Part shown: piece by piece, positions 1 to 64,000 of the stretch | Position numbering within the stretch: the stretch's first letter is position 1 | Layout: each line of letters starts with the position of its first letter | Assembly: GCA_050084515.1 (NCBI GenBank) | Contig: CM114271.1 | Span: 30,380,001-30,444,000, forward strand | Source: Blasia pusilla | Taxonomy: Eukaryota | DNA: 64,000 bases | Direction of reading: 5' to 3' | Notes under the pieces: model-generated | Database searches by the model: none | Told to the model about the DNA's origin: nothing | Seen by the model: only the letters and a program-made list of their open reading frames with translations | Position numbers and translations under genes: made by a program

Positions 1-2479
1 CATCACACTCTAGTGCAAACTTCTTGCTCGACGCGGTTACACATGCTCAGTGGCTAAGCGTCGAAGCTCCTCAATCAAGCCCCAAAGCGACACCTCTCCT
101 CCTTGGACTGATACGGCTACTATGACACTCCTCTCCATAGAAATGTCAAGAACAGGAGTATCCTCTGCGTGGACATGTCCCTCAATCAAATCACTAGGCC
201 AAGTGATGGCACTGCTAAATGCTGCTAAGGTCGCCATCTCTCCACGCCGTCGCTCGATCATTGCACCTGTGAATTGAATGGGTGATGACTTAAGGCGCCC
301 ATCACCTGACTGCCATCCTGGTCTGTAGGACGCTGACTATTCCCAATAATCAAGGGAAAACCCCATCGGGTATAAATATTGCTCCACCAACCAAGACGTC
401 GTAGGACTCTGCATCAGTCATTATTGCCTTGGCTTGCACCACGGACTGATTTGTAGGATGTCCCTGGCGAATCCTCACTATGACCTCCTGTCGGGTGATA
501 AATTGTGTGGTACTTGCTCCACCCAAGGATGTCTCTATCTGGAATGGATAACGCTCCACATTGGCTCTCCTCAAGCCTAATCCTCTTAATGACGCTTTCC
601 CCAACATCATGGGTTGTGCTCTTTAATCCAACAAGAGGCAGTGCGGACTAAAAGCTCTACCTCATGGACTCATCAACTGGAAGACCTCTCCCCGGTTATC
701 TAGCAAAAAAACACCAGGAGAAGCCATGGCACGCTCTATCGCGGGTCTAGCGGGCATTTCCGTCATCCTAGTAGTCGCAGCCTGCCATGAATCTTACGTG
801 GATAGTCCAAGCATCAGCTCTAAGGGCAGGTCCATCACCTCCTCTGCAATCACCTATGAACGTGATGCAAGAACTCCAACTCCACGCTCATATAGCCTAG
901 CGGCCAGCCTCGGTGGACGTACCTCCCAACGTCATAACATCGGAAGCAGAAAATAAAGGAGCTCGGTACACAATGGTGGTCGCCCCCAACAACGTGCTCG
1001 ACACATGCCCCTCCTGAGCATCAGCAATAGGAGTCGTCGCACTCGCTTCTCTCATCGCCCTCCATGCCTGCACACCAACAACATCACCAACTCTCGAGGA
1101 ACTCTGATAAGGACCCATCAATGGGGTTCTCATCGCCTAGGACAACGTGAAAGACTAAGGAAGCCTAGTCTGTTACTTGGCTTTCCCTCGCTATGGATCC
1201 AACTCTGCGGCTGCTCCATGCATCACAACTGCATTGGCCTCCATTTGGGCAACTACGCACATCTAACCAAGATCCTCTATATCTCTGGATGCTCCATATG
1301 ATGTCGATGCCACGGATCTGGCATCGGGTAACCTCAATTCCATAGCGGCAATCTGCTCCTCTAGATGCTGTATCCGAGTAGCCATCCCAGCCTCATGCCG
1401 AGCGTCTCCCTCAACACGTCTAGGTGGTGGGACTCTACCTCCTCCATGGGCAGATCCACCACCCTGTCGGGCAACTCCAGCTCCTTGTCCCCCAACGGGA
1501 CCACCTGTTGGACTATCTCTAGGCACACGTGGATCGGCTACTCGCTCTGGTGCCCTCTCTGGCCCTCGGTCCGGACGTAACTCAGGGTGTAAACTAAAAC
1601 ACGTGGCACATGTGTGACCATATCTCTGAAAATAGTCACACTGATAACCTCTTGGTGCATGTTGTGCGTATATATATCGCTACACAACATACATCGTTGG
1701 TCACATCTATACCACACAACATCGATCTTCTCCCCACACGGGTAGATCCAGACATGTATAAAAATTAACTCATACATATACATGGAGATCACACAACAAA
1801 AATAAAGAGTAGTAAAAACGGCACACTCGGCCTAAAACTCCACTCCTCAATCTACATCGGCATATCGAGCCTCGTCCACCCTACGTTATCAAGGAATCCG
1901 GACGCTAGCACCCTAGTCCTATCTCACACACATACAAGAGAGGTCCTCCAACGGCCCAACATAAGAAAGATGCCTTAGGAAAGCCATCTTCCTCTCTTAT
2001 ATAGGGTTGGGCTCTTCCTCTACAAATATCCATCCCCTTGGTAACGTGTACGCACAGGTTACGAGGGGCGGGTGACCTAGTCAACAAGTCACCCGGTTGT
2101 GAAAGACCTAAACAGGAAAGTTGTCAGAAACAATATTTTTGACACAATGGACCTATCCTCAACCTCATCTGATAGAGTGGGACAAAGTTACACTCAAGAT
2201 AGTCCGCTGGCTCCTACGTCCTATCCACGATAGATCTCGGCCTATTGGCTCCTTAGATGTGATAGTTGTCCTGCGTATACATATCGCTACACAACATACA
2301 TCGTTGGTCACATCTACACCACACAACACTGATCTTCCCCACATACGGGTAGATCCAGACATGTACATAAATCAACTCATACATATATATGGAGATCACA
2401 CAACCGCCCCCCTAGTTGGCACTTGGATTCCCCTAACTCCAGATAGAAAATATCACATCTCTTTGACATGACCTACTAC

Positions 2480-3890
2480 CCTGTACACATCTCGGACACA
2501 TCCATCGTCTCGTGGGAAGTACATCAGGAGGGGGATTCAGACATAAAATATGCCACCCTCAAGAACAACCATCACATACCAACATGGTGGCTGCATCCCT
2601 CTCAGATCCGCACAACATACACCTCAAGCCTGCATGTACCACCGCCAAGCTCGAATCCACTGTCTCATCTACGTTTGGAAGATGACATGGTGCACAATTG
2701 TGCACATGATCCTTCCAAACCATACCAACCCGTCCCTCCAACATGAGGACTCCGGTCGGTAATACCTTGCGCCCACGTAGGATCGTGTGCCCTGCAGTGA
2801 CATCTAGCGTCGTGGGTGCCGCCTGCTATAAATACACGTAATCTCCTAATCCCTGGACGATAACCTCCTCCACGAATGGTTGCATACCTCAATGTACTAA
2901 GCACACGATCTAGAAATACATAAGTTGTTCCTTCGCTTGCCTTGTCCGGTAGTGCCACCAACTCTATCCACTTGGAGAAATGCTCCACCATGACCAACAC
3001 GTACTTATGATGATGCCCCGTCAATGACAAAGGTCCCGCAAAGTCTAAATTCCACTGATAATCTAAACCCATAATCGGCAAAGGATGTAACTGCGGAGTG
3101 GAAGCATTGAAGGATGCTCGCACTGTGTCACATACCATACATCTGGCCACAAACTGTTGTACGCGAGTATGCATGCCGCGCCACCAATAGTGAATCTAGA
3201 GTAAGCTATAAGTATGCTTCACTCCAAAATATCCCAACTCCTCATGGGCATGTCGCACTACACGTGCTCCTTGGGAAGGATGAGGTACCACTCGTATCCT
3301 ACCATCTCTCCATACCCGCAAAATGTGAGTCTCCTCCCACCTGAACCTCATGGCTCTCTGTAGGATCCGATCCCACTCCCTAGCACTCATTGTGCTTGCT
3401 ATGACGCCAATGCGCAAGAACTCCACAACCTCCACGTCGTCATGGATATCACGACCACGTGTTGCCTCCTCACTGACATCCGTATCCAAAGACTCATCAT
3501 CCAACCCCACCACTGGAGTCATCACCTGCAACTGACCTACAATAGTCAACCAACAAAGATAAGCAGATGCATGCCAACCGGGCACCATCTCCTCATCATT
3601 TTCTCCGTGCCATCGAGCTCCTGTGTTGTCGCTCTGACTCGGACATGGGTTACAACTAAACCAATCCGCATCGTGGTTCAGCCAACCTGGCCTGTGAACG
3701 ACCTCAAACTCATACTCCTGTAGTAATAGAGCCTACCCAGCAAGCTTTCTCGTAAGCTTGTCGGACTCCATCAACCACCTCAACGGCTGATGATCAGTGA
3801 TAAGTGTGAAAGGGTTGCCAAATAAATAGCACCTGAAATGTGCCACGGCCCACAGTGCAGCCAAGCACTCTCCCTCGTAGGAGGTGTACT
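2480..3890 (-). pseudogene. E1 RNase H C-terminus, DDE integrase and C-terminal PHD finger (frameshifted)
   Basis: SYEGECLAALWAVAHFRCYLFG/TDHQPL (RH); HAHEELGYFG...CMVC (HHCC); LDFAGPL...VMVEHFSKW (integrase core); CMLCG...MLVCDGC (PHD). Confidence 0.88.
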
Positions 3891-4974
3891 TCACCTCTGC
3901 AATGTCCTCTGTGGCTCTTGAGCAATCAGAGGCGCTCGTGGTCCTCTCCCATGCTGTGTGCAGTCTCTTTGCCTATGGGCCCCTCCACATGTCCAACAAG
4001 ACAACATCGATCCCTGTTGGGCAACATATGTAGGTATGGGTCGTTGCCTCATAGGCTCACGGTACCCCGCCTGCTCTCTCGACACACTCGCCCGCTCCGG
4101 TGGTACTGGTGCTCGCTGTGGCACTTGTGGGGTCATCGTCGCTTGTGGACCAGTCAACTCTCGAGAAAATCCATCGGTCACTACGTGCTCCTCACTCATG
4201 TTAAGCTCAATACGTTCAGACAACTTAAAGACCACCTTCAATGTGGGCTTCGCTGTGTGAATCAACACCGTATCTTCGACTCTCCTCCGTAGTTCTCGGT
4301 CCAGAATCCTGTACCAATACTAGACTGATTGCGCCTCAATCACTCCATACGTAGCAATGATGAGCCTCCTCAGGTGCATGAATGCCTCTCACAATCTCAC
4401 TCGATCGTCGTTGAAAATCTTGTAGACTCTTCAGCTTGTCGGTGCGTACGCCCTGGTAGCTCTTCCCCAACTGTCAGAAGAACTCCACTATGGGACTAAA
4501 GTTGGGTGGCCCTCTACCACCAGAGGTCTCTGCCACATTGCCAGTCTCACTGCCCTCCTCTCCATCTAGTCTCCGGGCTGATGGTGTGGGTCTCTCTCCT
4601 CTCACGATCCCATCATATGCCTCGCGACCACTAGTGGACACATACCCTGGAGCCCAATACATCCTCCAGGCATGAATCTCTACTGAATATAGTGATCGAA
4701 ACTCCATGTAGTCATCCATTGGAGGACTCTCCAAGTGCTGGAACAACCCCTTCCATGCCATGAAAGGGTTGAATCGTATCGGGGTCCGTATCTCCTGGAA
4801 GTCGCACCACGTGTCAAACTTCTGGATAAAATCATCTAAGTTGATGGTGCCCACTGCACCTGAGGAACAACACATGCCCCGATGACCCATGTCGTCCATC
4901 TCTTGCCAAGTGATACTGCCTCCGTTTGATATCTCGTCACCAGACCCCATGTCTAGTGATGACGATCCAGCCAC
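3891..4974 (-). pseudogene. E1 gag (degenerate) with CCHC zinc knuckle
   Basis: ORFs 4474..4974 and 3891..4268 contain CWTCGGAHRQRDC and are nearly identical to the gag at 51276-52200. Confidence 0.8.
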
Positions 4975-7900
4975 GGATGGATGTCGAGGTAGCTCCTCAC
5001 TCGTAACCTCTCAGTATCTCAATCCACTCCGTGTCACACCACTACTACTGCTCGCACTACCCCGTTCTTCCGAACCGTGGAAGAATGCCGTGATGACAAC
5101 CCTGTCTCACCTGCTCAAGCACTCAGACTCACCAAGAGTCTCCTACACTCCTCACTAGCTCACCTATTCTAACGTCAATCCCGTGATGACACACTTGGCC
5201 TCACGCACACTCAACACTCGGGCTCACCATAAGCCTCCCAACTGACTCACCTAACCTAGCGACACTCTTGGATCATACATGCGACCCCTACTCGGCAACC
5301 ACCGTATATCCACCACATGGTACACATGAAAAGAGTCTACACTTGTCATCATCACTACAGCCACCTAGCACCAGCTACTACCTGATACCCAACACTCTCA
5401 ATCACACACGAGAAGTGCGGAAAAAGGGACTCGAATGGGTAACCTAATCATTCCCATCAACCTACTGCACCGTTAACATCCCCTCCTCCATGTAATATGA
5501 TGAGGTAAGGGATGGCCCCGTGGCCGACTCCGCGCCCCATCCGCCTCCGCCTAAAATATGCCCTAGGTGCCTATGACCTAACCAAACCTAGCTGACCTCC
5601 TCAAGGCGACTGCAACTCCTACATGCTCTTTCCTTACACACCCGCTTGCATACACTCGACGCCACACTGCATGCTACACTTGGCTGTTGTCCCCCGTCAA
5701 TCTGCAACAAAGAAATCTGCAAAAAATGGACAGCGCTTTCGCGCACAGCCTTCTGAACACAAAATGACCAACAAAAAATGCCAACCAACGTCTTCAGGGC
5801 TTCCTACCAATGCAACTCGCTTGCCTACCTGTAAACAACAAATTCCCACCAGCCCCTTGACATCTTTCTCATGTAAAAATAAAGAGTAGTAAAAATGGCA
5901 CACCCGGCCTAAAACTCCACTCCTCAATCTACATCGGTATATCAAGCCTCATCCACCCTACGCTATCAAGGAATCCAGACGCTAGCACCCTAGTCCTATC
6001 TCACACATATACAAGAGAGGTCCTCCAACGGCCCAACACGAGAAAGATGCCTTAGGAAAGCCATCTTCCTCTCTTATATAGGGTTGGGCTCTTCCCCTAC
6101 AAATATCCATCCCCTTGGTAACGTGTGCGCACAGGTTACGAGGGGCGGGTGACCTGGTCAACAAGTCACCCGGCTCTGAAAGGCCTAAACAGGAAAGTTG
6201 TCAGAAACAATGTTTCTGACACAATGGACCTATCCTCAACCTCATTCGACAGAGTGGAACAAAGTTACACTCAAGATAGTCCCCTGGCTCCTATGCCCTA
6301 TCCACGATAGATCTCGGCCTATTAACTACTCAGATGTGACATGCAGCACCATCTCCTCCGCCACGCTGAGGCACACGTCCATGACCCTAATGAGTGCAAT
6401 CGCGCTCATGATGGGCTCTACCACATGACCAAAAAGTAATCGTATGCCGCTGCTGCTAAGCCGCATATGAAAGCGCAGGTCTCTATGGCACGGCCTCCCG
6501 ATATCCTCCTTGAGCTCGTGGTGCCACAGTCAACCTATCTCCGAGTCCACGTTGCTGCACAGGTGGTGAAGACTATCATGTCAGCTCTCGCCCAAAACCC
6601 ATGGCGGCTACGCTCTCCTCCGCCATGTTGCGCTCAATATTCTCGGCGGTCCTAAAAACATCTCTCAACGTAGGGGAGGTGTTCATAAGAAGCACCCCCT
6701 CCCGCACTCATGTCCGCAGGGTCCGGTCCAGCATCACGTACCATGAGTGGATAGCTTGAGCCTCTGTCACCCCCTGAGTGACGTTCATCAACCGGCGCAA
6801 GCGAGTGTAAGCCTCAGGCAAACTCTTACCCGGGCGCCTCTGGAAGTCATGGATGTTCTGCAACTTCTCCGTCCGTACCCCCTGGTAGCTCGCCCTCAAC
6901 TCAACGAAGAACTCAACCACGGGGTTGAACTTGGGACGAACCCGACTAGATGGTGGAGCTTCTCCAGTGTGAGTGACCCCTCCTAAAACATCACTGGTGG
7001 AAGAGGAAGTAGCCTCTCTTGACTCCTCCTCCTCATCTGGGAACGGCTCCGTCCATGACACACACTGTGGGTCATAGTAGAGTCGCCATGCCTCAATCTC
7101 TTGGGCATATCCAAATCTCGCGAGTAATCCATCAATCACTCAAACTAAACATGCGGCACTCAATCTACACTCTCTCACTAAGACGTGTGTTGTGCGGAAA
7201 CAAGCAGCGTGGTGCGGAAAATCAACTGATCTATCGTCTTATCGACAAACCATCCTCAACCCTGGACATCCCACACAAGTCTATGTCCCCTAAACCCATA
7301 CATCATCGATTCTCTCAACATTAGCATAAAACCCAATATCCCAAATAACTTCCCAATACTCGGAAATCCTTCACACGTGCAGGGTAAGAAACCAGAATGG
7401 GTAAGTTGACAAGAATGTCGATGTCGCTCCTCGGCAACTGCAAATCTCGACCCCAACTTGATCGTGAAGACAACTCCTCCAATCAGCAAGTCGTACTCCT
7501 CTTGTACTAACGCTGCTCAAACCTCCTCAATGTGCGGTGTAGGTCCAACGGTCTGGTGCGGCACTAGCGGCACGGAACGGCTACAAACAGTACGTCACTT
7601 GGGAATGGGGTACGGCACTCGGCGGCATACCCTCCTCAATCAGCAATTCACAAGCTCCGCTCCTTAGTAAAGGAGCGGCTCCGCGATCGAGATGGTGCGG
7701 TGCGGCCACGATTGGCATGGCGCGGCAATCGGCAGCGCGTTGTGGCTATGGGCGTCACTTCAAGATACTCGATCGTCGTCAAGCGGCTTCCAATCATAAC
7801 ATGGTAGCATGAAATGAAAACTCAAACACCATAACCCGAGGTCACCTACCATCACTGATTGATGATGAAACTACGATGACGGTGGTGGCCAAAATAAAGT

Positions 7901-8799
7901 ACGTGGTGGCGGCGCAAGTCAGAGAATCAACGGTCGTTGTGGAAGACCTTCCACTCCGTAATAGCGGCAATGGCAACCAAGGGTGGACAACGCTCGATGG
8001 TGGACCATGGACCATTCACGGTGACGATTGACCGTTGATGATGATGGTTGACCGTCGATAGTGACTATGACGGCGACAGCCGCCGTCGGCACGGCGGGTG
8101 GTTTAGGGTTTGAACAATTTAACCCTAAAAATTACCTAGCAATGGCAGTTTTGCAAGATTAACCATAACTTCTTGCTTACAACTCCAAATTATGCACTGT
8201 CTATTGCACAACATGCACAACTTCATGACCTATGACGACATCATAAATTGTTTTCAATCAGGAATTCTTGTAAAAATTGACGGGGACTGTCGTAAAGCCC
8301 AACGTCTCTTTCTCCTACACAAAATTTGGCAGCACTTCCGCGCTAATTTCTCCCCAAAAAAAGTAAGACCTATGAGAACACAAATCAGCAAGCTACATGG
8401 TGCTCTCGAGAGCACTGGCATGAAGCAATCCTTCCCCATACTCAATTCCTATCGAAAATTGGCCAGCGCTTCCGCGTGCCAATCTCCCGTACAAAAAATC
8501 AGCAAAACAAAATAGCAAACTCGCACGGCTCTTGCTCCGGTGAGCACTCCCATGAGCCATGAAGTGGGGAACACGGTCCCCCAACCATGAAGCTCCCCCA
8601 TGAAGCTCTCTCACTCACTCATTCTTTCTTTATAGAATAAGATCCAATCTCTCTCACAACACCATAGTTCTCACATGTCTCTCTCAATGTCAAACCAAAC
8701 CCACTCTCCTAATGAGAGGCTTGGGTTACACTCATAAGGCAACGGACCATAGCTCCGCCGCCTCATGCCAAGAGGTTCAAAAAATAGAGAATAAGATCT

Positions 8800-8803
<4 letters not shown>

Positions 8804-8888
<85 letters not shown>
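8804..8888. repeat. (CT)n microsatellite inside the A repeat of E0
   Basis: Pure CT run; the paralogous copy at ~29745 has only a short GA run. Confidence 0.95.
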
Positions 8889-8890
<2 letters not shown>

Positions 8891-10289
8891 TGAGGTTTAC
8901 CCCTCCCCTCTATCATGACCATACATATTATGTCGTAGAGTATAGTGTGCTAGTAGAGGTCATACCTTATGTAGGGCCGCAGTGTCTAGGTAGAGATGCG
9001 ATTTCATACATAGGGTTGGGGTTACTCAGTTGAGGGTGAGTTTTCTAGTAGGGCCCGCTCTTAGGTTGGAGGATATAAGATGGAGTGCACTCAAAGAACA
9101 GTCAATTCTTTGAGTTGAGCCTGTTGCGTTGGGAGTTAGCCTTGGTAGTGAGTAGAGCTCTTGGCTATGGTGTTTCCGCAAGCTTCGACCTAGATTCTCC
9201 CATCGTGGAGTGGGATTGTATGTGATTCTACACGTGTTTTATGATAGTAGGTCTTTCACAAATTTCACTCAAAGAACTGGAGTCGATCGATGGTAGCTTC
9301 GATTGTGGATCAGTAGGATCTTGTTAGGGCTGATTTTGTACTCGGCCGTGGATGTTCGTGGCTTGTGGCCTATGTTGGAGGTTTCAATCTGGTGTGTGAT
9401 TGGTTGGGAAAGAAGCGCCTTGTTGAGAGCTTTGCAATGTGCTTTAGATCGCCGGATTTCGTCAAGGGAGTTGGAAGTTATCAAGGATTGAAGATTCTGG
9501 TTCGTGTTTGACGGTTTTCTGATGCGGAGAGCTTGGAGTGCGGAAGCTCTGTTGAAGTTCATCCAGATCGGGTGAGAGGTTCCTGTTGCTTCTTGTATTG
9601 TGATCTCATGTGAAGCTATCTGCTTGAGTGTGTGGAGCGTTGCGGATTTCTGCGTGCATGGCGGGCGGAAGCGCCGGCGGATTTGCGATCTCGGAGGTGT
9701 ATGGACAGCAAGTTTGTCTGATTTTTAGCTCGGAGTACAGAGCTTGGTTGTAGCTGATTTTTTGTGGAGAGATAGCTATGGTGGTCAATTGAATTTTGGT
9801 TGAAATAGATTCAATTTTGGTCAAGGATTTGTGAAGTAATTGGTGATCAAAATTTTGTGGACTAGCTCAAGGTCTAGCTATGGTGGACTGCGGATCGGAG
9901 GGGCTGGTTGGTTTGTGACTCGTTCATTGTTGGAGACGCCTATCCCATTGGGGGCACCCTGGGTGGGCCTCTCTCCATAGTGAAGCATGGCGAAGCGTGG
10001 CGAACGGGGCGAGACTTTTTGGAGGGTAATGTTTATGCTATGGATTCTCCAATGCATGAGGAGGTAGAGGAGGTCCCTATTTCTGCAGCAGTGGCATCCT
10101 CATCGTTGGATGTGCCACTTTGGAGTTCAGGCGGTGCACAACGGCAAGAGGCTGATTGCCTAGTGCAGGAGGCTGGGTGTGAGGCTGTTATACCTCACGA
10201 GGAAGAGGAGGCCCCACGGCGGACTCCTACTTCTGGTCCACTTGGGTTATCCCCTTTGGATACTACACCCATTGTATGGCAGTATCCGC

Positions 10290-11260
10290 CGGAGGGCATT
10301 TGTGTGTTAGATCTCTTTGGTGGGATTAGCACTGGTTTGGCTACAGTGTTGCAGGCCGGTATTCTTGTGCGGAGATACGTGTATGTGGAGCGAGATGAGA
10401 CGGCCCAGAGAGTCTCATCCCGACATATCGGTCAGTTGATGCGGAGATATCCTGAGTTGTTGCCGCCATTAGCTATTCGTGGGTACCAGCGTGCTTTGCC
10501 GTCACACATTGCATTGTTAGGGGCGCAGGACCTTGAGAGGGTTGGTCTTGTGGATTTGGTGATTGTTGAATGGCCATGTCAGGGTCATACACGTGCTGGT
10601 CGTGGTGAGGGATTACACGACCCTAGGTCTCGATTGTTTTGGGAGATGTTACGGGTGTTACGACATCTTCAAGTTCATCAGGCACGTGCTCTAGCTTACA
10701 TTCTGGAGAATGTTCCATTGTTGGGTGACACTCGGACCCAGATGATGGCGAGTGTTCATGAGGTGCGGTCTTGGATTGGACCAACGGTGTTGTTGGATGC
10801 AGCGCGAGTTGGCTCACGTGCACATCGTCCACGCTTGTGGTGGACAAACTTGTTGCCTAGATAGGTTCTACGTCGAGCATATGATGTAGTGCAGCGGGAT
10901 CCTTGCCTTACAGTAGATAGTATCTTGGATACTGGGCGACTTTCTCATGTGGTGAGGGTTATTGATCGGTCACCCATGGCGGTGGTAAACCGTGTGGGCC
11001 AGCCTAGGATGGCACTACCCACATTTGTGAGTTTTCCCTCGTCACATGCATACAGGGAAGGTGGTCCCGGGCTTGTATGGGATTCTCATGTACGACAGTT
11101 GGTGGAGCCTAACGCTGATGAGAGACAGCGTGCGATGGGATTTGCTACTGGTGTGACAGCGGTTGCTTCCATTTCTAAGGCTTCACGACGTCATATGTTG
11201 GGTTAGGCCATGGACCTGAATTGTTTGACTTGGATTTTGAGTCTTGGTATGGCCGAGCAG
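10290..11260 (+). pseudogene. DNMT3-like C5 cytosine DNA methyltransferase domain within the E2 pol region
   Basis: Motif I VLDLFGGIST; motif IV DLVIVEWPCQG; motif VI ILENV; motif VIII AHRPRLWWTNL; motifs IX/X ERQRAMGF...RRHMLG*AMDL. In-frame TAG stops at 10862 and 11204. Confidence 0.9.
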
Positions 11261-11497
11261 CGTCGACTTTGGACTATGTATGTGGGTCTTCCACCCCTTG
11301 TAATGAGCTCGATGGCTACCGGGACGGTAGAGGCATCGGTTGGGGGCGAGGAGAGTAGTATTTTGCATCCTTGGAGTAAATGAGATGTAATGGTTGGGCA
11401 TGTGAAGTTGGTTGCTCATGCTGGTGGTGGAGTTATTTGCTCAGATGATGGTGTAGCTAAGGGTGTACCATCTTGTGAGGGGGTTGCGTAGTAGCCA

Positions 11498-12846
11498 ATG
11501 GCATCGTCCTCTCCCTCTAGTGTGCCAGTAGAGGAGACTTGGGAGCCATTACTTAGGCCCAAGCTTACGGGAGGTGAGAAACGATGCTTCACACAGTTCC
11601 TACGTGCTTATAGGAGTTGTTTTGCCTTTAGCATGAAAGAGTTGGGTTCTCTGGTTGGACCCGGTATACGGATTCATTTGGCTAGTGATACGCCAATCTT
11701 CCGTCGTCCCCACCGATATAGTGATATGGAGAGGGACCTGATTCAGAGTAGGACGTTGGACCTTTTGGAGGCTGGATTAGTGGAGTTGTCGGCAGGAAAG
11801 TGTAAGTTCTTCCATGAGGATGTTGAGTACTTGGGTCATGTGATTTATCCAGGTGGTTTGGGAGTTCAGCAAGCAAAGATGGAGGCTATTGCCCTTATTC
11901 CGTGTCCGGTAGATGTGAGTAGAGTTCGGGCATTCATGGGATTGGCGAACTACTATCGAAGGTATGTGAAGGGATTTAGTGCTATGGCAAAGCCTTTGAA
12001 CCAATTGCTGAAATCAGATCAAGAGTGGCAGTGGGGAGATGATCAGGAGAGAGCTTTTGTGGAGCTTAAGGCCCAATTGGTGGCGGCGTCTATCTTGAGG
12101 AGACCTATCAGAGGGTGCCAATTTCAGTTACAGATTGATTGGAGTAGGTTGGGACCTGGAGCGGTGTTGACACAACATGATGATGAGCACATGGAGTTTG
12201 TGGTGGCCTATGCAAGTCGTTCGAATAATGCAGCGGAGTCGCGCTATAGTTCATATGAGGGAGAGTGCTTGGCAGTAGTGTGGGCTGTGGCACACTTTAG
12301 GTGTTACTTGTTTGGTACAGAGATGTGGATGAGAGTGTGTTCTCATCGGGCAGAGCTCTTTCGGAGAGTTATGCCAACAGCCTTTGAGAATCTTGCCATT
12401 GCTCAACACAGGGATACGTTGCGATATGCAACCATTCGGGATGGAGGTTATCGACCATCTATTCATAGGTTCCATGTGGGGAACTATGTCTATTTGCAGC
12501 AGATTGCACCGACAACGTTGGATGTGACGGCAGGCCGCACTATTTTACGAGTGCGCGAGGTGTTAGCTTCTGGAGTTCTCATATTGGAGGGTCGTGATGG
12601 AGTTATTTGGAAGGACCATGTGCGTAATGGTGCGTCATGTCATCTTCCAAATGTGGATGGTACTGTTGACCCAAGCTTAGCCATGATACGTGCTAGCTTG
12701 AGGTGCATGTTGTGTGGAGTGCTAGCTAACGCTTGGCCCGTATGTTGGTGTGTGATCGGTGTTCTAGGGGTTGGCACATGATGTGTTTGACTCCACGTAT
12801 GGATTTTGTTCCTACTGGAAGGTGGGTTTGTCCTCGATGTACTTAG
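11498..12846 (+). pseudogene. E2 partial RT, RNase H, integrase C-terminus and PHD finger (two internal deletions)
   Basis: PIFRRP...LLEAGLVE fused directly to KCKFF...EYLGH (RT core lost); VRAFMGLANYYRR; VAYASRS...SYEGECLAVVWAV; integrase core missing. PHD CMLC...CDRC...WHMMC...WVCPRC* at 12704-12846 (one frameshift). Confidence 0.88.
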
Positions 12847-15800
12847 GAGGGGTAGATGACTTGATCTTTGCTTGATATGGATTACAAATGTGCGACTAAC
12901 GATGGGGCAACCTAGCACCCGGCCTTCTCATTCGTGCACCCAAGAAGGTGTATAGCATGTAGTAGATGTATAGGGCTACAGGAGTTAGAGGACCTAAACT
13001 TGATTAGGGGGCGAGTTGTGGTACACTTGTGTTTGTGGATGCTCTTGTCTATGTTATGTATGTATGTGAGTATGGTATGTCAGCGATGTATGTTGTATGA
13101 CGATGTGGATTCGCACGACAAGTGTCATGACCACACAGATTATGTCGTAGAGTATAGTGTGCTAGTAGAGGCCATACCTTATATAGGGCCCCAGTGTCTA
13201 GGTAGAGATGCGATTTCATACATAGGGTTGGGGTTTACTCAGTTGAGGGTGAGTTTTCCAGTAGGGCCCGCTCTTAGGTTGGAGGATATAAGGTGGAGTG
13301 CACTCAAAGAACAGTCAGTTCTTTGAGTTGAGCCTGTTGCGTTGGGAGTTAGCCTTGGTAGTGAGTAGAGCTCTTGGCTATGGTGTTTCCCGCAAGCTTC
13401 GACCTAGATTCTCCCATCGTGTAGTGGGTTTGGCTCGATTGTATGTGATTCTATACGTGTTTTATGACAATAGGTCTTTCACGGATTTCACTTGTGGTAC
13501 ACTTGTGTTTGTGGATGCTCTCGTCTATGTTATGTATGTATGTGAGTATGGTATATCAACGATGTATGTTGTATGACGATGTGGATTCGCACGACACCTC
13601 TCCCAAGCTCTCTCCATGGTAACCTATGCTCCCAAGTCACCTCCTTGGCTCTTGACCTGATGTAGGACAATCAAAGGCCATTTACTAAAATAGAAAGTCA
13701 ATCATATACTCAAAATGATACTCACCTAAAATAGTAAGTTCTTTAATATGGCTCCAGATAAGCCAAAACAAAGGGGAAACCTACTCTCTCAGGTTTCCCT
13801 GGGCCTCAGTAGGTCATCCTTAACCTCTTGAGTCTGTCCTCCACTACTCGCGAAGGCGCTCTACTAGATCTCACTGATCTATCCTAAAAGACGTGACATC
13901 CATGTAACGAAGTTACAAAAGGATGCAAAGAGGATATTTCCTTAATCCGTATGTGGCACGGACACTGACTAGTAGCTACTAATGCATAGCCTATGTTGGT
14001 GCACAAGACCAATCATGGCGAATTTTTTTAATTTTTTTGTTACCCACGTTACAAAAAACTTTTCATGCTGCCTATTGCCTTGTTTTAATTTAGGAGATGT
14101 TTGTAAATCAAGAAACTGCTCTCCCACAATATTATACTAGTGTATAGCCTATGTACGAGACCCATCATGATTAAAAAAGTAAACAAAAAAATCATTCTTA
14201 CACCACTAGCATGTGGCAATTAAAAAAAAATGTGTTTACAAATTAAGAGAACTATTCCAACAAAAAAATATCTACACTAATATTTTAGAACCATGTCTTG
14301 TACTGCTTGCTTGAGCAATTGACACTTGGATATTTTGACCAATGCCAACCTGCCACATGTCCCATATATCTTAGGGTTACTCAATAGTCATTTTTGGGGA
14401 TAGTTCAAGTTAGTGGGTCACATTTTAAAGATTTTAGAGTAATAGGGCGTCTCATATAGAGGGATGTAAGTCTTGCAATGTCTTTTGGGTGTTTGACTAT
14501 AAAACATGGACAACTTCCGTCTATGCCAAGGGATATTTGATTTTATTAGATGTCGTACTATGCATATTGCATGCCCACCTCTTCCACCACCTCGCATTCT
14601 AGCCATGGACACGACATCCATGATTATGACCTAAAGTTTGAGACGTCCTAATGATGGGTAATCTACTCATGATTGCTTGTGGCATCTACTAGTAAATTAG
14701 TATAGCAAACTAAGATTAGAATCTACCAAAATTTTCTTTATATATGCATTCTACAAAATAGGCACCAGGAATAATAAGGAATCTTAGACTGTGTTGTGAG
14801 TGTCAAACATCAAGATCCCTTTTTCTTCTTTCTATTTTTTGCATTTGTAGTGGAGGGGAGGTGGTCCTTCCTATTTACTTCGGGGCAAGTGAAACATTAC
14901 AACATCTTACAAATTAAAAAACTCTTTGACCTAAGAATGGGCCACATTGAGACCTAAGAGACTCACCCTAATCTTATGGAATCTCCCGTAGCCTACTTAG
15001 AACCATCTATTTCATTGACCGAGGTCGAGGTTAAACACTCCCCCTCCCAATTGCTCACACATGCCAATTTAATTGAGAGTAATCCATATTATAGTGGGTG
15101 ATCTTACTTGCATAATAAAACAAAATATCAACAAGATACTATTTTGTCACTTAAGGTGGCATGTTGGTAGGAAAATGATATCATTGGAGGAAGTAATAAG
15201 ATATCCAGTAATGGAGAACTAATGAACGGGAGGAGTGGGGTTCAAGAAAAACCTCAACTACTCAATATTTTTTTAAATAATTTTGTGGAAAACCTTCTTT
15301 TTAAACTTAACATGGGCATGTTAACAAGTTAAGTCGAGAGGGGCTTAAACGTACTAGGAAAAGAAAAAGAAGGGGAAACAATTTCTCCCTCGGCAACCCA
15401 ACTAGACCTTTGTGTCGAAAGGTAATTTTAGGGATGCTCGGGCGTCCTAGAGAGGAAGAAGAAAGTAAATTTTAATAGAAATTGGGACGCAAAACTCATC
15501 GAGATACAAAGGAGGGGGGTGTAGAGAGGCAAAAAAACCCACGGGCATATATCGACCTCGGAGAAACAGAAAAATATTTCTCCTTTAACGACCAAAATCA
15601 CCAACAATAAACAACAACAACACTTATAGAATTATGGCTGTTACTAAGCGGACCTCTAGCATTTAACGCCAATGGCCACTTCGTAGTAGCCATAGCTCGT
15701 TACCCATCGGAAGTACAAAAGAGGGGGACTCAAAGAGTCAAAACCTGAAGGCCACAACAAGACCAGAAAAGGAAGAAAGGGCATTCCCCCAGACGAAACT

Positions 15801-17018
15801 CACCAACAGCAGAGACAATATAATCAACAACAAGAAAGCTATCACTACTACTAGCTCGTCATAGCCGAGAGAGTAGAACGTGAGGGAACATGACGCGGTC
15901 GGACAGACGATGCAGAGTTGAACGTCAGGGGACACGTCGTAAAATGTGGGAGGCGCAGGCGGACGGACGCTCCATAAGCTTCACGACTGGAACGAGAGCT
16001 GCAAGGAACATCCGACCACATGTAATTTCACCTGCGCATGACGCGATCGCTTCCAATGGGTGCCCCCGCAGAGTGTACGCGCTGGCCGGTAGCCAGTTAG
16101 AGTCCCCTAGTGTACAGCCGGGACCAATAAGACCAATAATAATAATCAGTTGTCTTGAAAAAAATCTAAAACATTTTCTTCTGCCCTAATCTGTCAGGAT
16201 TTGCAATCTTCTCACTGCTGTCAGGCTTTGCGATCTTCCGCTGCACTCTGCAAATCAGAATCGGGAGTCCCAGGCGACGCTTTCTGTGAAAATAATTTTG
16301 CTGACAGCTGCCGCGAAAGCTGTTGTTACGAGGGTAAGAACGTTGTGATGGATCAATCCAGAGTCGAGATGAGAGGTCAGTGAGTGGCGAGTAATTCCAT
16401 GTCGAGCTTGACTGGGGTTTGATCTGGTGGTAGAGTTGTTTGGCTTGTGATTTGCGGAGGGGTACCCGTGTCGATCTTCGGGTCAGTCGTGAAGGATTCA
16501 GTGCCCAGCATGGGAGTTATAGATCGGATGTGATAGATTGAATTGGGGCACAAATCTTTGGTCTTTGACAGAAGGTTTGGTAGTCGGAAGGAGAATGTTG
16601 TTCATATGATGTTTCGTTTTCCACATTGTAGTAGGAGTTTTTCATTGCGGTCGAGTCAGTTTTTGTAGTTCATGCGGGGTTGTTCCCCTGGGAGCAGTTC
16701 CATTCCCACTCGATCCTCTTAGCGTGCATGTTGTCAGACTAAGGATTCAGATCAGCCACAGGATACGAGATGCGATTATGGTCGTGGAAATGTATGCTCT
16801 AGTGGAGCGGATCAGCTAGAAAACAGTCACACATCATGCACTTTTTAAATTTAGGTTATATCGATGAGCAGATCAATCTTCCTGCTGGTGTTTATGCGAT
16901 GTAGCTTAATGCGTATGTCAACTCTGGTCGTGAAAACTAACCGCGAAGCTCACCTGTCTGCAGATAGGACTCGGTTGTAAGCTCACCCGTATTGTTTTGA
17001 CAAGGAACGGTTCGGAAG

Positions 17019-17631
17019 ATGGGATTGGGTGCCGCGTGGGCGTGTGCAGCAGGTGCAACTGCCGCAACATCTGCTATCATGGCGAAGGTGGCGTCGCCTC
17101 TGGTACGTGAATTTGAGTGGTTGCTTTGGCCGATCCTTGTCTAGTTCGAAGGAGTAGGGTTGAGTGCGGGGTTTTTGAAGGCTTGAGCATTTCTGCAGGA
17201 GCGGTTGGAGTACAAAGCAGCTTGTTACGCAATCGTAGTCCTGTGCAACGTGGTGATGTGGAGCTTTTATGTCCGTAGTCTGAAGGCTCTCTCCTCCCTG
17301 CAAGCCACAGTGGTCAACTTCGCTACCAACTTTCTCCTGTCGGGGCTAGCTGGGTTCATTCTTTTCAAGGAACCGGCACATTTACAGGTTCTTTCGCAAC
17401 TCCCTCGTCATGCGTTCAAATTCCCCGTCAGATTTTTTGACTGCCTTGAGATTTCGAGTGATGTCATTTCCCAAGATGGCATGCGCTTGAGCTGACAGTC
17501 AAGTCTCGACTTCCGCAGCCTGGACTGATGAGTTGTATCTATTTGCACTTGATCAGTGGTTCGTAGGAGCTCTTTTTATCGTGTTGGGCATTTGGGTCGT
17601 CAGCAATGCCAGTAAGGAGAAAGATGAGTAG
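17019..17631 (+). CDS. TMEM42-like small multi-pass membrane protein (DMT/EamA-like), 115 aa; exons 17019-17102, 17199-17387, 17557-17631
   Basis: Phase-0 GT-AG introns give an open frame: MGLGAAWACAAGATAATSAIMAK...NVVMWSFYVRSLKALSSLQATVVNFATNFLLSGLAGFILFKEP...WFVGALFIVLG...*. Confidence 0.8.
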
Positions 17632-18689
17632 ACGGATTGTGGGTAGAGAAGGTTTGCTGAAGGCTCACAAGAAAAGCAACTCAAAGCTCCAAGGACCATG
17701 CACAGCTACGGCTGCAGGAGTCTTTGGCTGGAGTCACGATTTCGACTTTCTGGTTCACCCTGAGCTTGATATTGAGCTCACTTTGCTCTTTCCTCCAGTC
17801 GTGGCTCACGTAAGGTCAACAGGAAAATTCGTAAGCAAGAATTCTCCTCGATCAGCTAGAGAACAAAGGTTGATGAATACCCAGAAAGTGGCACGAAGTA
17901 ATCCTGGTCGCTTGAGAGCCGAATGCAGGAAATTCAAGAGCAATGGGGAGGGTCTTTTCTGCCGAGTGTAAGAGGCAGCTGAATAATGGAAGGTTTGCCT
18001 CATGGGCGACCGACACAATCCGGCCAGTCTTCTTGATGTGCTCAGAAGGATAGTTTACTTTCCTGTCCGCTACAAGATATTCATGGGAAATGCCAATCTG
18101 ATACGCCCATCCAAGATTAGAAATTTTCAACCCTGTGTCAATCCTCTCGTGACATGCGGCAAAGCTTTTATGGAGGAAATGGTATTAGACGAAATGGGCA
18201 AGCGTCCGACACGTTTTTTTTGCACTCCGTCATGGCCTTGTTCGGCTTCTGTCCAAAAGGTGCTAGTTCTCCAGAAGACGACGCATATGGATTTGAACTA
18301 CGTACAAGCTCGAAACGTGTAATTTGTAAGGAACACATGTATTCGGATAACGTACATCTGTTATGTGTTGCAGCGTGAGGTGATGAAGGACCACCATCTT
18401 CAGTCCTCCTAACGCGATCTGGTGCATGTGGACGAGGGAACGTGATGTCCGGTTTGAGCTTGGCCGGTTTACAGTTGGCAACTTACATCATTCAGTTTTG
18501 AGAATTGCACTGTGCTGTCATTACATGGCTTCACAATAGCGAAATTCTTGTGTAGGATTGAGCCAAAAGTGATCGTTTGAATTTGTCACTTCTACCCAAA
18601 AAGCAAACACCATAAAAAAGTACCAAATACAATTAAAAAAAAACTAAGGACCCGGTCAATTTTTCCATTTCGTACTCGCCCACCTTATC

Positions 18690-20790
18690 CTTGATTAGTT
18701 ATGTTCTGGGCCCTTAGGCCCAGTAGGCCCAAGCCTACGAATAAATACACAGGGGCCCTGAGTAATCCGGCTCCGATACTTCCTCTTTAACAGCCGGATA
18801 CCTTAATCTTCCGGCCTCCTTACTTTGGGAATTAGATGTAACGTAGGAATGGAATTGAATGAACTCCCACGAATTTCCGGCCTTCCTGCCTCTCCCTAAG
18901 GTTCAGACAGCGGAATTATCAAACTATAAAGCAGCTCCTGGCCAAATCTATCTTTTCTGTTCAGGTTGGTAAACTCGATCAAGGCCTCAGAGAGACGGGT
19001 CTCGGTTCCCCGGGATTTTCATTGAAATACTGGTAAAGGGTTGGAAATCTCCAATTTTATGACTGACCGAATCTGAGGCTGATCGCATACTTCGGTTTCC
19101 CGAATAAAATATATCACGTAAGGCCGAAGGTCCGTAAGTGGGCCCTCGGCCTGTGGTTGGCCGTCACGGGGGGCACTCCCTTCCAATCAACTACATAGAT
19201 GCTACGATCTCATACGAAAGCTAAGCACACCAGTGTGCATCATGTTTGTTTATGCGGACACTATTCTATATGATCTCAGGTTAAGTCTCTTTGAAGCTGG
19301 CACACGAACCAAATAAGAGCAAATTGAAAAAGGGTGCAGCTCTCTCCTTGCCGGGGAGAGCTGCACCCTTTAATCGTAAAGAGCTCTCCCTTTGGTGGAG
19401 TGCTACGCACCTCTCCTTCCCCGAACACGCTCCCCGCGCACTCCGTGCCTATGGCAGCCAAAGGCACGAGACTCTAAGGAGAGGCGCTACGCACTTTGTG
19501 GGCCTTACGGGCCGAAGAAGCGCGTAGCGCCTTCTTTCTCGCCATTTCGTCTCATGTCCCGTCAGTTTTTTTCTTTTTTTGAAAGCATCGGTCAGACAGT
19601 GCCCCAGTACTCGGGCCATCTTAGTTGATACTGTTAATTTCACAGAAATCCTGGTTGATCGAAAATCTGGAAAAGAGGTTTCAGCAATTTCGGCAAATTG
19701 GTGGCGCTGCTGGTTCATGGCTTTCGAAATAGGAGGCGGATATATAGAAAAAAGCTTGTCGATTTACAAAGATCCTATGAAAACATCAGGACCTTTGGAT
19801 ATGATATTTTTTGAGGTGTCATCGATCGAAGATATTCCCAAAAAAACTAGGTCGGGGCTCTAAGACTAAAAAAACATGGCTCACAGTATCAAAAGGATAC
19901 GGCCTAGTGCTAACAGACAAACCGTGGTAGGGGGCTTCCACTCGAGTCTCGGAGGACTCCCCCGAAGAAGCTCTCGGCGCCCCGCTATGCGTTCTCCACC
20001 TTTGGCCTTCGCTTTGAGAGAGTGTATTTTCTCCTCTGAAGGCCGACAGGCGCTCTCTTCCCGTTAGGGAGGAAGGGCGAAAAGCGCTCCGGCGCCGAAG
20101 GCGCCCAGAAAACGTAAACCCGTAAATAGTAAAGCCCTTTACGCCCTCCGGGCCTATGGGCCTCCGGGCCTATAACCTATCAGGGAGAAACCTGCGGGCC
20201 ATAAACTTGACAGTTTATGCGCTACGTCCCTATAGCACTCGTGCGTGGGAATAAGCCATTTCCGCAAACTTCTTTACGAAAGAAGGGCCATAGGGAGAGG
20301 GGTGTTCATATTTGTTCTAAATGTGGGTATCCAGCTAGGCCCACTCGTCTGCTGGGAGGTTTGCGTTCGCGGCAAAGTAGAAACCAAGGGGCACCTCGGG
20401 GTTATCAAGACCCTATTCTCAATATACCTGGCTTCCTTCTGGATATTGCACTAAACTCCTTGATAGGCGTACTCTACATTTCTTCGTTGCGAAGGGCTGG
20501 CAGACCAGAGTGGTGCAAGAGATTGCCTCGCCGCAAACATATAGGGTCCGTGTAGGTGACTTTTCCTTACAAAGAATGGAACAGATTCGGTGTAAGAAGC
20601 CACCATTCGAGCTACACTCTGGATAGACTAGATAGCTACTCTGCAATTAACTCGCCTCATCTATGCGTGGCATTGTGCTGTGGAGTAAATGAGATCATCT
20701 CCAAACGGTAAAGGGACTTCTGACCCATGGATCCGGGAAAAAGACCTTAGGTCTCCCATGGTATCCTAGTTCCCTCGCGAGCTCTGTACG
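18690..20790. other. Possible mitochondrial-derived insertion (NUMT), intergenic type
   Basis: Dense short GC-rich palindromes and repeats (GGCGCCGAAGGCGCC, GGCGCTACGC...GCGTAGCGCC, CGGGCCTAT), reminiscent of bryophyte mtDNA spacers. No gene recognised. Confidence 0.35.
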
Positions 20791-22104
20791 TCCTTCTGTT
20801 TTTTACACAATTCGATTTCCACAATTTCAGTTTTTGCACAATTTGACCATCAATGTGGAGGGATTTGTAGTAGTGTTTCCACCAGCGAAGAATTCCAACA
20901 GAGTTCTGTACTTGTCATGCAGTTTGTGTATACGGAGCAAAATCTGGCATCTCTTCATACCTAAGCTATTACACATCACAACATTTCCACTTACAGCGTG
21001 TCACATTTCACTGTGGTGTAGTTTCCTGAAGACCAGAGTTGGATCCTGCGCAGAGTCTAGGCAGATCTCTGCAGCCAAGGGATGGCATCCATCAGAGGTC
21101 GCTTTAAAAATTACATTCATGAGAAGACTGGTGGTCGGCTACATCAATTCCACTATGCAGACGCGCACAGCTAAGGGAGACGTGGGCCTAATTGTCGCCC
21201 GTCGGAGTGATCGGGTGCCAATTAGGTTCGCCCAGCTGGTGCTTGGTGCCCCACCCCATCTCCGGCGCCCAACGACGGAATGGAGCGTTGGGCACCGACT
21301 AAAAGCTTGTAAACTAAATTTCGGTTGAATCTTGCCCGTATTCAACTACCACATGCATATCAGTCCCTAAGCATCCATGAGACAACTACTACAACGCCAC
21401 CTGACATCCGAGGATATATGCAGATTCCATCTTCAAATGCCACAAGTTGTTGCTGTTCAGTACCAAATTCTTTACGCTGTACTGTTAGGTCCTCGTGTAC
21501 ACAGTCCTTATGCATGTCCAGAATCCTCGTTCGAAGTCTTTTAGTCTTCGCAAAGAAAGAACGAAGACTTCACTTTTCTTTGTGAAGCACTTGCGCTTGG
21601 TCTCCTATGAGCTTTTTCCGCCGAAAAGCTTTGTGTGTCAGGGCTTCGCGGAGACCCGGAGCCTTTGCTACTCACTCTCGTGTAACAACGTTATGATCTT
21701 CACTTATTTATCTGAAGATAGTCCGTCCCTCCGGTGTTATTAGGGTTTCTCCTCCTGGAGAAGTCTGTCTTCTTACAGACATCTTCCTCTATTCCTCGGA
21801 GTTGTATTCCATCCACTATGGTACAAAAACATTCTTCTCTCTTTATTTCGTCTTCGGAGTCATATTTAAAGAAGATTTTGTCTTCCCTATTCTAAGCACT
21901 CCATCTTTTTCAAAAGGCTTTGTAATAATTTCCAAAATTGGTCCACCTCACAAGCTGCCACAAGTTTCCCACACCTTAACTGCCAACCTAAAACCACCCC
22001 ACCCTTGCACTCACTCTTGCAAGGGGCTCTCGACCAATGTAAATGTGTTCAAGTCCCATTCTTCAGTTGGATAAAATCAGCACATTTTTTATATGACTTT
22101 TTGA

Positions 22105-22240
22105 CGACCGCAGAATGTGAATTTTTAATGGTCGGATGTTAGTAGGATATGAATTTAGGATACATCTTTTTAACGATCGGATGTTAGTAAAATATGAATT
22201 TTTAACGGTCGGATGTTAATAGGATATGAAATTCTAACGG
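22105..22240. repeat. ~32-bp tandem repeat (TTTTAACGGTCGGATGTTAGTAGGATATGAAT), about 4 degenerate copies
   Basis: Repeated CGGATGTTA...ATATGAA units upstream of the P450 gene. Confidence 0.75.
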
Positions 22241-22976
22241 ATTTTCCGAACCTCCAGGCATACATCTTGTTGTGTTTCCGAACTCTGTTATGAAAACTCA
22301 AAAACCCTAATCGAGGGTTTCATATTCATGGTTATGGGTGTATCAAAATACTTTATTTTTACAAGGCGCAGAGTAACTACTCGGAAATGGGTGCCTTGGG
22401 GGTTAAGGCTAATCCCTATTGAACCTGAGGAGTCCCCTATGGACCTTAACTTGATTATCCCCATTGGTTGCGTGACCGAGCAATTTCTCTTTCTTAATGT
22501 ACAACCGTGAGAAAAAGTAATGATATTACACATAAATTCAATTTTTTGCATTTAGCACGTGAAAATAAAAAAGACACTCGTTCACTAAAAGAATATAGAT
22601 GATGACCCCATCGAAAAATTCACCCCCACGAAGTCCGGGATCCGCGTGTCCCATTCGGCGGAAAATGGTCAGGATTCAGGAAGAGCTCCGTGATATCCGT
22701 CGGTCGTTCGTCAGTCGTCTGGACTGCAGGAGAAGGCTGGGAGGATGTGGTGGATGCAGCTCCGCGATTCAGTTCTTGTGAGTGTCAATTGTAACAGGAG
22801 CTGGAAATGTTTCGCAATTCGACCAGAAAGACAATAATCCCGAGGAGCAGTTGACCGTGCGGACTGATTCGGGAGAGGAGAAGGTTAATTCGGCGGCGTT
22901 TTTTTTTGCAGCGTTGAAGAATTGGAGCTGAGGTGATGGTCGTGAATTGAGGGGCGGGGATATTCGGTTCAGCGAA

Positions 22977-25900
22977 ATGGAGAACGCAAACGCGGATCGT
23001 TCGTCTGCGCACTGGAGCCGCCGGGGATTTCCAATGTCAACAAGCTCCATGCTTCTCGCAGTGTGCATCGCTTCGGTGCTACTGGTCCTCGTTTATCTCC
23101 GTTCTCGTTCCGATGGGATTCGCCTTCCGCCGGGACCTCGCGCTTGGCCCATAATAGGGCACCTCCATTTGCTGGGAAAGTTGCCCCATCGATCTTTAGC
23201 CAACCTTGCGATGAAGTACGGGCCGCTCATGTCCTTGCGACTAGGAAATGTCTATGCGGTGATCGTTTCGTCTCCTGATATGGCGCGGGAGATCCTCAAG
23301 AATCAGGACCAGGTTTTCGCCTCGCGTCCCTCGACCAGTATCGCCGAGGTCTTCGCCCACGGTAGACAGGACATAGTGTGGGCACCATACGGCCCACAGT
23401 GGCGCTTCTTTCGAAAGGTCTGCACCCTGGAGCTTTTCACAGCGAAGCGCATCGGACACTTTCAGGTGTGTACTCCGTTCTTTCTATACCAAGCACCGCA
23501 TCTCTAGGGCCATGCGAACTGCACTGCGTACCCACATAAATCACTACTTGCATCCACGGAATGAATCAGAGGGCAACTTCCTCCTGCGTGCTCCCAAAGA
23601 AGCCTTCAGCACACCATCCGTAGGTTTGCCCATGAATGAATGTGTGATAAATTATTAACTCGGGTGGATCGGTCATCCGTGACAGCACTCAGTAAAGGAG
23701 GAGATTTTGGCCACGGTGCAGCGTATACTCGCACTGGGACATGGAGGGAAGCCCGTAGAGTTGGATGAGAAGCTGTTGGAAATGTCTAGTAACAGTATAT
23801 CGCGGATTCTCTTCGGCAAATCCTTCTCGACACGCGAGAGCCTGGGAGAGGCCAAGGAGTTCTGGGCGCTGTTCAAGGAAACCTTCGAAGTGGGAGCAAC
23901 CCTCATTCCCGCGGATGTGATTCCCTTTTTGAAAGGTCTAGACGTCGGTGGTCATGAGAAGCGACTACGCAAGTTGACAGAAAAGTTCGACGCATTTTTC
24001 GCGTCCATCATAGCCGAGCACCGAGGAAGAGCGGAATCCGAACGCAGCGGGAAGGCAGAAGACTTCGTGGATGTTCTGTTGACTATCAGACACGACAAGG
24101 ATGGATCTCTCCTCACGGATTCTCAGATTATCGCCATTCTCGGGGTGCGTAAATCCATCCAAACCGAGTTTGATTAGATCAATTCTTTCCTATCGTACTG
24201 GACAGCAAGTACCATCGTCGCCTTCGATCACGTGTGTTAGAGAGCCACAGAATGACACGTGACGTCCTTTCTAACTCGCTTTGCGCGTGACCAATGTGGG
24301 GGGTTACGAGTAAAGTAATGCCGGCGGTTCAAATTGGAAATTTTCGATTTATATTAAGCTTTTTATCAAAAAGACATTGGGATAAAAAATAAAATATTAC
24401 TTTTTATAACATCTTAGTAACATGTTAGAACTTTTAGAATCACGGGTTTTATTCGTCTACGATTTTAAAAATATAAATTCATCTAATTTTAACTTTTAAA
24501 AAAATAATTAAATAATAAATTAATTCACACGTGATATTTTGGGATTGAAATTTTAATTTTAATGGAAAAATAAAATATTTTCATTAATTAAATTTAATTA
24601 TTTAGTGAATTTAACTTTGGTTTAAGAATGAAAGGGTGAGATTAGATGCTTTTCAAACTTTAATGAAAGATAGAAATTATTTAAAATATTTGGGTATTAT
24701 TTAAAAGAGAAAATTTCAATTTCAAGATTTGAAAACTAGAGATAAAATATTTAAAGAAAAATAATTATAAAGGACTTCAAATCGATTTTCGTGTGTTAAT
24801 ACGGGCATGCCAACTACTACTATTAACTAGCACAAGAAAATGAGACCCGTGTCTTAATCCAAAAGATACAGTGGTAAGGGAGGGCCTTCAAGTTCAGGCC
24901 TTAGGGTGGGGAATATGGAGGGGAACTTGTGATGTGCTTTCACGGGTCCTAACTAGTATGAGATACTACTGTTTTCAAGTGGAAATTTTTGATATATGAT
25001 CTTGTCTAAATCAAGAAATAATGAAAAAGAAAAGAGGAAAGAAAATATGCAATGGGTCAAAAATCAGTCAAAAATGATGAAAGTAAATTCAAAGAATGAT
25101 GAACGGTGTTTCAAAACAAATTTTCGGAAGGAGTGATTCTATATTTTCACTGAAAAATGGGGGGTAGAAAATTGATTTATTTTCCTAATTAAATTTAAAA
25201 AATACAGAAAAAAAATCAAAAACAAATAGAATGTGTACATTAATACTCTTTGAACCGAAATCTGACCTTGAAATCTTTAAGTCTAGAAGGCCTGTTATAA
25301 GGTTGTTAATATTTTATGACCATCTATCTTCTTGTTATAAGAGTGTATACTTGAAGTGGATAAAGTTTGACTAGTATTTGTGTGCATACTATATGCGTCG
25401 ACCATATTTATGATCTATCTAGTCAACATTGAATTTCGTTTCTTCTTTTTGGAAGAACAGAATCGAATGCCAAACTTTGAATTTTCCCTGCTTCAGATCT
25501 GCTAAATAGATACAAATACAAAGGAGAATCTGCCTGATGTTTTTGGCTGGTGAGTCAAAAATTGAATTGGAAATCTGCAAATTCTTCCGGCTAGCTCAAC
25601 GTGCGTTACCCCAATTCTCCCAAGACATTAGGACCAATAACGTTCTTCCAATAAGAGGATAAAACAATGGAGAAAGTGATATTTTCTTTCATGTTCTTAT
25701 TCTTAAATTTGTTCTCTCTTTATTGAAATTGTTTATTATGTGCTTTTGCTGTTAAACTCATTTTCCTTTTCCTATTAAAAAATAAAATTGATGGGAAAAT
25801 CTGATCCGCATGCATCCTTTTGATACAGACACCGATTTCTTTTTCTTTTCTTGTGCCCGAAATTCTACTCGATCTTCCTTCGGTCTATCCAAAGTTCACT

Positions 25901-26645
25901 TCATCTTTCCAAGACTTTCCTTTATCCAAAGTTCAATTGTCTTGAGGGAAACCTCTTTTTTTCCGCGAGTAATGTATATGTTGTCGGCGTGCAGGATATG
26001 CTGTTAGCTGGTACGGATACCTCCGCTAATCAAGTGGCTTGGACTACTTCGGAGCTCCTTCGACGACCCGAATATCTCCGGAAAGTCCAGGCCGAACTCG
26101 ACGCCGTGGTGGGGAACGAAAGATTGGTAGAGGAGTCGGACCTTACTCGACTCAAATACCTGCAAGCGGTGGTCAAAGAATCGTTCCGACTCCATCCCGT
26201 GGCTCCGTTGCTTCTGCCGCATGAATCGATCATGGCCACCATCGTGGCAGGTTACCATATCCCGGCAAAGACCAGAGTTTTGGTGAACGCCTACGCGATT
26301 CAGAGGGATCCTGCAGTGTGGAAGGATCCGCTAACCTTCGATCCAGACAGGTTTCTCAGAAGCTCCATAGATTTGAAAGGCCAGGATTTTGAGCTCTTGG
26401 CGTTCGGATCGGGTCGGCGGGTCTGCCCGGGGATGAACTTGGGCTTGTTAACCATACAATTGACTTGCGCTTTGATCCTCCAGACCTGTGAAGTTTCTCT
26501 CCCCGATGGGATGAATCCAGAGGACGTCGACATGGGCGAGGGTTTCGGGCTAACCATGCCTAGAGCTCAACAACTCCGAATCGTGGCCTCTCCACGCATG
26601 CCGACATCACTCTCCGATGTGCCCAATATCAAGATTTCCCCTTAG
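22977..26645 (+). CDS. Cytochrome P450, CYP71 clan (A-type), ~532 aa; exons 22977-23465, 23686-24144, 25995-26645
   Basis: TM anchor followed by LPPGP-WPIIGHL; WRFFRK; AGTDTS (I-helix); ESFR (ExxR); PDRF; heme motif FGSGRRVCPG. Phase-0 GT-AG introns. The start could alternatively be the ATG at 23033. Confidence 0.95.
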
Positions 26646-26959
26646 TTTTGGGCCATGGCCGATGGTCCAAGACAGATCCTTCAAAACCTTTGCAATAACC
26701 TTCTAAAAGTGATGAACGTATATACAATAATCTACTGGTAGGTAGATCGTAGTTGAAATTCTCTTTGTGCTCAATAGAATTCGTAGCACTAGATACCCAC
26801 TCTATGTGATCTTGGCTTGGTGTAAACCCGATGGGGACTTCACATAATTATTTTTGACACTTATGTAGATGAAAATAAATTCACTTAAGGGCGAGCAAGA
26901 TGTTTCGGTGTTTATTTTTTAGAGAAAAAATATACCTCTCATTTTGTTAATAATATAGA

Positions 26960-27400
26960 CTAGTAAGGTACCCGTGCAACGTACGCCAAATAAAAATTTT
27001 TCTGAAGAGTTGGTGTATAATCCGTGAAGGGAAGAGATTAATGATGTTGCACCTAAATTCAATATGTTTTTTGTTGCACGTAGCATGTGGAACAATTTCT
27101 CGTTGTCCAGTTGTCATGTGTCAAAGATAGAGGTATTTGCGAATCAAATAGGCACTCCCATAATAATATAGATAAGTTGCCCATGGGATGTAAAAGAAAT
27201 AAAAAAGTGTTTGAAAAGTTAGTATATAATCCGTGAAGAGAAGATATTAACAATGTTGCACATAAATTCAAATATTTTTCTTGTTGTCTGTAGCATGTGA
27301 AACATTTTCTTGGTGCCCAATTGCCATGTGTCAAGCATAGAAGTGTTTGCAAATCAAGAAGACACTCTCCAATAATAGTATAGATGATATATGAGATACT
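26960..27400 (-). mobile_element. Probable non-autonomous Helitron fragment (3' end at ~26960)
   Basis: Minus strand ends CGTACGTTGCACGGGTACCTTACTAG, a hairpin plus CTAG typical of plant Helitron 3' ends. Contains a ~200-bp internal tandem duplication (27005-27390). A similar end (CACGGGTCCTAACTAG) lies at ~24941-24956 in P450 intron 2. Confidence 0.45.
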
Positions 27401-27791
27401 AGGAAATTCAAAATGGAGTCTTGGTTTAAATTCTTTTATGCATTGAAAGACTAATCCCCACTCCCCCGACAGCTACTTTGTTGTGGGCTTGCCCATAAAA
27501 TACTCTTTCAATTTTGGAAACACATGTGCCAAGGATTGATGACATAATGTGAGGCTTGTGGACTCTTTGAATAAGATAGACTACTTTTCCCCTCATTTTG
27601 AGAAAAATCCAAACCTTCCCTTTTTCCCTCCCCACTTTTATATCTTCCTGTTTTTCATCTTGCACAGATAGTATTTCTTATCCTCTTGTATGGGCCTATG
27701 GAATTCTCATTTCCAACCTAATAAATTTTCCTACCTTTTAAAAGTATTTAATACATGGAAAAATATGAAATAGTGAAGGAACCCAAAATAA

Positions 27792-27842
27792 AGCGGTTGG
27801 CTCTTAACCGATAGGTCGTAGGCTCGAGTCCTACTTAGGGAG
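27792..27842 (+). pseudogene. trnN: Truncated, degenerate plastid-type tRNA-Asn (trnN-GUU) fragment
   Basis: AGCGGTTGGCTCTTAACCGATAGGTCGTAGGCTCGAGTCCTACTTAGGGAG resembles the 3' two-thirds of plastid trnN. The 5' acceptor and D arm are missing and the anticodon is altered. Confidence 0.65.
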
Positions 27843-28260
27843 ATGTTTGTTTGGACTTTTAAAAGTAGGTATCATTGTTCATTGCTTATGTTGATATAAA
27901 ATTGCAAAAGAAAGGATGCACTTTAAAAAAAGAAAACAATGTTCTGTCTCTTTGGAGTAATGAAAAAACTAAGATAAGCAAATGGCTTATTATTTTTTCT
28001 ATTGGCATTGTCAAAGCTTAATTTGAGTAAAGGTTTCTACTTGAAAATACCTAACAGGATTTTTTTTTTCATTTTTTAATTTTGCCTTGGTCTCCGAATA
28101 ATAACAAATCATTGAAATACATTCTTATTAAAAACTTGTTTTAATAAGATTATTCCTATTTAAATTTATTTTATGCTTAAAAAATTCCATATTATAATAT
28201 CTTTGATATTAATAAATTTTGATAATATATTAACTTTCATCACTATTGCTCAGAAATCAG

Positions 28261-28342
28261 AAATTATTTTTCTTTTCCGCTCACTATTACCAAGTGAGCG
28301 ATAGTGATGAAAGTGATAGTGAGCGGAAAAGAAAAATAATTT
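28261..28342. repeat. Perfect 27-bp inverted repeat with nested sub-repeats
   Basis: AAATTATTTTTCTTTTCCGCTCACTAT (28261-28287) pairs with 28316-28342. Confidence 0.9.
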
Positions 28343-28749
28343 ATGATCGATAGTGATGAATTTTTCTCCCCCTCCTCTTATCAATCCCCAGGTCCCCACT
28401 CAAACACAAATAAAATATTATTTTGCTCATGCCATCCTACTCCTAATGCTTCTAAACCCCCAAGGTTGAACACAAGCAAAGTTCGTATCCATGGATATAT
28501 CTGTCCCTAGGATAAACATGTCCATGCGAGATTGAGTTCTCGTCGCCTGTAACGTAGACCCGGGCTTGGCCACGCCATTCTTGACCAAGCAACCCTCTCG
28601 TGATTCTCACCACCCATTTTCCAGCTCGTGCCTCGCTTGCATTGGTTTGTGTCATGCCTGCACTTGCCCCAATCCCGAGCCCATGGGGGAAATTTGGGTA
28701 CCAAAAAAACCTGGACGGGGGAACTGCTTGGCATATCTATCCCATGACG

Positions 28750-28836
28750 AGAGGTATTACGCTAGCTAAGCTTGTAATGATTGTGGCTCCCCAAAAGCTC
28801 ATTTGACCCCAAGGTAATATGTATCCTATAAAAGCT
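28750..28836 (-). pseudogene. cob: Mitochondrial cytochrome b fragment (NUMT)
   Basis: [28 protein letters not shown]. Confidence 0.9.
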
Positions 28837-28849
28837 GGTAGAGTACCAC

Positions 28850-29841
28850 AATGGTATGGTTTGGAAAGATCTTGTGCATAACTATGCGTCATGTCACCTT
28901 CCCAACATTGACGGTATAATTCATCCGAGCTTAGAAATAGTTTGTGTATGCTTGAGATATGTATTGTGTGGTTTTTCCCTTGGTGCAACCATTGTGCTTG
29001 TGTGTGATGGATATTCGAGAGGGTGGCATATGGCATGTTTAACGTTACCTCTCACTAGGATTCCTCAGGGACGATGGATGTGTCCCACATGTACATAGAG
29101 TAGATACTAGGTAGTTATGCATTCCAACTTGTATTTGTGATATGGATGACAAGAAGACGATTAATGATGGGGCCACATAAGCACCTGACCTTTTGGCTCT
29201 TCGTGTCCTAGAGATGTATGTCATAGTAGGTAGGAATAGATGGTTAATATTTGGAGTTAGAGGGACCTAATCACGAGCTAGGGGGGAAATTGGAGATATT
29301 TTGGTACTCTATTGTCTCGATGACATTGTTTGGATGTCATAAGTTGAGCATGGGATCCTGTGTGTTTATGTATTTATTTGGTAACAATGATGTATATTGA
29401 ATAGCAATGTGTATGCGCACAATCACTGTCACATATTTTAGAATATATCGATAAGTCTATAGTAGAGTGTCTTCAAGGATAGTGGAGGATAGTCTCAAGA
29501 GTTTGAGGATGACCTGTTGAGGCCACAAGTAACGTGAGAGAGCAGGTTTCCCCTTCATTTCGGCTCATTTGGAGTCATGTACAGAAACTTACTATTTAGA
29601 GTAAGTCACCATTTTGAGTGTAGCTGACTTCCCAATTTGGAAAGTGGCCCTTGACCTCCTACAGCAGGTCAAGAGCCAAGGAGGTGACCTACGAGCATAT
29701 CTTACCGGGGAGAGAGTTTGAGAGAGGGAAGGGGACATACCAAAGGAGAGAGAGCTTTGTAACTCATTCTCTCTTTGTTGAACCTCTTGGCATGAGGCGG
29801 TGGTGCTATGGTTCTTCTTGTATGTGGATTTGGTTTGACAT
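28850..29841 (+). mobile_element. 3' remnant E3 of the same Gypsy group: integrase C-terminus, PHD, PPT, B1, start of A2
   Basis: [19 protein letters not shown]...[13 protein letters not shown]...WMCPTCT*; PPT AGGGGGGAAA at ~29280; B ~29290-29425; A from 29427 (TGTCACAT) is homologous to the 5' end of E0. Confidence 0.8.
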
Positions 29842-31085
29842 GAACACTCAAAACTTCATCTATCACCCATGCTTGAACTATAGACCCCTCGTGACTTCAC
29901 TCCACTATGCCAATCAATCTTGAAGGAGTAAGTATGATTTGGCAACGTAACTACAAGCTCTTGATTTTCCTTGTTCATAAACTATTTTGGTCCTCCAACA
30001 ATATCACTTTGCTCAAAATTGAAGGTTCACTTTTGATCTTGGTCAAGAATTTTGGGCTTTTGTGGTGGTAACTCGTACATTTTCAATGTTTTGCTACTGG
30101 AAACGCTAACTCTGATTTTTATATGGAATTTCTATACAAGGAAATGCTATATTTTAGGTTAATATTTCCAGGTGTTTTTACTAGTTAAAATTGTAAGATC
30201 TCCTCGAATATTCGTATGGGTTGGCTCAACAACCCAACAGAACTAAATCCCCAAACTCATAGTTGATTTCTTAAATCAATTTTAAATGATCTTAGTGGTT
30301 AAGCAATCCTATTGGCTAAGAGGGTTGGGTGTCAAGACAAGAGGTGTTAGAAAATGAAAAGGGCACTCAATAATAATATAGAAGATAAATGATTTATAGA
30401 GATGCATGATTGTTATGAATCATTTATTAGGTATTTATTTTCCAAGATACTTGTGCCCATATGGTTTTCATGAAAATATTCACTAATCAAATATTCAAGT
30501 GAATTTGTAATAAAACTTTTTCCATCACTTATAGGAATCACTAATGGAGTGTAATGCCATAAATTAATGGATGTGTGTTAACTTATTATCTGTCTAATTT
30601 GGTAAATATATGTATTATCATTGTAGAATGGGTTTTCAATTTTTCAAACATTCCTCTCATACATGCCCTTCTCATGTGAAGAAGATGTTGGTGTATGGTG
30701 TAGAAAGGAAAACTAGGTTTAAAAAATTAGAGTAAAGTAAAGTAACCAAAAAAAGTTGAATTTTTGAAGATAGAGAAAAATATTAGGTTCCAAATAAGGA
30801 GGGATCCTAGGGTACTAGAATTTAGGGCTTAGGGTTTTACAAGGTTGTACAAAAATGGACTTGTCCATACGTCAAAAAATCCAACCCTGTGAAACACGCC
30901 CAGGGCCTTAATAAAGGATTAATTCAACAACTACTAAGCTGTTACGCGGCCTTCTTCTTCATTTGGACTTAACCAATATGCCCCGAATGAGGATTTGAAA
31001 TTACAGCAGAATACCCCAAATACTATTGGAAATATCGCTTATGCGGGCTACAAGGCCCGTAAAATCTGAATAAGTTATCATGGAC

Positions 31086-31130
31086 GAGCCACACGTAGGG
31101 AAACTTGCACGTGTGGTTCTGACCGGGGGG
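31086..31130 (+). other. Group II intron domain V fragment, plant-mitochondrial type (NUMT)
   Basis: GAGCCACACGTAGGGAAACTTGCACGTGTGGTTCTGACCGGGGGG. Confidence 0.7.
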
Positions 31131-31796
31131 AAGAACCCTATTGGTATTTATTACCAAGAATGTGTGCTGCCCTTCTTTTGTTTTCCTTTATCTTCCGTGT
31201 ACGTTCTTGTTCAATTGGGAGTAGAGCACGAAGATCCTTGTCCACAAGGTCTTGACACTCAAATCCATCACCAATTTTAGATAACTCAATAATTGAAGTG
31301 TTGGTGGACTTATTAAGCTCCCTACAATTGTCATTACCTTCACCTTCTGCCTCCATTGTGATATGTAGAGGTGATGTTTCTCTCTCACAAGTCAGAGCCT
31401 CTCTTTCAAAACACTTTGATGTTCCTTTCCCCTCTGTACTCAAATCATAAGCCACCACATTTTTGCTGAGATATGCCCTCTCCCTAGATGCACTCAGATC
31501 TTTTACATATGTCCTTGATCTGCAAAGACTTGAACTATTACTTTGATCTATGGCCTTAGGGTCCAATCAAAGTCCCCCCTTACCACATATTGTACTACTG
31601 ATTGAGGCATATGGACCCCCATCCATCTTGAAAGGTTCTGTTGAAAAATGTTGTCAAGGACTTGAATCAAGAGAGCTTATATACACATACAAAAAATGCA
31701 AACATCTCACACAAAGGTTAAACCATAACCACGACTTTTGACTCACTCCTCAAAGTAAACCATATCAATATCAGAACTTTGTAATAGGTTTGAAAT

Positions 31797-34700
31797 TTAA
31801 ATCTCATCATCCTCTTCAGAGCTCTCTTCTTCAATGAACACTTCTCTAGACACAACAATGGTAGGGACATCATTACAATCTATATTTTCTGTCACCACCT
31901 CTTCGGCGGTGAGCTCTATCGCTCCAAGGGAGTTTGCTAGTAGCACCCTTCCTGATAGAGTTTCAATCTGATCAAGGCCGACACAATGTCCTTCATCAAG
32001 GTTTCCACCGTTATATATATCATAAATAACTCGACGAGATCTAGCCTCTTTTCTAAGAACAACCTTCCATCCACTTCCTTCGTTAGCATCTCCAAAGAAT
32101 ACTTGTTCAACTTGAGATGGGAACACAAAGGGTTGGTGGTTGATAGGTTCACAAGATCTAAGGTTTACAAGTAGGAATCCTTCACTGTATCTCTTCATGG
32201 ATGGCATGTGTGAATTCCAATTTGCCCTCACCCACCTCCCTTGCATTAAAATTACAGGTTGATGAACAATCCCATAATCAAGTGCAATTATATCGACCCA
32301 AACTCCCACGTATGAATAAGCAGAGTTCAGATCATCATTTTCCTCATCCAAAAGTACAACTCTGATTCCACTATCATAGGTGGATTACGCATTATATCCA
32401 CCCTCTCCCTCTACCCTATAGTGATTTCCATAAGCCTTCATAGACTTGTATGATAGAACTTTTGGTAGCGGAGGAACTAACAAGGCCAATAGCTCTTCAT
32501 CCACCTTCCCATCTTTTTCCCTAGCATCTTGAAGGATAGCTGGTTGAATCCACTCTAAAAAAGAAATTGATGCATTCTCAGCCTCATGTTTCTTGGTAGA
32601 AAAAAACATAATGACTAAGGAATAAGGTGATTTGGATCACAAAACAAACATGTAAGGTTTGCTAGATTAGGTTCACCATTTACATAATGAGAATTCAATG
32701 ACACTAGTTGGAAATTACGTGCGCCACAAAACCATGGACTCCATATTATGTAAGACATAGTGGTGTGCTAACATACTCATTTCTCTTGAAAATTAGCAAT
32801 GACGTCCTGCACCTTCCAACTCCTCTCCTACGATCCCTTCTTCTTCGCCATCATCCCATATTCGGGTCCTCACATCCTCAAATCTTCTCATATACTCAAT
32901 CACAAATCCCAAAGCCTCATCTTTGATATAACCCTCTGCCATGCAGCCCTCTGGGCGAGCTTTAGATCTGATGTATTTTTTCAGAGTACCCATTTATCTT
33001 TCCATTGGGTACATCCATCCGCAAGCTATGGGCCCACAAATATCCAATTCTTGGATCACGTGGATAAGAAGATGTGTCATCACATCAAAAAAGGATGGTG
33101 GAAAATGCATCTCCAACAGGCATAGGATTATCGCTACGTCTTTATGTAGTTCTTCGTAAGATGCAAGATCATACACTTTACAACACAACAACCTAAAAGT
33201 CTTGCGTAGAAGCATAACAGTTCTATGGATTGGATCCTTCATCAGCCCACGAAGGGCAAACGGAAGGATTTGGTGAATCAGCACATGATAGTCATGTGAC
33301 TTCATGCTACCTAATTTCTTTTTAACCACGTGCTTCTTCAATTCGGCACTATAACCTATGGGCACTTTCAAGGACTCAATCCTACCCAGAAAATGGGACA
33401 TTTTAGGAGGCAATAAAACGTAATCACACTAAGGTTTCAGTCGTGTTTCTTTACTTGGATGGGGTCGTAACCACAAGTGAGGTCGAATTCCACGAGCCTC
33501 CATATCTCTTCTAACCTTCACCATGATGTTGGATACTTTCCAATATGGCAAATCAAACAAAATACTTCGCCGCTTCATCCCCGTCCGCTTCATGGATCAA
33601 TAGAGCATCCTCTCGACCACCTTCATCATCATATGTTTTTTTCTCCTCCGCCCATCTAAGAATTTGATCAGCTGTAATTTGAGGAGGCGCTAGTCTAGTT
33701 TCTCCTTCACCATTGAATTGGGAGTCATAAGCTCATCCTCTCCAAACATGGTCTATTGGAAAATGTCTTCGATGGCAACCAAATATGGGCTTCCCACATT
33801 GTTTGGAGAAATCTGAATCCACATAAGATCCACATCCTATACACGCGAGTTTCCCACCATGGCTTTGTCTTGAGATTGTGCCATATGATGGGTAATCATT
33901 TATAGTCCACAATATCATGGCTCTCAATTTGAACCCCGAAAACCCATGTGGTCTACAAACATCCTGGAATTCAATTCCATTCCACAACTCCCTAAACTCT
34001 TCTACCAATGGGGCCAAGAAGGTGTTGATATTTTCTCCATTCACACTCTCCTTGCCAAGTATTATAAGAGACAACATGACAAAAAACTTCTTGGTTTGAA
34101 GCCAAGGTGGAAAATTTTAATTAACCAATAGTATTGGCCATATTGACCATGAGCTAGCCTTATCAGAGTATGGATTGACACCTTCAAATGCCAAACCAAA
34201 CCGACAATTCCTACTTGCTACAGCAAAGTCTGGGTACAAAAAATCAATATGATTCCAAGCCTTGCTTTCTCCTGCATGCCTCACCAAGCCATCCTTACTC
34301 TTGTTTTTAGAAGACCAGCTCAATAACTCTAACAAAGCCCTATACCTATACATTCGCCGCATCTTAGGGATTATAGGGAAGTGTCTCAATACCTTGTTTG
34401 GTACTAAAGACTTCCCGACTTGCTTGAACCTAGCATTCCCATACTTTGGGCAATTTTCTGCACCTTCCAATTCCCCTCGAAATAGAACACACCCTTTAGG
34501 GCAGGCATGCATTGAGTTGTAGCTCTAACCAAGTTTACAAATGAGTTTATTTGCTGCATAGTATGATGGTGGTACATGATTGTCAGATGGGAGTACCATC
34601 TTACGTAGGAGTTTCAATATCTCATTGATGACAATATTGGGGACCCCATGGGTAGCACCAACATTGAAAGGAGCATAACAAATGCACTCTTTGCTCCTGG

Positions 34701-35081
34701 GAAGAGTGGATTGCATGCTGCAGCAAGTTCATGAAAATCTGATGGGATATTGGGATCATTGGTTTCATTGAGGTTAACATTCTCAGTCCCACTTTCATCA
34801 AAAACCATTTCATCGTCATGGAGGTGATCATATTCTCTAAACATGTCATTCAGCATCAGAGGAACATGGACATCAACATCCAAATTAGGAATTTGTTGAT
34901 GTGAAAATCTAAGTGTAAGAGTTGATTGCATAATAAGCTCACGTTGCTCCTTCTCATTGCTCTCTTGTTTTATAAGCCACTCCTCATCTGAAGAGTCCCA
35001 CTCTTCCCTACTTTTTGGGACCCGACAAAGATGAGATCTTCCATTTTTTCTCAGATGGTCATCTACCTTCCCTAGTCCCAA
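31797..35081 (-). pseudogene. CACTA/En-Spm TNP2-like transposase, frameshifted
   Basis: HACPKGCVLFR; VLRHFPIIP; SWSIWPILLVN; LWTINDYP; MKSHDYHVL; FFDVMTHLLIH; WMYPMER; PEGCMAEGY; PFVFPSQVEQVFF. Termini not found. Confidence 0.92.
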
Positions 35082-37959
35082 GGTAGTTCAACCCTTGGGA
35101 CTAGGGAGCAACCCTTTCTGGTATCATCACCCCTACGTCAAGTTAATGAGAAAAGAAGTAAATAAATGAGGGTCATTATTATAGGATATTAATCCTAATA
35201 TACAGAGCATATAAATAGATATGTTTTAATGATCGTGTACATCAGATGGACCATAACATAATTCTTCCAATATAAATGAAGGGAGAACTGGTAATTGTGC
35301 ACATACCTTGAGTATTTGAAGTATAGCCTTATGGGAAATGTAAACCTCTCGTGGAGATCACTCTTTGATCATAAAGTCTCTTCCGGTTACGATCTAATAT
35401 TGTAGGGAGATATACACCTTCACAACAACATATCACCAATGTTTTAAGAGTGTGCATACAATCTGCTATTTTGTGTGCGAATCAGAAAAGATAAATGCAT
35501 TAGACCAATTGGGATACTAGAAGATGGTATGCAACATGTATTACTCTGACAAGCTGCACGCAAGAATTAGATAATGTTACTCTTGTTTCGATCTCCTGTC
35601 AATACATGGTGGCCTTATTTATTTCATCTGCCCTATCTTCTGGTTTTCTATTAAAAGGGGCAGGGCAATTTCGGTTCATGTTGTTCATTCATTATTTCTA
35701 TAATAGCTTGTTGCTTAACTCTTGTGCATTTCAATCTGATCATATTATTACCAAATGAGCTCCCATTGCCAAAGAGACCAGGTGTGAAATTTTTCATTCT
35801 AAATTAGATCCCCATACACAATGCATTCCTGATTTGTGTGCTTGCTATGATATTATACTCTTTGATGGATTTTTTGTGAGTTTGCAATCTCTGTTTATGC
35901 CATTGAACGAAACACCCTAAACTAGAACATTCAACTCATTAGCATCCATTCATACTCGCATTGCTAACATCTGAGTTACAAAATGTGAAGAATTTCTTTT
36001 CATCAAACACTTTCTTGCTGTTGATCACTATTCCCCAATTCACTTGAAGCTGCATTGTTCTAATTGTTGTTTTAAGCTCAATTGCCTCAACTAGCTTACT
36101 CTCTCTTCATCTCAAATTTTCTACCTCGTTGTACCAAACTATGTCAATATCACACAAAAAAATTGTAGAGTTTAAGAATTCCAACCCTACCAAGCCGTTG
36201 CCCTAGAACGCCACAAAATAGGTCCACAGCAAAAATGAACACAACATGGGCAAAGACAACCACTCAGGTTCTCCCTACGGTATCCTGTCGCGTCGCATAT
36301 TCTCTCACCAGGTACTCTCCCCATCCTCATTGAAGAGTACTCAAATCTGACTATACATGGTTTCCCAGAATAAGCAATGGTTGCATGGATGAGAGCCAAT
36401 GCCTTCCTCAAAAGGGGTGAGGAATCCTCACCAACGACGATGCCATCACAGTCTTGGCAAATATGAAGGGTCATGACCTCTGCAACACCCATCAGCAGCC
36501 AAAGAATATCGATCCTCCAGCAAGACACAAAGTCAGAGAACATCACGTATACATGGCGTGCTTTTGAATGAAAGCGCCAATTCTCAATTCGCTCATGCGA
36601 GTGTAGAGAACAAATCATCACTTGAACTTCAGTAGGTAGATTTTGGATATGCTGAACCAACGAAGGTTGTCTTTGATGTAGTTGCAGGTTATTAAGAAGC
36701 TTAATAGGTAGATCAAGTGGTGTTGAATGATCTGGATTCATCCTTGAGGGGTAAAGAAATGGTCCTCAGAAAAAAATACCTTCGCTCATCCTTTGGAAAA
36801 ATCCCCTTCCGAGTCCTATGTCCACTTTACGCTACTCTTTCTTGCCTCCTTCCAATATACCCTTGTAAGTTTGTACTCCAAGTAAGTGAGGTCGAATACC
36901 CAACTCTGCAACAACCAAAATGACTTGTTAATGCATTCAAACATTAACAAGAAAAAACATCTCCTTGTACAAACTAGCTAACTACCATTAGCTAATCCAT
37001 CCATGATTTTAAAATGTAAAGGATTAATAGTCTCCTCATATAAACCACAATATCTATCTATGAATCTTGGTATTCATGCTACCTACTACTACATTAACTA
37101 CACTACAAATTAGATCTAAACGTCTTCTTGGAAGTTAGTGTAAGCTACTTGAAAGGACTTCTGGAAAGATTGCCATCTACATCACAATGTATTTGGTAAG
37201 AAACATGATATTAAGGAAAAATCCAGTCCATCAAGCTAGAACAAAATACAAGAGGCAATCTCGTCATTGTTTTCAACCAGAATGTGACAGACCAAACCAA
37301 CACCGAAGATATAGCTCAAATGGAAAATCTACTCTAGAACCTACTCTGAATCAAAACCACCTCTATTTGCTAACACTGTAGGAAGATAATTGCAACTTTC
37401 AATTCCAACACGAATCCACTCACCACCTCACAAGTGCAATATCTGCTCACACTCCATGCCCAGCATGTGAACACTCACCCATCCCTTTCGAAGCCACAAG
37501 TTCTTAAATCATCACTCTTTGGGACAAATCTCACTTCTCCCACTCTCCTATCACTACCACGCGATCACTCGGTTCCTCCCTCCCTTCCATTGTAAGGCGA
37601 TGCCAATTTTCACTCTCAAGGTTGACGGGATGGTCCCTTAGGTTTCGCTAGTCTCTTCCCGAGGATGAGAAACGGACAACAAAATCAAATGGATCTCATG
37701 AGATGCGCGTTAAAGAAAAAATTCCTCCTGGCCATTATCCACTACTCTCTCCACTTCCTTCTCTCCATCCCCATGTCTAACAGTTAATGAATCAATCAAT
37801 GAATTGGTACACCTATATCTTGTAGAGAATGAATTGCTTACTCACTCACGTTCTATTATGCATTGTGCTACTTCTGTGATGTTTGCTTTTGGCTCTACAA
37901 ATCCTTGCAATATTAATGAAATTTCCAGATCATGCAAGGTAGAGAACTACTTACTCTGG

Positions 37960-39070
37960 GGGAACACTAGATAGCAAAATATCTCGCATTCTTAAAATAG
38001 TGCGCTCTACGATCACATCCAATGTCGTAGGTGATGTTTGTTGCAAGTAGACAGAGTCTCCCTAATGAAACCTCCGGATAGTCAATCAATAATTACCTTC
38101 CCAAATAGTCGCATATCTCAACGTATCGCGTATTTACGCAATCTCCAAGTTCTCAAATGTCGTGGGCATCACTCTCTAAAACAACTCAACCCTCTGAGAA
38201 CATGCTCGCATCCATACATAAGGGTCATCGAGGTTCAACACCTCACCAACATCTTGATAAATGGCTAGAGGTAAATCTGGCTCTCGGCCATAAATCAACA
38301 AGTACAATGAGAAATACCTTAAGGATGTATGCTTGCTGAATCTGAATCCCATCGCTAGCCATGACAACTAGAGATTCCAATCTCCTAGGTGACCTCTCTA
38401 CAAGCCATACTTGCATAAACCCATCTTCACCGTTTGCTCATCCCTCTCCACTAGTCCATCCGCCTCAGGATGATCTTGTGAAGTGGTGCGGTGGTCAATC
38501 AGTGTCTGATCATACAAGGCCTAAAACTCCCTACAAAACTATGTACCCTGTTTTTTCAACACCTCAGCTCGTGCGCCATAATGACTCAACACTCAATCTA
38601 GAAAGGCATACGCTACTTCCTCACTCGGGTTGTCAGGCAATGCAACCAACTCTATCGACTTTGAAAAGTGCTCAACCATCATCAATACATGATGACTATG
38701 CCCCTCCATTAAAGGTAAAGGTCTTGGAAAATTCAAACTCCATCTATAACCTAAACCCATGATTGGAAGTGGATGCAATTTTGGAGTGAGCGCATTGAAA
38801 GATGCCTAGACCCAATCACATACCATGCACCTAGCAAAGTGTTGAACATCAATCTAGATGCCTCGCCACTAATATTGTATCTGGAGCAAGTTGTATGTCC
38901 ACTTCATTCCAAAATGACCCAACTCCTCGTGGACATGCTGCACCGAACATGCTTTCTACGAAGGATAAGGCACTACATGTACTCTACCATCCTCACAAAC
39001 TCATAATACACGTGTTTCTTCCCACCGAACCATTTTGCTCATTGGAGGATGTGATCTCGCCCTCTAGTAT
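37960..39070 (-). pseudogene. Decayed integrase of the same Gypsy group
   Basis: HPLPIMGLGYRWSLNF...MVEHFSKSIELVALPD; WMRACSQRVELF; PTTLDVIVERTILR. Confidence 0.8.
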
Positions 39071-40025
39071 TCACTTTGCTCATGATACTGCCCAACATAC
39101 TCCATTATGTTCGCATACATGTATGTATATATATATAAATAAAACTAACAACTCATTTCTAATTCTTGTGCATTGGTAGTTGGATTTTTTATTCTTCAAT
39201 TATGAACATATGAGGTTTTGAGTAGAATGGTTGACTAATTTTAGAACTTTTTATTTCATTATGACCGAAAAAACTGTCCCTTTTGGTTCTCTTCATATAA
39301 CCTACCCACATTTACTCCATTCACCCTAGTGTGCTAAACAACTCTTGATTTGTGTCATTAATGCTTTCCCCTTAGTGGCTCAAAGTGCAAGGAGAAGAGG
39401 AATTTAAAAAATTGGATACTCTCCAATAATAATATAAGTTCTTTTAATAAATCTTCTTCGGGCTTCATAAATCCCAAGAGTAGTTATTAAGAAACACTGC
39501 ATCCGAAGAGTCTCTTCCTCTCCATTTCAGGGGGTTGCTTGAAAGCTTTAGCCTTCCAATCTCTTCAACTCCAAATTGGAGTTATCCACTACTGCTACTC
39601 AAATCCCCAAGACTACTTCGAAAGACAGCTCGCCCATGAAACCTTGCGGCTTCACTTATCAAGTCCCCTCTGTAGTCCTCTCTTCAATTCCAAGTTGGAG
39701 TTGCCTGAAACCTTGCGGCTTCCCCTATCATGTGCCCGCAATACTTCTCTCTTCAATTCCAAGTTGGAGTTACTTCAAATGTCGGCAGTGAGGATCGGAT
39801 ATGTGTGAAGAGCGTACAAATCATTATGATTTCACTACCATATCTCCTCTACTCCTGACCAGACATGTATCTCAATCACAAGTTGATGATCTGTTGGTCT
39901 CGAGCTCCGAATTGCTGTCCTCCATCGCCTCAAACGACTACCTTAGCATCATTGGCAGTTGTAGCGTGCGCCCGTACAAAACACTAGAAAGTTTATTTAC
40001 AACAGTATCCTAACCCATTCCAGAT

Positions 40026-40875
40026 CTATGGCCCCCGGATACTTGCTTCCGAAGAAGATGCCCCTTGCTGATTGTCAGCAGAAGTTCTGCGGCCATTGTC
40101 TACTTTCTCAACTATGCCTTTGTGGCCATCCAATGATGTTCGCATGCCTGATAGTTCCTGTCAAGAGTGACACCGGTGCTAGTATCAACAACTGATTATA
40201 CTGGAACTCAGGCGACGAAGTTGCCGATAAGTGAACGCCGCGCAATTTTGAAGCGCTACGGAACTGGTTGCATGGTATATAGTTTCTTTGAATTCAACAG
40301 CAGACAATAACAACAAGGACATCTGCAAAAAAATTGCTTCCCCACTAATGGCCCATCACAATCTGCATCTAACCCTACCCTAAGAACCCGTTAGAGGGAC
40401 AATTACTCTGAAATAACTGTAAGTTTCTTGCCCTACCTCTTGAGTTCTACGTCCAATGGCTCAACCGGAAAAGCTAGCTCGCATCTCAATTTTGGAACCG
40501 ACAAGTCCACACAACGGCAGGCGAACCGATGTCGTGATAGATGACTAACGGTACCAGCTCTACTCCGAAAATTCAAATTAATTCTCCGCAACCTAATTCG
40601 AGATATAGCAGAAATTCAGCTCTACCATCAGTATTTTACTCTCCTTTCCTATTTTTTGGTCACATATCACCCATATACAATCGAACTCAATCGTTTGACG
40701 TAGTCAGATGCTGGGGTCGTAACATGAGTCCTAACAGAGGTAGTGAGGCATAGATGAGCACCTTCATCAAATGGAGACGTAATTGACCGGGCCTCACTCC
40801 TTCACCAATACAGGCCATCACAAACTGAGAGTAATTTTGCAGAATCTTTCCTGCTGCAACCTTCTTTTCTTCCAC
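40026..40875 (-). CDS. Small conserved plant protein of unknown function; last two exons 40875-40762 and 40157-40026; 5' exon unresolved
   Basis: Phase-0 GT-AG splicing gives VEEKKVAAGKILQNYSQFVMACIGEGVRPGQLRLHLMK|ELSGMRTSL...*, resembling a plant family with a YSxFVMACIG...LRLHLMKEISGMPTSL motif (recalled, not searched). Confidence 0.65.
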
Positions 40876-42408
40876 CTAAAAACCAAGACAGATGATGTCA
40901 CACATCCAAACAAGAGCCGAAAAATAATTCAGAAACTCGAAGTTGTGCACCTGCACTGACAAGTAGCAAGTCGCGGAAAAAATTCAAGAGAACAAACTCA
41001 AAAACCGAAACTCACAGCCCGCCGATTTTATTATTCCTTTTCACATTCGGAGTTGGAATAGGAATGTGAGTAGGAACTACGTTATAGTTTCTCTGTAGGC
41101 CATCGATGACACATTTTTGACAAATTCGGAAATTTCAGATCCCACGCACGCCCCATCTAAGCTGGTTCAGGATTGGAACATCCTGAGCCCGAGTTCAGAC
41201 AATCTACCCGAGAATCGCCAAGTTTCTTCGCAGATCCTCGGATTACTAGCTTCACAGAACTGAAGACCCCTAATCACGCAATTAATCTGCGGAATTAATG
41301 CCTCGAGCGAACGCAGAGACTTGCGACCTGAATCTCACACGAATGACCGCCTCTCTGATTCTTGTCAAGAGGTTTACACAACGTGTACAAATTCGCCGCG
41401 ATACCACACCTGACATTAATTCTTAACTTTCTCGACACTACGCCAAGCATCCAACGCGAGAATCATGTCAAACAATTGCACGTGAATCGTCACAGACCTC
41501 GTAATCGTCCATGAACGATCTCCGGTTCGCGCGAGAGAAAGCGGAAGTTTTCCAAGGTTACAACAAACTCCAACAGCTCCGGGAAAGACCACGCCTCTCA
41601 ACGTGGGGCCGCTCAAATTATCTCGCCAAATTGTTCACTCATAACCGATTTCCCTCCCCCACGACGCCGATTGAAATACCAAAATCCCACCGTCTACTCA
41701 GAGCTCTCATATATCTCTTCCGAAAACGACATGGCTTTTAGGTCAACTAATACACTACGGTAACCCTGGCGAGAAGACCATGAATCTGTACTTTTCAACA
41801 GCCAGATAATACGCACAGGATAACACCGTGGTACGACAGGGAATGCAAAAAGGGGCCTAACGTTTAAAGATGTAGGGTATCGGACCAGGGTCCGGGGAGG
41901 TTTTTGCCGGAAACCCGCTGGTTGCCGGTAAACCTTAAAGTAGGACGGTTCTAGGGAAATGTTAATCGGGAAAAAAGGCAGCAAATTTTTCAGCCGGCAA
42001 ATATCTGATATATTATTTTTTTCCCAGTGATTATCCTTCTTTTAAAAAACTTTCCCGGCAGATTTCAAAAACTTTTCAGACAACCTCGGAAACTTTCCGG
42101 TAGCTAGAATATGAACCGGCTAAAATTTTTTTTTGCCCTGTGTACATTTTCCCCATTCAGATTTCTTGCTCAAGCACTTCTTACACTCACTCCATGATTT
42201 CTTCTAATTCCTGGTCCCATCTCCTTGGGTCCCTAAACTCTTTCCTCCCTAAACCCCACATGTAATATCCTTGGCAGGAATTGAACCTGGCCTGGCCTCC
42301 ACCCAACCGGGAGCCAAGGATCCTACCCCTTCATAATACATTGAAGATTTAGAACAAAACTTCAATGTATTATGAAAGGGACCTCTCACATCTCTCTTTT
42401 CCCACCAA

Positions 42409-44600
42409 CTAAACATTTGAAATTGGGGCACTTGGAGAATCCTCTTCTACATTTGCAACTTCCAATGGAGTATCATCCTTACCTTTCACATATTTCTCTG
42501 GATTAGAATACACATATCTGAAGTTAGCAGAATTTTTCCAAATAACTACTGATTCTACCAACAAATCCTCGTAATCAAGTATCTTACCCTCTAAAGCTAT
42601 CCTGAGAACAGCATCTAAATGCTTAGTCGTCAATCGATTATGACTTTTTGTTTTGATCAAATTTTGCACAGAGAAAGCTCTCTCACAAATTGCAGTACTC
42701 ACACATTGTACCCTAGCAATGTTAGCTAATACAAGCAAATTAGAGAACTTACATTGCAGAGATGGGCTCCAACTTACCATTGCCCACAAATCTCGAAAGT
42801 TTCTATCTTTCCATTCTGTGGTGGCCATGAGCTTAAAGGATTGAAACTCAGACTTCACACTTGTTGAATTCACAAGAGGTGGTTGCAAGTGACCCCTACC
42901 AGGCGTTTCCCTTCCAAAATGTGCACAAAGATCATCCACTTCCTTGCAACCCCAACTATTCAACCCTACTAACCTTGAGGGCATATGAAGAGGATTCAGA
43001 ATTTTCATTGCACCTATCAAACTATTATCCCTAAATCTATCATGTAAGGCTACACATACGTTCTCAGCAAAGTTCTTTGGAAAGTTAGAGCACGACTGTA
43101 AATCCTTTCCGTCACGATCTCTCGACATTTCAATGCTATGGAACTTTCTTCCCCTAATCTCAGATTGCGATCGTTTTGTATCCACCGGGAGGTCCAAAAT
43201 CAGGTAAGAGATGATAACCTGTTTCTTCAGAGAATGTAGAAGCATTCAAGTCATGATTCTCCATTACAAAGTTCATTGTAATAGAGGCTTTCTCAGAATT
43301 CACAATACTACCAATAGTACTAACATCTACAAATTTGTATTGGAAAACCTTACTCAAATTAGCAAGGATAAACAATATATCACTTAAAAAGTACAACCGA
43401 TAGATCATTTCAAATGATCTAAGCTTGTTGTACATGTTAGTAGCATTACCATCATCTTCAGAGCGGGGAATGTCCCTGAAATAGGTGAGAACAGATTCGA
43501 GGGAGTCACACAAAGTAGTCACAGCTTGCCATCGAGACAACCAACGAATTTTATGATATCTCCTCATGACCTTCTGAGAGTCATTCAACTTCTCTTGCAA
43601 AGTTGCAAGAGCACACTTCCTCTTTGAGGACCTTCTAAAGTATCCAGCTACAGAATTCAAGATGGAATCAATCTCTATAGATACATCTTTACAGCCTGGT
43701 CCTTTGGCTGGTGTCAAAGAAGCAAGATTGGTCCTATATGCAACACAATGTACAGAGAGCAAAATGGGTTTGCTTTCAACTTCAACTGAGATGCTACTCC
43801 ATTCTGACTACCTACCATAGTTGAGGCTCCGTTTGATCCAAAAGCCACCATATTTGAACTGTCTAGTCCCGAGTCCTTGATCAACTCCAAAAGATTGTTA
43901 GTAATGGCATTTGAACACTTCTCTGGACATTGCAACAATCCTAAGAACGAATTCTCAACCTGCCCTTCTAGCAAGTAAGTTGCAAATACAACGAGATGGC
44001 CCGTTACTGAAATATCAGTAGACTCATCAATCATGATCCCAAAGAAAGGAGATTGTTGAACTTTTGAAAGTGTCCTTCTATGCACTACCTGACTGATATA
44101 ATAACACATATCAGCACAAGTCTTCTCATCTTGGTATAAATCTCGGGTAATTGGTGCATTCACTGAAAGTAACAACTTACACAGATTCGGGAATTTGGCA
44201 AAAGCCAATGATTCCTTGGCGATGAAGTAAGCACACTTGAACAATGTTAACAAGGCTTCGTCACAAGTCCGATTAGTAGTGGCAATGGCCTTGGCCATCG
44301 ACTTGTGTCCTATATTAGCAGCCCAAGAAAGTTTCATATGCTCAATTGATTTGCCATGATCTGTAAAGGCCAAAACCTTACAGTTTATGGCACCATCCCT
44401 TGCAAATGAATTATTACCCTTTCCTTGTCTACAAACCTTGCAAAATATTCGACCAGATTCTGCATGAAACTCTATCCAGTCAAATAATCTATATCAGACA
44501 TCCTTCCAAGCCAATTGATTCTTCTCAATTAGACTACTGGAAGGAGTACCAGAATTCCCATTTTCCCTTCCATCTGAGGACCCTGACCGGCTCGAGTTCT
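42409..44600 (-). pseudogene. hAT transposase (ZNF862-like), frameshifted
   Basis: IMIDESTDIS; FGSNGASTMVG; VHCVAYR; RWLSR; STAICERAFS...RL (dimerisation domain), split over three or more ORFs. Confidence 0.9.
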
Positions 44601-45599
44601 CAGTAAAGTCTTGGCTTACGTCTTTGGCCAACATTTTGCTCATGGTTCGTTGTCTCTTAGCCATATCTCAGACAATGAAGGGTTACCAAAGGTTTAGGTC
44701 TAAACAAGGTCTCGTCTTCTAGACAAGAGCAAAACTTATTCACATCAAAAGAAAGGTGGCAGCCAAGAGTCCAAGACTCAGAGCAAAAGGCCGAAGTCAA
44801 GAAACCCAAGACTCTGACCTAAATCACTTTCTGTTGCCAAACCCGAGAGCAAAGCAGACCCCGAATCAAGATAAAGAACGATAAATAGGGCATCTGACTC
44901 GCCAGGGTGCCAAACCCGAATGCAAAGCAGACCCCGAATCCTAAGCCTAAACCCTGTCACGAAAGTGTAAACATGAAAGTGTAAACAGCCTAAACCTTGT
45001 CACGAATGTGTAAACTGAAAGCTCTAGAGTAGAGAGCTCTGTCACAAAAATATAAAGCTGTAACATAAGATGTGGCGGTCATACAAATTCAGTGAGAGAG
45101 AGAGAGAGATCACGAACTCTAACTTGAGCAAAGCTGGCCGAAATCAACGGATGCTCGTTCACAGACATACACTCGAGAGAGCCTCCGGTCACAAAATGTA
45201 AAGTTGCAAGGCCTCGTCTGCTCACGTGGACAGTGGGGCGTGGCTGCCGTGAGGTCTTTCCTTCCACGCTAACGATGGAGCTGCGGAGCACCAATAGTAT
45301 CCGGCTCATCCAAGTAATGCAAAGGTTCAAACAAAGAAGAAGGGATGGTAATGCTACAAGATTGCAGAGTCCGCCTAGCAGGGCTACGGTACAACGGCTG
45401 CGCGCACCACGATACGGAGGGAGTGGCGATTCTGGTGAAAGCAGCCCAACACAGGAAGAATTTTACGAATTACCGCATGGGACACGAGAGTCTGGATAGG
45501 TGCAAAGCAGTACAAGACAGGTGCAAAAAAGCTAATCACGCTGGAGTCGCTCGACAGGTGCAAAAAAGCTAATCATGCTCGAGTCGCTCGACCCGCTCA

Positions 45600-46170
45600 A
45601 GCTGCACAGTGACATAGTCTGGAGTCTACAGTCTGGAGTCTGGAGTTCGAGCAACTTTGGAAGTTCGCGCATTCGGGGAATGGACCCCCTACAGTGGCAG
45701 CAGCAAGCCCTCGGAGTCTCGGACGAGTCGGACGGTCTGGGAGTCTGCACTCTGGAGTCTGGAGTTCGAACATCGAGCAACTTCGGAACTTCGCGACTTC
45801 GCGCCTTCGGGGATTCGGGGAATAGACCAACTCTAGATGCAGCTGCAAGCCCTCGGAGTCTCGGACGAGTCGGACGGTCTAGGAGTCTGCACTCTGGAGT
45901 CTGGAGTTCGAACTTCGAGCAACTTCGGAACTTCGCGACTTCGCGCCTTCGGGGATTCGGGGAATGGACCAGCTCTAGATGCTTGTTTGCAAGCCCTGAG
46001 TCTCGCATAAGTCGGACGGTCCGGGAGTCCAGACGGAGTCCGGATGTGGAGTTCGGGCAAATTCGGAAGCTCGCGCCTTCGGGGATTCGGGGAATGGAGC
46101 CCCTGCAGCGGCAGCAGCAAACCCTCGGAGTCTCGGACGAGTCGGACGCAGGGTCTGGGAGTCTCGGACC
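45600..46170. repeat. GC-rich ~140-bp tandem repeat (about 4 copies) inside the hAT
   Basis: CCCTCGGAGTCTCGGACGAGTCGGACG and TTCGGGGAATGGA recur at roughly 130-145-bp spacing. Confidence 0.85.
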
Positions 46171-47445
46171 TCGGCCACCCGACTCACCCCCACTCAGCGG
46201 CACTCAGCCACTCACTCGTTCCCTTCGGCCCTAAATTGCGGCTGCCCTACATCGGATGGCCAAGATCTCCTCATGATGCATCTAACGGTTCTCACGGGAT
46301 ATCCGCTATTCCGACCACCTGAAAGTGGTCCAGCGAAAGACCGACCGCCGTCAAACGCATTCCGGACGGAATCCGGGAGATGTGACCGGCAGCTGCCATA
46401 TTTCGGCGTAGTCCTCCCGGGAAACGGCACATTTCCGGTGCAAAAATTGCCGACCATCCAGAAACCAGAATATCCTCTGATGCCGTCAGAATCTTAGCCG
46501 GCTAATTTTCCCGGGCGTCGTCAATTACTGATTTCAATCGGCCAGCTTTACTCTACTTGCCGGTTCTCCCCGGACGTTGTATCGGACCCACCTTCGTGAA
46601 AATGTTTCAATTTTTTATTCAATAAGTAGAAATTTTCTATAAGGTTGGTTTAAGAGGTTTCCACTAGATTTTTATACGTGAGAGTAGCAAGGCTAGACTT
46701 ACTTTGGATGAGATTTCTTTTTAGAGCGTGTCCCCATGGAGTCCGCGGCGGAAAATCCCATTGGGCCTAGGTCGATGGTCCTATCATTGGTCCAGCGGGA
46801 CAACGAGTTTCATCCAATGTCAAGTGTGTTGTATTGATTTCTGACGTTTGGTTATGATCAAGTGTAAGAAAACGACGGGCTAGAGTCCTTTTATTTCCCA
46901 AGGACCGTCCTTGATGTTTCTATGTCGTAAATTTCACCACGCATAAGGACCAAAGACCCACCTATGGTTTGTGAAATGATAACCGTCGATCGTACATCGG
47001 AAGGATCCTGCGACAATGAAATTGCCCCAGGGGTCTTGCTCTTAAAGGAGTTGATCTATATTTGGATCTATACTTTGAGCATGGCGATATGGAGTTGATA
47101 ACAACTATAGATTTATTATCCTAAAAAGGAATAGCAACCTAGGCAATTTGAAGGACTCGGTTGAAGAAATCCATAAGGAGAAGGCAATCACATTAGTGTT
47201 TGATACCATGCTTGAAAAACCTTTAAAAACAAGCCAAGGAGATTGGATGAGCACAAGGACAAAGAGATTTGTGTCAAGGTAGATTGCCATGTTAGGATAG
47301 AAATCTCGTGCAAAATTTGGAATGTCAACCATTGGATGAGGATGTAGATTACTGAGGGCATTTACTACATTGGTTATGAGAGGTGGAATCATTATGTTAA
47401 CCTATGTGGTATATTACATGTGCTACTCATAAGCTTTAGTAGCTA

Positions 47446-48581
47446 GTGGGGTTCAATCCTAGGATCCCAACTTGGTTTGAAGAACATAAGGCATCTCAAG
47501 TGAGGCAAGATGCATGCTTTGAAGTTGGGGATCTCATCTTGATAAGACTAAAGTTCCACCAACTACCTATAAGTATTTTCGGGAGGATGGCACCAAGATA
47601 TGCAAGATCGTATGGGATACTCAAAAAGGTTAGGGAGATGTCGTACTCATTGAGATTGCCATTGGAAATGAGGAGTGGATTTCCTTATAAGTCTTGTCTC
47701 AATGGATTTCCTTAGCATTAGCCATAGCTTGATAGCGTCAAGCTTGTCGTGATTGGGTCATAAGCCTTTTGTGGTCAACACGAGTCCCAAGAATTTGACT
47801 TCTTAGATGATGAAAGGACACTTACAAGGTTTCGCAAAAAACTTGTTATTCTTCAAATTCCCAAGACTTCTTTGAGAAGAACCTCGTGTTCCTCTTGGGA
47901 TCACCACATATATGAGGATGTAATCAAAGAAAATCACTAGTTCCCTATCTAACAAATCTTGAAAGGTATAATTCACATATGAGGGTCATGAAAGTATTTG
48001 GCACGTTGGTTAGTTCTAATGATATCATTAGGAATTTTTAGGATGCGAATCATGTCGCATGTTGTCTTATGTTCATTCCTTTTTGTAATTCGGATTTGGT
48101 AATAACCTTTCCTTAGGTCTATCTTGATAAAATACTTGGACCTTACAACCACATCAAACAAGTCATCTGCCAAAGGCAACAAATATTTGTTCTTGATGAT
48201 TTTTTGGTTCAACGCCCTATAATCCATGCAAAATTTCATAGGCCCATTCTTTTTTGAGATGAAAAGGGAAGGGGCTCCAAATGCCAACTTACTGGGATCA
48301 AATAAACCCACTTTCCTTGAATGGCTTAATGTGCTTATACTAGTGCTTATACAAGAGTTTTCTTTCTTTGGGGTGTCATCCTCCAAGGATTTCTCGCAAT
48401 TGAGGTCGACCATTCTAGGAAAAAGTTCAATCTTATCATCCATGTCTCTCCTACGTGGCAACCCTTTTGGATGATCCTCGCTTAAGTCATCCCCCAAATA
48501 TTCCAAGATTTTTCTCACCCTAGGCGTGAGATTCCCGTTTAGTTCCTCCTTTAACGATACTTCATTTGTTTCAAACTTCAT
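47446..48581. pseudogene. Remnants of an unrelated conventional Ty3/Gypsy: RT fragment (-, ~47900-48581) and integrase C-terminus (+, 47446-47715)
   Basis: GAPSLFISKKNG.MKFCMDYRALN...KIDLRKGYYQIRI (-); FEVGDL...MAPRY...YSLRLP (+). Confidence 0.75.
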
Positions 48582-51500
48582 GTTTTCAACATGACTCCCA
48601 AAAATTAGCCCAAAATTGAAATTTTCACTTAAGATCCTTTCATACTACGTCCCTACAAGAAACTCCGCCCCTTATTTCCTAAGACCAATCCCATGGCATA
48701 CACTTGTCTTTCTCTAGTCTTCTGATTAGCTAGTCTGTAAATATATAGTTCGCTTTGGTGTGTCTTACCAAAGTTTATCCTCCTTAGACCAATGATTATG
48801 ACTTGCTTCTTCGGTCCCTATATATTAGCATAGAGTTAGCTATTTGCGACGTTCATGTAATCTTGTTCTATCCATTTATATCTACGATATGAGCTAGTAT
48901 CGTATCTATATACTAGTTCTTCTTACTCATTGGTATTTCCACCATCCCAAAGGTGGGAAGTGGAGCCACGAGGAGATCTAGGTACAATTGAGATTTTTTT
49001 TGTTGGGATTTGAGTCTTTTTCAAAGTGAGTTAAATAGTGTCATACTTCAAAAATGGTACTTCACTTGGTTTCCCATTGAAGAAGCCATAGCAACTAGGT
49101 TGCAACATTGTAGAACATTAGGTTTAGGTATAATAACTCGGAATCCATAGAGTTATTATACCTAAACTCTACCATTGGAGAATATGTTGCCCAATTCATT
49201 TGATCTACTGAGATATAGTTTCATAGATATCCCTCAAGCACCAAGTTTACTTGTTCTGCTTAACCCAAAGTGTTCAATTGGTGACCTAAACATAAGAGCA
49301 GATCTGTTTCGAGTGCTTCAACAAACATATCTTGAACTTAGAGACAAACTTGATGTCATGATCATATATTAGTTCATTCAATAAGCCCGAATATATATCT
49401 CAAAATATGGTCGAGATACTTCAATGATTTAATTACATTTTGAGTCAGAATGAGAATTCCCATTTTAGAAAATCAATCTACTTCCATTATTAAGATTGAA
49501 TTAAATCCTTTCAACTCAAATCCCCATGATGAAATCTATGTCACATCTGAGTAGCCGATAGGCTGAGATCTATCGTGGATAGGGCGTAGGAGCCAACGGA
49601 CTATGTTGAGTGTAACTTTGTCCCACGGTATTGGATGAGGTTGAGGATAGATCCATTGTGTCAGGAATGTCCTTTCTGATAACTTTCATGTTGAGGTCTT
49701 TTACAGTCGGGTGACTTGTTGACCAGGTCACCCGCCCCTGGTAACCTGTGCGCGCAGGTTACCAAGGGGAGGGCTATTTTTAGGCTCTTCCCAACCCTAT
49801 ATAAGAGAGGAAGATGGCTTTCCTGAGCCATCTTTCTCATGTTGGGCCGTTGGAGCACCTCCCTTGTATGTGTGTGAGATAGGACTAGGGTGCTAGCGTC
49901 CGGATTCCTTGATAGCACAAGGTGGACGAGGATCAATATGCCAATGTAGATTGAGGAGTGGAGTTTTAGGCCGGGTGTGCCATTTTTACTACTCTTTATT
50001 TTTACATGAGAAAGATGTCAGGGGGCTGGTGGGAATTCATTTTTTGCAGGTAGGCAAGCGAGTTGCCTTGGTTGGGAGCCCGTGGAGACATTGGTTGGCG
50101 TCGTATTTGTCATTTTTTTGTGCTCGGAAGGCCGTGGGCGGAAGCGTTGTCCGTTTTTTCTCAGATTTTGTTGGTGCACAGGGATTGGGGACAACGGCAG
50201 AGTGTAGTACGGAGTGGGCGTCGGGTGTACGCGAGTGAGTATCGAGAGAGAGAAGAAAAGAGAGTTAGGGCTTGCAGCCGCCGGGGGCACTGACGGGCGT
50301 TTAGGTCGGCGGGCGGCGACGGCGCGCCCCCTCCCCATTTATTGCTTCCTCCCCAAAAGTTGGGGAGGCATATAGGGTGCGGGCCAGCCCCCGCATTTAG
50401 GGCCCAAGGGGCCCGCATAGGGCCGCGGGCCAGGTTACTCCCCCCTCCAACGTGGTAGGACGGACGAGGTCGGTCCGGCGAACGTGGTAGGGCACGGACA
50501 GATGTGGTCAGTCGGCAGAGGTCGTTGAGAGTCCGGATGTGGTGGGGGTCATATTCACGTGGTCGGACAAGGCATACGTGGTTGGAGTGGAGCCCGACCA
50601 GGGTGAGTCAGGTTACATGCCGCGTGTGGGGATGGACGGAGATGTTTGCGTGACATGATGTTTTTGGGGCCCGACAGGGCGTTGCGAGAGTTGACGATGG
50701 AGGGGCAGTGCGCATGATGCCGACAGGTTGTCCGCATCTGTTGACGGGAGGATCGACGTGTTTGTCGAGGAGAGTGTTGTGTTGCGGAGATTGTCATATC
50801 ACGTGGAGGAGTGCATGTTGACGGTGCAGTAGGTTGGAGGGCGTGATCAGGTTACCCATTCGAGTCCCTTTTCCCGCACTTGTCGTATGTGATTGAGAGT
50901 GTTGGGTATCGGGTAGTAGCTGGTGCTTGGTGGGTGCAGTGATGGTGACGAGTGTAGATCTTGTTCATGTGTAGCACATTGGTGGATATACGGCGGTTGC
51001 CGAGTAGGGGTCGCGTGTATGACCCGAGAGAGTGTCGCTACGTTAGGTGAGTCAGTTGTGAGGCTCATGGTGAGCCCGAGTGTTGAGTGTGCGTGAGGCC
51101 GGGTATGTCATCACGGGATTGATGTAAGCATAGGTGAGATAGTGAGGAGTGTGGGAGACTCGCGGTAAGTCTGAGCCCTTGAGCGGGTGAGACAGGGTTT
51201 GTCATCACGGCGTTCTTCCAGGGTTCGGAAGAACGGGGTAGTGCGAGCAATAGTGGTGGTGTGACATAGAGTGGAGTGAGATACCGAGGGGTTACCAGTG
51301 AAGAGCTACCTCGACATCCATCCCTGGCTGGATCATCATCACTGGACATTGGGTCTGGTGACGAGATCGCAAACAGAGACAGTAGTACTTGGCAGGAGAT
51401 GGATGACATGGGCCATCGGGGCATGCGTCGTTTCTCGGGTGCAGTGGGCACCATCGACTTAGATGATTTTATCCAGGAGTTTGACACATGGTGCGACTTC

Positions 51501-52549
51501 CACGAGATACGGACCCTGACACAGTTCAACCCTTTCATGGCATGGAAGGGGCTGTTCCAGCACTTGGAGGGTCCTCCGATGGATGACTACATGGAGTTTT
51601 GATCACTATATTCACTAGAGATCGATGCCTGGAGGATGTATTGGGCTCCAGGATATGTGTCCACTAGTGGTCGCAAGGCATATGATGGGATTGTGAGAGG
51701 AGAGAGACCCACACCATCAGCCTGGAGACTAGATGGAGAGGAGGGCAGTGAGACACGCGATGTGGTAGAGACCTCTGGTGGTAGAGGGCCACCTAGCTTC
51801 AGCCCCACAGTGGAGTTCTTCCGATAGTTGGGGAAGAGCTACCGGGCATGCACCGACAAGTGAAGAGTCTCTGTGGATTTCGGTGACGATCGGATGAGAG
51901 TCTGAGAGAGGCATTCACACGCATGAGGAGGCTGATCATTGCTACGTTTGGAGTGACTGAGGCGCAGTCAGTCCAGTATTGGTACGGGACTCTGGATCGA
52001 GAACTACGGAGGAGAGTCCGAGATGCGGTGCTGATTCACACAATGAAGCCCACATTGAAGGTGGTCTTTGAGTTGTCTGAGCGTATTGAGCTTAACATGA
52101 GTGAGGAGCAGATAGTGACCGCTGGATTTTCTTGAGAGTCGACGGGTCCACGAGCGACGCTGACCCTAGAGGTGCCACAGCGAGCACCACTACCACGAGA
52201 CACTAGAAGAAATGGGTGGTTTTTATGACTAGTCTTTAAATGACTCAATGAAAGAATGACTCAAATTATGACTTAAATGGTTTAGTCATAACATTTAAGG
52301 TTCGTATAACTCACCTAGTCATCTCCTCATGACTAAAGTAGTTATCAATACCCTTTAGACATCACGAGTCATATTTGTTTCACTTGGGTAGTAATTATGA
52401 GTCGTAAAAAATGACTGACGTGTTTAAATGATTTAATGTTGCAATGTTACCGTGTTTCCTAATCATATTGGGATATAATTTCGTACCCATTTTTAAATTT
52501 TTATTCTTAGACACAAATATTTCTTTCTTTGTGTTCTTCTTTTCGATTT

Positions 52550-54100
52550 TTCGGAGGGGGGAAAAGGAGGTGTGATTGATGAGGACGAGAGCTTTGATTC
52601 TTTCAAGTCCTTCGGTGATTTCATGATATAATGAAGGTGTCTATTCTTCCTATCATTCGATGGTGCTCAAACTTGGCACAAAATCCCTCAAAACCTTCAA
52701 CGGTTTAGATCTTCCATTTTCGCCCCCATTCTTATTCAACAAATTAAACACCCTTTTTAGGGTTTACGATTTTTAATTCCATGTGTGAGTGGTAATTTGA
52801 AGTTTTTTCTTTTCCCCTGTGTTCCTTGGGTGGAGGTGCTCCTATGGGAGAAGTTTCCTGATTTTTGGACCCTTCCTTGATGGGGGAGGGGGGAAAAAGG
52901 GGTTTTGTGGAGAAGAAAGAGGGCTTTGAGTAGGATTCTTTCGAGTTATTGAGACATTTCATGTTAATATGAAGGTAAATCTCCTATCAGCCATTAGATG
53001 CTGAAAAAATTGGCACCAGCCTTGGTACCTAGTGCCTCAAAAATTACAACGGTTCAGATCTTCTTATTTAGCCCCATCTCATTCAAAAAACTAAACATCT
53101 TGTTTAGGGTTTACGATTTTTAATTCCATGTGTGAGTGGTCATTTGAAGTTTTTTCTTTTCCCTTGTGTTCCTAGGGTGGAGGTGCTCCTATAGGAGAAG
53201 TTTCCGGATTTTGGACCCTTATGGAGGGTGGAGGGTAGAAAAACAGGGGTCAAGGAGGAGGACAAGGGCCTTGAGTAGGCTTCTTTCGAGTCCTTGTGAC
53301 ATTTTCATATTATCATGGATTTAACTTTTTGTCCCACCATTGGACGGTGGTGCAACTTGGCACACACCAATTTCTTAAATCCCTCCACATCTTCAACGGT
53401 TCAGATCTGCCAGTTAGCCCTCCATGCTCAAACAAAAAATGAAAGACCAATTTTAGGGTTTACGATTTTTAATTCCATGTGTGAGTGATCATTTGAAGTT
53501 TTTCTTTTGCCCTCTATCCTTGGGTTAGGGATGCCACCCTCAGAAATGTTTCATGGTTTTTGGATCCCTTGTGAAGAGTGGAGGTAGAAAGAAGCGCCAA
53601 GAAGGAGGACAAGGGCCTCAAGTATGATTTTTTCGAGTCCTTGTCTTATTTTCCTGTTATTATGGAGTTAACTTTTGGTCCTACCATTGGATGGTGATGA
53701 AACTTTGCGCACACCAAGGTCTCAAGGTTTTCCACGTCTTCAATGGTTCAGATTTTCTAGTTAGCCAATCATGCTCAAACCAAAAATGGAATACCGGTTT
53801 AGGGCTTACGATTTTTAATTACATGTGTGAGTGATCATTTGGACTTTTTTCTTTTTTCTTGTGTTTATAGGATAGGGGTTCCACCTTGGGAAAAGTTTCA
53901 TTGTTTGTGTGCCCCTTGTGAAGGGTGGAGGGTAGAAAAAGAGGGTTGAAGAGAGGGATTATTTTGAGTCCTTGTGGTATTTTCATGTTATCATGGAATT
54001 AACGTCTCGTCCCACCAGTGGATGGTGCTGAAACTTGGCACAAGTCAATGCATAAAATTCCTCCACAACTTCAACGGTTCAGATTTTCCAATTAACCCCC
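52550..54100. repeat. ~347-bp tandem repeat, about 4.5 diverged copies
   Basis: TTAGGGTTTACGATTTTTAATTCCATGTGTGAGTG recurs at ~52757, 53104, 53453 and 53799. Confidence 0.88.
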
Positions 54101-54641
54101 TGAGTTATATTTTTTAAATGCCCTGTGTCTTACAAACTATTTATTTGGAGACTCACATGACAACTCCCATCACATTTGTATGAATGGTCACGATGTGCAA
54201 AATACCCATGAGCAAAATGAGTCGGGTAACCTTCCATATTGTGTTGGAAATAGAAAGGAAGGATGTGGCATGTTACGAGAAGGAATGTTGATGTGGCATG
54301 GAAGGGAATGATGATGTGGCATGGAACGTTTAGGGTTCCTCTCGTTGTTTTGTCCCGAAGTGAGTGTGTGGCGGGAGAGAGTGAGTAGAGTGCAGAGTGT
54401 GGGACGTTCAGAGTTTCCTCCAGGCGGGAGTGGAGAGTTCGGAGGTCGGGAGTGGGAAGTTTGAAGATCAGGGGAGTGGGGAGGTCGAAGTGGAGAGGTC
54501 GAGATCAAGTGGGATGTTCACAGATAAGGATGATGGTCGGTGTTTGAGTCCTTTCACGACAAGTGTGCAATCTTATGAACAACAAATTCTGAAGACTCGT
54601 TTTGCAAATGAGAGTTGCAAAGTGCAACATTCTTGGCCGCG

Positions 54642-54643
<2 letters not shown>

Positions 54644-54736
<93 letters not shown>
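54644..54736. repeat. (CT)n microsatellite, followed by a ~125-bp tandem duplication (54760-55020)
   Basis: Direct reading of the sequence. Confidence 0.95.
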
Positions 54737-54739
<3 letters not shown>

Positions 54740-56644
54740 AGAAATGTAAGCTTTGTACCACCTCCCACCTCTCTCCATTCCTTCCTCCCAGTGCACCCAT
54801 CGCACTCTCCGCCATTTTCCAACTCTCTCTTGGTCGGGCTATGAATCGAGCGGACAGATGGAAGCGCTCAGGCTGCATCAAATTGTCTCCCACCTCTCTG
54901 CATTCCTTCCTCCCAGTGCACCCATCACGCTCTCTAGCATTGTCCAACTCTCTCTCGGCCGGGCTATGAATCGAGCGGACATATGGAAGTGCTCAAGGTG
55001 CATCAAACCGTCTCCCACCCTTCTTTTATCTGGCGAGATCTCCAAGTCGTGCGTGCTTAAGATAGGAATATTTTTTGCAAGCGAAGCAACTACGGGGTGT
55101 GTTTCGTTTTGTGATATAAGGGAGACGAGTGATTTGGGATCTCCTTTTTTAATCGTTAGTGTATGTGGGGTGTTCATACAGAGCCTGTGAGTGGCGAATA
55201 TGTTTTGTCATGGTTGCATTTCTAGGGTTTCGATCTACAGCAATTGTAAGAGATTGTGGATGGTAGAGTAGGAAAATATTTGAGAGAAATGGCAATTAGA
55301 CTAACCGGTATGTGAACGGCATGTATCTTGGATATATGAGCATTGGTAACGTATTGAGGTCTACTGCAAGCATTAAAGACGACCCTTTGCGTAATTGCTA
55401 AAGAACATTTTGTCGTTCTCCCGATGTCATGAAATTGCAATTATATGTGCATTGAGCGTTTGTTTGAAAAAAGCTTTGACAAGCACGTCAGATCTAATTT
55501 GGTAGGCGACTTATAATAGTGAAATATTGGATATTGTGATCACCCAGTGGACTAGGAATTGTGCAGCAATAGACGATATAGTAATTGACCAATTTAAGCA
55601 TCTAATTTATAATTTCCTCTTGCATTTTAATCCGAGACCGTCAACTTTAGGATAGCTAAATGCCACAAAAGCTTGTTGAAGGTAGTTGTGGAGTCATAGA
55701 CGAGCAATTGGAGACCAGTCGCATCTCGCTTCGATTCGTGGGTGTATGAAGGTAGATCCGGTTACAAATCAACTTGCTTGATTTGACATCAAAAAATCCG
55801 ACTCGTTTGATTGTTAGCCGTAGAAGCTTTTCACGTACTGCACTATCGATTTCACATACTCTATTTGGGTTCATTTGAATTATCAAGCGGCTGCTCTATA
55901 TGATCTAAATCCTATGCTTCCCTGAAGTTGCTTTGTCTAGGGACTATTAATACGGATTGCAAGTGTTCCATGGACTATTTGGGGAGTATCCATTCTTTGC
56001 TGAGTCATCGTGGAGGTAGCTACTAGCAGCTTGTCTGATCGAAATTGACCCCTGATGGCTGCATAGGCAATTCTCGTCTCCGTGTGCACGATGGATCTGG
56101 GTCATGTCATAATTTTTGCTCTAAGATGATGCCTATTGAGAGTCAATTGCAGAATTCCAATTCAATCTAGCGGGTACGGGTTGCTCTACGTATCAATTGG
56201 CACTCGAGCGATTTTTGAGAGAAGGTGGTGCGGGGAGTGGTATAGGAATCGAGAGAGCGTTACAAAAAATGCCTCTTTCCTCGTCCCACCTGCTTTTTGC
56301 CATCAGGAATCGAAGCAAGAACGGGACTTCAAAACCCTCGAGTTGGTGCTTCATCCCTACAGATTACGTATATGTAAGCGTTTATATGATCGCAGCTGTG
56401 GACAAGCCAAAGCACCCGACCACTGTGATTATTATGTTGGGAATGGATGTGGGAGAGGTTATGTTCAAGATTGATATAGAGGGGATGGGGCGGCAGAATT
56501 GAAAATTGAGTCAGGGAAAAAGATTGTGTAGGCGACGGTCACCCTGACATTGCAATGCAAAATTGTGAGATATATTGATGCAGTGTGAGGTTGATAAGGG
56601 CAGGGAGGAGGCGTACAAGAGGTCGAGGAGAAATGGGAAGTGGG

Positions 56645-57300
<656 letters not shown>

Positions 57301-60300
57301 AGCTGCACCGTCCAACTAGGGCGCGGGGTCTATGGTCGCAAGGCTATGACAAGCACTACTTAATGAGTACAGTCTCTCTCTCATTTTGTCATTTCTCCCT
57401 TGTTTTTTTATTTCTCTCTACAATGTCCCTATCATACATCTCGCGCTCCTGATGTTCTAACTTCCTCGTGGCCGTAGCCATTTTTTATGCGGCCACAGTA
57501 TACTGTGCTCCCTGAGTCGGTGGAAAAACTCATCATGGTAGAGAGAGTGTCCAAGCGTGGCTACTCTGCTTCGATCAGAAGCTCTTGCAAACCTTCTGAT
57601 CAAAGGGATCCTTACATTGAACTTGGATTCGCTTTGCTTGGCGTTGGATGCAGAGAAGAGTTGGGTCATTTGGGTGCTCACCCGTGAGTGAGCAATGAGG
57701 AGGAGAATGAATGTATTGAAGAGGAAGGGAAAAGGTCCCATGAGCAAAGAACATCACTAGAGCGTCCCAATTATCTTTGTTTTTAAGGACTAGGTCTCCA
57801 AAATGTTCAGCAATGCAGAGCGGCAGAAGGAACGGGCTGGGAAATATGGCACACCTCGTGATGAGTATCTTTAGGTCTTGGAACTCTGGCTGCCCCTGTC
57901 TCCCACATGTTGTGGATTTAACTATCACGAGCATAGATTCAGATGCATGGAGAGGGATGATAAGACGTGGTGGATCCTGACCCAAAGAGGGATTTTAGCA
58001 AACAATCAGTGAGGGTACTAGCCGATTGCTCATGTCTCCAACTTTTTGCTCATGTGGTTTTAAAAGGACATTTTTTTGTGTATAGTGTGTGAGGCAAAAT
58101 TCAGATGCTTGTCTTTTCATACACTGCCATGATCAAGAAGATTGTGGATGTACATTCACTCTTTTGGTTTCCTCTCAAGTTTCTGCCCAAAGTCACTAAC
58201 GTTACTCTTAGTTTAACACAAGTCTTGATGTTCGTCATTTCAGAAGCTAAAGGGAAAATTGTTGCTCATTTGGCAAACTTTGCCTAAAATTCCATGAACT
58301 ATGAGTACTTTCAGAAGGTGTGACACTCTTATTCTCTTATGCAAAGTTTTGTCCCGTTATTACATCCTGTGAATCATGCTGCTTTCCGTGGATGAAGATT
58401 CATGGCTTTTTCGTGCTCACATAGTACTGCCCTGTTGAGTTTCATGAGTCTATCTTACCTACATCAAAGAATGTGATCAAACATGGCATAGTTATTATTT
58501 GTATTTTTTGTTTTATTGTCCCTTGTTACTGCCCTTGCTGCCATTTGTGAATCTGATCCTACAGAAGTGCTTGTTTGCCACAATGCTCTCTCTAATATTT
58601 TGTTTTTCTATCCATGGATTTTGTAGCTTCTACTTAACAGAGCCTAATGAGAGGTTGTATTGTAGGAGGAGCTTCCGTCATATTAAACTTGCGTAGTGAG
58701 TGTTATGCTTCAGTTGTCACTCTGAGTTTCATGCCCCACACCCACGCCAAGAGTGGACTTTCCCATCAGACAATATCTGGAAATAGCGAGAATTTCTTAC
58801 CAGTTCTGTCCTCTGCTCTTGAGGATGGGGGTTGGTCACCGTCAATGTGTAGTGCAGTATGGGGTTGTTTTTTTCGGGCATTTACTACTTGCGACATGAA
58901 AAGGGTGTATTGTACGGCTATGCCAATGAGCTAGGTCTATGCCTCAGTGTCTGAGCTTGACAACAAAGGTCATCCTGAGGCATATCGTGTAACCTTCAGC
59001 TACTTGATTTTATTTCTAAAGGTTTAAGAAGTTTGGTAGATTCTTGGACCCATCGAGCTGTGGATTGATGAGCAAGGCCATGTTAGAATGTTACAACTGG
59101 CAACTATATGTGGTCCATGCATGAAGATCCTTCAGAGGGATGTTGCCCTTTCTATTTCTTAATGTTCTCAAGAGTATGTTCAGTTGTATTTGAATTGCTC
59201 TCCAAGTTCAAAGATCTTAGTAGCAATTTACTTGCATTTCCTCCAAGAGAGCAAATGTCTGTATGTGCTCAGGATTTTTTGAGTGTATATAGAATGTGGT
59301 TCTGCCCTCATGGAGTGGTGGAGTTCCATGTGCACTAACTCACCCCTTGTCAAATCATGACTTTAAGAAGAATGTGCAGGTGGGAGTAGTCTACTTATCT
59401 CCATATAATTGGAATGGGAAGACTTTTCTGCAACAATTATGTAGAATGCTACTCAAATGGAGAATTCTCATGCTTAATGATCAGTTTCTGAGTGCATCAA
59501 TGAGCAGTACATCATTCTCCCTTCTCTCGTTAGAAATGTAATGGCATTTCACGAGTGGTATTTCTTTCTCATTAGCCAGGATGCAGCAAGGATAGCTTTA
59601 AAGACGTATATGCCAAATTATATCAGTTCATGATTTGATTCAAAACATTGGTGTTACTTTGTGATGATTGAAACCAGGTGAGTGGAGGCAGGCACAGAGA
59701 ATAAGGAGTGAGCTGCTCGTGAACTTGCACAAATCGGAGAGCTTCAATTTCTCCGACAGTGGTGTAGATCTTTGATCGCATCGGCGATGATCCACGAGTA
59801 GGATATGGTTTGGTAAAATTATCGTGCCATGGCGGTTGAGTTGGGAGTGGGTGCAATTCAAAACATAAATGGACATGAGGAATTTAGTAATTCAGATCCA
59901 TTACAAGTGAAAGATCTTTCAAAAGGAATTAATAAACTTATCAAAAACTCCAAAAATGATATCTACATTTAGTATCAATCCTATCAATATTATTGGTGCA
60001 GCGAGCTTGCATTCTTACCTAGTCAATAAAAATGACTCGTTCAGCCTTATTGCAATGACTAAAGGATTCATTCTGTCGTGTCTGCAACTCCCACAGTCAT
60101 ATTGTTATGACTACACTAGTTTTAGGGCCTTCCACTCTAGTCATGAGTCACTACTTGACGAGTGCTTAAATGTGACTATATGAGTATATTACAATATTGG
60201 AAAAAAATTGAAATGACTACACGAGTTGTTAAGTACGTCTGAATACGAGAATGTAATGATTGGTGGAGACATGACTATTACCGCCTCATCCATGGGGTAC

Positions 60301-62429
60301 ACCTCGCACATTGTCATTGGATATTGTTTACTTTTACATGACTAAACATGACTACTGTAGTCATTGGTGGTAACTAGAAAGATACCCTAGATATGACTAC
60401 ACGAGTTGTCTTCCAAAGTCCACATCATCAGTGACATGTCACACCAATTAGTCCACGTCATACGTTGATGTATCATTATTCCACGTCATCTAAGTGACGT
60501 GTTAGTCATGGCCTCATGACTACACTCTCTAGTTATGTACAAGCGTCCACCTAAGCCAACCATCCTAGTTAGCCTAGTCGCTAGACAAATATGACTTGGC
60601 TTTAGTGTCTAAAGTAGTCGTCAGTCATTGCCAGTCGTGGAATGTAAAGTATGACTCGTATGAGTCATATAACCCAGTCATAAAACCAAGGATTTCTTCT
60701 AGTGAGAGCGGGCAGGAAGAGCGGACCTCCGATTGCTCAGGAGCCATAGAGGATGGCCCCACCACAACACCAGTGTGACCATTGCCACAAATATGGTCAC
60801 ACTAGGGATCGATGTTTTGACCTTCGCCGAGGGGCACCTCCAGAGGTAGGCCGAGGGCCTGGGGGCAGTCGTCCTGGAGGAGGTCGGGGAGTTCTTCCTA
60901 GACGTGGTGGTAGAGGACCACCACCAGCTAGAGGAGATGGAGCAGGAGCACCAGAGTCGGCACTTCTCTCACGCATCGATCAGTTGGAGCAGAGGATTGC
61001 TGCCATGACGATGATGTAGCTTAGGGAAGGCACGGAGCTGCGAGCACCTAGTGTGACTCCAGCGTCTATCTCTTACCCTGACCTGGGTGAGGATCTCGCC
61101 AGTATGGGATTTATGTGTAGTGCAGCCCAGGTTGAGGCAGCTGCAGTGGTGACTCGGAGTGCTGCGAGAGGCACCAAACCATCGAGAGATGGAGTTGAGA
61201 TTGACCCACTAGAGGGGACCGATGGGCGTCAGGCCAGGGTTCCACAGTCATTCACATTGTTGGGAGCACTACACACACCATCGATGGTGCCTTGACGACC
61301 AACGGTGCCTACAGCTCAGGCACCTATGTCGACTTCACGAGGAGTTGGAGTGACAACTCCTATGCCGGCTCGAGTGGATTCAGTGTTGACCATAGTGTTG
61401 GAGGTGGCCACCAAAGTGAGTCAGACTCCACTATTTTCCGCCATAGAGTTGGCAACGTTGGGAGTTGGACCAGCTAAGGTGTTCCGGTTGGCCGCCACAT
61501 TGTGTGAGCGTGGAGAGATGACTGCTTCTTGTTCAGAGATAGTTGAGGAGGTGGTGGACTTGCCCTCAGAGCCGGTGCTCGGGACGTTCCCCACATAGTC
61601 ATGGCATGCGGCGGCGGCGAAGTTGGTAGATATGCCAGCTCGACCGGCCATAGAGCGAGCAGTGGTGACACCTGGAGTAGTGTTACTGGAGTATTTTGCT
61701 TGGTTAGTCCGACGGGGACAATATACCACCCGCAACGCGTCCTACTTGATTCGGGAGCGCAACCCTTGATGTAAGGGAAGGTGGCGTGTTTAGCGTTGGG
61801 GTTATGGAAGGCCGACATTGAGCCTTGTCCCTTCCAGATACAGACCTCGATTGGGGGCGTGTCACCCACGCAGTATATGACTCGACAAGAGATAGTTGTC
61901 AAAATCCAGCCAGAGCATGAGACGGATAGTGCTATGGTGCGCACACGTGCGATTACAACACCAGCTGAGTCGTACGATGTGTTGGTGGGGAGTACAGTAT
62001 TATATACCCTAGGATTCATCCTAGACTTCTGCAAGGAGACCGTTGCTTATCGGCCAGGATGGCGGTCAGGTGACGGCCGGACGAGGTGGACGATCATGAG
62101 GCGAGTCTATGACCACGTTGGCAGCTTTCACAGGTAGTGTTAGCTGACCAGGAGAGTTGTCGTAGGGGAACGCACATGCGGAGGATGTCCCAGTAGCGGA
62201 TTGTCCCACGTAGCGACAGGCCATGGCGAGTGTCTCTTCCCATGTTGGCGAGGCCTCTTCACCATTGTGGGGTATGACTTGAGAGCTACAGCGGATTGCC
62301 GATGACCTCGTGAGGCAGGCGTGGAGTCATGTTTTTATACCAGAGCAGCGAGAGTCACGTGGCGATCGGGTTCTTGGAGTGGAGACGTTGACCCCACTGG
62401 ATACCACACCCGTTGTGTGGCAGTGCCTA

Positions 62430-63090
62430 GAGGAGGGTGTTAGGGTGTTAGATCTCTTCGGAGGGATTAGCACCGGATTGGCTGCACTATTGCAGGCGGG
62501 CATACGGGTGCATCACTACCTTTATGTGGAGAGAGATGAGACCGCGCGGCAAGTATCATTATGTCACGTGGCGAGATTGGTCCAGAGGTATCCTGAGTTG
62601 TTGCCGGGATCTCAACATACGCTACCCACCGACATCTCTTTGGTGGGGGCGCAGGATCTGGATAGAGTTGGCACCATTCATTTGGTGATTGCTGGATGGC
62701 CATGTTGGGTCACGTGCCCATCATCCACGACTGCGGTGGACGAACCTGATACCATGAAAGGTACTGAGTCAAGCATACGGTGGAGTCCAGAGAGCACCAC
62801 ATCTCACAGTGGATGCTATTTTGGGCTCAGGGCGTCGATCTCAGGTGGTGACACGAGATGATAGACCACCGTTGGCCATGGCCAATAGGGTGGGGGAGTT
62901 GAGGGCAACCTTACCTACATTGGTGAGCTTCCCAGCATCCCATGCCTTTCGTCAGGGAGGGCCAGGCATGATTTGGGATGAGGTGACCGGAGCATTGGAG
63001 GAGCAGGGATGATTGAGGCATCCCGGAGACAGGTGTTGGGGCAGGCGATGGACCTTAAGTGTCTCACATGGATAGTCAGCCTAGGTATGG
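62430..63090 (+). pseudogene. Second DNMT3-like methyltransferase domain (E4), between PR and RT; motif VI region deleted
   Basis: VLDLFGGISTG; HLVIAGWPC; then a deletion joins to VGSRAHHPRLRWTNL; RRQVLGQAMDL. Confidence 0.88.
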
Positions 63091-64000
63091 CTGAGCAGAG
63101 ACGGATGCGAGTGTCATCCATGCCGTCACGTCCACGTACAGGGTCTGTACAGGCATTGGCTGGGGGCGAGACGAGGAGAGATAGGCACCCATGGACTTCT
63201 TGGGACGTCGTTCGAGCAGAGAGTGCAAAGGCGGCTAGAGTAGCACATGTTTATTTTTCGGATGTGAAGCATGGTGTAGGAGGTCAGAGTCGATTGGCTG
63301 TTGCGGAGGTAGCTAGGGTTGCTACATAGCAGCCAAAGCCGGAGGTTGCGTCCTCTCCGAGTGAGGTCACGATGGAGACTTGGGAGCATGTGATAGGTCT
63401 CAAGTTGATAGGAGGAGAGCGACGGCGGGTTCATAGGTTTCTGAGAGGGCATGTCAATTGTTTAGCCTTCAGTATGAGAGACTTGGGTACGCTGAAGGGT
63501 CCCAGGATACAGATTGAGTTGGCTAGTGATACGCCGATCTTTCGTCGACCCTACAAGTATTCTGATATGGAGCGAGCCTTGATTCAGAGCAAGAGTCAGG
63601 ACTTGTTGGAGGCAGGACTTGTGGAGTTATCACATGGGGAGTATGCATTTGCCACAGTCATGCCGGCGAAGAAGGATATGTATGGCAATTGGACGGATAG
63701 GCGGATGTGTGGAGATTACCGTCCTATCAATCGACAGACGAGGTCAGATCGGTATGCCATGCCTACTCCTGAGGAGATCTTTGATGCGGTAGGGCATGTA
63801 GAGATCTTTAGTACTTTAGATGTCCGTGCTGGCCATCATCAGCTTCCTATCAGGTTGGAGGACAGGGAGAAGACAGCATTCAGGGGGATAGATCGGTTTG
63901 GGAGAGATTTCTTGTATCATTGGCGGTTCTTACCATTTGGGTTGAAGAACGCGCCTGCAGAGTCTCAGAGAGTGATGGATAGGATTCTGGCTGGCTTGGA

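Follow-up and report, generated by a model that had tools for sequence, protein, structure and literature searches.

A probable Ty3/gypsy retrotransposon with split direct repeats and integrase-type borders in a bryophyte-like land plant

In the textbook account, an LTR retrotransposon regenerates two equal LTRs, and reverse transcription produces the very ends on which its integrase acts. Split direct repeats are usually taken as the mark of tyrosine-recombinase elements. In the stretch of DNA analyzed here (64,000 nucleotides, "the window"), from a bryophyte-like land plant, a split layout is accompanied, to the base, by integrase signatures in two unrelated element families.

The element E1 lies at 1660-6341, with its sense on the minus strand, and is arranged as A (467 bp), internal region, polypurine tract (PPT), B (138 bp), 2 bp, A and B. 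The 5' copy of A (5875..6341) begins with TGTCA, carries a TATA box at 6073-6080 and is preceded by no B. It matches the 3' copy (1798-2264(6)) at 437/469 positions (93.2%). The PPT, a G-run at 2405..2415 like those at 13007-13015 in E2 and 29280-29289 in E3, adjoins the internal B (2267..2404), which is separated by a 2-bp spacer (2265..2266) from the start of the 3' A (1798..2264). The terminal B (1660..1797) is identical to the internal one at 125/138 positions (90.6%), ends in ACA and abuts the last base of A without any extra base; the same joint between A end and B start is carried by 27 DNA reads of paralogs. E1 has no pair of equal long terminal repeats; A stands alone on the left, and the right side carries B-A-B.

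The tetranucleotide TGCA flanks E1 on either side, with the upstream copy in sense orientation at 6342..6345 and the downstream copy at 1656..1659. Five base pairs is the usual length of a plant target-site duplication (TSD). In DNA run X17, 478 reads (259+219, from 212 start places) join 1655 to 6342, skipping 4686 letters, with four letters fitting either side, and the same joint was found in 6 RNA reads. Such reads represent E0 paralogs without E1, where E0 is the older element that hosts it, and the empty site is therefore fixed to the base. The A-B-A-B layout and the 4-bp TGCA duplication claimed in the original prediction were confirmed by these reads and by the repeat alignments. It had also been argued that removal of E1 and one TGCA restores the gag of E0. 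The restored frame (DGAA/PRGYQCDY) is indeed open over 145 aa, but other offsets are open over 146-194 aa; this argument is weak alone and does not discriminate, and the border evidence comes from the reads. The reads also bear on the idea that the borders were mis-set and that an ordinary LTR composed of A+B (or B+A) stands at each end. Only the first impression of A and B side by side at the 3' end speaks for such an LTR, which we consider extremely improbable: the 5' A is neither preceded nor followed by B in E0, E1, E2 and E4, there are only two B per element, and the empty-site reads define the borders. It was rejected as refuted by these reads and the B-less left ends.

The interior of E1 is strongly reduced. 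Gag remnants in broken frames (3891..5010, minus strand; 88.7% DNA identity to E4 at 50794-52196) contain a Cys-His zinc-knuckle-like motif, read by eye from the ORF translation and unscored. RNase H, the integrase zinc-binding domain and the first catalytic D were located at 2896..3912 on the minus strand (tblastn to residues 840-1218 of the related protein P0011, E 1e-70), and the C-terminal part of the integrase with a PHD finger at 2487..2895 on the same strand. Between the two, E1 jumps from P0011 residue 1218 to 1373, so that 154 residues are gone, including the second D and the E. Of the HHCC and DDE core that E1 was said to keep, a portion of the zinc-binding (HHCC) domain and one catalytic residue, the first D, are therefore present, and the other two catalytic residues are lost. 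Pfam scored Integrase_H2C2 at 24.6 bits and rve at 23.4 bits on E1, each under the curated cut-off. At position 2896, 764 DNA reads continue with other sequence, indicating that most paralogs retain the piece deleted from E1. Protease and reverse transcriptase (RT) are missing upstream of RNase H, and a methyltransferase gave no match in E1, whose corresponding region is deleted. Because protease and RT are lacking, the layout is tied to an integrase only via the relatives of E1.

These relatives are informative about the lineage. The pieces of E1 and E2 are colinear with P0011. Both P0011 and P0064, a Klebsormidium protein with 44% identity to the E2 ORF, carry the Pfam domains DNA_methylase, RVT_1, RNase H (RT_RNaseH), Integrase_H2C2 and rve, the last four in that order, whereas PHD was listed in the Pfam result for P0011 only. 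Most among the 120 relatives listed carry PF00665 and PF00628. Viral contigs searched with P0011 gave no relative, and of 7 pattern matches obtained there with alignment A1, none was confirmed. With Pfam, a tyrosine recombinase domain was absent from nine ORFs of E0, E1 and E2 and from P0011 and P0064. To our knowledge, elements of the DIRS order generally make no TSD. The chance that E1 is a genuine DIRS/Ngaro element, mobilized by a tyrosine recombinase, is accordingly vanishingly small; its repeat layout is what such an element would have, but integrase remnants, a TSD and TG..CA ends are present and the recombinase is absent, and for practical purposes this identity was refuted. The proposed tie between the layout and a retroviral-like integrase is thus carried by the border hallmarks and the relatives with HHCC and rve, but not by the E1 remnant itself.

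Taken together, E1 is very probably a defective, internally deleted Ty3/gypsy copy from a lineage of streptophytes and green algae with A..B-A-B split direct repeats. The pol order of this lineage is RT, RNase H, integrase and PHD finger, with a C5-DNA methyltransferase in some members. On the same well-supported reading, a DDE integrase placed E1 within the gag of E0, which gave rise to the TG..CA ends and the 4-bp duplication.

A second complete element, E2 (8911-13596, plus strand), belongs to another family and repeats the arrangement of E1: A at 8911-9268, the PPT at 13007-13015, B at 13016-13120, a spacer at 13121-13122, A at 13123-13491 and B at 13492-13596. Its A copies are 93% alike and its B copies match at 102/105 positions. 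The ends read T(G>A)TCA..ACA, with the duplication CCTC at 8907-8910 and 13597-13600, and excision of E2 with one CCTC makes the A of E0 colinear with the A of E3. E2 carries a C5-DNA methyltransferase (PF00145, 30.1 bits) and RT-RNase H, and the integrase core is absent. With this duplication and unrelated repeat sequences, E2 bears out the prediction of the same layout built from a different A and B.

Comparison between the families qualified their proposed independence. Outside the ends, the A and B of E1, E2 and E3 are 0.48-0.56 alike vs 0.48-0.53 for shuffled sequence, as expected of independent families. However, the start of A, the G-run ahead of B and the last 38 nt of B are common to them; these 38 nt are identical at 26-30/38 positions, and the remainder of B is at shuffle level. 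A PPT stands directly ahead of B in all three families (E1, E2 and E3), and the 2-bp spacer is present at 3/3 internal junctions. RNA reads of an E0-like family likewise run from the B end over 2 nt to the A start. The terminal A/B joint is free of extra bases in both E1 and E2.

E3 (28796..29841, plus strand) is a 5'-truncated fragment with a PHD end, a PPT (29280-29289), B (29290-29424), a spacer (29425-29426) and A (29427-29841). As the example of a third family that it had been taken for, it shows PPT-B-2 bp-A at 29280-29841, but it ends at the A end, with unrelated sequence and no second B beyond. E0, whose A starts at 13898 next to TCCA on the plus strand, and E4, a copy of the E1 family on the plus strand (49539..52196; A at 49539-50003, flank TCTA), both begin at A with no B in front, as originally noted. 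E4 continues with a candidate self-priming site (50004-50017) and gag up to 52196, after which it is lost. All four readable left ends (E0, E1, E2 and E4) therefore start at A. A further element at 60771-64000 has a Dnmt in pol (match at 62376-63003); short ATGACTAC-like repeats crowd the sequence there. For an integrase fragment at 37897-39123, no 3' end with PPT-B-A was found. The layout is present in two complete elements from unrelated families, with integrase hallmarks, gypsy relatives, 4/4 left ends and a match to the published element KnitGypsy-Dnmt3, which argues for a lineage trait rather than a one-off rearrangement, as originally suggested.

The same elements allow a simpler possibility to be weighed, namely that the element is ordinary, with A as its LTR, B as a 3' untranslated stretch and the terminal B as a post-insertion duplication without a role. 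The end of E3 at A fits this, as does the A of the E0/E3 family, which starts with TGTCA and ends with TGACA like a normal LTR. The A of E1, in contrast, does not end in CA. Moreover, the TGCA and CCTC duplications border the A start and the B end, not the A end, and the terminal B is skipped along with the rest in the 478 empty-site reads. The same accident would be needed twice in unrelated families, and Klebsormidium elements share the layout. We therefore regard A as LTR as highly unlikely in general and as largely refuted for E1 and E2.

Sites where the two DNA strands could start were sought around the repeats. In E1, the first 14 nt beyond the 5' A form a candidate self-priming primer binding site (5861..5874, minus strand) that adjoins A. 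It is complementary to a segment within A (6036..6049, minus strand) that begins 31 nt past the TATA box and would represent the transcript 5' end and the self-primer; the pairing comprises 10 nt in Watson-Crick terms and 16 nt with G-U. The corresponding complementarity in E4 is 14 nt Watson-Crick, a length reached by 0/200 shuffles, and in the minimum-energy fold as well as the centroid fold these 14 nt of the inferred 5' end are base-paired to the site that follows A. E2 shows 13 nt against its 3' A copy, again reached by 0/200 shuffles; its own 5' A copy pairs over only 10 nt, and the E2 fold does not use the pairing. The complementary stretches of E4 and E2 both lie ~30 nt past a TATA box. 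No significant self-priming complementarity was detected in E0, where 8 nt were reached by 300/300 shuffles. Self-priming is known for Tf1/sushi and, by the account in PMC6317226, predicted for the plant Tcn1 clade of mosses and club-mosses. Inspection by eye, against known tRNA ends, recognized no tRNA-type primer site after the 5' A. A TGGT located 22-23 nt past the 5' A in three families was discarded as a tRNA primer site: the following bases differ between families and none of the tRNA 3' ends compared by eye matched beyond 5-7 nt, and the self-priming site was preferred. Three raw RNA runs gave no readable transcript start or poly(A) site, despite sense-strand reads, and we therefore infer the self-primer and the RNA 3' end. 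The internal junction is transcribed, with RNA loose ends at 2255 and 2267.

From the arrangement of these signals, we hypothesize that reverse transcription and integration probably use different ends. As the PPT adjoins B, plus-strand DNA should begin at the first base of B. The 13-14 nt site after the 5' A, complementary to a stretch ~30 nt past the TATA box of A, would correspond to a Tf1-type self-priming arrangement, in which case minus-strand DNA should begin at the last base of A. The truncated E3 breaks off right at the A end, the position predicted for the start of a self-primed minus strand, and this counts for the self-priming reading. The unit defined by reverse transcription would then be B-A, and the inserted copy would begin with the first base of A and finish with the last base of B. 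These two integration ends would lie head to head at the internal B/2 bp/A junction, and the terminal A/B junction would unite the two reverse-transcription ends with no base between. The inserted copy would thus equal an ordinary cDNA that has been circularly permuted, one B having been shifted from the left to the right end.

How such a copy would arise is a more tentative matter. One conceivable route, for which we hold limited confidence, is that the finished cDNA closes end to end into a circle that holds two B-A units and that integrase cuts at the B/2 bp/A of one unit, where a 2-nt stagger would leave two ready-processed ends. Since the two B/A sites of such a circle are identical, either could be opened and A-B-A..B inserts should be just as frequent; the finding that 4/4 left ends run from A into the leader counts against it. 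The constancy of the A/B joint in 27 paralog reads also fits template copying better than fresh end-joining in each cycle.

Such copying could proceed without a circle, by a DIRS-like templated repair. In that case the RNA would start inside the 5' A and stop inside the terminal B, and the internal B/A junction would serve as the template that rebuilds both missing ends. The internal complementary region of DIRS-1 and the split repeats of PAT/Ngaro have been proposed to act in this way. The linear A..B-A-B cDNA would be inserted directly by integrase. Templated repair explains the constant joint (27 paralog reads) and the single left-end type (4/4), the layout is identical to that of DIRS-order split repeats as these are described in PMC5890265 and PMC7192593, and the junction is transcribed, as the RNA loose ends at 2255 and 2267 show. 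On the other hand, no primer site for starting the minus strand was found past the B end, and the two priming signals, the PPT ahead of B and the candidate self-priming site behind the 5' A, suggest that the strands start in the ordinary way. E3 stops at the A end and not at the B end, and no poly(A) site within B appeared among the RNA-run rows listed. We therefore consider templated repair possible but doubtful.

The whole proposed explanation of layout and replication, with its separate ends, seems to us rather likely, although the age of E1 and E2 (repeats 91-97% alike) and their defects count against it. Also against it, at the A end of the E0 family 1523 reads continue into leader-like sequence (0.84 agreement) and not into B, for which we offer no explanation. 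A stronger version, which we put forward as speculation, is that the lineage has separated reverse transcriptase ends from integrase ends and replicates via DNA whose ends must first be joined, in a circle or in a form longer than one unit, and which integrase would open at the internal head-to-head site with a 2-bp stagger. If true, this would be a third way to rebuild retroelement ends, between those of ordinary LTR and tyrosine-recombinase DIRS elements, and the split-repeat layout would be independent of the recombinase. The predicted start sites of both DNA strands are legible in the sequence and differ from the inserted ends. These elements open a test, with a well understood enzyme, of how a DIRS-type layout restores its ends and whether a circle is needed. 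On the practical side, LTR finders that expect equal repeats will misplace the borders of such elements or class them as DIRS. The earlier interpretation of the locus was partly supported overall.

Several known systems share features with E1 and E2. PAT-like/Ngaro elements of the DIRS order have the same repeat order, A1..B1-A2-B2, and PMC7192593 presents the copy of the joined ends inside the element as the likely source from which ends lacking from the transcript are restored. Unlike E1 and E2, they encode a tyrosine recombinase, probably integrate from a circle, and show neither the 4-bp duplication nor the TG..CA ends that mark integrase action in E1 and E2. Tf1/sushi elements have a primer binding site complementary to their own transcript start, and PMC6317226 predicts one for the plant Tcn1 chromoviruses. 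The candidate site reported here resembles it, but both groups combine it with two equal LTRs and a chromodomain instead of split repeats and a C-terminal PHD finger. The plant survey in PMC6317226 treated TSD sequences as 5-mers, and the length in E1 and E2 is 4 bp. Gypsy-7a_cRei of Chlamydomonas reinhardtii (Craig et al. [quoted passage not shown] Its right end is thus longer than the left, as in E1, with an asymmetry of only 8 bp. Compared by description, it is a lead only for a small version of the same layout.

The closest counterpart is KnitGypsy-Dnmt3 of the green alga Klebsormidium nitens, which combines DIRS-like repeats with Gypsy domains (de Mendoza et al. 2018, Nat Commun 9:1341, PMC5890265, Fig. 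4c legend). Legends of that paper give the layout of SymbioDIRS as A-coding region-B-A-B and call that of KnitGypsy 'the same as that of a DIRS retrotransposon'. The Gypsy domain set with DIRS-like repeats agrees with E1 and E2, the Dnmt within pol agrees with E2 and the element at 60771-64000, and the Klebsormidium protein P0064 (DNA_methylase, RT, RNase H and integrase) is among the relatives found here. In contrast, the present host is a bryophyte-like land plant, and E1, which also lacks protease and RT, shows no methyltransferase. On duplication length, end sequences, primer sites and mechanism the main text of that paper is silent, though its supplements may give some of these details. 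Our literature search returned the name 'KnitGypsy' from this paper only, and no description of a Gypsy element with this layout beyond it, none in bryophytes. As this rare layout is in print for KnitGypsy-Dnmt3, E1 represents a new member in a bryophyte-like host. What the sequence of these elements adds to the published description is a PPT at the start of B, a candidate Tf1-like self-priming site at the end of the 5' A, an internal B/A junction that may place the integration ends head to head and 2 bp apart, and the conservation of the last 38 nt of B between families.

The element E1 (1660-6341, sense on the minus strand) carries two repeat units, A and B, in a split arrangement. Its sense order is a 5' A (5875-6341; 467 bp), a leader, gag remnants, RNase H, integrase and PHD remnants, a G-run, an internal B (2267-2404; 138 bp), 2 bp, a 3' A (1798-2264) and a terminal B (1660-1797), all four repeats on the minus strand. 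Identity was 93.2% between the A copies and 90.6% between the B copies. E1 starts with TGTCA, finishes with ACA and has TGCA on both flanks. In the DNA sequencing run X17, 478 reads from 212 start places carried the joint 1655->6342, which skips 4686 bases with 4 letters shared. These reads come from paralogs of E0, the older host element, that were never invaded by E1, and as empty sites they define an insert that begins with the first base of A, ends with the last base of B and made a 4-bp duplication. The A-B-A-B architecture and the target site duplication TGCA of the original prediction were thereby settled. It had also been proposed that removing E1 restores the gag frame of E0; the joined frame is indeed open over 145 aa, but other offsets are open at least as far, which makes the test a weak one.

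The same order was found in E2 (8911-13596, plus strand), with an A of ~360 bp, a B of 105 bp and CCTC on both flanks. Excising E2 plus one CCTC rendered the A of E0 colinear with that of E3, a 5'-truncated fragment (28796-29841, plus strand). With their ends excluded, the A and B units of E1, E2 and E3 were as similar to each other as shuffled sequences, and hence represent separate families. E3 stops to the base where the 5' A of E0 ends and then gives way to unrelated sequence, which stands where a second B would follow its A. Its proposed status as a third family thus holds for its separate A and B, but not for the full layout. In appearance, E3 is either a partial cDNA that was captured or a copy of the ordinary form. 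As had been anticipated, E0 (A start 13898) and E4, a copy of the E1 family (A start 49539), both begin at A with no B ahead, the sequence in front being unrelated. Long (TC)n runs were seen at 8797-8890, 54644-54741 and 57077-57190. The first sits within the A of E0, and E3 has just a short GA run at that place, so the run in E0 expanded after the two copies diverged.

Both E1 and E2 were colinear with pieces of a relative protein of 1516 residues (P0011), which has DNA_methylase, RVT_1, RNase H, Integrase_H2C2, rve and PHD domains. Integrase and a PHD finger occurred in most of the 120 relatives listed and PF00145 in some; their sources were Klebsormidium, Closterium, Chara, Marchantia, Calypogeia, Sphagnum, Chlamydomonas eustigma and Haematococcus. 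The closest listed matches of the retroelement proteins were from Marchantia polymorpha (68-80%), Calypogeia (78%) and Sphagnum (76%). Domain scans of nine ORFs from E0, E1 and E2 and of the relatives P0011 and P0064 detected no tyrosine recombinase. E1 is a defective copy, without protease and reverse transcriptase (RT). The DDE-type integrase core first ascribed to it is incomplete: P0011 residue 1218 is joined to 1373, and the second D and the E are deleted. At this point 764 DNA reads diverge into other sequence, indicating that most paralogs retain the missing piece. E2 has methyltransferase and RNase H and lacks the integrase core. Its C5-cytosine DNA methyltransferase lies in pol at 10298-11260 (plus strand), and the E2 ORF scored 30.1 bits against PF00145. 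A second one (62376-63003, plus strand) lies in the pol of another retrotransposon, which has its gag start near 60771 and extends beyond the window.

At the terminal joint of E1 and E2, the last base of A directly abuts the first base of B, as it also does in 27 paralog reads. The internal junction consists of the B end, 2 bp and the A start in E1, E2 and E3. RNA reads of an E0-like family showed this arrangement too, with a different 2-nt spacer; the internal B/A junction is thus transcribed. Between families, 26-30 of the last 38 nt of B and 5-8 of the first 12 nt of A were identical. About 760 DNA reads matched just the last ~37 nt of B (2267-2306, with loose ends at 2303/2306) and then diverged; this block is common to more families than the window holds.

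In E1, E2 and E3, the first base of B is immediately preceded by a G-run of the polypurine-tract type. Directly 3' of the 5' A lies a site complementary to a segment of A starting ~30 nt past a TATA box. The complementarity comprised 14 Watson-Crick nt in E4 (matched by 0/200 shuffles), 10 nt in E1, or 16 nt if G-U pairs are counted, and in E2 13 nt to the 3' A copy (0/200 shuffles) and 10 nt to the mutated 5' copy. In the inferred leader RNA of E4, the first 14 nt paired with the post-A site in the minimum-energy and centroid structures alike. The pairing did not form when the decayed E2 copy was folded, and the same complementarity search in E0 found nothing. Given the G-run before B and the candidate self-priming site after the 5' A, the two DNA strands would start at the start of B and the end of A, and reverse transcription should then make a B-A unit at both ends. 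The inserted copies, which run from the A start to the B end, would correspond to this expected cDNA with one B shifted from the left to the right end. Judged from sequence features, this reading of the strand starts, the B-A unit and the circularly permuted insert is probably correct.

How the shift might come about is more speculative. The terminal A/B joint would be the product expected from joining two cDNA ends, and the internal B/2 bp/A site has the look of two integration ends once joined. Cut after CA on both strands, this site would give a pair of 3'-recessed ends carrying 2-nt overhangs, on which strand transfer normally acts. E3 would be compatible with a partial minus-strand product initiated at the A end. 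On the strength of the strand starts, the joint, the head-to-head site and the E3 end, we tentatively favour a route in which the cDNA ends are joined and integrase reopens the head-to-head site. However, an end-joined circle would contain the head-to-head site twice, and A-B-A..B inserts would be expected as often as A..B-A-B inserts, whereas all four readable left ends (4/4) are of the latter type. The invariant A/B joint, moreover, looks more like the copy of a template than like the product of a new joining event. Such copying belongs to the main rival, a DIRS-like templated rebuilding of linear cDNA, which we consider rather unlikely. A search for the minus-strand start site under such rebuilding found none. 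At 8687, the end of the A of E0, 1523 DNA reads continue into leader-like sequence with an agreement of 0.84, where ~0.6 would be expected were 5' and 3' A copies equally numerous; this value exceeds the predictions of both the circle and the templated model.

The surrounding window is eukaryotic and transposon-rich. A cytochrome P450 gene with several exons lies at 22932-26645 (plus strand), and its last exon scored 209 bits against PF00067. Among named relatives, those from liverworts and mosses matched it best, at 63% identity in Riccia, 60% in Marchantia paleacea, 58% in Calypogeia and 56% in Sphagnum. Together with the matches of the retroelement proteins, this makes the host a land plant of bryophyte grade, other than the species named. 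The span 31797-35087 (minus strand) holds what is left of a CACTA-type DNA transposon (Transposase_21, 58.5 bits; DUF4218, 65.5 bits). ORFs at 42409-44493 (minus strand) matched zf-C17orf113 and, below the cut-off, DUF4371 and weakly the hAT dimerisation domain, which suggests either a hAT-like transposase or a gene that arose from such a transposase. Tandem repeats were found at 45617-46164 (plus strand, period ~142 bp) and 52553-54100 (plus strand, period ~347 bp), the latter starting ~360 bp past 52196, after which the body of E4 is lost and its homology to E1 ceases. Lone fragments of further Gypsy elements, an integrase (37897-39123, minus strand) and an RT (47692-48527, minus strand), had no recognisable ends.

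The order A-coding region-B-A-B is the DIRS arrangement as drawn in Fig. 1e of de Mendoza et al. 2018 (PMC5890265), and the legend of Fig. 4c in that paper describes KnitGypsy-Dnmt3 of Klebsormidium as having Gypsy domains with DIRS-like repeats. The layout itself is thus already published for a charophyte, and its recurrence in E1 and E2 bears out in substance the original prediction of a lineage trait rather than a one-off rearrangement. The main text, in the portion available, is silent on the sequences of the ends, the length of the duplication, the primer sites and the mechanism, and no further split-repeat Gypsy layout was found in the literature searched. What is new here is the occurrence in a land plant, together with testable detail on the element ends. 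In a PHD-bearing Gypsy element of Chlamydomonas, the right LTR is described as ending in 8 bp that the left LTR does not have (Craig et al. 2022, PMC9940879), an asymmetry that may be related to the split layout. The complementarity after the 5' A has the same arrangement as in Tf1-type self-priming, which is predicted in mosses and club-mosses for the Tcn1 clade (PMC6317226). The methyltransferase capture in pol is of the kind known from Klebsormidium and is seen here in a host that is bryophyte-like.

Follow-up and report, generated by a model that had tools for sequence, protein, structure and literature searches.

A decayed bryophyte Gypsy-type retrotransposon with a DNA methyltransferase domain and A...B-A-B end repeats

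The element closest in description to the one reported here is KnitGypsy-Dnmt3 of Klebsormidium nitens, for which a figure legend records a DIRS repeat structure together with Gypsy domains (de Mendoza 2018, Fig. 4c legend, PMC5890265); the main text of that paper gives no target-site duplication (TSD), primer-binding site (PBS), polypurine tract (PPT) or mechanism. Split direct repeats in the order A1-internal-B1-A2-B2 are carried by PAT, Ngaro, TOC1/TOC3 and SymbioDIRS-Dnmt3 of the DIRS order, where a tyrosine recombinase and the lack of a TSD are described (PMC8969392). Within Ty3/Gypsy, Tf1/sushi and the plant Tcn1 clade, whose hosts include mosses (PMC6317226), are described as having no tRNA PBS and, after the LTR, sequence complementary to the transcript start region (PMC4600332, PMC6317226); their LTRs form an ordinary pair, and most have a chromodomain. 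Finally, the two-LTR circle junctions of HIV-1 and foamy virus present a palindromic CA...TG in duplex DNA that integrase can open (PMC1905944, PMC1180852, PMC4372172) and that arises there as a by-product of ordinary LTR ends.

Here we describe E2, a Gypsy-type retrotransposon copy of bryophyte origin, now decayed, with a DNA methyltransferase domain and A...B-A-B end repeats, found in the window, as we call the whole 64-kb stretch of DNA analysed. Its lineage resembles KnitGypsy-Dnmt3, as described, in carrying a DNMT3-like domain within a Gypsy-type Pol, in A-coding-B-A-B repeats and in a streptophyte host; its hosts are bryophytes rather than K. nitens, with named relatives in Marchantia, Calypogeia and Sphagnum, and no Klebsormidium protein is among the named matches of its proteins. 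With the DIRS-order elements it shares the split repeats and, by implication, the need for a joined or circular intermediate, but it has a DDE integrase, a 4-bp TSD and TG..CA ends. Like Tf1/sushi and Tcn1, it apparently lacks a tRNA PBS and has post-LTR sequence complementary to what may be the transcript start region, whereas its repeats are split and its C-terminus bears a PHD finger. Its CA...TG junction, with a 2-nt spacer, is built into every LTR and, unlike that of retroviral circles, would be used obligatorily. The initial annotation knew of no description of this combination, which was in fact already in print for KnitGypsy-Dnmt3; a literature search covering bryophyte elements of this layout and Gypsy elements with split direct repeats returned only de Mendoza 2018, whose supplements may hold more. 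The layout had previously been recorded a single time, for a green alga, and never explained.

Repeats, ends and target site of E2

The ends of E2 comprise the following features:

8907-8910, plus strand: left copy of the TSD, CCTC (empty-site paralog, contigs, reads)
8911-9267 (to 9269 by repeat comparison), plus strand: A1, the sole repeat at the 5' end, beginning TATCATGACC and ending ...TTTCA
13006-13015, plus strand: PPT AGGGGGCGAG, directly adjoining B1
13016-13120, plus strand: B1, with TTGTGG at its start and CACGACA at its end
13121-13122, plus strand: 2-nt spacer AG, making the junction ...GACA AG TGTC...
13123-13491 (to 13492 by repeat comparison), plus strand: A2
13492-13596, plus strand: B2, head-to-tail on the A2 end, with GACA at the insertion boundary
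13597-13600, plus strand: right copy of the TSD, CCTC (empty-site paralog, contigs, reads)

The split repeats that had been proposed are borne out by alignment: A1 (8913-9269) and A2 (13125-13492) are 93.2% identical over 368 columns, with TGTCATGACC in A2 as the counterpart of the A1 start, and B1 (13016-13120) and B2 (13492-13596) are 97.1% identical over 105 nt. The 64-kb window holds no further copies of E2's A or B. The termini, T(A/G)TCATG at the A start and CACGACA at the B end, form a 6/7 inverted repeat of the TG..CA kind.

Three lines of evidence agree with the earlier placement of the true ends at the A start and B end, flanked by CCTC. A paralog, previously placed at about 29650-29815 and here extending over 29427-29812 on the minus strand, runs uninterrupted across E2's rejoined flanks at ~77% identity. 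Moreover, 11 contigs from run X1 connect 8911 to 13605-13610, representing the empty site of E2. Furthermore, in two raw-read RNA runs of the same species label as the window, X22 and X23, 77 and 173 reads, respectively, carry E2's 5' flank immediately before 13597.

The layout in other copies and families

The same arrangement recurs in the window in a second family:

1656-6345 (element 6341-1660), minus strand: E1, which represents a second family of this layout and lies inside a host element
E1 5' part, minus strand: TSD TGCA 6345-6342, A1' 6341-5875, PBS 5874-5861
E1 3' part, minus strand: PPT, B1' 2404-2267, AC, A2' 2264-1798, G, B2' 1796-1660, TSD 1659-1656
49539-52200, plus strand: E3, 88% relative of E1, with A at 49539-50003 followed directly by PBS ACATGAGAAAGATG; 3' part missing

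The nesting of E1 is evident from the host element's protein match, which continues across it; the 5' ends of two further window elements, E0 and E4, were not located. Of 136 relatives confirmed in metagenome data, the best 80 were used for comparison (loci L0xx). Across 23 unique 5' ends, 20 from these metagenome loci and three from the window, the flank is always followed by A and the PBS, and B lies beside the 5' A in none. Complete PPT-B-NN-A-B ends, where NN is the 2-nt spacer, were found in six of the metagenome loci (L014, L043, L052, L055, L058 and L067) and twice in the window, and a third family shows the same 3' layout (L019 16966-17618). Ends read TGTCA...GACA, and among elements with both ends, 11 of 12 have an exact 4-bp TSD. 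A G-rich purine tract precedes 18 of 19 related metagenome B-starts, 15 of the 18 ending exactly in ggggggcgag. The spacer is GC, AT or AC in relatives versus AG in E2, and no association of NN with a copy's own TSD was seen among the copies compared. The 3' ends are either B-NN-A-B or B alone; single-B copies have the appearance of B1 x B2 deletions that arose later, and in metagenome contigs they could partly reflect assembler collapse of the B-A-B loop. Most copies are decayed. A repeat pair at L010 12619-13794 was set aside because it belongs to an unrelated element, whose PBS is of the tRNA-Met type.

The A...B-A-B layout is a lineage trait and no accident of E2, as had been supposed and as E1, the six metagenome copies and the 23 A-only 5' ends attest. 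The normal integrated form is A-PBS-internal-PPT-B-NN-A-B with a 4-bp TSD, and B never stands at the 5' end. The age of E2 (A1/A2 93%) and its several internal deletions might suit a conventional element, with an A+B LTR at each end, that was rearranged after insertion, its 5' B deleted and B duplicated before the 3' LTR. Such a history is highly improbable, being already contradicted by the identical layout and exact TSDs of E1, L055 and L067, by the same 3' structure in L014, L043, L052, L058 and the third-family L019, and by the absence of B from every unique 5' end.

Coding content and class

Between its repeats, E2 retains the following:

9278-10010, plus strand: leader, stopping at the first deletion breakpoint; gag and protease gone
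10013-11434, plus strand: DNMT3-like C5 cytosine methyltransferase domain, frame broken, with FGG, PCQ and ENV motifs (PF00145, 4.4e-7)
11540-12349, plus strand: N-terminal remnant of reverse transcriptase (RT), then RT thumb and RNase H (PF17919, 7e-27)
12350-12781, plus strand: C-terminal remnant of integrase with a decayed PHD-like CxxC stretch, 69.6% to E1 2487-2896; no DDE core

E2 is thus without gag, protease, RT core and integrase core, while the DNMT3-like domain is retained. The polyprotein match begins only at 10013, with 42 and 38 RNA reads diverging before 10011, and the RT core is deleted near 11793, before which 88 and 73 RNA reads diverge. Pfam detects only DNA_methylase and RT_RNaseH in E2 and nothing in the integrase remnant (12350-12781), and the rve-bearing part of P0020 matches other window sites but none in E2. 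The initial annotation's Gypsy element with a DDE-type integrase accordingly holds for the relatives L067 and, in truncated form, E1, but not for E2 itself. The methyltransferase domain, which that annotation did not mention, ties E2 to the KnitGypsy-Dnmt3 kind; PF00145 occurs in E2 and its relatives, P0007 has the order DNMT-RVT_1-RNaseH, and all 29 solved-structure matches of P0024 are DNMT3A, 3B or 3C.

At the level of the lineage, assignment to Gypsy with a DDE integrase stands. The split-direct-repeat copy L067 (TSD AATC) encodes Integrase_H2C2 and rve (1e-10; 42.2 bits against a Pfam cut-off of 32.6) as well as a PHD finger, with no chromodomain detected by Pfam; the rve core of E1 is truncated and scores below the cut-off (23.4 bits). 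ORF2 of L047 reads RVT_1-RNaseH-H2C2-rve, the Pol order of L055, L067, L043 and L016 is colinear with it by tblastn, and among solved structures Ty3 Gag-Pol (7q5b, 3e-86) matches best. The best explanation, which on balance we favour as a whole, includes a lineage polyprotein of the order gag-PR-DNMT3-RT-RNaseH-IN(H2C2+rve)-PHD and takes E2 as a non-autonomous copy, with internal deletions, from a Ty3/Gypsy lineage of bryophytes.

The lineage has the A1...B1-A2-B2 repeats of DIRS but makes TSDs and shows no tyrosine recombinase in the open ORFs scanned, and its integrated copies lack the two complete LTRs of Ty3/Gypsy, B being missing at the 5' end throughout. The repeats alone would suit mobility through a tyrosine recombinase, as in true DIRS, PAT and Ngaro, yet this is scarcely credible in view of the exact 4-bp TSDs in 11 of 12 elements, the TG..CA ends, and H2C2 and rve in L067 and L047. 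Furthermore, a search by Pfam on open ORFs combined with tblastn colinearity gave no Phage_integrase (PF00589) match in any open ORF scanned, and the coding space of L055 is colinear from gag to PHD, fully assigned and with no room left for a recombinase.

Priming, reverse transcription and integration

Candidate priming signals lie in and beside A1:

9073-9079, plus strand: TATA-like ATATAAG inside A1, a candidate promoter element, with the same geometry in E1/E3 and the L-family
9090-9114, plus strand: hairpin CTCAAAGAAC-AGTCAA-TTCTTTGAG, whose 3' arm (9106-9114) is the putative self-primer
9268-9277, plus strand: putative PBS CTCAAAGAAC, directly after the CA at the A1 end

As had been noted, no TGG directly follows A1, the first lying 11 nt downstream, and ARAGORN, applied to the window and to 26 of the 80 loci, detected no tRNA gene. 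The bases just after the A-end are able to pair with a segment within A, ~30 nt downstream of a TATA box. In E2 this duplex spans only 9 nt and was equalled in 64 of 1000 shuffles, a weak signal alone; duplexes of 14-20 nt in E1, E3, L037, L055 and L010 were equalled in none of 1000, and the E3 pair is one of just two perfect 11-mer pairs at that spacing on both strands of the whole window. Across 16 aligned copies, 85.7% of cells pair, versus 36-50% with the partners slid, and five of 14 primer-PBS pairs change on both sides. Two families keep the geometry with differing primer and PBS sequences, three families with differing sequences have complementarity from the base immediately after CA onwards, and the 5' end folds back onto the PBS in both the MFE and the centroid structure. 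RNA read starts cluster at 13284 (21 molecules) and 9071 (5), at the TATA-like motif and ~35 nt upstream of the putative primer; they may mark the true start or the clipping of diverged reads, as about one third of RNA reads are partly aligned and assignment to A1 or A2 is noisy.

The A/leader complementarity appears to fit self-priming of the Tf1 type, for which precedents are Tf1/Tj1 (PMC4600332) and the predicted self-priming of moss and club-moss Tcn1 elements (PMC6317226). The complementarity is strong and covaries. There is no adjacent tRNA-type PBS, and priming is probably tRNA-independent, as the initial annotation had thought possible. A tRNA or other cellular RNA could instead prime the minus strand slightly downstream, for example at TGGAGTCGATCG (9279-9290), the complementarity serving packaging or dimerisation: a TGG does lie 11 nt past A1, the transcript start site is putative and read starts fall upstream of the putative primer. 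We consider this quite improbable, since the position of TGG varies among relatives (...CTATGTTTTTTGGGAGTAG in the leaders of the L-family), complementarity in three families of differing sequence sets in with the base right behind CA, and the pairing partner keeps a fixed distance from the TATA box.

Since the PPT adjoins the B-start and the putative PBS the A-end, the LTR of reverse transcription would be B-NN-A. Judged from these positions, B would be the first part of U3 and not, as first proposed, a U5 moved behind the PPT, a reading that they do not support. The integrase ends TGTCA...GACA meet inside this LTR at the CA-NN-TG junction. Sense RNA depth drops ~15- to 35-fold at the A2/B2 border (first-mate-minus depth 65.7/85.5 in 13316-13479 versus 4.2/2.5 in 13480-13643). 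The border itself consists of the A-end, the last G of the PPT and B in the L-family and E1, and in L030/L032 the joint contains a PBS copy plus 6 nt. NN and the nucleotide at the joint largely agree within clades, which fits template inheritance as well as precise re-formation in each cycle.

In textbook LTR retrotransposons, the ends made by reverse transcription coincide with the ends that integrate. In at least three families here, the two sets of ends are offset from each other, implying an extra step between cDNA synthesis and integration. The explanation towards which we lean, again as one package, is a self-primed B-NN-A cDNA whose ends are joined and whose internal CA-NN-TG junction is opened by integrase. 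The minus strand would be self-primed at the A-end in the manner of Tf1 and the plus strand would begin at B, giving a cDNA with the LTR B-NN-A. Integrase would bypass the cDNA termini and use the A-start (TGTCA...) and B-end (...GACA), back to back as CA-NN-TG, where a staggered cut would yield two ordinary 3'-processed ends. With integrase ends inside the LTRs, and the A2/B2 border as the presumed head-to-tail joint of the two reverse-transcription termini, the two cDNA ends would first be linked, through circularisation or template switching, and the PBS-adjacent junction would then be opened before or during integration. Such an end-joined intermediate is our best guess for the permutation of the cDNA, and integrase is known to cleave palindromic LTR-LTR junctions (PMC1905944, PMC1180852). 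A symmetric two-LTR circle predicts A-B-NN-A-PBS as often as the observed form and was rejected, as this occurs at none of the 23 unique 5' ends, so that the end-joining model needs some asymmetry; ordinary integration of B-NN-A LTR termini was rejected on the same count.

Alternatively, a fully templated, DIRS/Ngaro-like route might extend RNA into B2 and rebuild A...B-NN-A-B by template jumps through B, integrase acting on true linear termini with no end-joined junctions. Models of this kind have been drawn for tyrosine-recombinase elements of this layout (PMC8969392), some sense reads do fall in B2 (depth 4.2 and 2.5), and NN and the joint nucleotide follow clades. We hold it unlikely, because a PPT at B and a PBS at A give B-NN-A LTRs under ordinary reverse transcription, no primer site was found at the A-start, RNA depth collapses at B2, and the L030/L032 joint with its PBS copy resembles a mistake of end joining.

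More tentative than the end-joining explanation as a whole, and given somewhat less than even weight, is the proposal that the integrase site lies ~110 bp inside the reverse-transcription LTR, each transposition obliging the joining of cDNA ends and an internal CA-NN-TG cut. If true, the "circle-junction att site" model of retroviral integration would be obligatory in a living lineage, and the split-direct-repeat architecture, until now a mark of tyrosine recombinases, would be shown to arise in an integrase element. The split layout explains why LTR finders would err on these elements, calling A1/A2 as the LTRs and missing B2. DNMT3-carrying Gypsy elements, described from a charophyte alga, are now recorded in liverworts and mosses as well, with a PHD finger added to their cargo, and integration through a joined-end intermediate, a long-shelved idea, becomes directly testable in bryophytes.

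Boundaries and coding content of E2

The split direct repeats A...B-A-B that the initial annotation described in E2 are real: repeat search and BLAST align A1 (8913-9269) with A2 (13125-13492) at 93.2% identity over 368 columns and B1 (13016-13120) with B2 (13492-13596) at 97.1% over 105 nt, with no further copy of A or B elsewhere in the window. Direct reading gives TATCATGACC as the first bases at 8911 (A2 counterpart TGTCATGACC) and ...CGCACGACA as the last at 13596, the termini forming a 6/7 inverted repeat, TG..CA. CCTC flanks both ends (8907-8910 and 13597-13600), and a minus-strand paralog (29427-29812, ~77% identical) is continuous over the rejoined flanks, representing an empty site. 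Independent empty sites are found in 11 contigs of X1, a public run from the same organism, in which 8911 is joined to 13605-13610, and in RNA reads whose 5′ flank runs straight into 13597 (77 in run X22, 173 in X23). The A-start and B-end are therefore the true ends, bordered by a sound 4-bp target-site duplication (TSD), as had been claimed. The target DNA (8600-8910, 13597-13900, 29427-29812) is itself repeated sequence, transcribed opposite to E2 in read orientation, with a first-mate-plus depth of 74-128 in 13644-13800.

Features of E2
8911-13596, plus strand: E2, arranged A1 ... polypurine tract (PPT)-B1-AG-A2-B2
9878-10864: ORF with a C5 DNA methylase domain (PF00145, 4.4e-7; motifs FGG, PCQ, ENV)
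11495-12781: ORF with the RT start, followed after a jump by RT thumb plus RNase H (PF17919, 7e-27) and finally a C-terminal remnant of integrase

Marchantia polyproteins retrieved with the DNMT ORF align to the window as gag-PR-DNMT-RT-RNase H-IN and show E2 to lack gag, protease, RT core and integrase core; 10011 and 11793 are the precise positions where RNA reads of fuller copies cease to follow it. E2 is thus a deletion derivative without the DDE-type integrase initially ascribed to it. All named relatives are bryophyte (Marchantia polymorpha, M. paleacea, Calypogeia and Sphagnum; identity up to 73%), and a close relative hits DNMT3A, 3B or 3C in all 29 of its matches to solved structures.

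Split repeats as a lineage trait

The A...B-A-B layout is a trait of the lineage rather than an accident of E2, recurring in a second family (E1), at the 5′ end of its relative E3, in six complete metagenome 3′ ends and in a third family at locus L019. E1 has an E2-like layout without aligning to E2 in a window self-comparison. It is nested in another element, whose match to the protein P0002 continues across E1 (residues 320 to 334), therefore providing a second kind of empty-site proof.

Other elements in the window
1656-6345, minus strand: E1, reading TGCA (TSD), A1′ (6341-5875), internal region, PPT, B1′ (2404-2267), AC, A2′ (2264-1798), B2′ (to 1660), TGCA (TSD)
52-1640 and 6354-7109, minus strand: E0, a third DNMT-Gypsy element with E1 inside it, its gag and downstream parts flanking E1
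49539 onward: E3, an 88% relative of E1, whose 5′ A leads directly to an E1-type leader, without B
60750-64000, plus strand: E4, another DNMT-Gypsy polyprotein with PR, DNMT and RT parts, continuing past the window end

The 5′ end of E0 was not found in 7110-8700, nor was a 5′ repeat of E4 located within the window. Long (CT)n microsatellites and, after the truncated E3, a tandem array with a ~340-680 bp period are also present (8797-8890, 54644-54741, 57067-57298, 52553-54100).

A metagenome scan with the DNMT alignment matched 220 stretches, of which 136 were confirmed as relatives, many falling in E2's own superfamily; the best 80 of the 136 were analysed, on contigs possibly mis-assembled at repeats. 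Among these 80, BLAST and motif context place a 5′ A in 25 loci, or 20 unique sites, and with E1, E2 and E3 included, B stands beside the 5′ A in 0/23 unique 5′ ends. In the same sample, PPT-B-NN-A-B 3′ ends (NN, a 2-nt spacer) are complete in L014, L043, L052, L055, L058 and L067 and interrupted by the contig end in L016 and L059, while 12 loci end in PPT-B only, L020 among them although its B lacks a preceding PPT. The third family (L019, 16966-17618) has a PPT-B-GT-A-B 3′ end whose perfect 8-bp inverted ends abut as TCATGACA GT TGTCATGC; its 5′ A was not found within the locus. The TSD is exact in 11/12 two-ended elements (E1, E2 and loci from the best 80 of 136).

TSDs of two-ended elements
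E2: CCTC
E1: TGCA
L055: AAGG
L067: AATC
L015: TGTT
L022: TGTG
L046: ATTA
L049: TACA
L061: ACTA
L077: TACA
L030: CACA
L020: one mismatch

Both flanks are common to L022, with a single B, and L042+L043, with B-A-B, so that at least some single-B copies are B1 x B2 deletions; others may reflect repeat-loop collapse by the assembler. Nearly all copies of the lineage are decayed. The last ~40 nt of B are alike in the otherwise unalignable E1 and E2 (13080-13120 vs 2306-2267 on the minus strand; 82.5% over 40 nt), an indication that the right integrase end bears a cis-acting site longer than usual.

Putative priming sites, transcripts and integrase

A G-rich purine tract precedes 18/19 related B-starts among the best 80 of 136 relatives, 15 of the 18 ending exactly in ggggggcgag. 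On the other side, the bases directly after the final CA of A, the putative primer-binding site (PBS), are complementary to a stretch within A, a putative self-primer. The pairing spans 14 nt in E3 and, with G.U, 16 nt in E1 and 20 nt in L037, L055 and L010, each reached by 0/1000 shuffles; it is shorter in L015 (11 nt; 20/1000), L030 (10 nt; 18/1000) and E2 (9 nt; 64/1000). The paired sequences differ between the two families (CATCTTTCTCATGT against ACATGAGAAAGATG; CATAGTTCTTTGAG against CTCAAAGAACTATG), which share one geometry: the partner starts 29-33 nt past a TATA box and 160-180 nt ahead of the A end. Across the whole window, on both strands, perfect 11-mer pairs at primer spacing occur only in E3 and one AT-rich pair. 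Pairing holds for 85.7% of cells in an alignment of 16 copies, vs 36-50% when slid, and 5/14 pairs vary on both sides, with a covariation score reached by 3/500 shuffles. In both the MFE and the centroid folds, the PBS is paired with the first 14-15 nt. The arrangement corresponds to that of Tf1-type self-priming as outlined in PMC4600332, and Neumann et al. predict self-priming for the Tcn1 clade in mosses and club-mosses (PMC6317226).

From the leader as far as A2, B1 included, RNA reads share a single orientation, which corresponds to the sense strand provided that the libraries are of the standard type. Depth drops from 65.7/85.5 to 4.2/2.5 at B2, which is thus barely transcribed. Read starts cluster at 13284 and 9071, the same position in A, at a TATA-like motif ~35 nt upstream of the putative primer, and could mark a true start or a clipping artefact. 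Two odd joints probably derive from variant copies: 12970/13063 leaves out 92 nt, among them the PPT and the initial 46 nt of B1 (10 and 7 reads), and 13440/13152 leads 289 nt backwards within A2 (3 and 4 reads).

For the lineage, the proposal of a DDE integrase rather than a recombinase stands. The complete split-repeat copy L067 codes for Integrase_H2C2 together with an rve core (1e-10, exceeding the Pfam cut-off), L047 codes for RVT_1-RNase H-H2C2-rve, and the L055 coding sequence can be aligned colinearly from gag to PHD, leaving no recombinase-sized unassigned stretch. The E1 integrase core is truncated and scores under the cut-off; among solved structures, the best match is Ty3 Gag-Pol (3e-86).

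PHD finger
L067:10989-11621 and window 2559-2825 (minus strand): PHD finger after the integrase (PF00628, 5.1e-7)

Chromoviruses carry a chromodomain at this polyprotein position. With the DNMT3 domain, the PHD finger forms a combination reminiscent of the reader-plus-writer pairing in cellular DNMT3 enzymes.

Register of ends and relation to known elements

The PPT adjoins B, not A, and ordinary reverse-transcription rules would give cDNA LTRs of the form B-NN-A. Judged by this layout, B is the beginning of U3, and its initial designation as U5 has to be abandoned. B is at the start of 0/23 unique 5′ ends (window plus best 80 of 136 relatives). The TSD-bearing ends, A-start and B-end, stand back to back within each B-NN-A as ...GACA NN TGTCA...; cleavage behind both CA dinucleotides of this junction would leave two ends with recessed CA-3′OH and 2-nt 5′ overhangs, the normal processed form on which an integrase acts. 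We hold this mismatch in register between reverse-transcription and integration ends, read from sequence, with high confidence.

At the A2/B2 border, the minus-strand origin is joined exactly to the plus-strand origin, in the order A-end, last PPT G, TTGTG... (metagenome loci and E1; C for G in E2). Since two reverse-transcription origins meet there, the integrated copy may be a cDNA whose termini were joined and which was re-opened ~110 bp inward, beside the PBS. In L030 (13493-13508) and L032 (5691-5706), the A/B joint holds a PBS copy and 6 extra nt, along with an inverted A piece and no B1; retroviral circle junctions show errors like this PBS copy. Integrase cutting of palindromic LTR-LTR junctions has precedent (PMC1905944, PMC1180852). 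A free circle with two equivalent junctions does not fit in its simple form: its other opening predicts A-B-NN-A-PBS..., seen in 0/23 unique 5′ ends, so the opening step would be directional, or another route is used. The joined intermediate is a tentative mechanism, which we rate somewhat short of probable.

The initial annotation knew of no description of a Gypsy element with DIRS-like repeats, yet the combination is already in print: de Mendoza et al. 2018 describe KnitGypsy-Dnmt3 from Klebsormidium nitens, and its figure legend states it (PMC5890265). A 2025 paper restates only the presence of DNMT3 in streptophyte LTR elements (PMC12344493). In the main texts examined, we found no TSD, PBS or PPT analysis, mechanism or bryophyte case. 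E2 is another member of the KnitGypsy-Dnmt3 kind, assigned by comparison with the published description; the novel features are a 4-bp TSD, a putative self-primer, ends that are out of register, a single-B derivative and a PHD finger. With no recombinase in the ORFs scanned and with a TSD, the lineage is excluded from the DIRS order, and it departs from ordinary LTR elements in one defining feature, two full LTRs.

Follow-up and report, generated by a model that had tools for sequence, protein, structure and literature searches.

The closest described counterpart of the element reported here is KnitGypsy-Dnmt3 of Klebsormidium nitens, in which a Dnmt3 domain lies in a Gypsy polyprotein, the repeats follow the DIRS-like order A-coding-B-A-B and the domain exhibits a Ka/Ks below 0.2 (de Mendoza et al., 2018, PMC5890265); the available text of that description gives no domain order, in-frame UAG or target duplications. 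According to the same text, SymbioDIRS-Dnmt3 of Symbiodinium also presents a Dnmt3-type domain in a Pol polyprotein and A-coding-B-A-B repeats, and encodes a tyrosine recombinase in a separate ORF (PMC5890265). The EpiLTRs of Cymbomonas and Euglena are likewise LTR elements with a cytosine methyltransferase and a chromatin reader, and the accessible part of their description adds a Dam-like adenine methyltransferase and a chromodomain (bioRxiv 10.64898/2026.05.21.726589). Finally, host DNMT3 enzymes bear N-terminal readers, reported in the text at hand as PWWP/ADD in animals and a DUF in land plants (PMC12344493).

Here we analysed a stretch of 64,000 nucleotides from the genome of Blasia pusilla (assembly GCA_050084515.1, contig CM114271.1, positions 30,380,001 to 30,444,000), hereafter the window, the plus strand of which holds at 8911-13596 a dead, internally deleted Ty3/Gypsy-type element (E1). 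The account that we regard as likely as a whole, including the readthrough and enzyme steps proposed below, is that E1 is a dead copy of a bryophyte Gypsy-DNMT3 family.

E1 is flanked by a CCTC target-site duplication (8907-8910 and, with identical bases, 13597-13600) and opens with repeat A1 (8911-9269), which is 93% identical to 13125-13492 and begins TA-TCATGACC, its partner A2 (13123-13492) beginning TG-TCATGACC. A leader and the remnant of the protease C-terminus follow (9270-10279), where tblastn matches to P0001, P0004 and P0006 start at 9881-10013; a deletion with a breakpoint near 10011 has removed gag and the larger part of the protease, and upstream of that point RNA reads of relatives diverge into protease-coding sequence. 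The DNMT3-like domain occupies 10280-11260. The linker beyond it contains a premature TGA (11381-11383), a position at which the RNA reads of relatives differ, and the native in-frame stop of ORF1 (TAG, 11486-11488) is followed by a second TAG (together 11486-11491), replaced by CAG or CAA in relatives. ORF2 starts with the N-terminal part of the reverse transcriptase (RT; 11495-11791, tblastn with residues 696-782 of P0004) and is interrupted by an internal deletion at 11791/11793, where loose ends of RNA reads run on both sides into RT sequence missing here. The C-terminal part of RT and RNase H come next (11793-12319; PF17919, E 7e-27; PF17917, E 1.5e-19) and then, around a second deletion breakpoint placed at 12319/12372 by RNA loose ends, the integrase C-terminal region with a PHD-finger remnant (12344-12852; tblastn with residues 990-1159 of P0032 and 1548-1713 of P0034), the PHD domain being confirmed by Pfam in intact relatives. 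A polypurine-like tract, GATTAGGGGGCGAG (13002-13015), lies directly 5' of repeat B1 (13016-13120), which is 97% identical to repeat B2 (13492-13596); the latter forms the right end of the element, finishing ...CGCACGACA.

A sequence-only reading of this locus had placed the domain in the same frame as the downstream RT with only stops between them, and this was borne out, as the RT/RNase H fragment (ORF 11495-12781) shares the DNMT frame and only TGA 11381 and TAG TAG 11486-11491 intervene. Its description of a domain embedded in pol is right in that the domain is integral to a Gypsy-type element, and has to be amended in that the methyltransferase is the C-terminal part of ORF1 in the two closest classes of the family; similarly, one of the supposedly interrupting stops (11486-11488) is the conserved in-frame UAG that precedes ORF2 in this family, not a trace of decay. 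The two TAG codons inside the domain, for which the copy had been called dead, are both present, and the premature stops of ORF1 before the native UAG amount to three with TGA 11381, which lies just outside the domain, in addition to several internal deletions. The window copy makes no enzyme.

Read from 10280 on the plus strand, the frame spans 327 residues and encodes a C5 cytosine methyltransferase domain of DNMT3-like type, which only two stop codons interrupt (TAG at 10862-10864 and TAG at 11204-11206). PF00145, which the earlier reading had named as a check, matches the window domain with 30.2 bits (E 4e-7), above the gathering threshold (curated cut-off 22), and scores 35-51 bits on intact relatives. 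With motifs numbered as in the C5-methyltransferase literature, the translated frame contains, in the canonical and unpermuted order claimed from the outset, motif I (LDLFGGISTG, 10307-10336), motif IV (EWPCQG, 10568-10585, with the catalytic PC at 10574-10579), motif VI (ENV, 10706-10714), motif VIII (AHRPRLWWTNL, 10820-10852, the expected AHRxRxxWxNL), motif IX (ADERQRAMGF, 11114-11143) and motif X (LG*AMDLN, 11198-11221), one TAG stop falling inside the last. In an alignment of 12-14 sequences, the catalytic motifs show little or no variation. Directly before the catalytic PC, the window copy has V-E where its relatives have A-G.

The kinship of this domain was examined by phmmer against all PDB chains, where DNMT3A ranked first (E 3e-11), followed by DNMT3B (1.5e-9) and DNMT3C (3e-8), with DRM (6e-4), M.HaeIII (6e-3) and DNMT2 (0.05) at lower ranks. 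A family profile retained this ranking (DNMT3A 2e-20, DRM 3e-11, HaeIII 2e-7, DNMT2 1e-5), DRM chains matching its first 130 positions only and DNMT1 giving no match among PDB chains at E up to 1. A DRM-type enzyme is ruled out by the unpermuted motif order and by the weaker DRM match, and a bacterial-type enzyme by the HaeIII value in the same profile search. An AF2 model of an intact relative (pLDDT 72, pTM 0.76) returned DNMT3A, DNMT3B and DNMT3C throughout among the Foldseek matches listed (best E 3.8e-15). Judged among solved structures by PDB ranking and modelled fold, the window domain is of DNMT3 type, in agreement with its initial designation as DNMT3-like. Chance similarity is excluded because close homologues reach E 1e-165 to 1e-175, with 77-81% identity between the window domain and intact relatives. 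No PWWP, ADD or DUF reader was found N-terminal to the domain, Pfam showing only protease upstream and RT downstream.

Related proteins include 36 long and 168 near-length sequences, and the named ones, annotated in Marchantia polymorpha, M. paleacea, Riccia, Calypogeia and Sphagnum, are all from bryophytes, in support of the earlier label of a land-plant retrotransposon. In metagenomes, a relative is encoded in 171 of 282 candidate stretches, from which 80 loci were retained. Counted over these loci, which are partly near-duplicates (e.g., L058/L059/L060 and L028/L029) and hence not independent events, RT is the next domain downstream of DNMT in 56 of the 58 loci whose flank extends for 1.2 kb or more, the protease is the next domain upstream in 50 of 54 loci with room, and the arrangement PR-DNMT-RT is seen on both sides in 36 of 40 loci with room both ways. 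No metagenome locus with room exhibits a contrary domain order, and the misses show no neighbouring domain whatever. One locus, L018, encodes two uninterrupted ORFs, namely a continuous gag-PR-DNMT of 1369 aa with protease and DNMT (ORF1) and a protein of 1047 aa with RVT_1, RNase H, integrase and PHD (ORF2); the order RT-RNaseH-integrase, with RVT_1, RT_RNaseH, H2C2 and rve, is present in this ORF2 and in P0034 and P0211. Most family copies are dead, because 76 of the 80 metagenome loci bear 1-14 stops in the DNMT domain.

The earlier reading had envisaged that the domain might be absent from other copies; it is present in annotated proteins, in the 80 metagenome loci and in a second, diverged family copy (E3, 60750-63998, plus strand) that ends at the window edge. 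As delineated by ORFs, tblastn (P0001 and P0004 for gag and protease) and Pfam, E3 presents the order gag-PR-DNMT-RT, with a gag CCHC from 60750, a protease DSG at 61547-62137, a DNMT with frameshifts at 62283-63100 (tblastn, 60-71% identity to that of E1), the native stop context TAG CAG CCA at 63327-63335 and RT at 63330-63998 (PF00078). The relatives fall in classes, class 1 being that of the window and class 2 the next class of relatives, with about 50% DNMT identity between them. In class 3, the most distant one (34-43% identity), motif IV reads EC rather than PC, and no stop separates DNMT from RT, so that neither the PC motif nor the two-ORF layout is universal.

Compared with KnitGypsy-Dnmt3 as the available text presents it (PMC5890265), the bryophyte elements similarly hold an unrearranged Dnmt3-type domain inside a Gypsy-type polyprotein, combine A-coding-B-A-B repeats with Gypsy domain content, show purifying selection on this domain (Ka/Ks <0.2 in KnitGypsy-Dnmt3, 0.10-0.24 in the present family) and have a streptophyte host, whereas this host is a land plant and the named close relatives are from liverworts and Sphagnum mosses. 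By analogy of architecture, they are elements of the same kind, and no Klebsormidium protein appears by name among the matches listed for relatives of the window domain. Unlike SymbioDIRS-Dnmt3 with its tyrosine recombinase, in the text available (PMC5890265), they encode an H2C2/DDE integrase (PF17921, PF00665), and their insertions bear 4-bp target duplications. They differ from the EpiLTRs, whose DNMT is, in the part of the preprint at hand, sister to DNMT4 and attached at the 3' end of pol, and they have neither the adenine methyltransferase nor the chromodomain of these elements (bioRxiv 10.64898/2026.05.21.726589). With host DNMT3 (mammalian DNMT3A/B/C, plant and bryophyte DNMT3) they share the unpermuted motifs, and the AHRxRxxWxNL of motif VIII is as in DNMT3A. 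On the contrary, identity to DNMT3A is only about 20%, motif IV reads PCQ here and PCN in DNMT3A, motifs VIII and IX lie further apart than in host DNMT3, neither PWWP/ADD nor another reader stands ahead of the domain, and the coding sequence lacks introns and forms part of a Gag-PR polyprotein.

At 50% identity, 507 clusters reach E 1e-30, green-algal relatives included. Among the latter, Gypsy-type RT-RNaseH-DNMT-integrase-PHD polyproteins of Cymbomonas, Haematococcus, Scenedesmus and Chromochloris, for which no name was found in the literature searched, encode a related DNMT (32-39% identity, E 1e-70 to 1e-116 against the family profile). They differ from the bryophyte elements in that the DNMT lies between RNase H and integrase instead of between protease and RT, and in having one long pol ORF instead of two ORFs. 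An independent acquisition of DNMT3 by the bryophyte, KnitGypsy-Dnmt3 and green-algal elements, as opposed to descent from one ancient DNMT-bearing lineage, is the alternative that survives best, although we deem it unlikely. The position of the domain does vary, since bryophyte elements have PR-DNMT-RT, those of Closterium DNMT-RT, those of Cymbomonas, Haematococcus and Scenedesmus RT-RH-DNMT-INT and a Copia-type element gag-DNMT-PR, and a tree of element-borne DNMT domains (37 rows) leaves the deep nodes, including the places of Closterium and class 3, without resolution; recurrent acquisition is moreover argued in the accessible text of de Mendoza et al. (PMC5890265). However, element DNMTs match the family profile at E 1e-70 to 1e-130, compared to 2e-20 for DNMT3A, algal and bryophyte elements have the integrase C-terminus and PHD finger in common, and the unusual A-coding-B-A-B repeats recur in bryophyte elements and KnitGypsy-Dnmt3, which argues rather for one ancient lineage.

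Related copies are transcribed in the organism of the window. In three RNA runs of one study with the same species label, of which about 6-12% each was read, 2460, 2556 and 2495 reads displayed at least 92% likeness to the window, almost all on one strand, which is the sense strand assuming the usual stranded-library chemistry. At TAG 10862-10864, other letters were found in 54/54, 60/60 and 90/90 reads of the three runs, at TAG 11204-11206 in 53/56, 42/42 and 60/60, and at TGA 11381 in 101/101, 50/50 and 92/92, and reads of relatives thus bear sense codons where the window copy has premature stops. The RNA depth over A1 and A2 cannot place transcript ends, because reads of other copies align with the more similar of the two repeats.

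In an intact member, ORF1 encodes Gag (CCHC), an aspartic protease and the DNMT3-like C5 cytosine methyltransferase, and ORF2 encodes RT, RNase H, an H2C2/DDE integrase and a PHD finger; in classes 1 and 2, both ORFs lie in one frame and are split by a conserved UAG. The stop occupies the same position in both classes, in the contexts TAG CAG CCA, TAG CAA CCC, TAG CAG TTA and TAG CAA TCA, i.e., TAG CAR YYN. A type I leaky-stop motif, UAG-CARYYA, is described in the available text of PMC5382211, and a UAG in such a UAG-CAR-YYA context would be read through at low frequency, although reinitiation at an ATG a few codons past the UAG may operate instead. Under readthrough, the methyltransferase would be produced like Gag, in excess of RT and integrase, and the protease would free it from the Gag-PR-DNMT polyprotein.

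The domain is under purifying selection in this family. The comparison of dN/dS among copies, also put forward by the earlier reading, gave 0.12, 0.12 and 0.10 for the DNMT of the intact copies L018, L019 and L020 (Nei-Gojobori), with 0.06 for ORF2 and 0.19 for the protease-linker by the same method; the window copy compared to 10 class-1 copies yielded 0.17-0.24 (Nei-Gojobori). The DNMT domain is thus a stable, selected part of a bryophyte Ty3/Gypsy-type family. The enzyme of intact copies is predicted to be active, methylating double-stranded DNA de novo in dependence on S-adenosylmethionine; its likeliest substrate would be the new cDNA of the element or its newly integrated copy, and the integrase-linked PHD finger may read the chromatin at the target. 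That the domain was kept without methylating DNA, either as a DNA- or chromatin-binding module or for action on RNA or RNA-DNA hybrids, appears improbable. The EC in place of PC in class 3 would fit it, as would the absence of the N-terminal readers of host DNMT3 and a target-recognition region longer than that of DNMT3A and poorly modelled (the motif VIII-IX region, of about 85 residues, has a pLDDT <50 in the AF2 model of the intact relative). Nevertheless, classes 1 and 2 show little or no variation in motifs I, IV (PCQ), VI (ENV), VIII (RxR), IX and X, and the DNMT experiences purifying selection no weaker than that on the protease-linker. De Mendoza et al. reportedly obtained activity from retrotransposon DNMTs of Symbiodinium.

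The repeats of the family follow the layout A-internal-B-A-B, with A only at the left end and B-A-B at the right end, and the window elements do not present two identical LTRs, one per end. Besides E1, the window contains on its minus strand a deleted family member, recognised by repeats and tblastn (1660-6341; gag N-terminus, then RNaseH-INT-PHD), with A1 at 6341-5875, B1 at 2404-2272, A2 at 2262-1798 and B2 at 1797-1660, flanked by the target duplication TGCA (6345-6342 and 1659-1656). This member has inserted into the gag of an outer copy, which lies on either side of it (7109-6354 and 1640-52) and whose gag frame is continuous only if exactly one copy of the duplication is kept. The elements end in TGTCA...ACA, i.e., are of TG..CA type, and 4-bp target duplications in identical register occur in both window elements (2/2). 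A further element, L069, presents a 3-of-4 match. For E1, an empty site with a single CCTC, seen in RNA reads and in an in-window paralogue, supports the ends. A G-run lies directly 5' of B1 in 5/5 elements examined. By Pfam, a phage-integrase (tyrosine recombinase) domain is absent and rve and Integrase_H2C2 are present, and the target duplications point to a DDE integrase. The A-internal-B-A-B form may correspond to a two-LTR circle opened at an internal ...GACA|TGTC... palindrome, and this permuted form with target duplications would be a hybrid, with the repeat topology DIRS-like and the integration as in Ty3/Gypsy.

One could object that this layout is no family trait and results from recombined ordinary LTRs, a truncated 5' LTR or chance partial LTRs, given that no repeats were found in several long loci (e.g., L010, L051, L056 and L078), that L062 shows no convincing target duplication and that no primer-binding site complementary to a tRNA 3' end was recognised by eye after A1. 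We consider this very improbable, since the full layout is found in four separate diverged elements (two in the window, L062 and L069) and partial ones in L080, with an A1/A2 pair on a contig that stops before B2, and in about six further distinct elements with B1/B2 pairs just past the PHD region (35 loci examined); moreover, the duplications flank the start of A1 and the end of B2 in both window elements, with ends confirmed by empty sites, and the same layout is published for KnitGypsy-Dnmt3, as its available description indicates (PMC5890265). Lastly, a single capture of a host DNMT3 gene by one element copy, through transduction or chimeric insertion, can be dismissed, for although the window copy is rearranged by several internal deletions and TE-rich nested regions such as the window can yield chimeras, it is contradicted by the PR-DNMT-RT order in E3, in proteins annotated from four or more bryophyte genera and in 36/40 loci with none contrary, by the continuous ORF1 of L018 and by the purifying selection on the DNMT.

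The arrangement itself, a Gypsy element with a DNMT3 domain, is already known from Klebsormidium, and its occurrence in bryophytes is apparently undescribed, as we found no published description of a bryophyte or Marchantia Gypsy-DNMT3 in the literature searched and no mention there of the Marchantia gene identifiers (n = 6). Counts of Marchantia DNA methyltransferases cover, in the available text, host genes only (PMC5784723). Beyond the family reading given above, we tentatively suggest, as a possibility somewhat short of an even chance, that bryophytes harbor a living, old streptophyte lineage of integrase-type elements that integrates in permuted form and whose DNMT3, made from ORF1 ahead of a leaky UAG at the level of Gag, would give cellular methyltransferase activity.

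If this were true, a transposon-encoded methyltransferase would mark its own cDNA or new insertions in transcribing land-plant cells, and the enzyme of the element could add to the host methylome. As cytosine methylation is the main weapon of the host against transposons, a transposon bearing a methyltransferase inverts that logic. A further caution is that bryophyte annotations contain DNMT-like gene models some of which belong to transposons. Mechanistic handles are provided by the placement of the methyltransferase in ORF1 before a putative leaky stop and by split repeats combined with integrase-type insertion. The Gypsy-DNMT3 type occurs in liverworts and Sphagnum mosses, as a large family that is under purifying selection and transcribed, and what a transposon may gain from methylating DNA thus becomes testable in a genetically tractable land plant.

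The retrotransposon copy E1 carries a cytosine C5 methyltransferase domain at 10280-11260 of the plus strand (327 residues in the frame starting at 10280), as the sequence-only reading had proposed, and PF00145 (C-5 cytosine-specific DNA methylase; Pfam) matches it with 30.2 bits (E 4e-7), above the curated cut-off of 22. The expected PC, ENV and AHRxRxxWxNL signatures are all present and the motifs follow each other in canonical order: I (LDLFGGISTG, 10307-10336), IV (EWPCQG, 10568-10585), VI (ENV, 10706-10714), VIII (AHRPRLWWTNL, 10820-10852), IX (ADERQRAMGF, 11114-11143) and X (LG*AMDLN with a stop within, 11198-11221), all on the plus strand. These numerals follow the usual numbering. Two stops, both TAG (10862-10864 and 11204-11206, +), interrupt the translated domain. 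Downstream, the frame is unchanged and broken only by a TGA (11381-11383) and TAG TAG (11486-11491) ahead of an ORF (11495-12781) encoding the reverse transcriptase (RT)-associated RNase H domains PF17919 (E 7e-27) and PF17917 (Pfam), which bears out the frame shared with the RT. Since three premature stops precede the native stop of ORF1, E1 is dead, as had been concluded from the two TAG codons.

The type of METHYLTRANSFERASE was assessed among solved structures. A phmmer comparison of the window domain with all PDB chains placed DNMT3A first (E 3e-11), followed by DNMT3B (1.5e-9), DNMT3C (3e-8), tobacco DRM (6e-4), M.HaeIII (6e-3) and DNMT2 (0.05). Similarly, a profile built from 14 family members retrieved DNMT3A (2e-20), DNMT3C (8e-19) and DNMT3B (8e-18), with weaker scores for DRM (3e-11 to 7e-9), HaeIII (2e-7), HhaI (9e-7) and DNMT2 (1e-5), and matched no DNMT1 chain in the PDB at E up to 1. 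DRM aligned to the first 130 profile positions only, as expected for a permuted enzyme. The AlphaFold2 model of the intact domain of the metagenome locus L018 (mean pLDDT 72, pTM 0.76, low confidence at residues 212-269 between motifs VIII and IX) was compared with the PDB by Foldseek, and the matches listed were all catalytic domains of DNMT3A, 3B or 3C (best E 3.8e-15, TM 0.73 on target length). Sequence, profile and fold rankings thus uphold, among solved structures, the description of the domain as DNMT3-like and not DRM-permuted.

The domain is a feature of the family. A diverged second copy, E3 (60750-63998, +, truncated at the window end), encodes a gag CCHC, a protease DSG and a frameshifted DNMT 60-71% identical to that of E1, then RT. 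A protein search yielded 36 long and 168 near-length relatives. Those with a name belong to Marchantia polymorpha, M. paleacea, Riccia sorocarpa, Calypogeia fissa and several Sphagnum species, and no vascular plant stands among the matches listed. Those of M. polymorpha reach 77% identity, span 1150-1330 aa and carry PF00145, part of them with RT and RNase H as well. A scan of metagenome contigs gave 282 candidate stretches and 171 relatives, from which 80 loci were retained, with about 70-76% (class 1), about 48% (class 2) or 34-43% (class 3) identity to the window domain. RT is the next recognizable domain 3' of the DNMT in 56 of 58 loci having 1.2 kb or more of flank, protease the next one 5' in 50/54, and both flank it in 36/40, counts that include near-duplicates and are not independent; among loci with room, none has a contrary order, the misses being loci where no domain was detected. 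A single capture of the domain by one copy is ruled out by E3 and by this protease-DNMT-RT order, the presence of the domain in other copies extending to E3, the bryophyte proteins and the 80 loci.

Selection acts on the domain within the family. Indeed, the three pairs formed by the intact L018, L019 and L020 have dN/dS values (Nei-Gojobori) of 0.12, 0.12 and 0.10 in the DNMT domain, compared with 0.06 in ORF2 and 0.19 in the protease-linker region; comparisons of E1 with ten class-1 copies fall at 0.17-0.24, post-insertion decay included. The majority of copies are dead, with a stop-free domain in the best alignment of 4 of the 80 loci and 1-14 stops in the remainder. Eleven class-1 copies (window 10280-11257 and loci within L001-L012) depart from the column majority 749 times, in 70% of cases by G>A or C>T, and most of their stops derive from CGA, CAG and CAA codons, a pattern that looks like that expected for deamination of methylated cytosine. 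The class-3 copies seen all have stops outside the DNMT-RT junction, and three of them (L028, L039 and L075) present GWECQG in place of GWPCQG as motif IV.

The placement of the DNMT within pol, also proposed by the sequence-only reading, stands as regards element and frame and needs correction in classes 1 and 2, where the DNMT ends ORF1 ahead of a single in-frame stop, at a conserved position between DNMT and RT. The surrounding residues differ by class (...VFA*QPMASS... vs ...SATD*QLEAV...). The methyltransferase is thus the C-terminal part of a Gag-protease-DNMT protein. In the apparently intact L018, ORF1 (976-5082, 1369 aa) encodes an aspartic protease and the DNMT, and ORF2 (5086-8226, 1047 aa) RVT_1, RNase H, Integrase_H2C2, rve and PHD. 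The ends of the annotated Marchantia proteins P0001, P0002 and P0006, some 50-70 residues past the domain, agree with termination at the conserved stop. In class 3, the DNMT reads into RT with no intervening stop. The stop context is TAG CAG CCA in E3, TAG CAA CCC or TAA CAA CCC in seven class-1 loci, TAG CAG TTA in L018 and L019, TAG CAA TCA in L020 and, with a decayed second codon, TAG TAG CCA in E1 and L022 and TAG TAA CCC in L025. These contexts match, fully or nearly, UAG-CARYYA, presented in the available text of PMC5382211 as the type I readthrough signal of plant viruses. RT, integrase and PHD would hence be made only by readthrough of the stop; reinitiation at an ATG a few codons 3' of it may operate instead.

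E1 (8911-13596, +), delimited by its repeats and target duplication, starts with T(A/G)-TCATGACC, finishes with CGCACGACA and is flanked by CCTC on both sides (8907-8910 and 13597-13600, +). Repeat A1 (8911-9269) is 93% identical to A2 (13123-13492), and the 105-base B1 (13016-13120), directly before A2 and adjoined by the polypurine-like tract GATTAGGGGGCGAG, is 97% identical to B2 (13492-13596), directly after it, all on the plus strand, hence the layout A1, internal, B1, A2, B2. This resembles the repeats of KnitGypsy-Dnmt3, which PMC5890265 describes as DIRS-like, with the order A-coding region-B-A-B set out in its Fig. 1e legend. Gag, the bulk of the protease and of the RT core, and the region between the RNase H end and the integrase C-terminus, all found in full-length relatives, are missing from E1, and RNA reads of relatives leave the window sequence exactly at 10011, 11791/11793 and 12319/12372 to continue into the missing coding sequence.

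The empty E1 target, with a single CCTC, is found in RNA reads and in a paralogue elsewhere in the window (about 29660-29860, reverse complement). E1 sits in another repeat family (13569-13700 and about 8747-8910), with a (CT)n microsatellite at 8806-8888 and a paralogue at about 29427-29860 (-); a long (CT)n/(GA)n microsatellite resembling that next to E1 occupies 56844-57363. A second deleted member (1660-6341, -; A1 6341-5875, B1 2404-2272, A2 2262-1798, B2 1797-1660) has TG..CA ends and TGCA on each flank, and is nested in the gag of an outer copy (7109-6354 and 1640-52, -), between its two zinc knuckles; the outer gag frame is unbroken only when exactly one TGCA is retained. This inner element fuses a gag N-terminus to RNaseH-INT-PHD and is nearly as long as E1 (4682 vs 4686 bp) with different deletions; the DNMT of the outer copy (52-7109, -) would fall past the left window edge. 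Among 35 longer metagenome loci, the full A, internal, B, A, B layout occurs in L062 and L069, L080 has an A1/A2 pair on a contig stopping short of B2, and about six more distinct elements have a B1/B2 pair just 3' of the PHD region; in some, e.g., L010, L051, L056 and L078, no repeats were found. The classes have in common TGTCA at the 5' end and (T/C)GACA or CAACA at the 3' end, and a G-run lies 5' of B1 in 5/5 elements. The flanks of L069 match at three of four positions as a target duplication, those of L062 at none. The target duplications, together with the H2C2/DDE integrase, suggest insertion of the integrase type, with a linear DNA running from the A start to the B end as the probable substrate; speculatively, the genomic copy may correspond to a circle with two LTRs, cut open at its internal ...GACA|TGTC... 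junction.

Relatives of E1 are transcribed. In three RNA-seq runs of a single study, labelled with the same species as the DNA data that best contain this stretch, about 6-12% of each being read, 2460, 2556 and 2495 reads fell on 8900-13700 at 92% likeness or more, with a mean depth per bin of about 33-230 over 10027-13407. Only 61, 71 and 47 reached at least 99%, so the reads come from related copies and not from E1. At the three premature stops of E1, reads have a sense codon: 10862 (54/54, 60/60 and 90/90), 11204 (53/56, 42/42 and 60/60) and 11383 (101/101, 50/50 and 92/92). The first mate lies on the minus strand for nearly all reads, in which case, assuming the usual stranded chemistry, the RNA is sense. 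The repeat family hosting E1 is transcribed from the opposite strand (depth 72-150). Some reads (10, 7 and 3) skip 92 bases covering the polypurine tract and the B1 start (12970-13063), others (1, 4 and 5) join 13440 back to 8940; both may represent variant copies or unusual junctions.

An exhaustive profile search retrieved 13009, 2526 and 507 cluster representatives at E<=1e-3, <=1e-10 and <=1e-30, respectively. Long polyproteins of Cymbomonas, Haematococcus, Chromochloris and Scenedesmus make up the named distant relatives, at 32-39% identity. The green-algal polyproteins that were tested are ordered RT, RNase H, DNMT, integrase, PHD, whereas the bryophyte DNMT precedes RT; P0032, P0034, P0197, P0211 and P0240 (Cymbomonas, Haematococcus, Scenedesmus and metagenome sequences) have the algal order. 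A Closterium protein (P0213) has the DNMT ahead of RT, like bryophyte elements, and one metagenome Copia-type polyprotein (P0221) reads gag, DNMT, protease, integrase, RT. In a tree of 37 element-borne DNMT domains, class 1 is one clade (100/100) of Marchantia, Calypogeia, Sphagnum and the window copy, the latter closest to a metagenome protein and Sphagnum, not M. polymorpha; classes 1 and 2 unite at 93/94, and deeper nodes lack resolution. Sphagnum and metagenome copies lie inside the liverwort copies of class 1 on short branches, a placement compatible with old lineages existing side by side, with horizontal transfer or with contamination. Other features of the window are a multi-exon cytochrome P450 gene (22932-26642, +; PF00067 in three exons) with nearest Atlas clusters that occur most often in Streptophyta, remnants of a CACTA-type transposase (Transposase_21, about 31100-35100, -) and of a hAT-type element (DUF4371 and hAT dimerisation domain, 42412-44493, -), and another weak RT fragment (47976-48644, -).

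Methyltransferase-bearing retrotransposons had been noted as published for the charophyte Klebsormidium, and PMC5890265 does report Dnmt3-bearing Gypsy elements in Klebsormidium nitens; its available text mentions neither Marchantia nor liverworts. The available text of a 2026 preprint refers to "streptophytes (Gypsy-DNMT3)", citing that work (bioRxiv 10.64898/2026.05.21.726589), and that of PMC5784723 gives the number of host DNA methyltransferases in M. polymorpha as five. No description of Marchantia or bryophyte Gypsy-DNMT3 was found in the literature searched, including under six Marchantia gene identifiers, and supplementary trees may contain bryophyte sequences unremarked. Given the Klebsormidium precedent and the lack of a bryophyte description, we rate the kind of element as already known and its land-plant occurrence, with some anatomical detail, as new.

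E1 itself performs none of the steps that may be proposed for the family. Every genomic RNA would yield Gag-PR-DNMT, ORF2 being translated only after readthrough, and the protease would release the methyltransferase, which is probably catalytically competent in intact copies. With S-adenosylmethionine, the freed enzyme would then methylate cytosines de novo, its most probable substrate being the element's own double-stranded cDNA or fresh insertion, and the integrase-linked PHD finger would bind histone tails at the target as a reader. Such self-directed methylation may, more tentatively, be the function for which the domain was selected.

Follow-up and report, generated by a model that had tools for sequence, protein, structure and literature searches.

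A stretch of 64,000 nucleotides from Blasia pusilla (the window) contains a retrotransposon copy whose pol region appears to end in a PHD finger and which also encodes a DNA methyltransferase. This raises the questions of whether the finger is genuine, which class of chromatin reader it resembles, and what it may have done for the element. The reading that we favor, with a probability of roughly 0.55, is that it is the decayed last pol domain of a land-plant (bryophyte-like) Gypsy-DNMT3 element and a putative chromatin tether for integration, as judged from sequence comparison and from analogy with known elements.

Element copies and their fingers in the window

We identified six copies or fragments (E0–E5) within the 64 kb, which by sequence are Ty3/gypsy retrotransposons of the Gypsy-DNMT3 kind. 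The Ty3/gypsy order of protease (PR), reverse transcriptase (RT), RNase H (RH) and integrase (IN) is seen in the union of the window copies and in their relatives, the repeats of E1 and E2 are laid out as A-coding-B-A-B, and a DNMT3-type methyltransferase lies within the element coding region of E2 and E4. On the forward strand, E2 starts with a 5′ repeat A (8913–9269) that is 93% identical to 13125–13492, and self-comparison placed its 3′ repeats at 13016–13120 (B), 13125–13492 (A) and 13492–13596 (B). The DNMT3-like C5 cytosine methyltransferase of E2 (9887–11236, +) is interrupted by in-frame stops whose last letters are at 10864 and 11206; it was recognized by PF00145 (E = 4.4e-7), by PDB matches and by tblastn (63% to P0010 from Marchantia), and both the PCQ and ENV motifs are present. 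Two in-frame TAG codons (11489–11494, +) occupy a conserved stop position between the PR-DNMT and RT-RH-IN-PHD parts and are followed by an RT with an internal deletion and RNase H (11537–12349, +; PF17919 E = 7e-27, tblastn). Comparison with E1 shows that the integrase core has been deleted from E2, and because of this deletion the SH3-like C-terminal tail of the integrase (12326–12703, +; tblastn to relative P0001 residues 857–1010, 63% identity) is joined directly to RNase H.

The E2 finger follows this tail on the forward strand, and in translation its first Cys codon lies at 12704 and the pol stop codon at 12844–12846. The first Cys pair (CxxC-G, 12704–12718) is read in the frame of the ORF at 11495–12781 and aligns with the first ligand pair of the relatives, whereas the remaining finger with Cys-Asp-x-Cys, His, Cys and Trp-x-Cys-Pro-x-Cys (12742–12846 with the stop codon; PF00628, tblastn to P0001 residues 995–1028) is in a different frame. 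The intervening stretch that bears the frameshift (12719–12741) was compared in length with E1 and the relatives. Pfam PF00628 matched 12733–12846 with E = 1.6e-9 and 38.0 bits against a cut-off of 24. In E1, on the reverse strand, RNase H, integrase zinc finger, integrase core and C-terminal tail (2622–3912) lie upstream of the finger; the copy is 58% identical to P0001 residues 404–733 (tblastn, E = 1e-116), and its Pfam matches are to PF17917 and, below threshold, to Integrase_H2C2 and rve. The E1 finger (2487–2621), recognized by its motif, is cut by a stop codon that lies in frame after the second Cys pair and before the His, and it has no stop codon directly after the last Cys; tail and finger together are 60% identical to P0001 residues 908–1028 by tblastn, and no Pfam family was matched by the part of the ORF that precedes the internal stop. 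The E1 repeats, also on the reverse strand, are B (2404–2272), A (2262–1798) and B (1797–1665) on the 3′ side and A (5875–6339), 93.8% identical to 1798–2262, on the 5′ side. E3 is an isolated fragment (28838–29098, +) with integrase tail, finger and stop, found by PF00628 and tblastn, in which two ligand Cys are replaced by Tyr; the codon at the first-ligand position is at 28958, the ORF ends at 29095, and the Pfam match to this ORF (28832–29095) has E = 1.8e-6 and 28.3 bits against the same cut-off of 24.

The other three pieces lack the finger region. E5 is the integrase of a further copy (37963–39039, −; tblastn to P0001 residues 581–940, 56%), truncated before the finger position; E4 contains a protease, a DNMT-like part, an in-frame TAG (63327–63329) and the start of an RT (61395–63998, +), and leaves the window before integrase and finger; and E0 is a protease-region fragment of another copy (61–910, −; tblastn to P0010 residues 60–342). 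One of the fragments lies past a P450 gene, at a distance of 2.3 kb; the best match of this gene is to Riccia, at 59% identity, and among P450s of normal length liverworts and Sphagnum rank highest, which did not fix the host. The insertions in the window offer no usable evidence on the choice of insertion sites.

The initial annotation had placed a PHD finger at the end of pol in E2, E1 and E3 and proposed an HMM search as a check. The positions proved exact and PF00628 exceeded its cut-off in E2 and E3, but none of the three copies has a complete C4HC3 in one frame: E2 has a frameshift, E1 a stop and E3 two Cys-to-Tyr changes. The description of the finger as lying at the integrase C-terminus is literally correct within the window for E1 only and is otherwise established through intact relatives. 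All three fingers are thus broken, and the feature at this locus is a fossil, useful for annotation rather than function.

Fold and probable reader class of the finger

Both sequence and a structural model identify the domain as a true PHD finger. PF00628 scores of the relatives range from 31 to 45 bits, and 19 out of 19 relatives keep all eight zinc ligands and the Trp, with only a few other core positions equally fixed among them. A C4HC3 regular expression matched 65 of 120 proteins in one set and 139 of 148 in another. The AlphaFold model of relative L001, based on an eight-row alignment, is poor as a whole (mean pLDDT 55.9), with pLDDT 70–83 in the finger; it has beta strands at 110–160, a low-confidence stretch at 162–176 and the finger after that. 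The modelled finger superposes on solved PHDs (BHC80, BAZ2A, ATXR5 and UHRF1) at 1.5–2.2 Å, and its identity to BHC80, BAZ2A, ATXR5 and DPF3 in structural alignments is 40–49%. In a Foldseek search with the same model, a foamy-virus intasome matched the tail, and Tudor-PHD and TTD-PHD tandems were matched too.

The best PDB sequence matches of the finger are PHD1 of KDM5A, KDM5B and Lid, PHD2 of CHD4, ATXR5, UHRF1, PHF21A (BHC80), BAZ2A/B, AIRE and DPF3, and none of the 60 PDB matches listed is BPTF, ING or TAF3. KDM5A PHD1 matches with E = 6.5e-16 and approximately 50% identity over the finger, as counted by eye on the alignment, and the entry titles among the Foldseek matches include "unmodified H3K4" and "unmodified H3 N-terminal tail". 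Gly stands two residues before the His in 54 of the 62 fingers, a position where methyl-lysine cages carry Trp, and the hydrophobic strand before Cys-Asp-x-Cys and the Pro-Pro-Leu stretch are kept as in the solved PHD neighbors. Judged from sequence and model, the nearest solved relatives belong to the class that reads the unmodified H3 tail and not to the methyl-lysine cage class, the specificities of these neighbors being taken in part from PDB entry titles. The DNMT3 ADD domain reads unmethylated H3K4, and the nearest solved PHDs read unmodified H3, the state that the initial annotation had cited for ADD. Between the first and second Cys pairs, the loop carries a net basic charge in the subclade of the window elements (mean −0.9) and is acidic in the other subclade (+2.3); a basic loop could weaken or change the binding of the basic histone tail in the former.

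Position in pol and pairing with the methyltransferase

In intact relatives the integrase and the finger share one open frame (for example, L001 5086–8226), and the ORF runs through RT, RNase H, integrase, an SH3-like integrase C-terminal domain and a short linker, modelled with low confidence, to the C4HC3 finger. In all 61 of the 61 proteins ordered IN then PHD, the finger starts 182–208 residues past the match to the integrase core. The idea that the PHD lies in the position of a chromodomain was supported: measured from the Pfam rve match, the finger starts after 210–219 residues in five relatives, and weak, sub-threshold chromodomain matches start after 207–215 residues in two outgroup elements. 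Pfam found no PF00385 in the tails of E1, E2 and E3, and among the relatives it is present in P0068 only, where the order is IN-PHD-Chromo. With the exception of this chromodomain, the post-finger tails of the RT-RH-DNMT-IN-PHD subclade (120–430 residues) contain no Pfam family.

The relatives form a 67-row clade with an SH-like support of 100; the window ORFs, which are 58–78% identical to clade members, are not rows of the tree themselves. A full C4HC3 is found in 48 of the 49 clade proteins that continue for 235 residues or more beyond the integrase core. Of 1.84 billion representatives, 513 matched a profile of tail plus finger at E ≤ 1e-30, and both parts are covered in each of the best 150. 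Two proteins of Klebsormidium nitens, the DNMT-bearing P0064 and P0041 with RT-IN-PHD, fall within the clade, the published KnitGypsy-Dnmt3 sequence not being among the rows. The finger shows dN/dS of 0.20–0.38 in 4 of 10 pairs and the remaining 6 are saturated at synonymous sites, so this is weak evidence of upkeep. Of 58 metagenome loci classified by regular expression, 7 were intact, 14 had stops and 37 were unmatched in the chosen frame, counts that are unreliable as most copies are frameshifted. Separately, a protein atlas gave a lead to integrase-plus-PHD clusters in molluscs (score 0.76).

The proposed combination of a reader-type finger and a DNMT3-like methyltransferase in one element is seen both in the window and across the clade. 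DNMT3A, DNMT3B or DNMT3C account for 29 of the 30 PDB matches of the E2 enzyme. A DNMT-like domain is found in the same ORF in 36 of the 67 clade members; the remaining 31 reach no more than 215 residues upstream of the RT and so cannot show one. The DNMT is present at 24 of the 28 loci with enough upstream DNA and in 31 of the 36 representatives holding both RT and IN, and in none of the 27 proteins outside the clade. P0374 has a PHD without a DNMT, and in the RT-PHD-IN group beside the clade the PHD is present and the DNMT absent. The Pfam lists of the relatives include neither ADD nor PWWP. In the window's subclade the DNMT lies upstream of the RT, and a conserved in-frame TAG, set in the context TAG-CAR-YYN, parts its ORF from RT-RH-IN-PHD; in the other subclade it lies between RNase H and integrase. 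Because the TAG puts the DNMT in a separate upstream ORF, the case for a direct coupling of DNMT and finger in cis is weakened in the window's subclade.

Proposed role and comparison with known systems

In the tethering reading, the finger would bind the H3 N-terminal tail with unmethylated Lys4, and this binding would hold the integrase–cDNA complex to nucleosomes away from active promoters. The logic would be that of the chromodomain in chromoviruses, applied to a different mark. More speculatively, the element's own methyltransferase might afterwards act on the freshly inserted copy or on what surrounds it. Compatible with such tethering, and in our view a tentative possibility, is that the finger serves the methyltransferase, replacing the ADD of the host DNMT3, and that methylation is directed to or licensed at H3K4-unmethylated nucleosomes. 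The DNMT3-like nature of the enzyme (29 of 30 PDB matches), its co-inheritance with the PHD across the clade and the lack of ADD and PWWP in the Pfam lists of the relatives are all consistent with this, as is the resemblance of the finger to readers of the mark that ADD reads; a mature DNMT-IN-PHD protein is also conceivable in the RT-RH-DNMT-IN-PHD subclade, where the DNMT is directly N-terminal of the integrase. However, the spacing of the finger is fixed to the integrase and not to the DNMT, the TAG sets the DNMT apart from RT-RH-IN in the window's subclade, and the RT-PHD-IN group and P0374 have the finger without the enzyme.

Some PHD fingers bind non-histone partners, and the domain might be a zinc module without histone reading that acts in integrase multimerization or nuclear import, or that binds nucleic acid or a host protein. 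The basic loop of the window's subclade, the variability of all positions other than the zinc ligands, the Trp and a few in the core, and the existence of non-histone PHD ligands fit this alternative, which is nevertheless unlikely given the match to KDM5A PHD1 (approximately 50% identity, E = 6.5e-16), the 40–49% structural-alignment identity to BHC80, BAZ2A, ATXR5 and DPF3, the retained strand before Cys-Asp-x-Cys and Pro-Pro-Leu stretch, and the tandem chromodomain in P0068. That the pattern is a chance arrangement of Cys and His, or a host PHD gene fragment beside transposon debris and outside pol, might be suspected from the lack of an intact copy among the three and from the isolation of E3. 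Yet chance is excluded by the three independent copies and the hundreds of relatives, and this whole explanation, to which we give almost no credence, is refuted by Pfam scores above the cut-off, the same tail-plus-finger in three copies, continuous RT-RH-IN-PHD ORFs in relatives and the 513 representatives at E ≤ 1e-30.

The use of chromodomains for targeting and of captured DNMTs in dealing with host silencing is known in principle, the two being mostly described apart. Gypsy elements with a PHD and Gypsy elements with a DNMT3 have each been published, and the combination is less new than initially implied; the clade-wide pairing of reader and writer was not found in the literature searched, where nothing pertinent turned up on DNMT3 retrotransposons of Marchantia either. 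Here the reader-like finger accompanies a writer in several hundred sequence clusters or more from green algae and early land plants. Its resemblance to the class sensing unmethylated H3K4 raises the question whether one and the same transposon could choose its chromatin and also mark it. One bold and still doubtful extension is that a Ty3/gypsy clade of the green lineage, spanning chlorophyte algae, liverworts and mosses, has long carried a self-contained pair of an integrase PHD for unmethylated H3K4 and a DNMT3-like methyltransferase, rebuilding the ADD-plus-methyltransferase logic of the host DNMT3. Such an element would settle in chromatin with unmethylated H3K4 and there methylate the copy it had just inserted, and in the window's subclade a leaky in-frame TAG would set the doses.

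Chromoviruses are Ty3/gypsy elements that carry a chromodomain (Gao et al. 2008, cited in PMC6673714). The window family resembles them in having a reader-type module after the integrase C-terminal domain, at an equal distance from the core and with a proposed tethering role, but differs in that the module is a PHD finger instead of a chromodomain, and, going by its sequence, the mark would probably be the unmodified H3 tail and not methylated H3K9. Among the closest known elements is KnitGypsy-Dnmt3 of Klebsormidium nitens, a Ty3/gypsy pol with a DNMT3-type methyltransferase (main text of de Mendoza et al. 2018, PMC5890265). A figure legend of that paper gives the A-coding-B-A-B repeat layout of Gypsy-DNMT3 elements, which E1 and E2 share; the DNMT3-type enzyme in a Ty3/gypsy element is a further common feature of the family. 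The window host, in contrast, is a land plant, and the best named matches are from liverworts and Sphagnum. The main text of PMC5890265 has no occurrence of a PHD finger, while its figure 4c and supplements may show one.

PHD fingers in Gypsy elements of Chlamydomonas have been published (PMC9940879 and PMC8557442). According to the former, the PHD-bearing Gypsy-7a_cRei has 2.6 times the expected intergenic insertions, and its authors already suggest a link between PHD and insertion targeting. Gypsy-7a_cRei shares with the window family a PHD finger in a Gypsy polyprotein of the green lineage. It differs in that its PHD is listed before INT in the figure legend of PMC9940879, and the available text mentions no DNMT. 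It may correspond to the RT-PHD-IN group beside the clade. REM1, a Chlamydomonas transposon said to have been described by Perez-Alegre in 2005, reportedly has a PHD finger as well. The "Chlamyvir" clade was considered as a PHD carrier and rejected, as the papers describe chromodomains there and never a PHD. More generally, PHD domains are associated with TE domains (10.1101/2021.11.30.470311).

Among host proteins, the fingers of KDM5A and KDM5B (PHD1), BHC80, BAZ2A/B, AIRE, UHRF1 and CHD4 (PHD2) have the Pro-Pro-Leu...Pro-x-Gly-x-Trp-x-Cys stretch in common with ours, which differs from these solved PHDs in being set in a transposon integrase and not in a host chromatin enzyme, and in the basic loop of the window's subclade. 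EpiLTRs (10.64898/2026.05.21.726589) encode a chromodomain together with two methyltransferases, one acting on adenine and the other a DNMT whose sister is DNMT4. The two systems are thus alike in combining a DNA methyltransferase with a chromatin reader-type module in the pol of an LTR element, and they differ in the parts used, which are a DNMT3-like enzyme and a PHD finger in the elements of the window.

PHD finger copies and elements in the window

Mapping of the 64-kb window (45% G+C, eukaryotic DNA) by tblastn with two relatives identified one kind of Ty3/gypsy element in six copies or fragments, E0 to E5. E2, on the forward strand, has a DNMT3-like methyltransferase (DNMT) at 9887–11236, followed by an internally deleted reverse transcriptase (RT), RNase H (RH), the C-terminal tail of the integrase (IN) and the PHD finger; its integrase core is deleted, and RNase H joins the tail directly. 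E1 (3912–2484, reverse) contains RNase H, integrase, tail and finger, the RT N-terminus and DNMT being absent, and E3 (28838–29095, forward) consists of only tail and finger. The others are a protease region (E0, 61–910, reverse), an integrase cut off ahead of the finger (E5, 39039–37963, reverse) and a copy with protease, DNMT and the start of RT that runs past the window end (E4, 61395–63998, forward).

The finger pattern of E2 (12704–12846, forward) is split over two frames: the first Cys pair (12704–12718) lies in the frame of a 428-codon ORF at 11495–12781, the remainder (12742–12843, stop codon 12844–12846) lies in a different one, and translation placed the frameshift within 12719–12741. 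In E1 (2487–2621, reverse), the spacing is complete, an in-frame stop separates the second Cys pair from the His, and no stop codon directly follows the last Cys. In E3 (28958–29095, forward), Tyr replaces two ligand Cys. The initial annotation had placed a PHD finger at exactly 12704–12846 of E2 and proposed a search with PF00628, and both E2, with its post-shift part alone (E = 1.6e-9, 38.0 bits), and E3, despite its two Cys-to-Tyr changes (E = 1.8e-6, 28.3 bits), score above the cut-off of 24. It was also right that E1, E2 and E3 all contain the pattern, but it left unmentioned that all three are broken: they are pseudogene remnants. A chance Cys/His pattern is excluded, as E2 and E3 pass the PF00628 cut-off and the motif is present in three copies, and so is a stray host exon as the source of the finger.

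The E2 methyltransferase passes PF00145 (E = 4.4e-7), retains the PCQ and ENV motifs and has DNMT3A, 3B or 3C as 29 of its 30 PDB matches. Among the matches listed, the named proteins closest to the E2 ORF come from Calypogeia (78%), Marchantia (68–80%) and Sphagnum (76%). In place of two simple LTRs, E1 and E2 carry split direct repeats arranged A-coding-B-A-B, at 1665–2404 with 5875–6339 (E1, reverse) and 8913–9269 with 13016–13596 (E2, forward); as the copies of repeat A are 93.8% and 93% identical, respectively, the insertions look old. A dinucleotide microsatellite, giving a Ser-Leu run in one frame, lies immediately upstream of the E2 5' repeat at about 8800–8900.

The window also contains a multi-exon P450 gene (22932–26645, forward), about 2.3 kb upstream of the E3 fragment. 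Three of its ORF pieces match PF00067, its best named relative is a Riccia protein (59% identity), and liverworts and Sphagnum are top among the P450 matches of normal length. These matches and the named relatives of the E2 ORF identify the host as a land plant. Further features are a remnant of a hAT-type DNA transposase (42412–44493, reverse) with zf-C17orf113 and, more weakly, DUF4371 and the hAT dimerisation region; an RT fragment of a distant, different retroelement (47731–48644, reverse; 25–31% identity to the related protein P0001, weak RVT_1); and tandem repeats at 45651–45934, 52725–54138 and 54762–55011, with periods of about 142, 347 and 125 bases.

Domain order and the finger in intact relatives

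A search with the E2 ORF against the longer proteins of a 5.8-billion-protein collection gave 171 matches, 120 of them listed. Among these 120, precomputed PF00628 was present in 64 (counted by hand) and a C4HC3 regular expression matched 65. Our own domain mapping of the 120 found the orders RT-DNMT-IN-PHD in 30, RT-IN-PHD in 27, DNMT-RT-IN-PHD in 4, RT-DNMT-IN in 4, DNMT-RT-IN, DNMT-RT and RT-PHD-IN in 3 each, RT-DNMT-PHD in 1, RT-IN in 34 and RT only in 11. Precomputed Pfam labels gave DNMT in just 7 of the listed relatives, and phmmer with the DNMT parts of relatives P0011 and P0039 added about 45 DNMT-bearing proteins.

The finger is the last domain of the integrase-containing ORF and is translated with it, single intact ORFs spanning RT to finger; in the metagenome-contig locus L001, 989 open codons precede it. 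Between it and the SH3-like integrase tail lies a stretch modelled with low confidence, and the finger starts 182–208 residues past the end of the integrase-core match in all 61 listed proteins with the order IN-PHD and 210–219 residues from the Pfam rve match in five relatives. Aligning 19 RT-IN-PHD proteins showed no variation in the eight zinc ligands or in the Trp that precedes the last Cys pair.

A short conserved Asn-x-x-x-Cys-His-Leu-Pro motif forms the end of the integrase tail, about 20 residues ahead of the finger, in E2 (about 12620–12645), E1, E3 and relatives, its Asn, Cys and Pro being invariant in 19 relatives. The RT-RH-DNMT-IN-PHD subclade has 120–430 extra residues C-terminal to the finger (P0027, P0032, P0036, P0065, P0075 and others), in which no Pfam family was matched save a chromodomain in P0068. 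In a protein atlas, clusters of integrase zinc-binding domain, PHD finger and integrase core had molluscs as the commonest taxon (score 0.76), and integrase-PHD fusions may also occur in animals.

Putative reader and writer across the clade

We built a FastTree tree, with local support values, from RT and integrase core of 94 of the 120 listed relatives; the other 26 fell short of an RT match of 300 or an integrase match of 150 residues, and the rows are relatives of the window ORFs only. Every IN-PHD protein in the tree fell within one 67-row clade (SH-like support 100), comprising an RT-DNMT-IN(-PHD) subclade (31 rows, support 100), a (DNMT-)RT-IN(-PHD) subclade to which the nearest relatives of the window copies belong (33 rows, support 98) and three rows unresolved at the base (P0064 from K. 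nitens, P0069 and P0071). The finger is kept wherever the ORF is complete. Full C4HC3 was found in 48 of the 49 clade proteins reaching at least 235 residues beyond the integrase core, the lone exception, P0051, having a finger without the last Cys pair; clade members without a finger end too early, the partial DNMT protein P0064 doing so inside the integrase tail.

The pairing of this finger with a methyltransferase, first noted in the window, recurs throughout. A DNMT-like domain shares the ORF in 36 of the 67 clade members, and the other 31 start at most 215 residues before RT, too near to it to reveal a DNMT upstream. Of 27 proteins outside the clade, 0 had DNMT and three had a PHD elsewhere, between RNase H and integrase. 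Scanned metagenome contigs yielded 80 loci, 58 of which match tail plus finger. In 28, at least 1700 bases precede RT: a DNMT-like part lies upstream of RT on the same strand in 24 of these, the order being PR-DNMT-RT-IN-PHD, whereas the other four (L002, L034, L065 and L072) lack DNMT, and in none of the 28 does it fall between RT and IN. Finally, a profile of tail and finger matched 17488, 4135 and 513 of 1.84 billion representative proteins at E ≤ 0.001, 1e-10 and 1e-30, respectively, the looser counts surely containing PHD-only matches. The best 150 matches all cover tail and finger; of the 148 new proteins among them, 139 have the C4HC3 pattern, and 36 include RT and integrase as well, 31 of these with DNMT. 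These clade, locus and profile counts make reader and writer a clade-wide pair and no oddity of the window, which we consider the more interesting and testable idea. Across the clade, DNMT occupies two different sites and the finger keeps a single site relative to the integrase.

A conserved in-frame stop divides the protease-DNMT part from the RT-RH-IN-PHD part, both being in the same frame. It lies at 11489–11494 in E2 and 63327–63329 in E4 (both forward) and at L001:5083, L003:5900, L021:2686, L039:9962, L057:9962 and in other loci; in L001, it is the sole stop between ORFs of 1369 and 1047 codons. Of 13 loci in the first two listed families, 11 have TAG at this stop and 2 have TAA, with contexts TAG CAA CCC and TAG CAG TTA, and TAG CAG CCA in E4; a third family has TAG TTG GAT (8 loci). 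As a CAR-YYN context after TAG recalls the leaky stops of plant viruses, programmed readthrough is possible. The stop would also account for the RT-IN-PHD proteins without DNMT that gene callers report.

Class and possible role of the finger

The finger is a genuine PHD. A sequence search with the C-terminal 64 residues of P0001 matched 81 distinct PDB chains at E ≤ 0.01, the best being KDM5A PHD1 (E = 6.5e-16, about half of the residues identical by our count in the printed alignment). Among the 60 matches listed, KDM5B, Lid, KDM5D PHD1, CHD4, MLL3/KMT2D, ATXR5 and UHRF1 came next, along with WSTF, DPF3, PHF12, PHF21A (BHC80), BAZ2A/B, AIRE, ORC1b and KAT6A; the BPTF, ING and TAF3 fingers were absent from these 60. 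An AlphaFold model of the C-terminal 239 residues from the L001 ORF (8-row alignment) was poor overall (mean pLDDT 55.9), with beta strands at 110–160 (pLDDT about 75), a low-confidence stretch at 162–176 and the finger at about 181–234 (pLDDT 70–83). Foldseek against the PDB matched the whole model to Tudor-PHD and tandem-Tudor-PHD proteins (PHF1, MTF2 and UHRF1), the tail to the foamy-virus intasome and the finger alone, at 1.5–2.2 Å and 40–49% identity, to BHC80, BAZ2A, UHRF1, ATXR5, DPF3b and CHD5 PHD2; the matched titles include BAZ2A "in complex with unmodified H3K4 histone peptide" and UHRF1 "in complex with unmodified H3 N-terminal tail". Fingers with a methyl-lysine cage, such as those of BPTF and ING2, have the cage Trp two positions before the His, where 54 of 62 family fingers have Gly. 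Together, the sequence matches, the structural matches of the model and the Gly place the finger, by resemblance, with readers of the unmodified H3 tail. Between the first and second Cys pairs, the loop carries a net acidic charge in the RT-DNMT-IN-PHD subclade (mean +2.3) and a net basic one in that of the window (mean −0.9), and the fingers of the latter may thus bind differently.

We propose, with a probability of roughly 55%, that the finger tethers the integration complex to nucleosomes lacking H3K4 methylation and would thereby steer insertions away from active promoters. Chromodomains have been shown to follow the same tethering logic (Gao et al. 2008, as cited in PMC6673714 and 10.1101/2021.11.30.470311). 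The main rival, compatible with tethering yet distinctly less probable, would have the finger work for the DNMT3-like enzyme in the way that the ADD domain works for host DNMT3: DNMT and finger are co-inherited and DNMT-IN-PHD are adjacent in one subclade, but in that of the window the DNMT sits before the conserved in-frame TAG, and RT-RH-IN separates it from the finger. Unlikelier still is a structural or non-histone role. The initial annotation, which had the finger direct integration to a chromatin state or couple the methyltransferase to it, is now better grounded and plausible, with tethering as our preferred reading.

The finger in the window is a real domain, the copies that carry it are dead, and the element belongs to a known family. 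The first description of Gypsy-DNMT3 considered here dates from 2018 (de Mendoza et al., PMC5890265), with "PHD" occurring 0 times in its main text, and a 2026 preprint (10.64898/2026.05.21.726589) names the lineage "streptophytes (Gypsy-DNMT3)" and has other elements pairing methyltransferases with chromodomains. In the literature searched, which was without subscription papers, supplements and a Chlamydomonas thesis, we found neither an integrase-terminal PHD finger across the whole Gypsy-DNMT3 clade, nor its unmodified-H3 class, nor Gypsy-DNMT3 in bryophytes. PHD fingers are a common accessory domain of Chlamydomonas transposons (PMC8557442), and PHD and Chromo domains often co-occur with RT and integrase domains (Grau-Bove et al., 10.1101/2021.11.30.470311). 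Gypsy-7a_cRei carries a PHD finger, and its intergenic insertions are 2.6 times commoner than expected, for which the authors raise targeted insertion (PMC9940879). The unusual A-coding-B-A-B repeats of E1 and E2 are as in KnitGypsy-Dnmt3, for which the figure 4 legend of PMC5890265 gives this arrangement. Two outgroup elements have weak chromodomain matches (19.5 and 19.9 bits, under the Pfam cut-off of 25.1) beginning 215 and 207 residues after rve, the slot of the finger, and P0068 has IN, PHD and, 25 residues on, a chromodomain with a clear match (46.3 bits), its integrase carrying the two in tandem. With these shared positions, it is reasonable to say, as had been suggested from the window, that the finger stands where chromoviruses carry a chromodomain, the likeness being one of position.

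Follow-up and report, generated by a model that had tools for sequence, protein, structure and literature searches.

The B1/A2 boundary of element E2 is a genuine conserved joint of the right and left ends of an element, lying inside a Ty3/gypsy-type retrotransposon. E2 is one of several related elements found in the 64-kb window, i.e. the whole stretch of DNA that was analysed. On the plus strand, the right end CACGACA (13114-13120) is followed by the spacer AG and by the left end TGTCATG (13123-13129). In E1, on the minus strand, the joint reads CAGGACA-AC-TATCACA (2273 to 2258). Both agree letter by letter with a first, sequence-only reading of this DNA, which had proposed a built-in junction of the two ends with a 2-nt spacer that integrated copies lack. 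Indeed, the spacer is missing at the integrated termini of E2 and E1, where 4-bp target-site duplications (TSDs) are found instead (Table 1).

The two A repeats of E2 are 91-96% identical, in blocks, and its B repeats 97% identical, while the values for E1 are 95% (A) and 91% (B). Because the left terminus of E2 now reads TATCATG (8911-8917), exact homology between A1 and A2 begins only at 8913. The reading of the spacer as 2 nt follows from TGTCA opening A in A2 of E2, A1 of E1, E3 (49539), E5 (29427) and E6 (13898, minus strand). A third family is represented by the joint of E5, at 29420-29433. E6 is the insertion host of E2, and CCTC is present once in the empty-site consensus, made from the loose ends before 13597, which belong to other copies of this host repeat. 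The window as a whole is a dense nest of repeats.

Table 1. Positions of the elements and their parts in the window
Element	Feature	Position	Strand	Remark
E2	left TSD CCTC	8907-8910	+	single CCTC in empty-site consensus
E2	repeat A1	8911-9267	+	left terminus TATCATG, from TGTCATG
E2	TATAAG within A1	9074-9079	+	
E2	anti-PBS ATTCTTTGAG within A1	9105-9114	+	
E2	self-priming PBS candidate CTCAAAGAAC	9268-9277	+	directly 3' of A1
E2	degenerate pol frame	9878-12781	+	with stops and internal deletions
E2	polypurine tract (PPT) AGGGGGCGA	13006-13014	+	adjoins B1 on the 5' side
E2	repeat B1	13015-13120	+	terminal CGACA; final 38 nt kept across families
E2	2-nt spacer AG of internal joint	13121-13122	+	
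E2	repeat A2	13123-13490	+	TGTCATG at start; sense RNA depth declines near end
E2	repeat B2	13491-13596	+	right terminus CGACA
E2	right TSD CCTC	13597-13600	+	copy of CCTC at 8907-8910
E1	whole element, including TSDs	1656-6345	-	split repeats, integrase ORF
E1	left TSD TGCA	6345-6342	-	
E1	A1	6341-5875	-	
E1	PBS ACATGAGAAAGATG	5874-5861	-	
E1	integrase ORF	3195-2665	-	
E1	PPT	2413-2405	-	
E1	B1	2404-2267	-	
E1	spacer AC	2266-2265	-	
E1	A2	2264-1798	-	
E1	B2	1797-1660	-	
E1	right TSD TGCA	1659-1656	-	
E3	E1-family copy	49539-52196	+	truncated at 3' side; A1 opens with TGTCACATCTG
E5	third family	29280-29433	+	PPT, B1 end, spacer, A2 start
E5	PPT AGGGGGGAAA	29280-29289	+	
E5	B1 end	29424	+	terminal CA decayed to TC
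E5	spacer AC	29425-29426	+	
E5	A2 start TGTCACA	29427-29433	+	
E6	A1 of an E5-family element	13597-13898	-	TGTCACG at start (13898)

Conservation of the joint across copies

Copy counts were drawn from the window, public sequencing runs and one metagenome scan. In the latter, a Hamming scan of 83 related loci yielded 31 joint instances, which represent 24 unique copies. The spacer was 2 nt long in all 31, as in three elements of the window, and its letters in the unique copies were GC (12), AC (7), AT (4) and GT (1). Regarding the flanking dinucleotides, CA precedes the spacer in 21 of the 23 listed metagenome clusters (TA in 2) and TG follows it in 19 (TA in 4), while the 24th unique copy, L056, shows CA and CG at the joint. 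The sequence-only reading had made its case depend on the conservation of spacer length and of CA/TG, and both are conserved across copies. Three low-depth contigs from the public runs also link B to A with different letters, one of them fitting a 2-nt spacer (AC) and two being off consensus. Besides, the split-repeat layout of E1 and E2 recurs in L037, a complete metagenome copy of 11 kb. A search of viral contigs with the B-end motif gave no matches.

Conservation around the joint is lopsided, with 38 nt on the B side and around 7 nt on the A side. The final 38 nt of B match at 30 positions between E1 and E2, at 27 between E1 and E5, and at 26 between E2 and E5; outside them, both the B and the A repeats of E1 and E2 can hardly be aligned. 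This bears out the earlier remark that the end of B is shared by three otherwise dissimilar families. Integrase binding alone does not explain a conserved 38-nt stretch restricted to the B side. The idea that the conserved end of B in E2 holds a tRNA-like T-arm was rejected, as E1 is without it.

We also looked at two raw public RNA runs carrying the matching species label, and the joint region is covered in both. Sense RNA reaches 80- to 130-fold depth on B1-NN-A2 of E2, around 22-fold at 13403-13563, and 2- to 7-fold beyond. Five molecules of one run begin at 13476, a possible 3' end. Two joints were present in the RNA runs only, one from 12970 to 13063 (skipping 92 nt, with TA..TG ends) and one from 13440 back to 13152 (289 nt), and both are probably variant copies.

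Integrase, target-site duplications and primer sites

The coding content and the insertion sites support a DDE integrase as the enzyme, with integration leaving 4-bp TSDs, in line with the integrase involvement proposed from the sequence. L037 matches Integrase_H2C2 and rve (1.3e-13 and 1e-10), L052 matches rve without Integrase_H2C2 together with RVT_1 (7e-31), and E1 gives weak matches to both integrase domains, below the Pfam cut-offs. E2 matches RT_RNaseH_2 (7e-27) and RT_RNaseH, as Ty3/gypsy elements do, and carries a PF00145 C5 DNA methyltransferase (4.4e-07) next to RT/RNase H. Its pol frame reads, in order, C5 DNA methyltransferase, RT remnant, RNase H, integrase C-terminal remnant and a PHD-like Cys-rich tail. 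No C5 methyltransferase match was obtained in the scanned ORFs of E1, L037 and L052.

The element termini are TGTC…GACA, that is, of the TG…CA type. Among the 11 copies with both ends, seven have a perfect 4-bp TSD and two more match in three of the four letters; the 4-bp TSD is absent from the other two, one of which shows a 6-bp match instead. TSD sequences vary among copies, and none of 20,000 shuffled pairings reached seven perfect TSDs. With RT followed by RNase H, a DDE integrase downstream of both, TG…CA ends and 4-bp TSDs, the elements resemble Ty3/gypsy retrotransposons, but they do not have two identical LTRs around the internal region with provirus ends that are also the cDNA ends.

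No tRNA-type PBS (TGG… after A1) was found by eye. The 10-14 nt directly 3' of A1 show complementarity to a stretch of A starting 31-32 nt past a TATA box. This complementarity covers a 10-mer in E2, 11 nt in L052, 10 nt in L037, 14 of 14 nt in E3 (50004-50017, pairing perfectly with 49829-49842) and 14 nt with one G·U in E1. In E2, CTCAAAGAAC pairs with GTTCTTTGAG at 13318-13327 in A2, a 10-mer that was present in 4 of 5000 shuffles of this repeat. The PBS letters diverge between families, while pairing and position are retained. On the other side of the internal region, AGGGGGG(CGA) lies directly 5' of B in 28 of the 31 joint-bearing metagenome copies, and in E1, E2 and E5.

With a PBS right after A1 and a PPT right before B1, the LTR produced by reverse transcription should be B-NN-A, and hence the provirus would be a circular permutation of the cDNA. 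The A·B joint consists of the end of A as it stands ahead of the PBS and the start of B as it stands after the PPT, and its length is constant in 42 of 43 instances. From these sequence features we infer that A2·B2 is a true end-to-end joint of cDNA, whose ends, at the start of B and the end of A, would lie away from the integrated termini. Host end-joining of retroviral DNA is usually less uniform than 42 in 43, and the constancy of the A·B joint may point to joining that is templated or protected. Two assignments with ordinary reverse transcription, an LTR of A alone and an LTR of A·B, were rejected: the primer sites found could yield neither B2 after A2 nor an A1 without a B following it. 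The sequence-only reading missed that PBS and PPT put the cDNA ends at the start of B and the end of A, and that the layout was already in print (PMC5890265).

Routes of replication and integration

In dozens of copies from three families, primer sites bound one permutation of the element and TSD-flanked termini bound another. This implies that the integration ends come from a cut in the internal palindrome. We give about an even chance to the reading that GACA-NN-TGTC is an integrase att site, cut in end-joined or circular cDNA, with the spacer lost on integration. The elements are retrotransposons of Ty3/gypsy type that encode RT, RNase H, a DDE integrase and, at the C-terminus, a PHD finger, to which E2 adds the C5 DNA methyltransferase, and the provirus has the form A1-PBS-internal-PPT-B1-NN-A2·B2. 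Transcription would run from about 30 nt past the TATA box in A1 to near the end of A2, leaving B1-NN-A2 as the sole transcribed copy of both termini. The minus strand would be self-primed at the site directly after A1, in a Tf1-like manner, and the plus strand primed at the G-rich tract directly 5' of B1. As set by these primer sites, the joint lies within U3, so reverse transcription would place it in both LTRs and the cDNA would be (B-NN-A)-internal-(B-NN-A). It is in this sense that the earlier claim of a junction templating both ends holds.

The ends of this cDNA (end of A, start of B) would be fused precisely, as seen in A2·B2, and the provirus ends would arise by opening the palindrome of the 5' LTR. 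An integrase cut at the 3' side of CA in each strand would give a 2-nt stagger and ends equivalent to 3'-processed ones, and these would be joined to a target opened with a 4-bp stagger, the two spacer bases being lost. The palindrome might be cut after the joining of the cDNA ends, in something like a 2-LTR circle, or before it, with insertion first and the old ends joined later. Copies of the forms A-internal-B and solo A·B would most simply be later deletions by recombination of B1 with B2 and of A1 with A2. The support for a deletion origin of A-internal-B comes from a single same-locus pair: L038 (A-internal-B) and L053 (full form) have a common flank, hence the short form can derive from the long one. 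From a symmetrical 2-LTR circle one would also expect A·B-NN-A-internal-B proviruses, yet the end of A stands ahead of B at none of the 31 metagenome joints, so that either a preference for the 5' LTR or a fast loss of this form is required. Overall, the interpretation offered in the sequence-only reading is partly supported. More tentatively, and a little short of an even chance, a DDE lineage of bryophytes, perhaps of the KnitGypsy-Dnmt3 kind, would have a provirus that is an obligatory circular permutation, with an att palindrome cut in U3 and cDNA ends that are fused with one another and never used by integrase.

One could argue, in line with the second option of the sequence-only reading and by analogy with the DIRS model, that no circle and no internal cut are involved, and that a linear cDNA has its A-start and B-end termini completed across B1-NN-A2, the NN overhang then being trimmed by the DDE integrase. 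The spacer has the length of the dinucleotide trimmed by retroviral integrases, neither end is transcribed anywhere but in the joint, and the internal complementary region of DIRS-1 is described in PMC7192593 as essential for retrotransposition. Such end regeneration also accounts for the missing A·B-NN-A-internal-B form at the cost of no added assumption. However, the primer sites are misplaced for it: the PBS-like complement follows A1 and the G-tract precedes B1, neither beside NN, and the spacer flanks contain no purine-rich or primer-like sequence. It states no stop for copying at NN, and it does not account for B2 being added to A2 such that the end of A meets the start of B precisely. 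On balance we consider it unlikely, though it deserves serious weight.

More doubtful still is that integrase opens a 1-LTR circle (internal-B-NN-A) by a single cut at the palindrome, with A-internal-B as the primary product and full copies as a minority derived from 2-LTR circles or multimers, the only ones to replicate further. PPT-B|flank ends make up 22 of 79 terminal B ends in the metagenome and could be primary products of such a cut and not deletions; the A-internal-B copy L052, of 8.7 kb, has a perfect TSD (TGTT). Yet these end counts rest on old, non-deduplicated loci, L038 and L053 point to deletion at their shared locus, and A-internal-B, having no 3' repeat of R, would be unable to found large families.

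A1-internal-B1A2-B2 is the defining layout of Ngaro/PAT-type elements, and DIRS junctions also have a few extra bases, as described in PMC7192593 and PMC5890265. Hence, the joint might be read as the closed-circle recombination site of a tyrosine-recombinase element of the DIRS/Ngaro/PAT type, with the spacer as crossover region. The elements do share the split direct repeats, but no match to Phage_integrase (PF00589) was obtained in 16 ORFs of at least 113 aa on the sense strand of the degenerate E1, E2, L037 and L052, the same set in which rve and Integrase_H2C2 are found. The 4-bp TSDs, in place of TSD-less recombination, the TG…CA termini and the RT_RNaseH_2 match also speak against it, and this very improbable explanation is largely refuted. 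That ordinary LTR elements were nested by chance, inserted in tandem or misassembled, as a window full of nested repeats with E2 itself inside another element might suggest, has next to no probability and is refuted by the recurrence of the same layout and 2-nt joint in three window families and 24 unique copies on independent contigs, by metagenome copies that each have their own flanks and TSDs, and by sense RNA over the joint region in two runs.

Known systems and hosts

In the textbook view, LTR retrotransposons and retroviruses integrate both ends of a linear cDNA, and circles are dead ends. For retroviruses, a circle-junction-type cut has been under debate from the 1980s onwards, as a side route. 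If the permutation is indeed obligatory, such a cut would be the way in which a natural element normally integrates, and a convergent, integrase-based counterpart to the DIRS strategy. If the integration ends do come from cutting the palindrome, these abundant, transcribed elements would provide a natural system for studying how integrase cleaves a palindrome at a junction and what role joined cDNA plays.

Retroviral integrases of HIV-1 (PMC1905944) and PFV (PMC1180852) are described as cleaving the palindromic LTR-LTR junction. As in our proposal, a CA…TG palindrome undergoes restriction-like cleavage by a DDE integrase, which regenerates processed ends; the retroviral palindrome forms only after the joining of the cDNA ends and its cleavage is a side route. 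In the elements studied here, by contrast, the palindrome is part of U3 and its cleavage would be the sole route, with the fused cDNA ends (A·B) remaining uncut.

DIRS-1, Ngaro and PAT elements, as outlined in PMC7192593, likewise carry, inside the element, a copy of the junction of their two ends (ICR/B1A2) that restores termini absent from the transcript, with a few extra junction bases. According to the same outline, they use a tyrosine recombinase and a proposed closed-circle integration, and their insertions have the junction trinucleotide at either side but no TSD of the staggered-cut kind. Our elements differ from them in the DDE integrase, the TG…CA ends, the 4-bp TSDs and the loss of the spacer. 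Regarding priming, PMC6317226 reports for Tf1/sushi and plant Tcn1-clade Ty3/gypsy elements that they also have no tRNA-type PBS and that the site after the 5' repeat complements the predicted 5' end of their own RNA; unlike the elements here, they have ordinary LTRs.

The closest layout is that of KnitGypsy-Dnmt3 from Klebsormidium nitens (de Mendoza et al. 2018, PMC5890265), whose split repeats are noted in the legend of Fig. 4c. Compared by layout and domains, it resembles E1 and E2 in combining Gypsy domains with DIRS-type A-coding-B-A-B repeats, and its pol holds a Dnmt3-type C5 methyltransferase; E2 has a C5 methyltransferase match (PF00145) beside RT/RNase H. In its passages on this element, that paper deals with the layout only, in contrast to our analysis of joint, spacer, TSDs, PBS/PPT and integration route. 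Our literature search for DDE-type Gypsy elements with split direct repeats, or for Gypsy elements carrying a methyltransferase, returned PMC5890265 alone. KnitGypsy-Dnmt3 is an element of Klebsormidium, whereas the elements here apparently reside in bryophytes.

An 'unusual arrangement of LTRs' was reportedly described for TOC1 by Day et al. in 1988. This element of Chlamydomonas is another green-lineage case of split terminal repeats, and it is classed in PMC9940879 as a non-autonomous DIRS element. LTR finders that expect two identical terminal repeats will misannotate the elements described here, and may label A·B solos as 'LTRs' and full copies as DIRS-like or as fragments.

The best protein matches of our elements come from Marchantia polymorpha (57-70% identity), with others in Calypogeia and Sphagnum; so far as these matches tell, the hosts of the elements appear to be bryophytes. 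PF00145 is also present in the homologues from Marchantia, Calypogeia and Sphagnum, and the DNMT-carrying Gypsy type, known from a charophyte, seems to reach liverworts and mosses.

The joint between right and left ends

Repeat finding gave the layout A1-internal-B1-A2-B2 in two retrotransposons of the window, E1 (minus strand) and E2 (plus strand), with E1 repeats 95% identical over 300 nt (A) and 91% over 138 nt (B). At the B1/A2 boundary the element's right end (B end) faces its left end (A start) across a 2-nt spacer (NN). This joint reads …GATTCGCACGACA-AG-TGTCATGACCACA… in E2, where A2 begins with TGTCATG at 13123, and CGCAGGACA-AC-TATCACA in E1; re-reading the letters confirmed that the sequence-only reading had described both joints and the repeat layout accurately. 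E2 B1 was taken to end at 13120, since B2 has the identical end at 13596, beyond which the flank diverges. Since the left terminus of E2 at present reads TATCATG (8911-8917), the '2-nt' spacer hinges on taking TGTCA as the start of A. This start is present in E2 A2, in E1 A1 (6341, minus), in E3, a 3'-truncated copy of the E1 family (49539), in E5, from a third family (29427), and in E6, the A1 of an E5-family element (13898, minus). The E5 joint (…GCGCACAATC-AC-TGTCACA) keeps the spacing of E1 and E2, with its CA decayed.

The last 38 nt of B show 26-30/38 identity among the three window families (E1, E2 and E5), whereas E1 and E2 can hardly be aligned over the remainder of B and the whole of A, which bears out the earlier claim that the last ~40 nt of B are common to three dissimilar families. 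A 13-nt core of this end occurs exactly four times in the window, in the two B copies each of E1 and E2, against an expectation of 1.4 matches when up to 2 mismatches are allowed. Conservation is lopsided across the three families, ~38 nt at the B end versus only ~7 nt at the A start, an asymmetry that integrase binding alone does not explain.

Using a 21-letter pattern drawn from the B-end block, we searched metagenome and viral contigs, and obtained 83 matching metagenome loci and no match in the viral contigs. After the B end, the metagenome loci continue either with NN plus TGTCATGACC (internal joint) or with unrelated sequence (right terminus). Removal of one false positive (locus L059) from 32 regex matches left 31 joints, corresponding to 24 unique copies (23 clusters plus locus L056). 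Constancy of the spacer length and of the CA/TG dinucleotides, set beforehand as the check that could overturn the sequence-only reading, held across these copies: the spacer is 2 nt long in 24/24 (GC 12, AC 7, AT 4, GT 1), the B end carries CA in 21/23 clusters (TA in 2/23) and the A start TG in 19/23 (TA in 4/23), with CA and CG in L056. All spacer variants are transitions from GC, a GC spacer would make the joint a perfect 10-bp palindrome (GACAGCTGTC), and the many TG>TA changes are consistent with deamination at CAG/CTG.

Integration footprint and coding domains

Both ends were available in 11 copies: E1, E2, one full-length metagenome copy, one A-internal-B and seven solo A·B (A end fused to B start). 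The 4-bp flanks match perfectly in seven of them (TGCA, CCTC, CATA, AATA, AATC, TCCA and TGTT), a number of target-site duplications (TSDs) reached by 0/20000 shuffled pairings; two more match at 3 of 4 positions, the mismatch being a transition, and the remaining two show no such match, one having a 6-bp match instead. Reads and contigs of other copies of the host repeat give the empty site of E2 as …ACCCCTCC/CCTCTCCC, with CCTC once. Regarding the enzymes, Pfam detected Integrase_H2C2 and rve weakly in E1, Integrase_H2C2 (1.3e-13), rve (1e-10) and a C-terminal PHD finger in metagenome locus L037, and RVT_1 (7e-31) plus rve in locus L052, and gave no tyrosine recombinase match in the 16 scanned ORFs of E1, E2, L037 and L052. 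Integration is via a DDE integrase with a 4-bp stagger, and not by tyrosine-recombinase recombination. E2 itself sits in reverse orientation in the A repeat of E6.

Chromoviruses carry a chromodomain at the pol position taken here by the PHD finger (PF00628, 5e-07 in L037), which may be a chromatin-targeting module. In E2, one degenerate frame gave Pfam matches to a C5 DNA methylase domain and to RT_RNaseH_2 and RT_RNaseH; the methyltransferase motifs DLFGG, PCQG and ENVP were recognised by eye in the translation. Relatives of this DNMT ORF are 57-70% identical in Marchantia polymorpha, with others in Calypogeia fissa and Sphagnum; they are annotated as hypothetical proteins, some with RT and RNase H domains in one protein. 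These matches make a bryophyte the probable host. Gypsy elements with a DNMT, reported for a charophyte, thus appear to occur in liverworts and mosses as well. The element family is also highly abundant among the DNA contigs of 'organism A'.

The element type is already known, the sole printed precedent found being the legend of Fig. 4c in de Mendoza et al. (PMC5890265), on the A-coding-B-A-B layout of KnitGypsy-Dnmt3 in Klebsormidium; the sections consulted of that paper hold no analysis of the joint or mechanism, and we found no further prior description in the literature on split-repeat and DNMT-carrying Gypsy elements. For DIRS-1, a built-in circle junction is a classical idea: its ICR was shown to be indispensable, and additional bases at the junction have been discussed (PMC7192593). 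Apparently new here are the constant CA-NN-TG joint, the TSDs, the geometry of the primer sites, the permutation implied by it and the presence of such elements in bryophytes.

Primer sites and a proposed permuted provirus

A G-rich purine tract (PPT) lies directly upstream of B in 28/31 joint-bearing copies; in two of the other three the locus stops short of this position, and the third has a different sequence there. No tRNA-type primer site was found directly after A1, and the stretch at this position (candidate PBS) complements a part of A starting 31-32 nt past a TATA box. A complement to the E2 10-mer was found in 4/5000 shuffles of A2, and the two sequence families, wholly unlike at these sites, retain both pairing and position (covariation). 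Such an arrangement is the sequence signature of self-primed reverse transcription, against the predicted RNA 5' end. Self-priming is known in Tf1/sushi and predicted in the plant Tcn1 clade (PMC6317226); as in Tf1, the PBSs of E1, E2 and E3 can pair with the predicted 5' end of the element's own RNA. Close to the TATA box, a second, direct PBS copy just upstream of the complement gives a hairpin (CTCAAAGAAC…GTTCTTTGAG in E2).

With these primer sites, ordinary reverse transcription would yield (B-NN-A)-internal-(B-NN-A), a cDNA with predicted ends at B-start and A-end. All integrated copies end instead at A-start and B-end, and their A2·B2 joint, constant in length in 42/43 instances, fuses an A-end as found before the PBS to a B-start as found after the PPT. 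Hence, the provirus is a circular permutation of the predicted cDNA, and the B-NN-A palindrome in the 5' LTR would be where that cDNA was opened. Sense-strand RNA of the family is present in two RNA runs, with a depth of 80-130 over B1-NN-A2, ~22 in 13403-13563 and 2-7 past that, so transcripts include the joint but for the most part lack B2, which fits the permuted provirus. Two joints were seen only in RNA runs, one (12970-13063) skipping 92 nt over the PPT and B start with TA..TG ends (10 and 7 reads) and one (13152-13440) jumping back 289 nt inside A2 (3 and 4 reads); both probably stem from variant copies that are expressed.

In the simplest chemistry, both strands of GACA-NN-TGTC would be cut 3' of CA, leaving CA-3'OH ends with 2-nt 5' overhangs, the same as those of 3'-processed retroviral ends. 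Strand transfer to a 4-bp-staggered target would follow, with loss of the overhangs, and the old ends would be joined either before the cut, in a 2-LTR-circle-like form, or after it. Such cleavage of the palindromic LTR-LTR junction has been reported for retroviral integrases (HIV-1, PMC1905944; PFV, PMC1180852). We give this mechanism about an even chance; the earlier observation of the built-in, 2-nt-spaced joint stands, and its earlier interpretation has partial support.

Alternatively, the ends could be regenerated in a DIRS-like manner, giving a linear A…B cDNA whose NN overhangs ordinary 3' processing would remove. Although this would account for the spacer length and for the absence of an A·B-NN-A-internal-B form (0/31 joints have an A end ahead of B), it is at odds with the PBS and PPT positions and with the origin of B2, and we consider it rather unlikely. 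Cutting of a unit circle as the main route is more doubtful still. The circle version of our own model is weakest in the missing A·B-NN-A-internal-B form, which random cutting of a symmetrical circle would produce; its absence favours a directional step or end regeneration. A tyrosine-recombinase element does not fit the enzyme domains of the 16 scanned ORFs, the TSDs or the termini, and nesting or an assembly artefact does not fit the recurrence of the layout.

Structural forms and other repeats

Among 79 terminal B ends in the metagenome loci, counted as instances without deduplication, 24 follow a joint (B1-NN-A2·B2), 22 are PPT-B then flank (A-internal-B), 14 are solo A·B and 19 are ambiguous or truncated where the contig ends. 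The flank of L038 (PPT-B form) is common to L053 (full form) and aligns on both sides, so B1xB2 deletion accounts for at least some of the short forms; A1xA2 recombination would be expected to leave solo A·B copies. Five short derivatives (L010, L033, L074, L021 and L040) have the A end and a PBS remnant almost directly on B, the first three reading A end + CTCAAAGAA(A/T)TGCTA + B, and may be non-autonomous mini-elements or internal deletions. A subfamily (L030, L036 and L078) has A2 positions 1-337 followed at once by inverted A, positions 178-1.

The window also holds tandem repeats, long (CT)n tracts and two CCHC zinc-knuckle-like coding stretches, the latter being gag remnants of other nested retroelements.

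Features of the elements and of the window (window coordinates unless stated)
Feature	Element	Sequence	Position	Remarks
Joint	E2		13100-13135 (+)
Joint	E1		2273->2258 (minus)
Joint	E5		29411-29433
Repeat A	E2		8913-9269; 13125-13492	blocks of 91-96% identity
Repeat B	E2		13016-13120; 13492-13596	97%
Conserved ~38-nt B end	three families		13083-13120; 13559-13596; 29387-29424; 2304-2267, 1697-1660 (minus)
PPT	E2	AGGGGGCGA		directly before B1
PPT	E1	AGGGGGGCG		directly before B1
PPT	E5	AGGGGGGAAA		directly before B1
PPT	metagenome family	AGGGGGGCGA		directly before B
PBS	E2	CTCAAAGAAC	9268-9277	complement GTTCTTTGAG, 13318-13327; one change in A1
PBS	E3	ACATGAGAAAGATG	50004-50017	complement CATCTTTCTCATGT, 49829-49842, 14 of 14
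PBS	E1	identical to E3	5874-5861 (minus)	complement 14 nt from 6049 (minus), one G·U pair
PBS	L052	11 nt		complement within A
PBS	L037	10 nt		complement within A
pol frame	E2		9878-11206 (+)	C5 cytosine DNA methyltransferase domain upstream of RT remnant
PHD finger	L037; window		2701-3333 (minus) in L037; about 12600-12781 in window	pol C-terminus, after integrase
E6 A repeat (E5 family)	E6		8746-8910; 13597-13898	A start 13898, minus; interrupted by E2
Uninterrupted A			29427-30200	related to that of E6
Tandem repeat			52614-54138	period ~347 bp
Tandem repeat			45645-46148	period ~142 bp
Tandem repeat			54762-55011	period ~125 bp
(CT)n tracts			8797-8890; near 54640-54740; near 57070-57200
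CCHC-like			1560-1655 (minus)	beside E1 right flank
CCHC-like			60720-60830	upstream of E4
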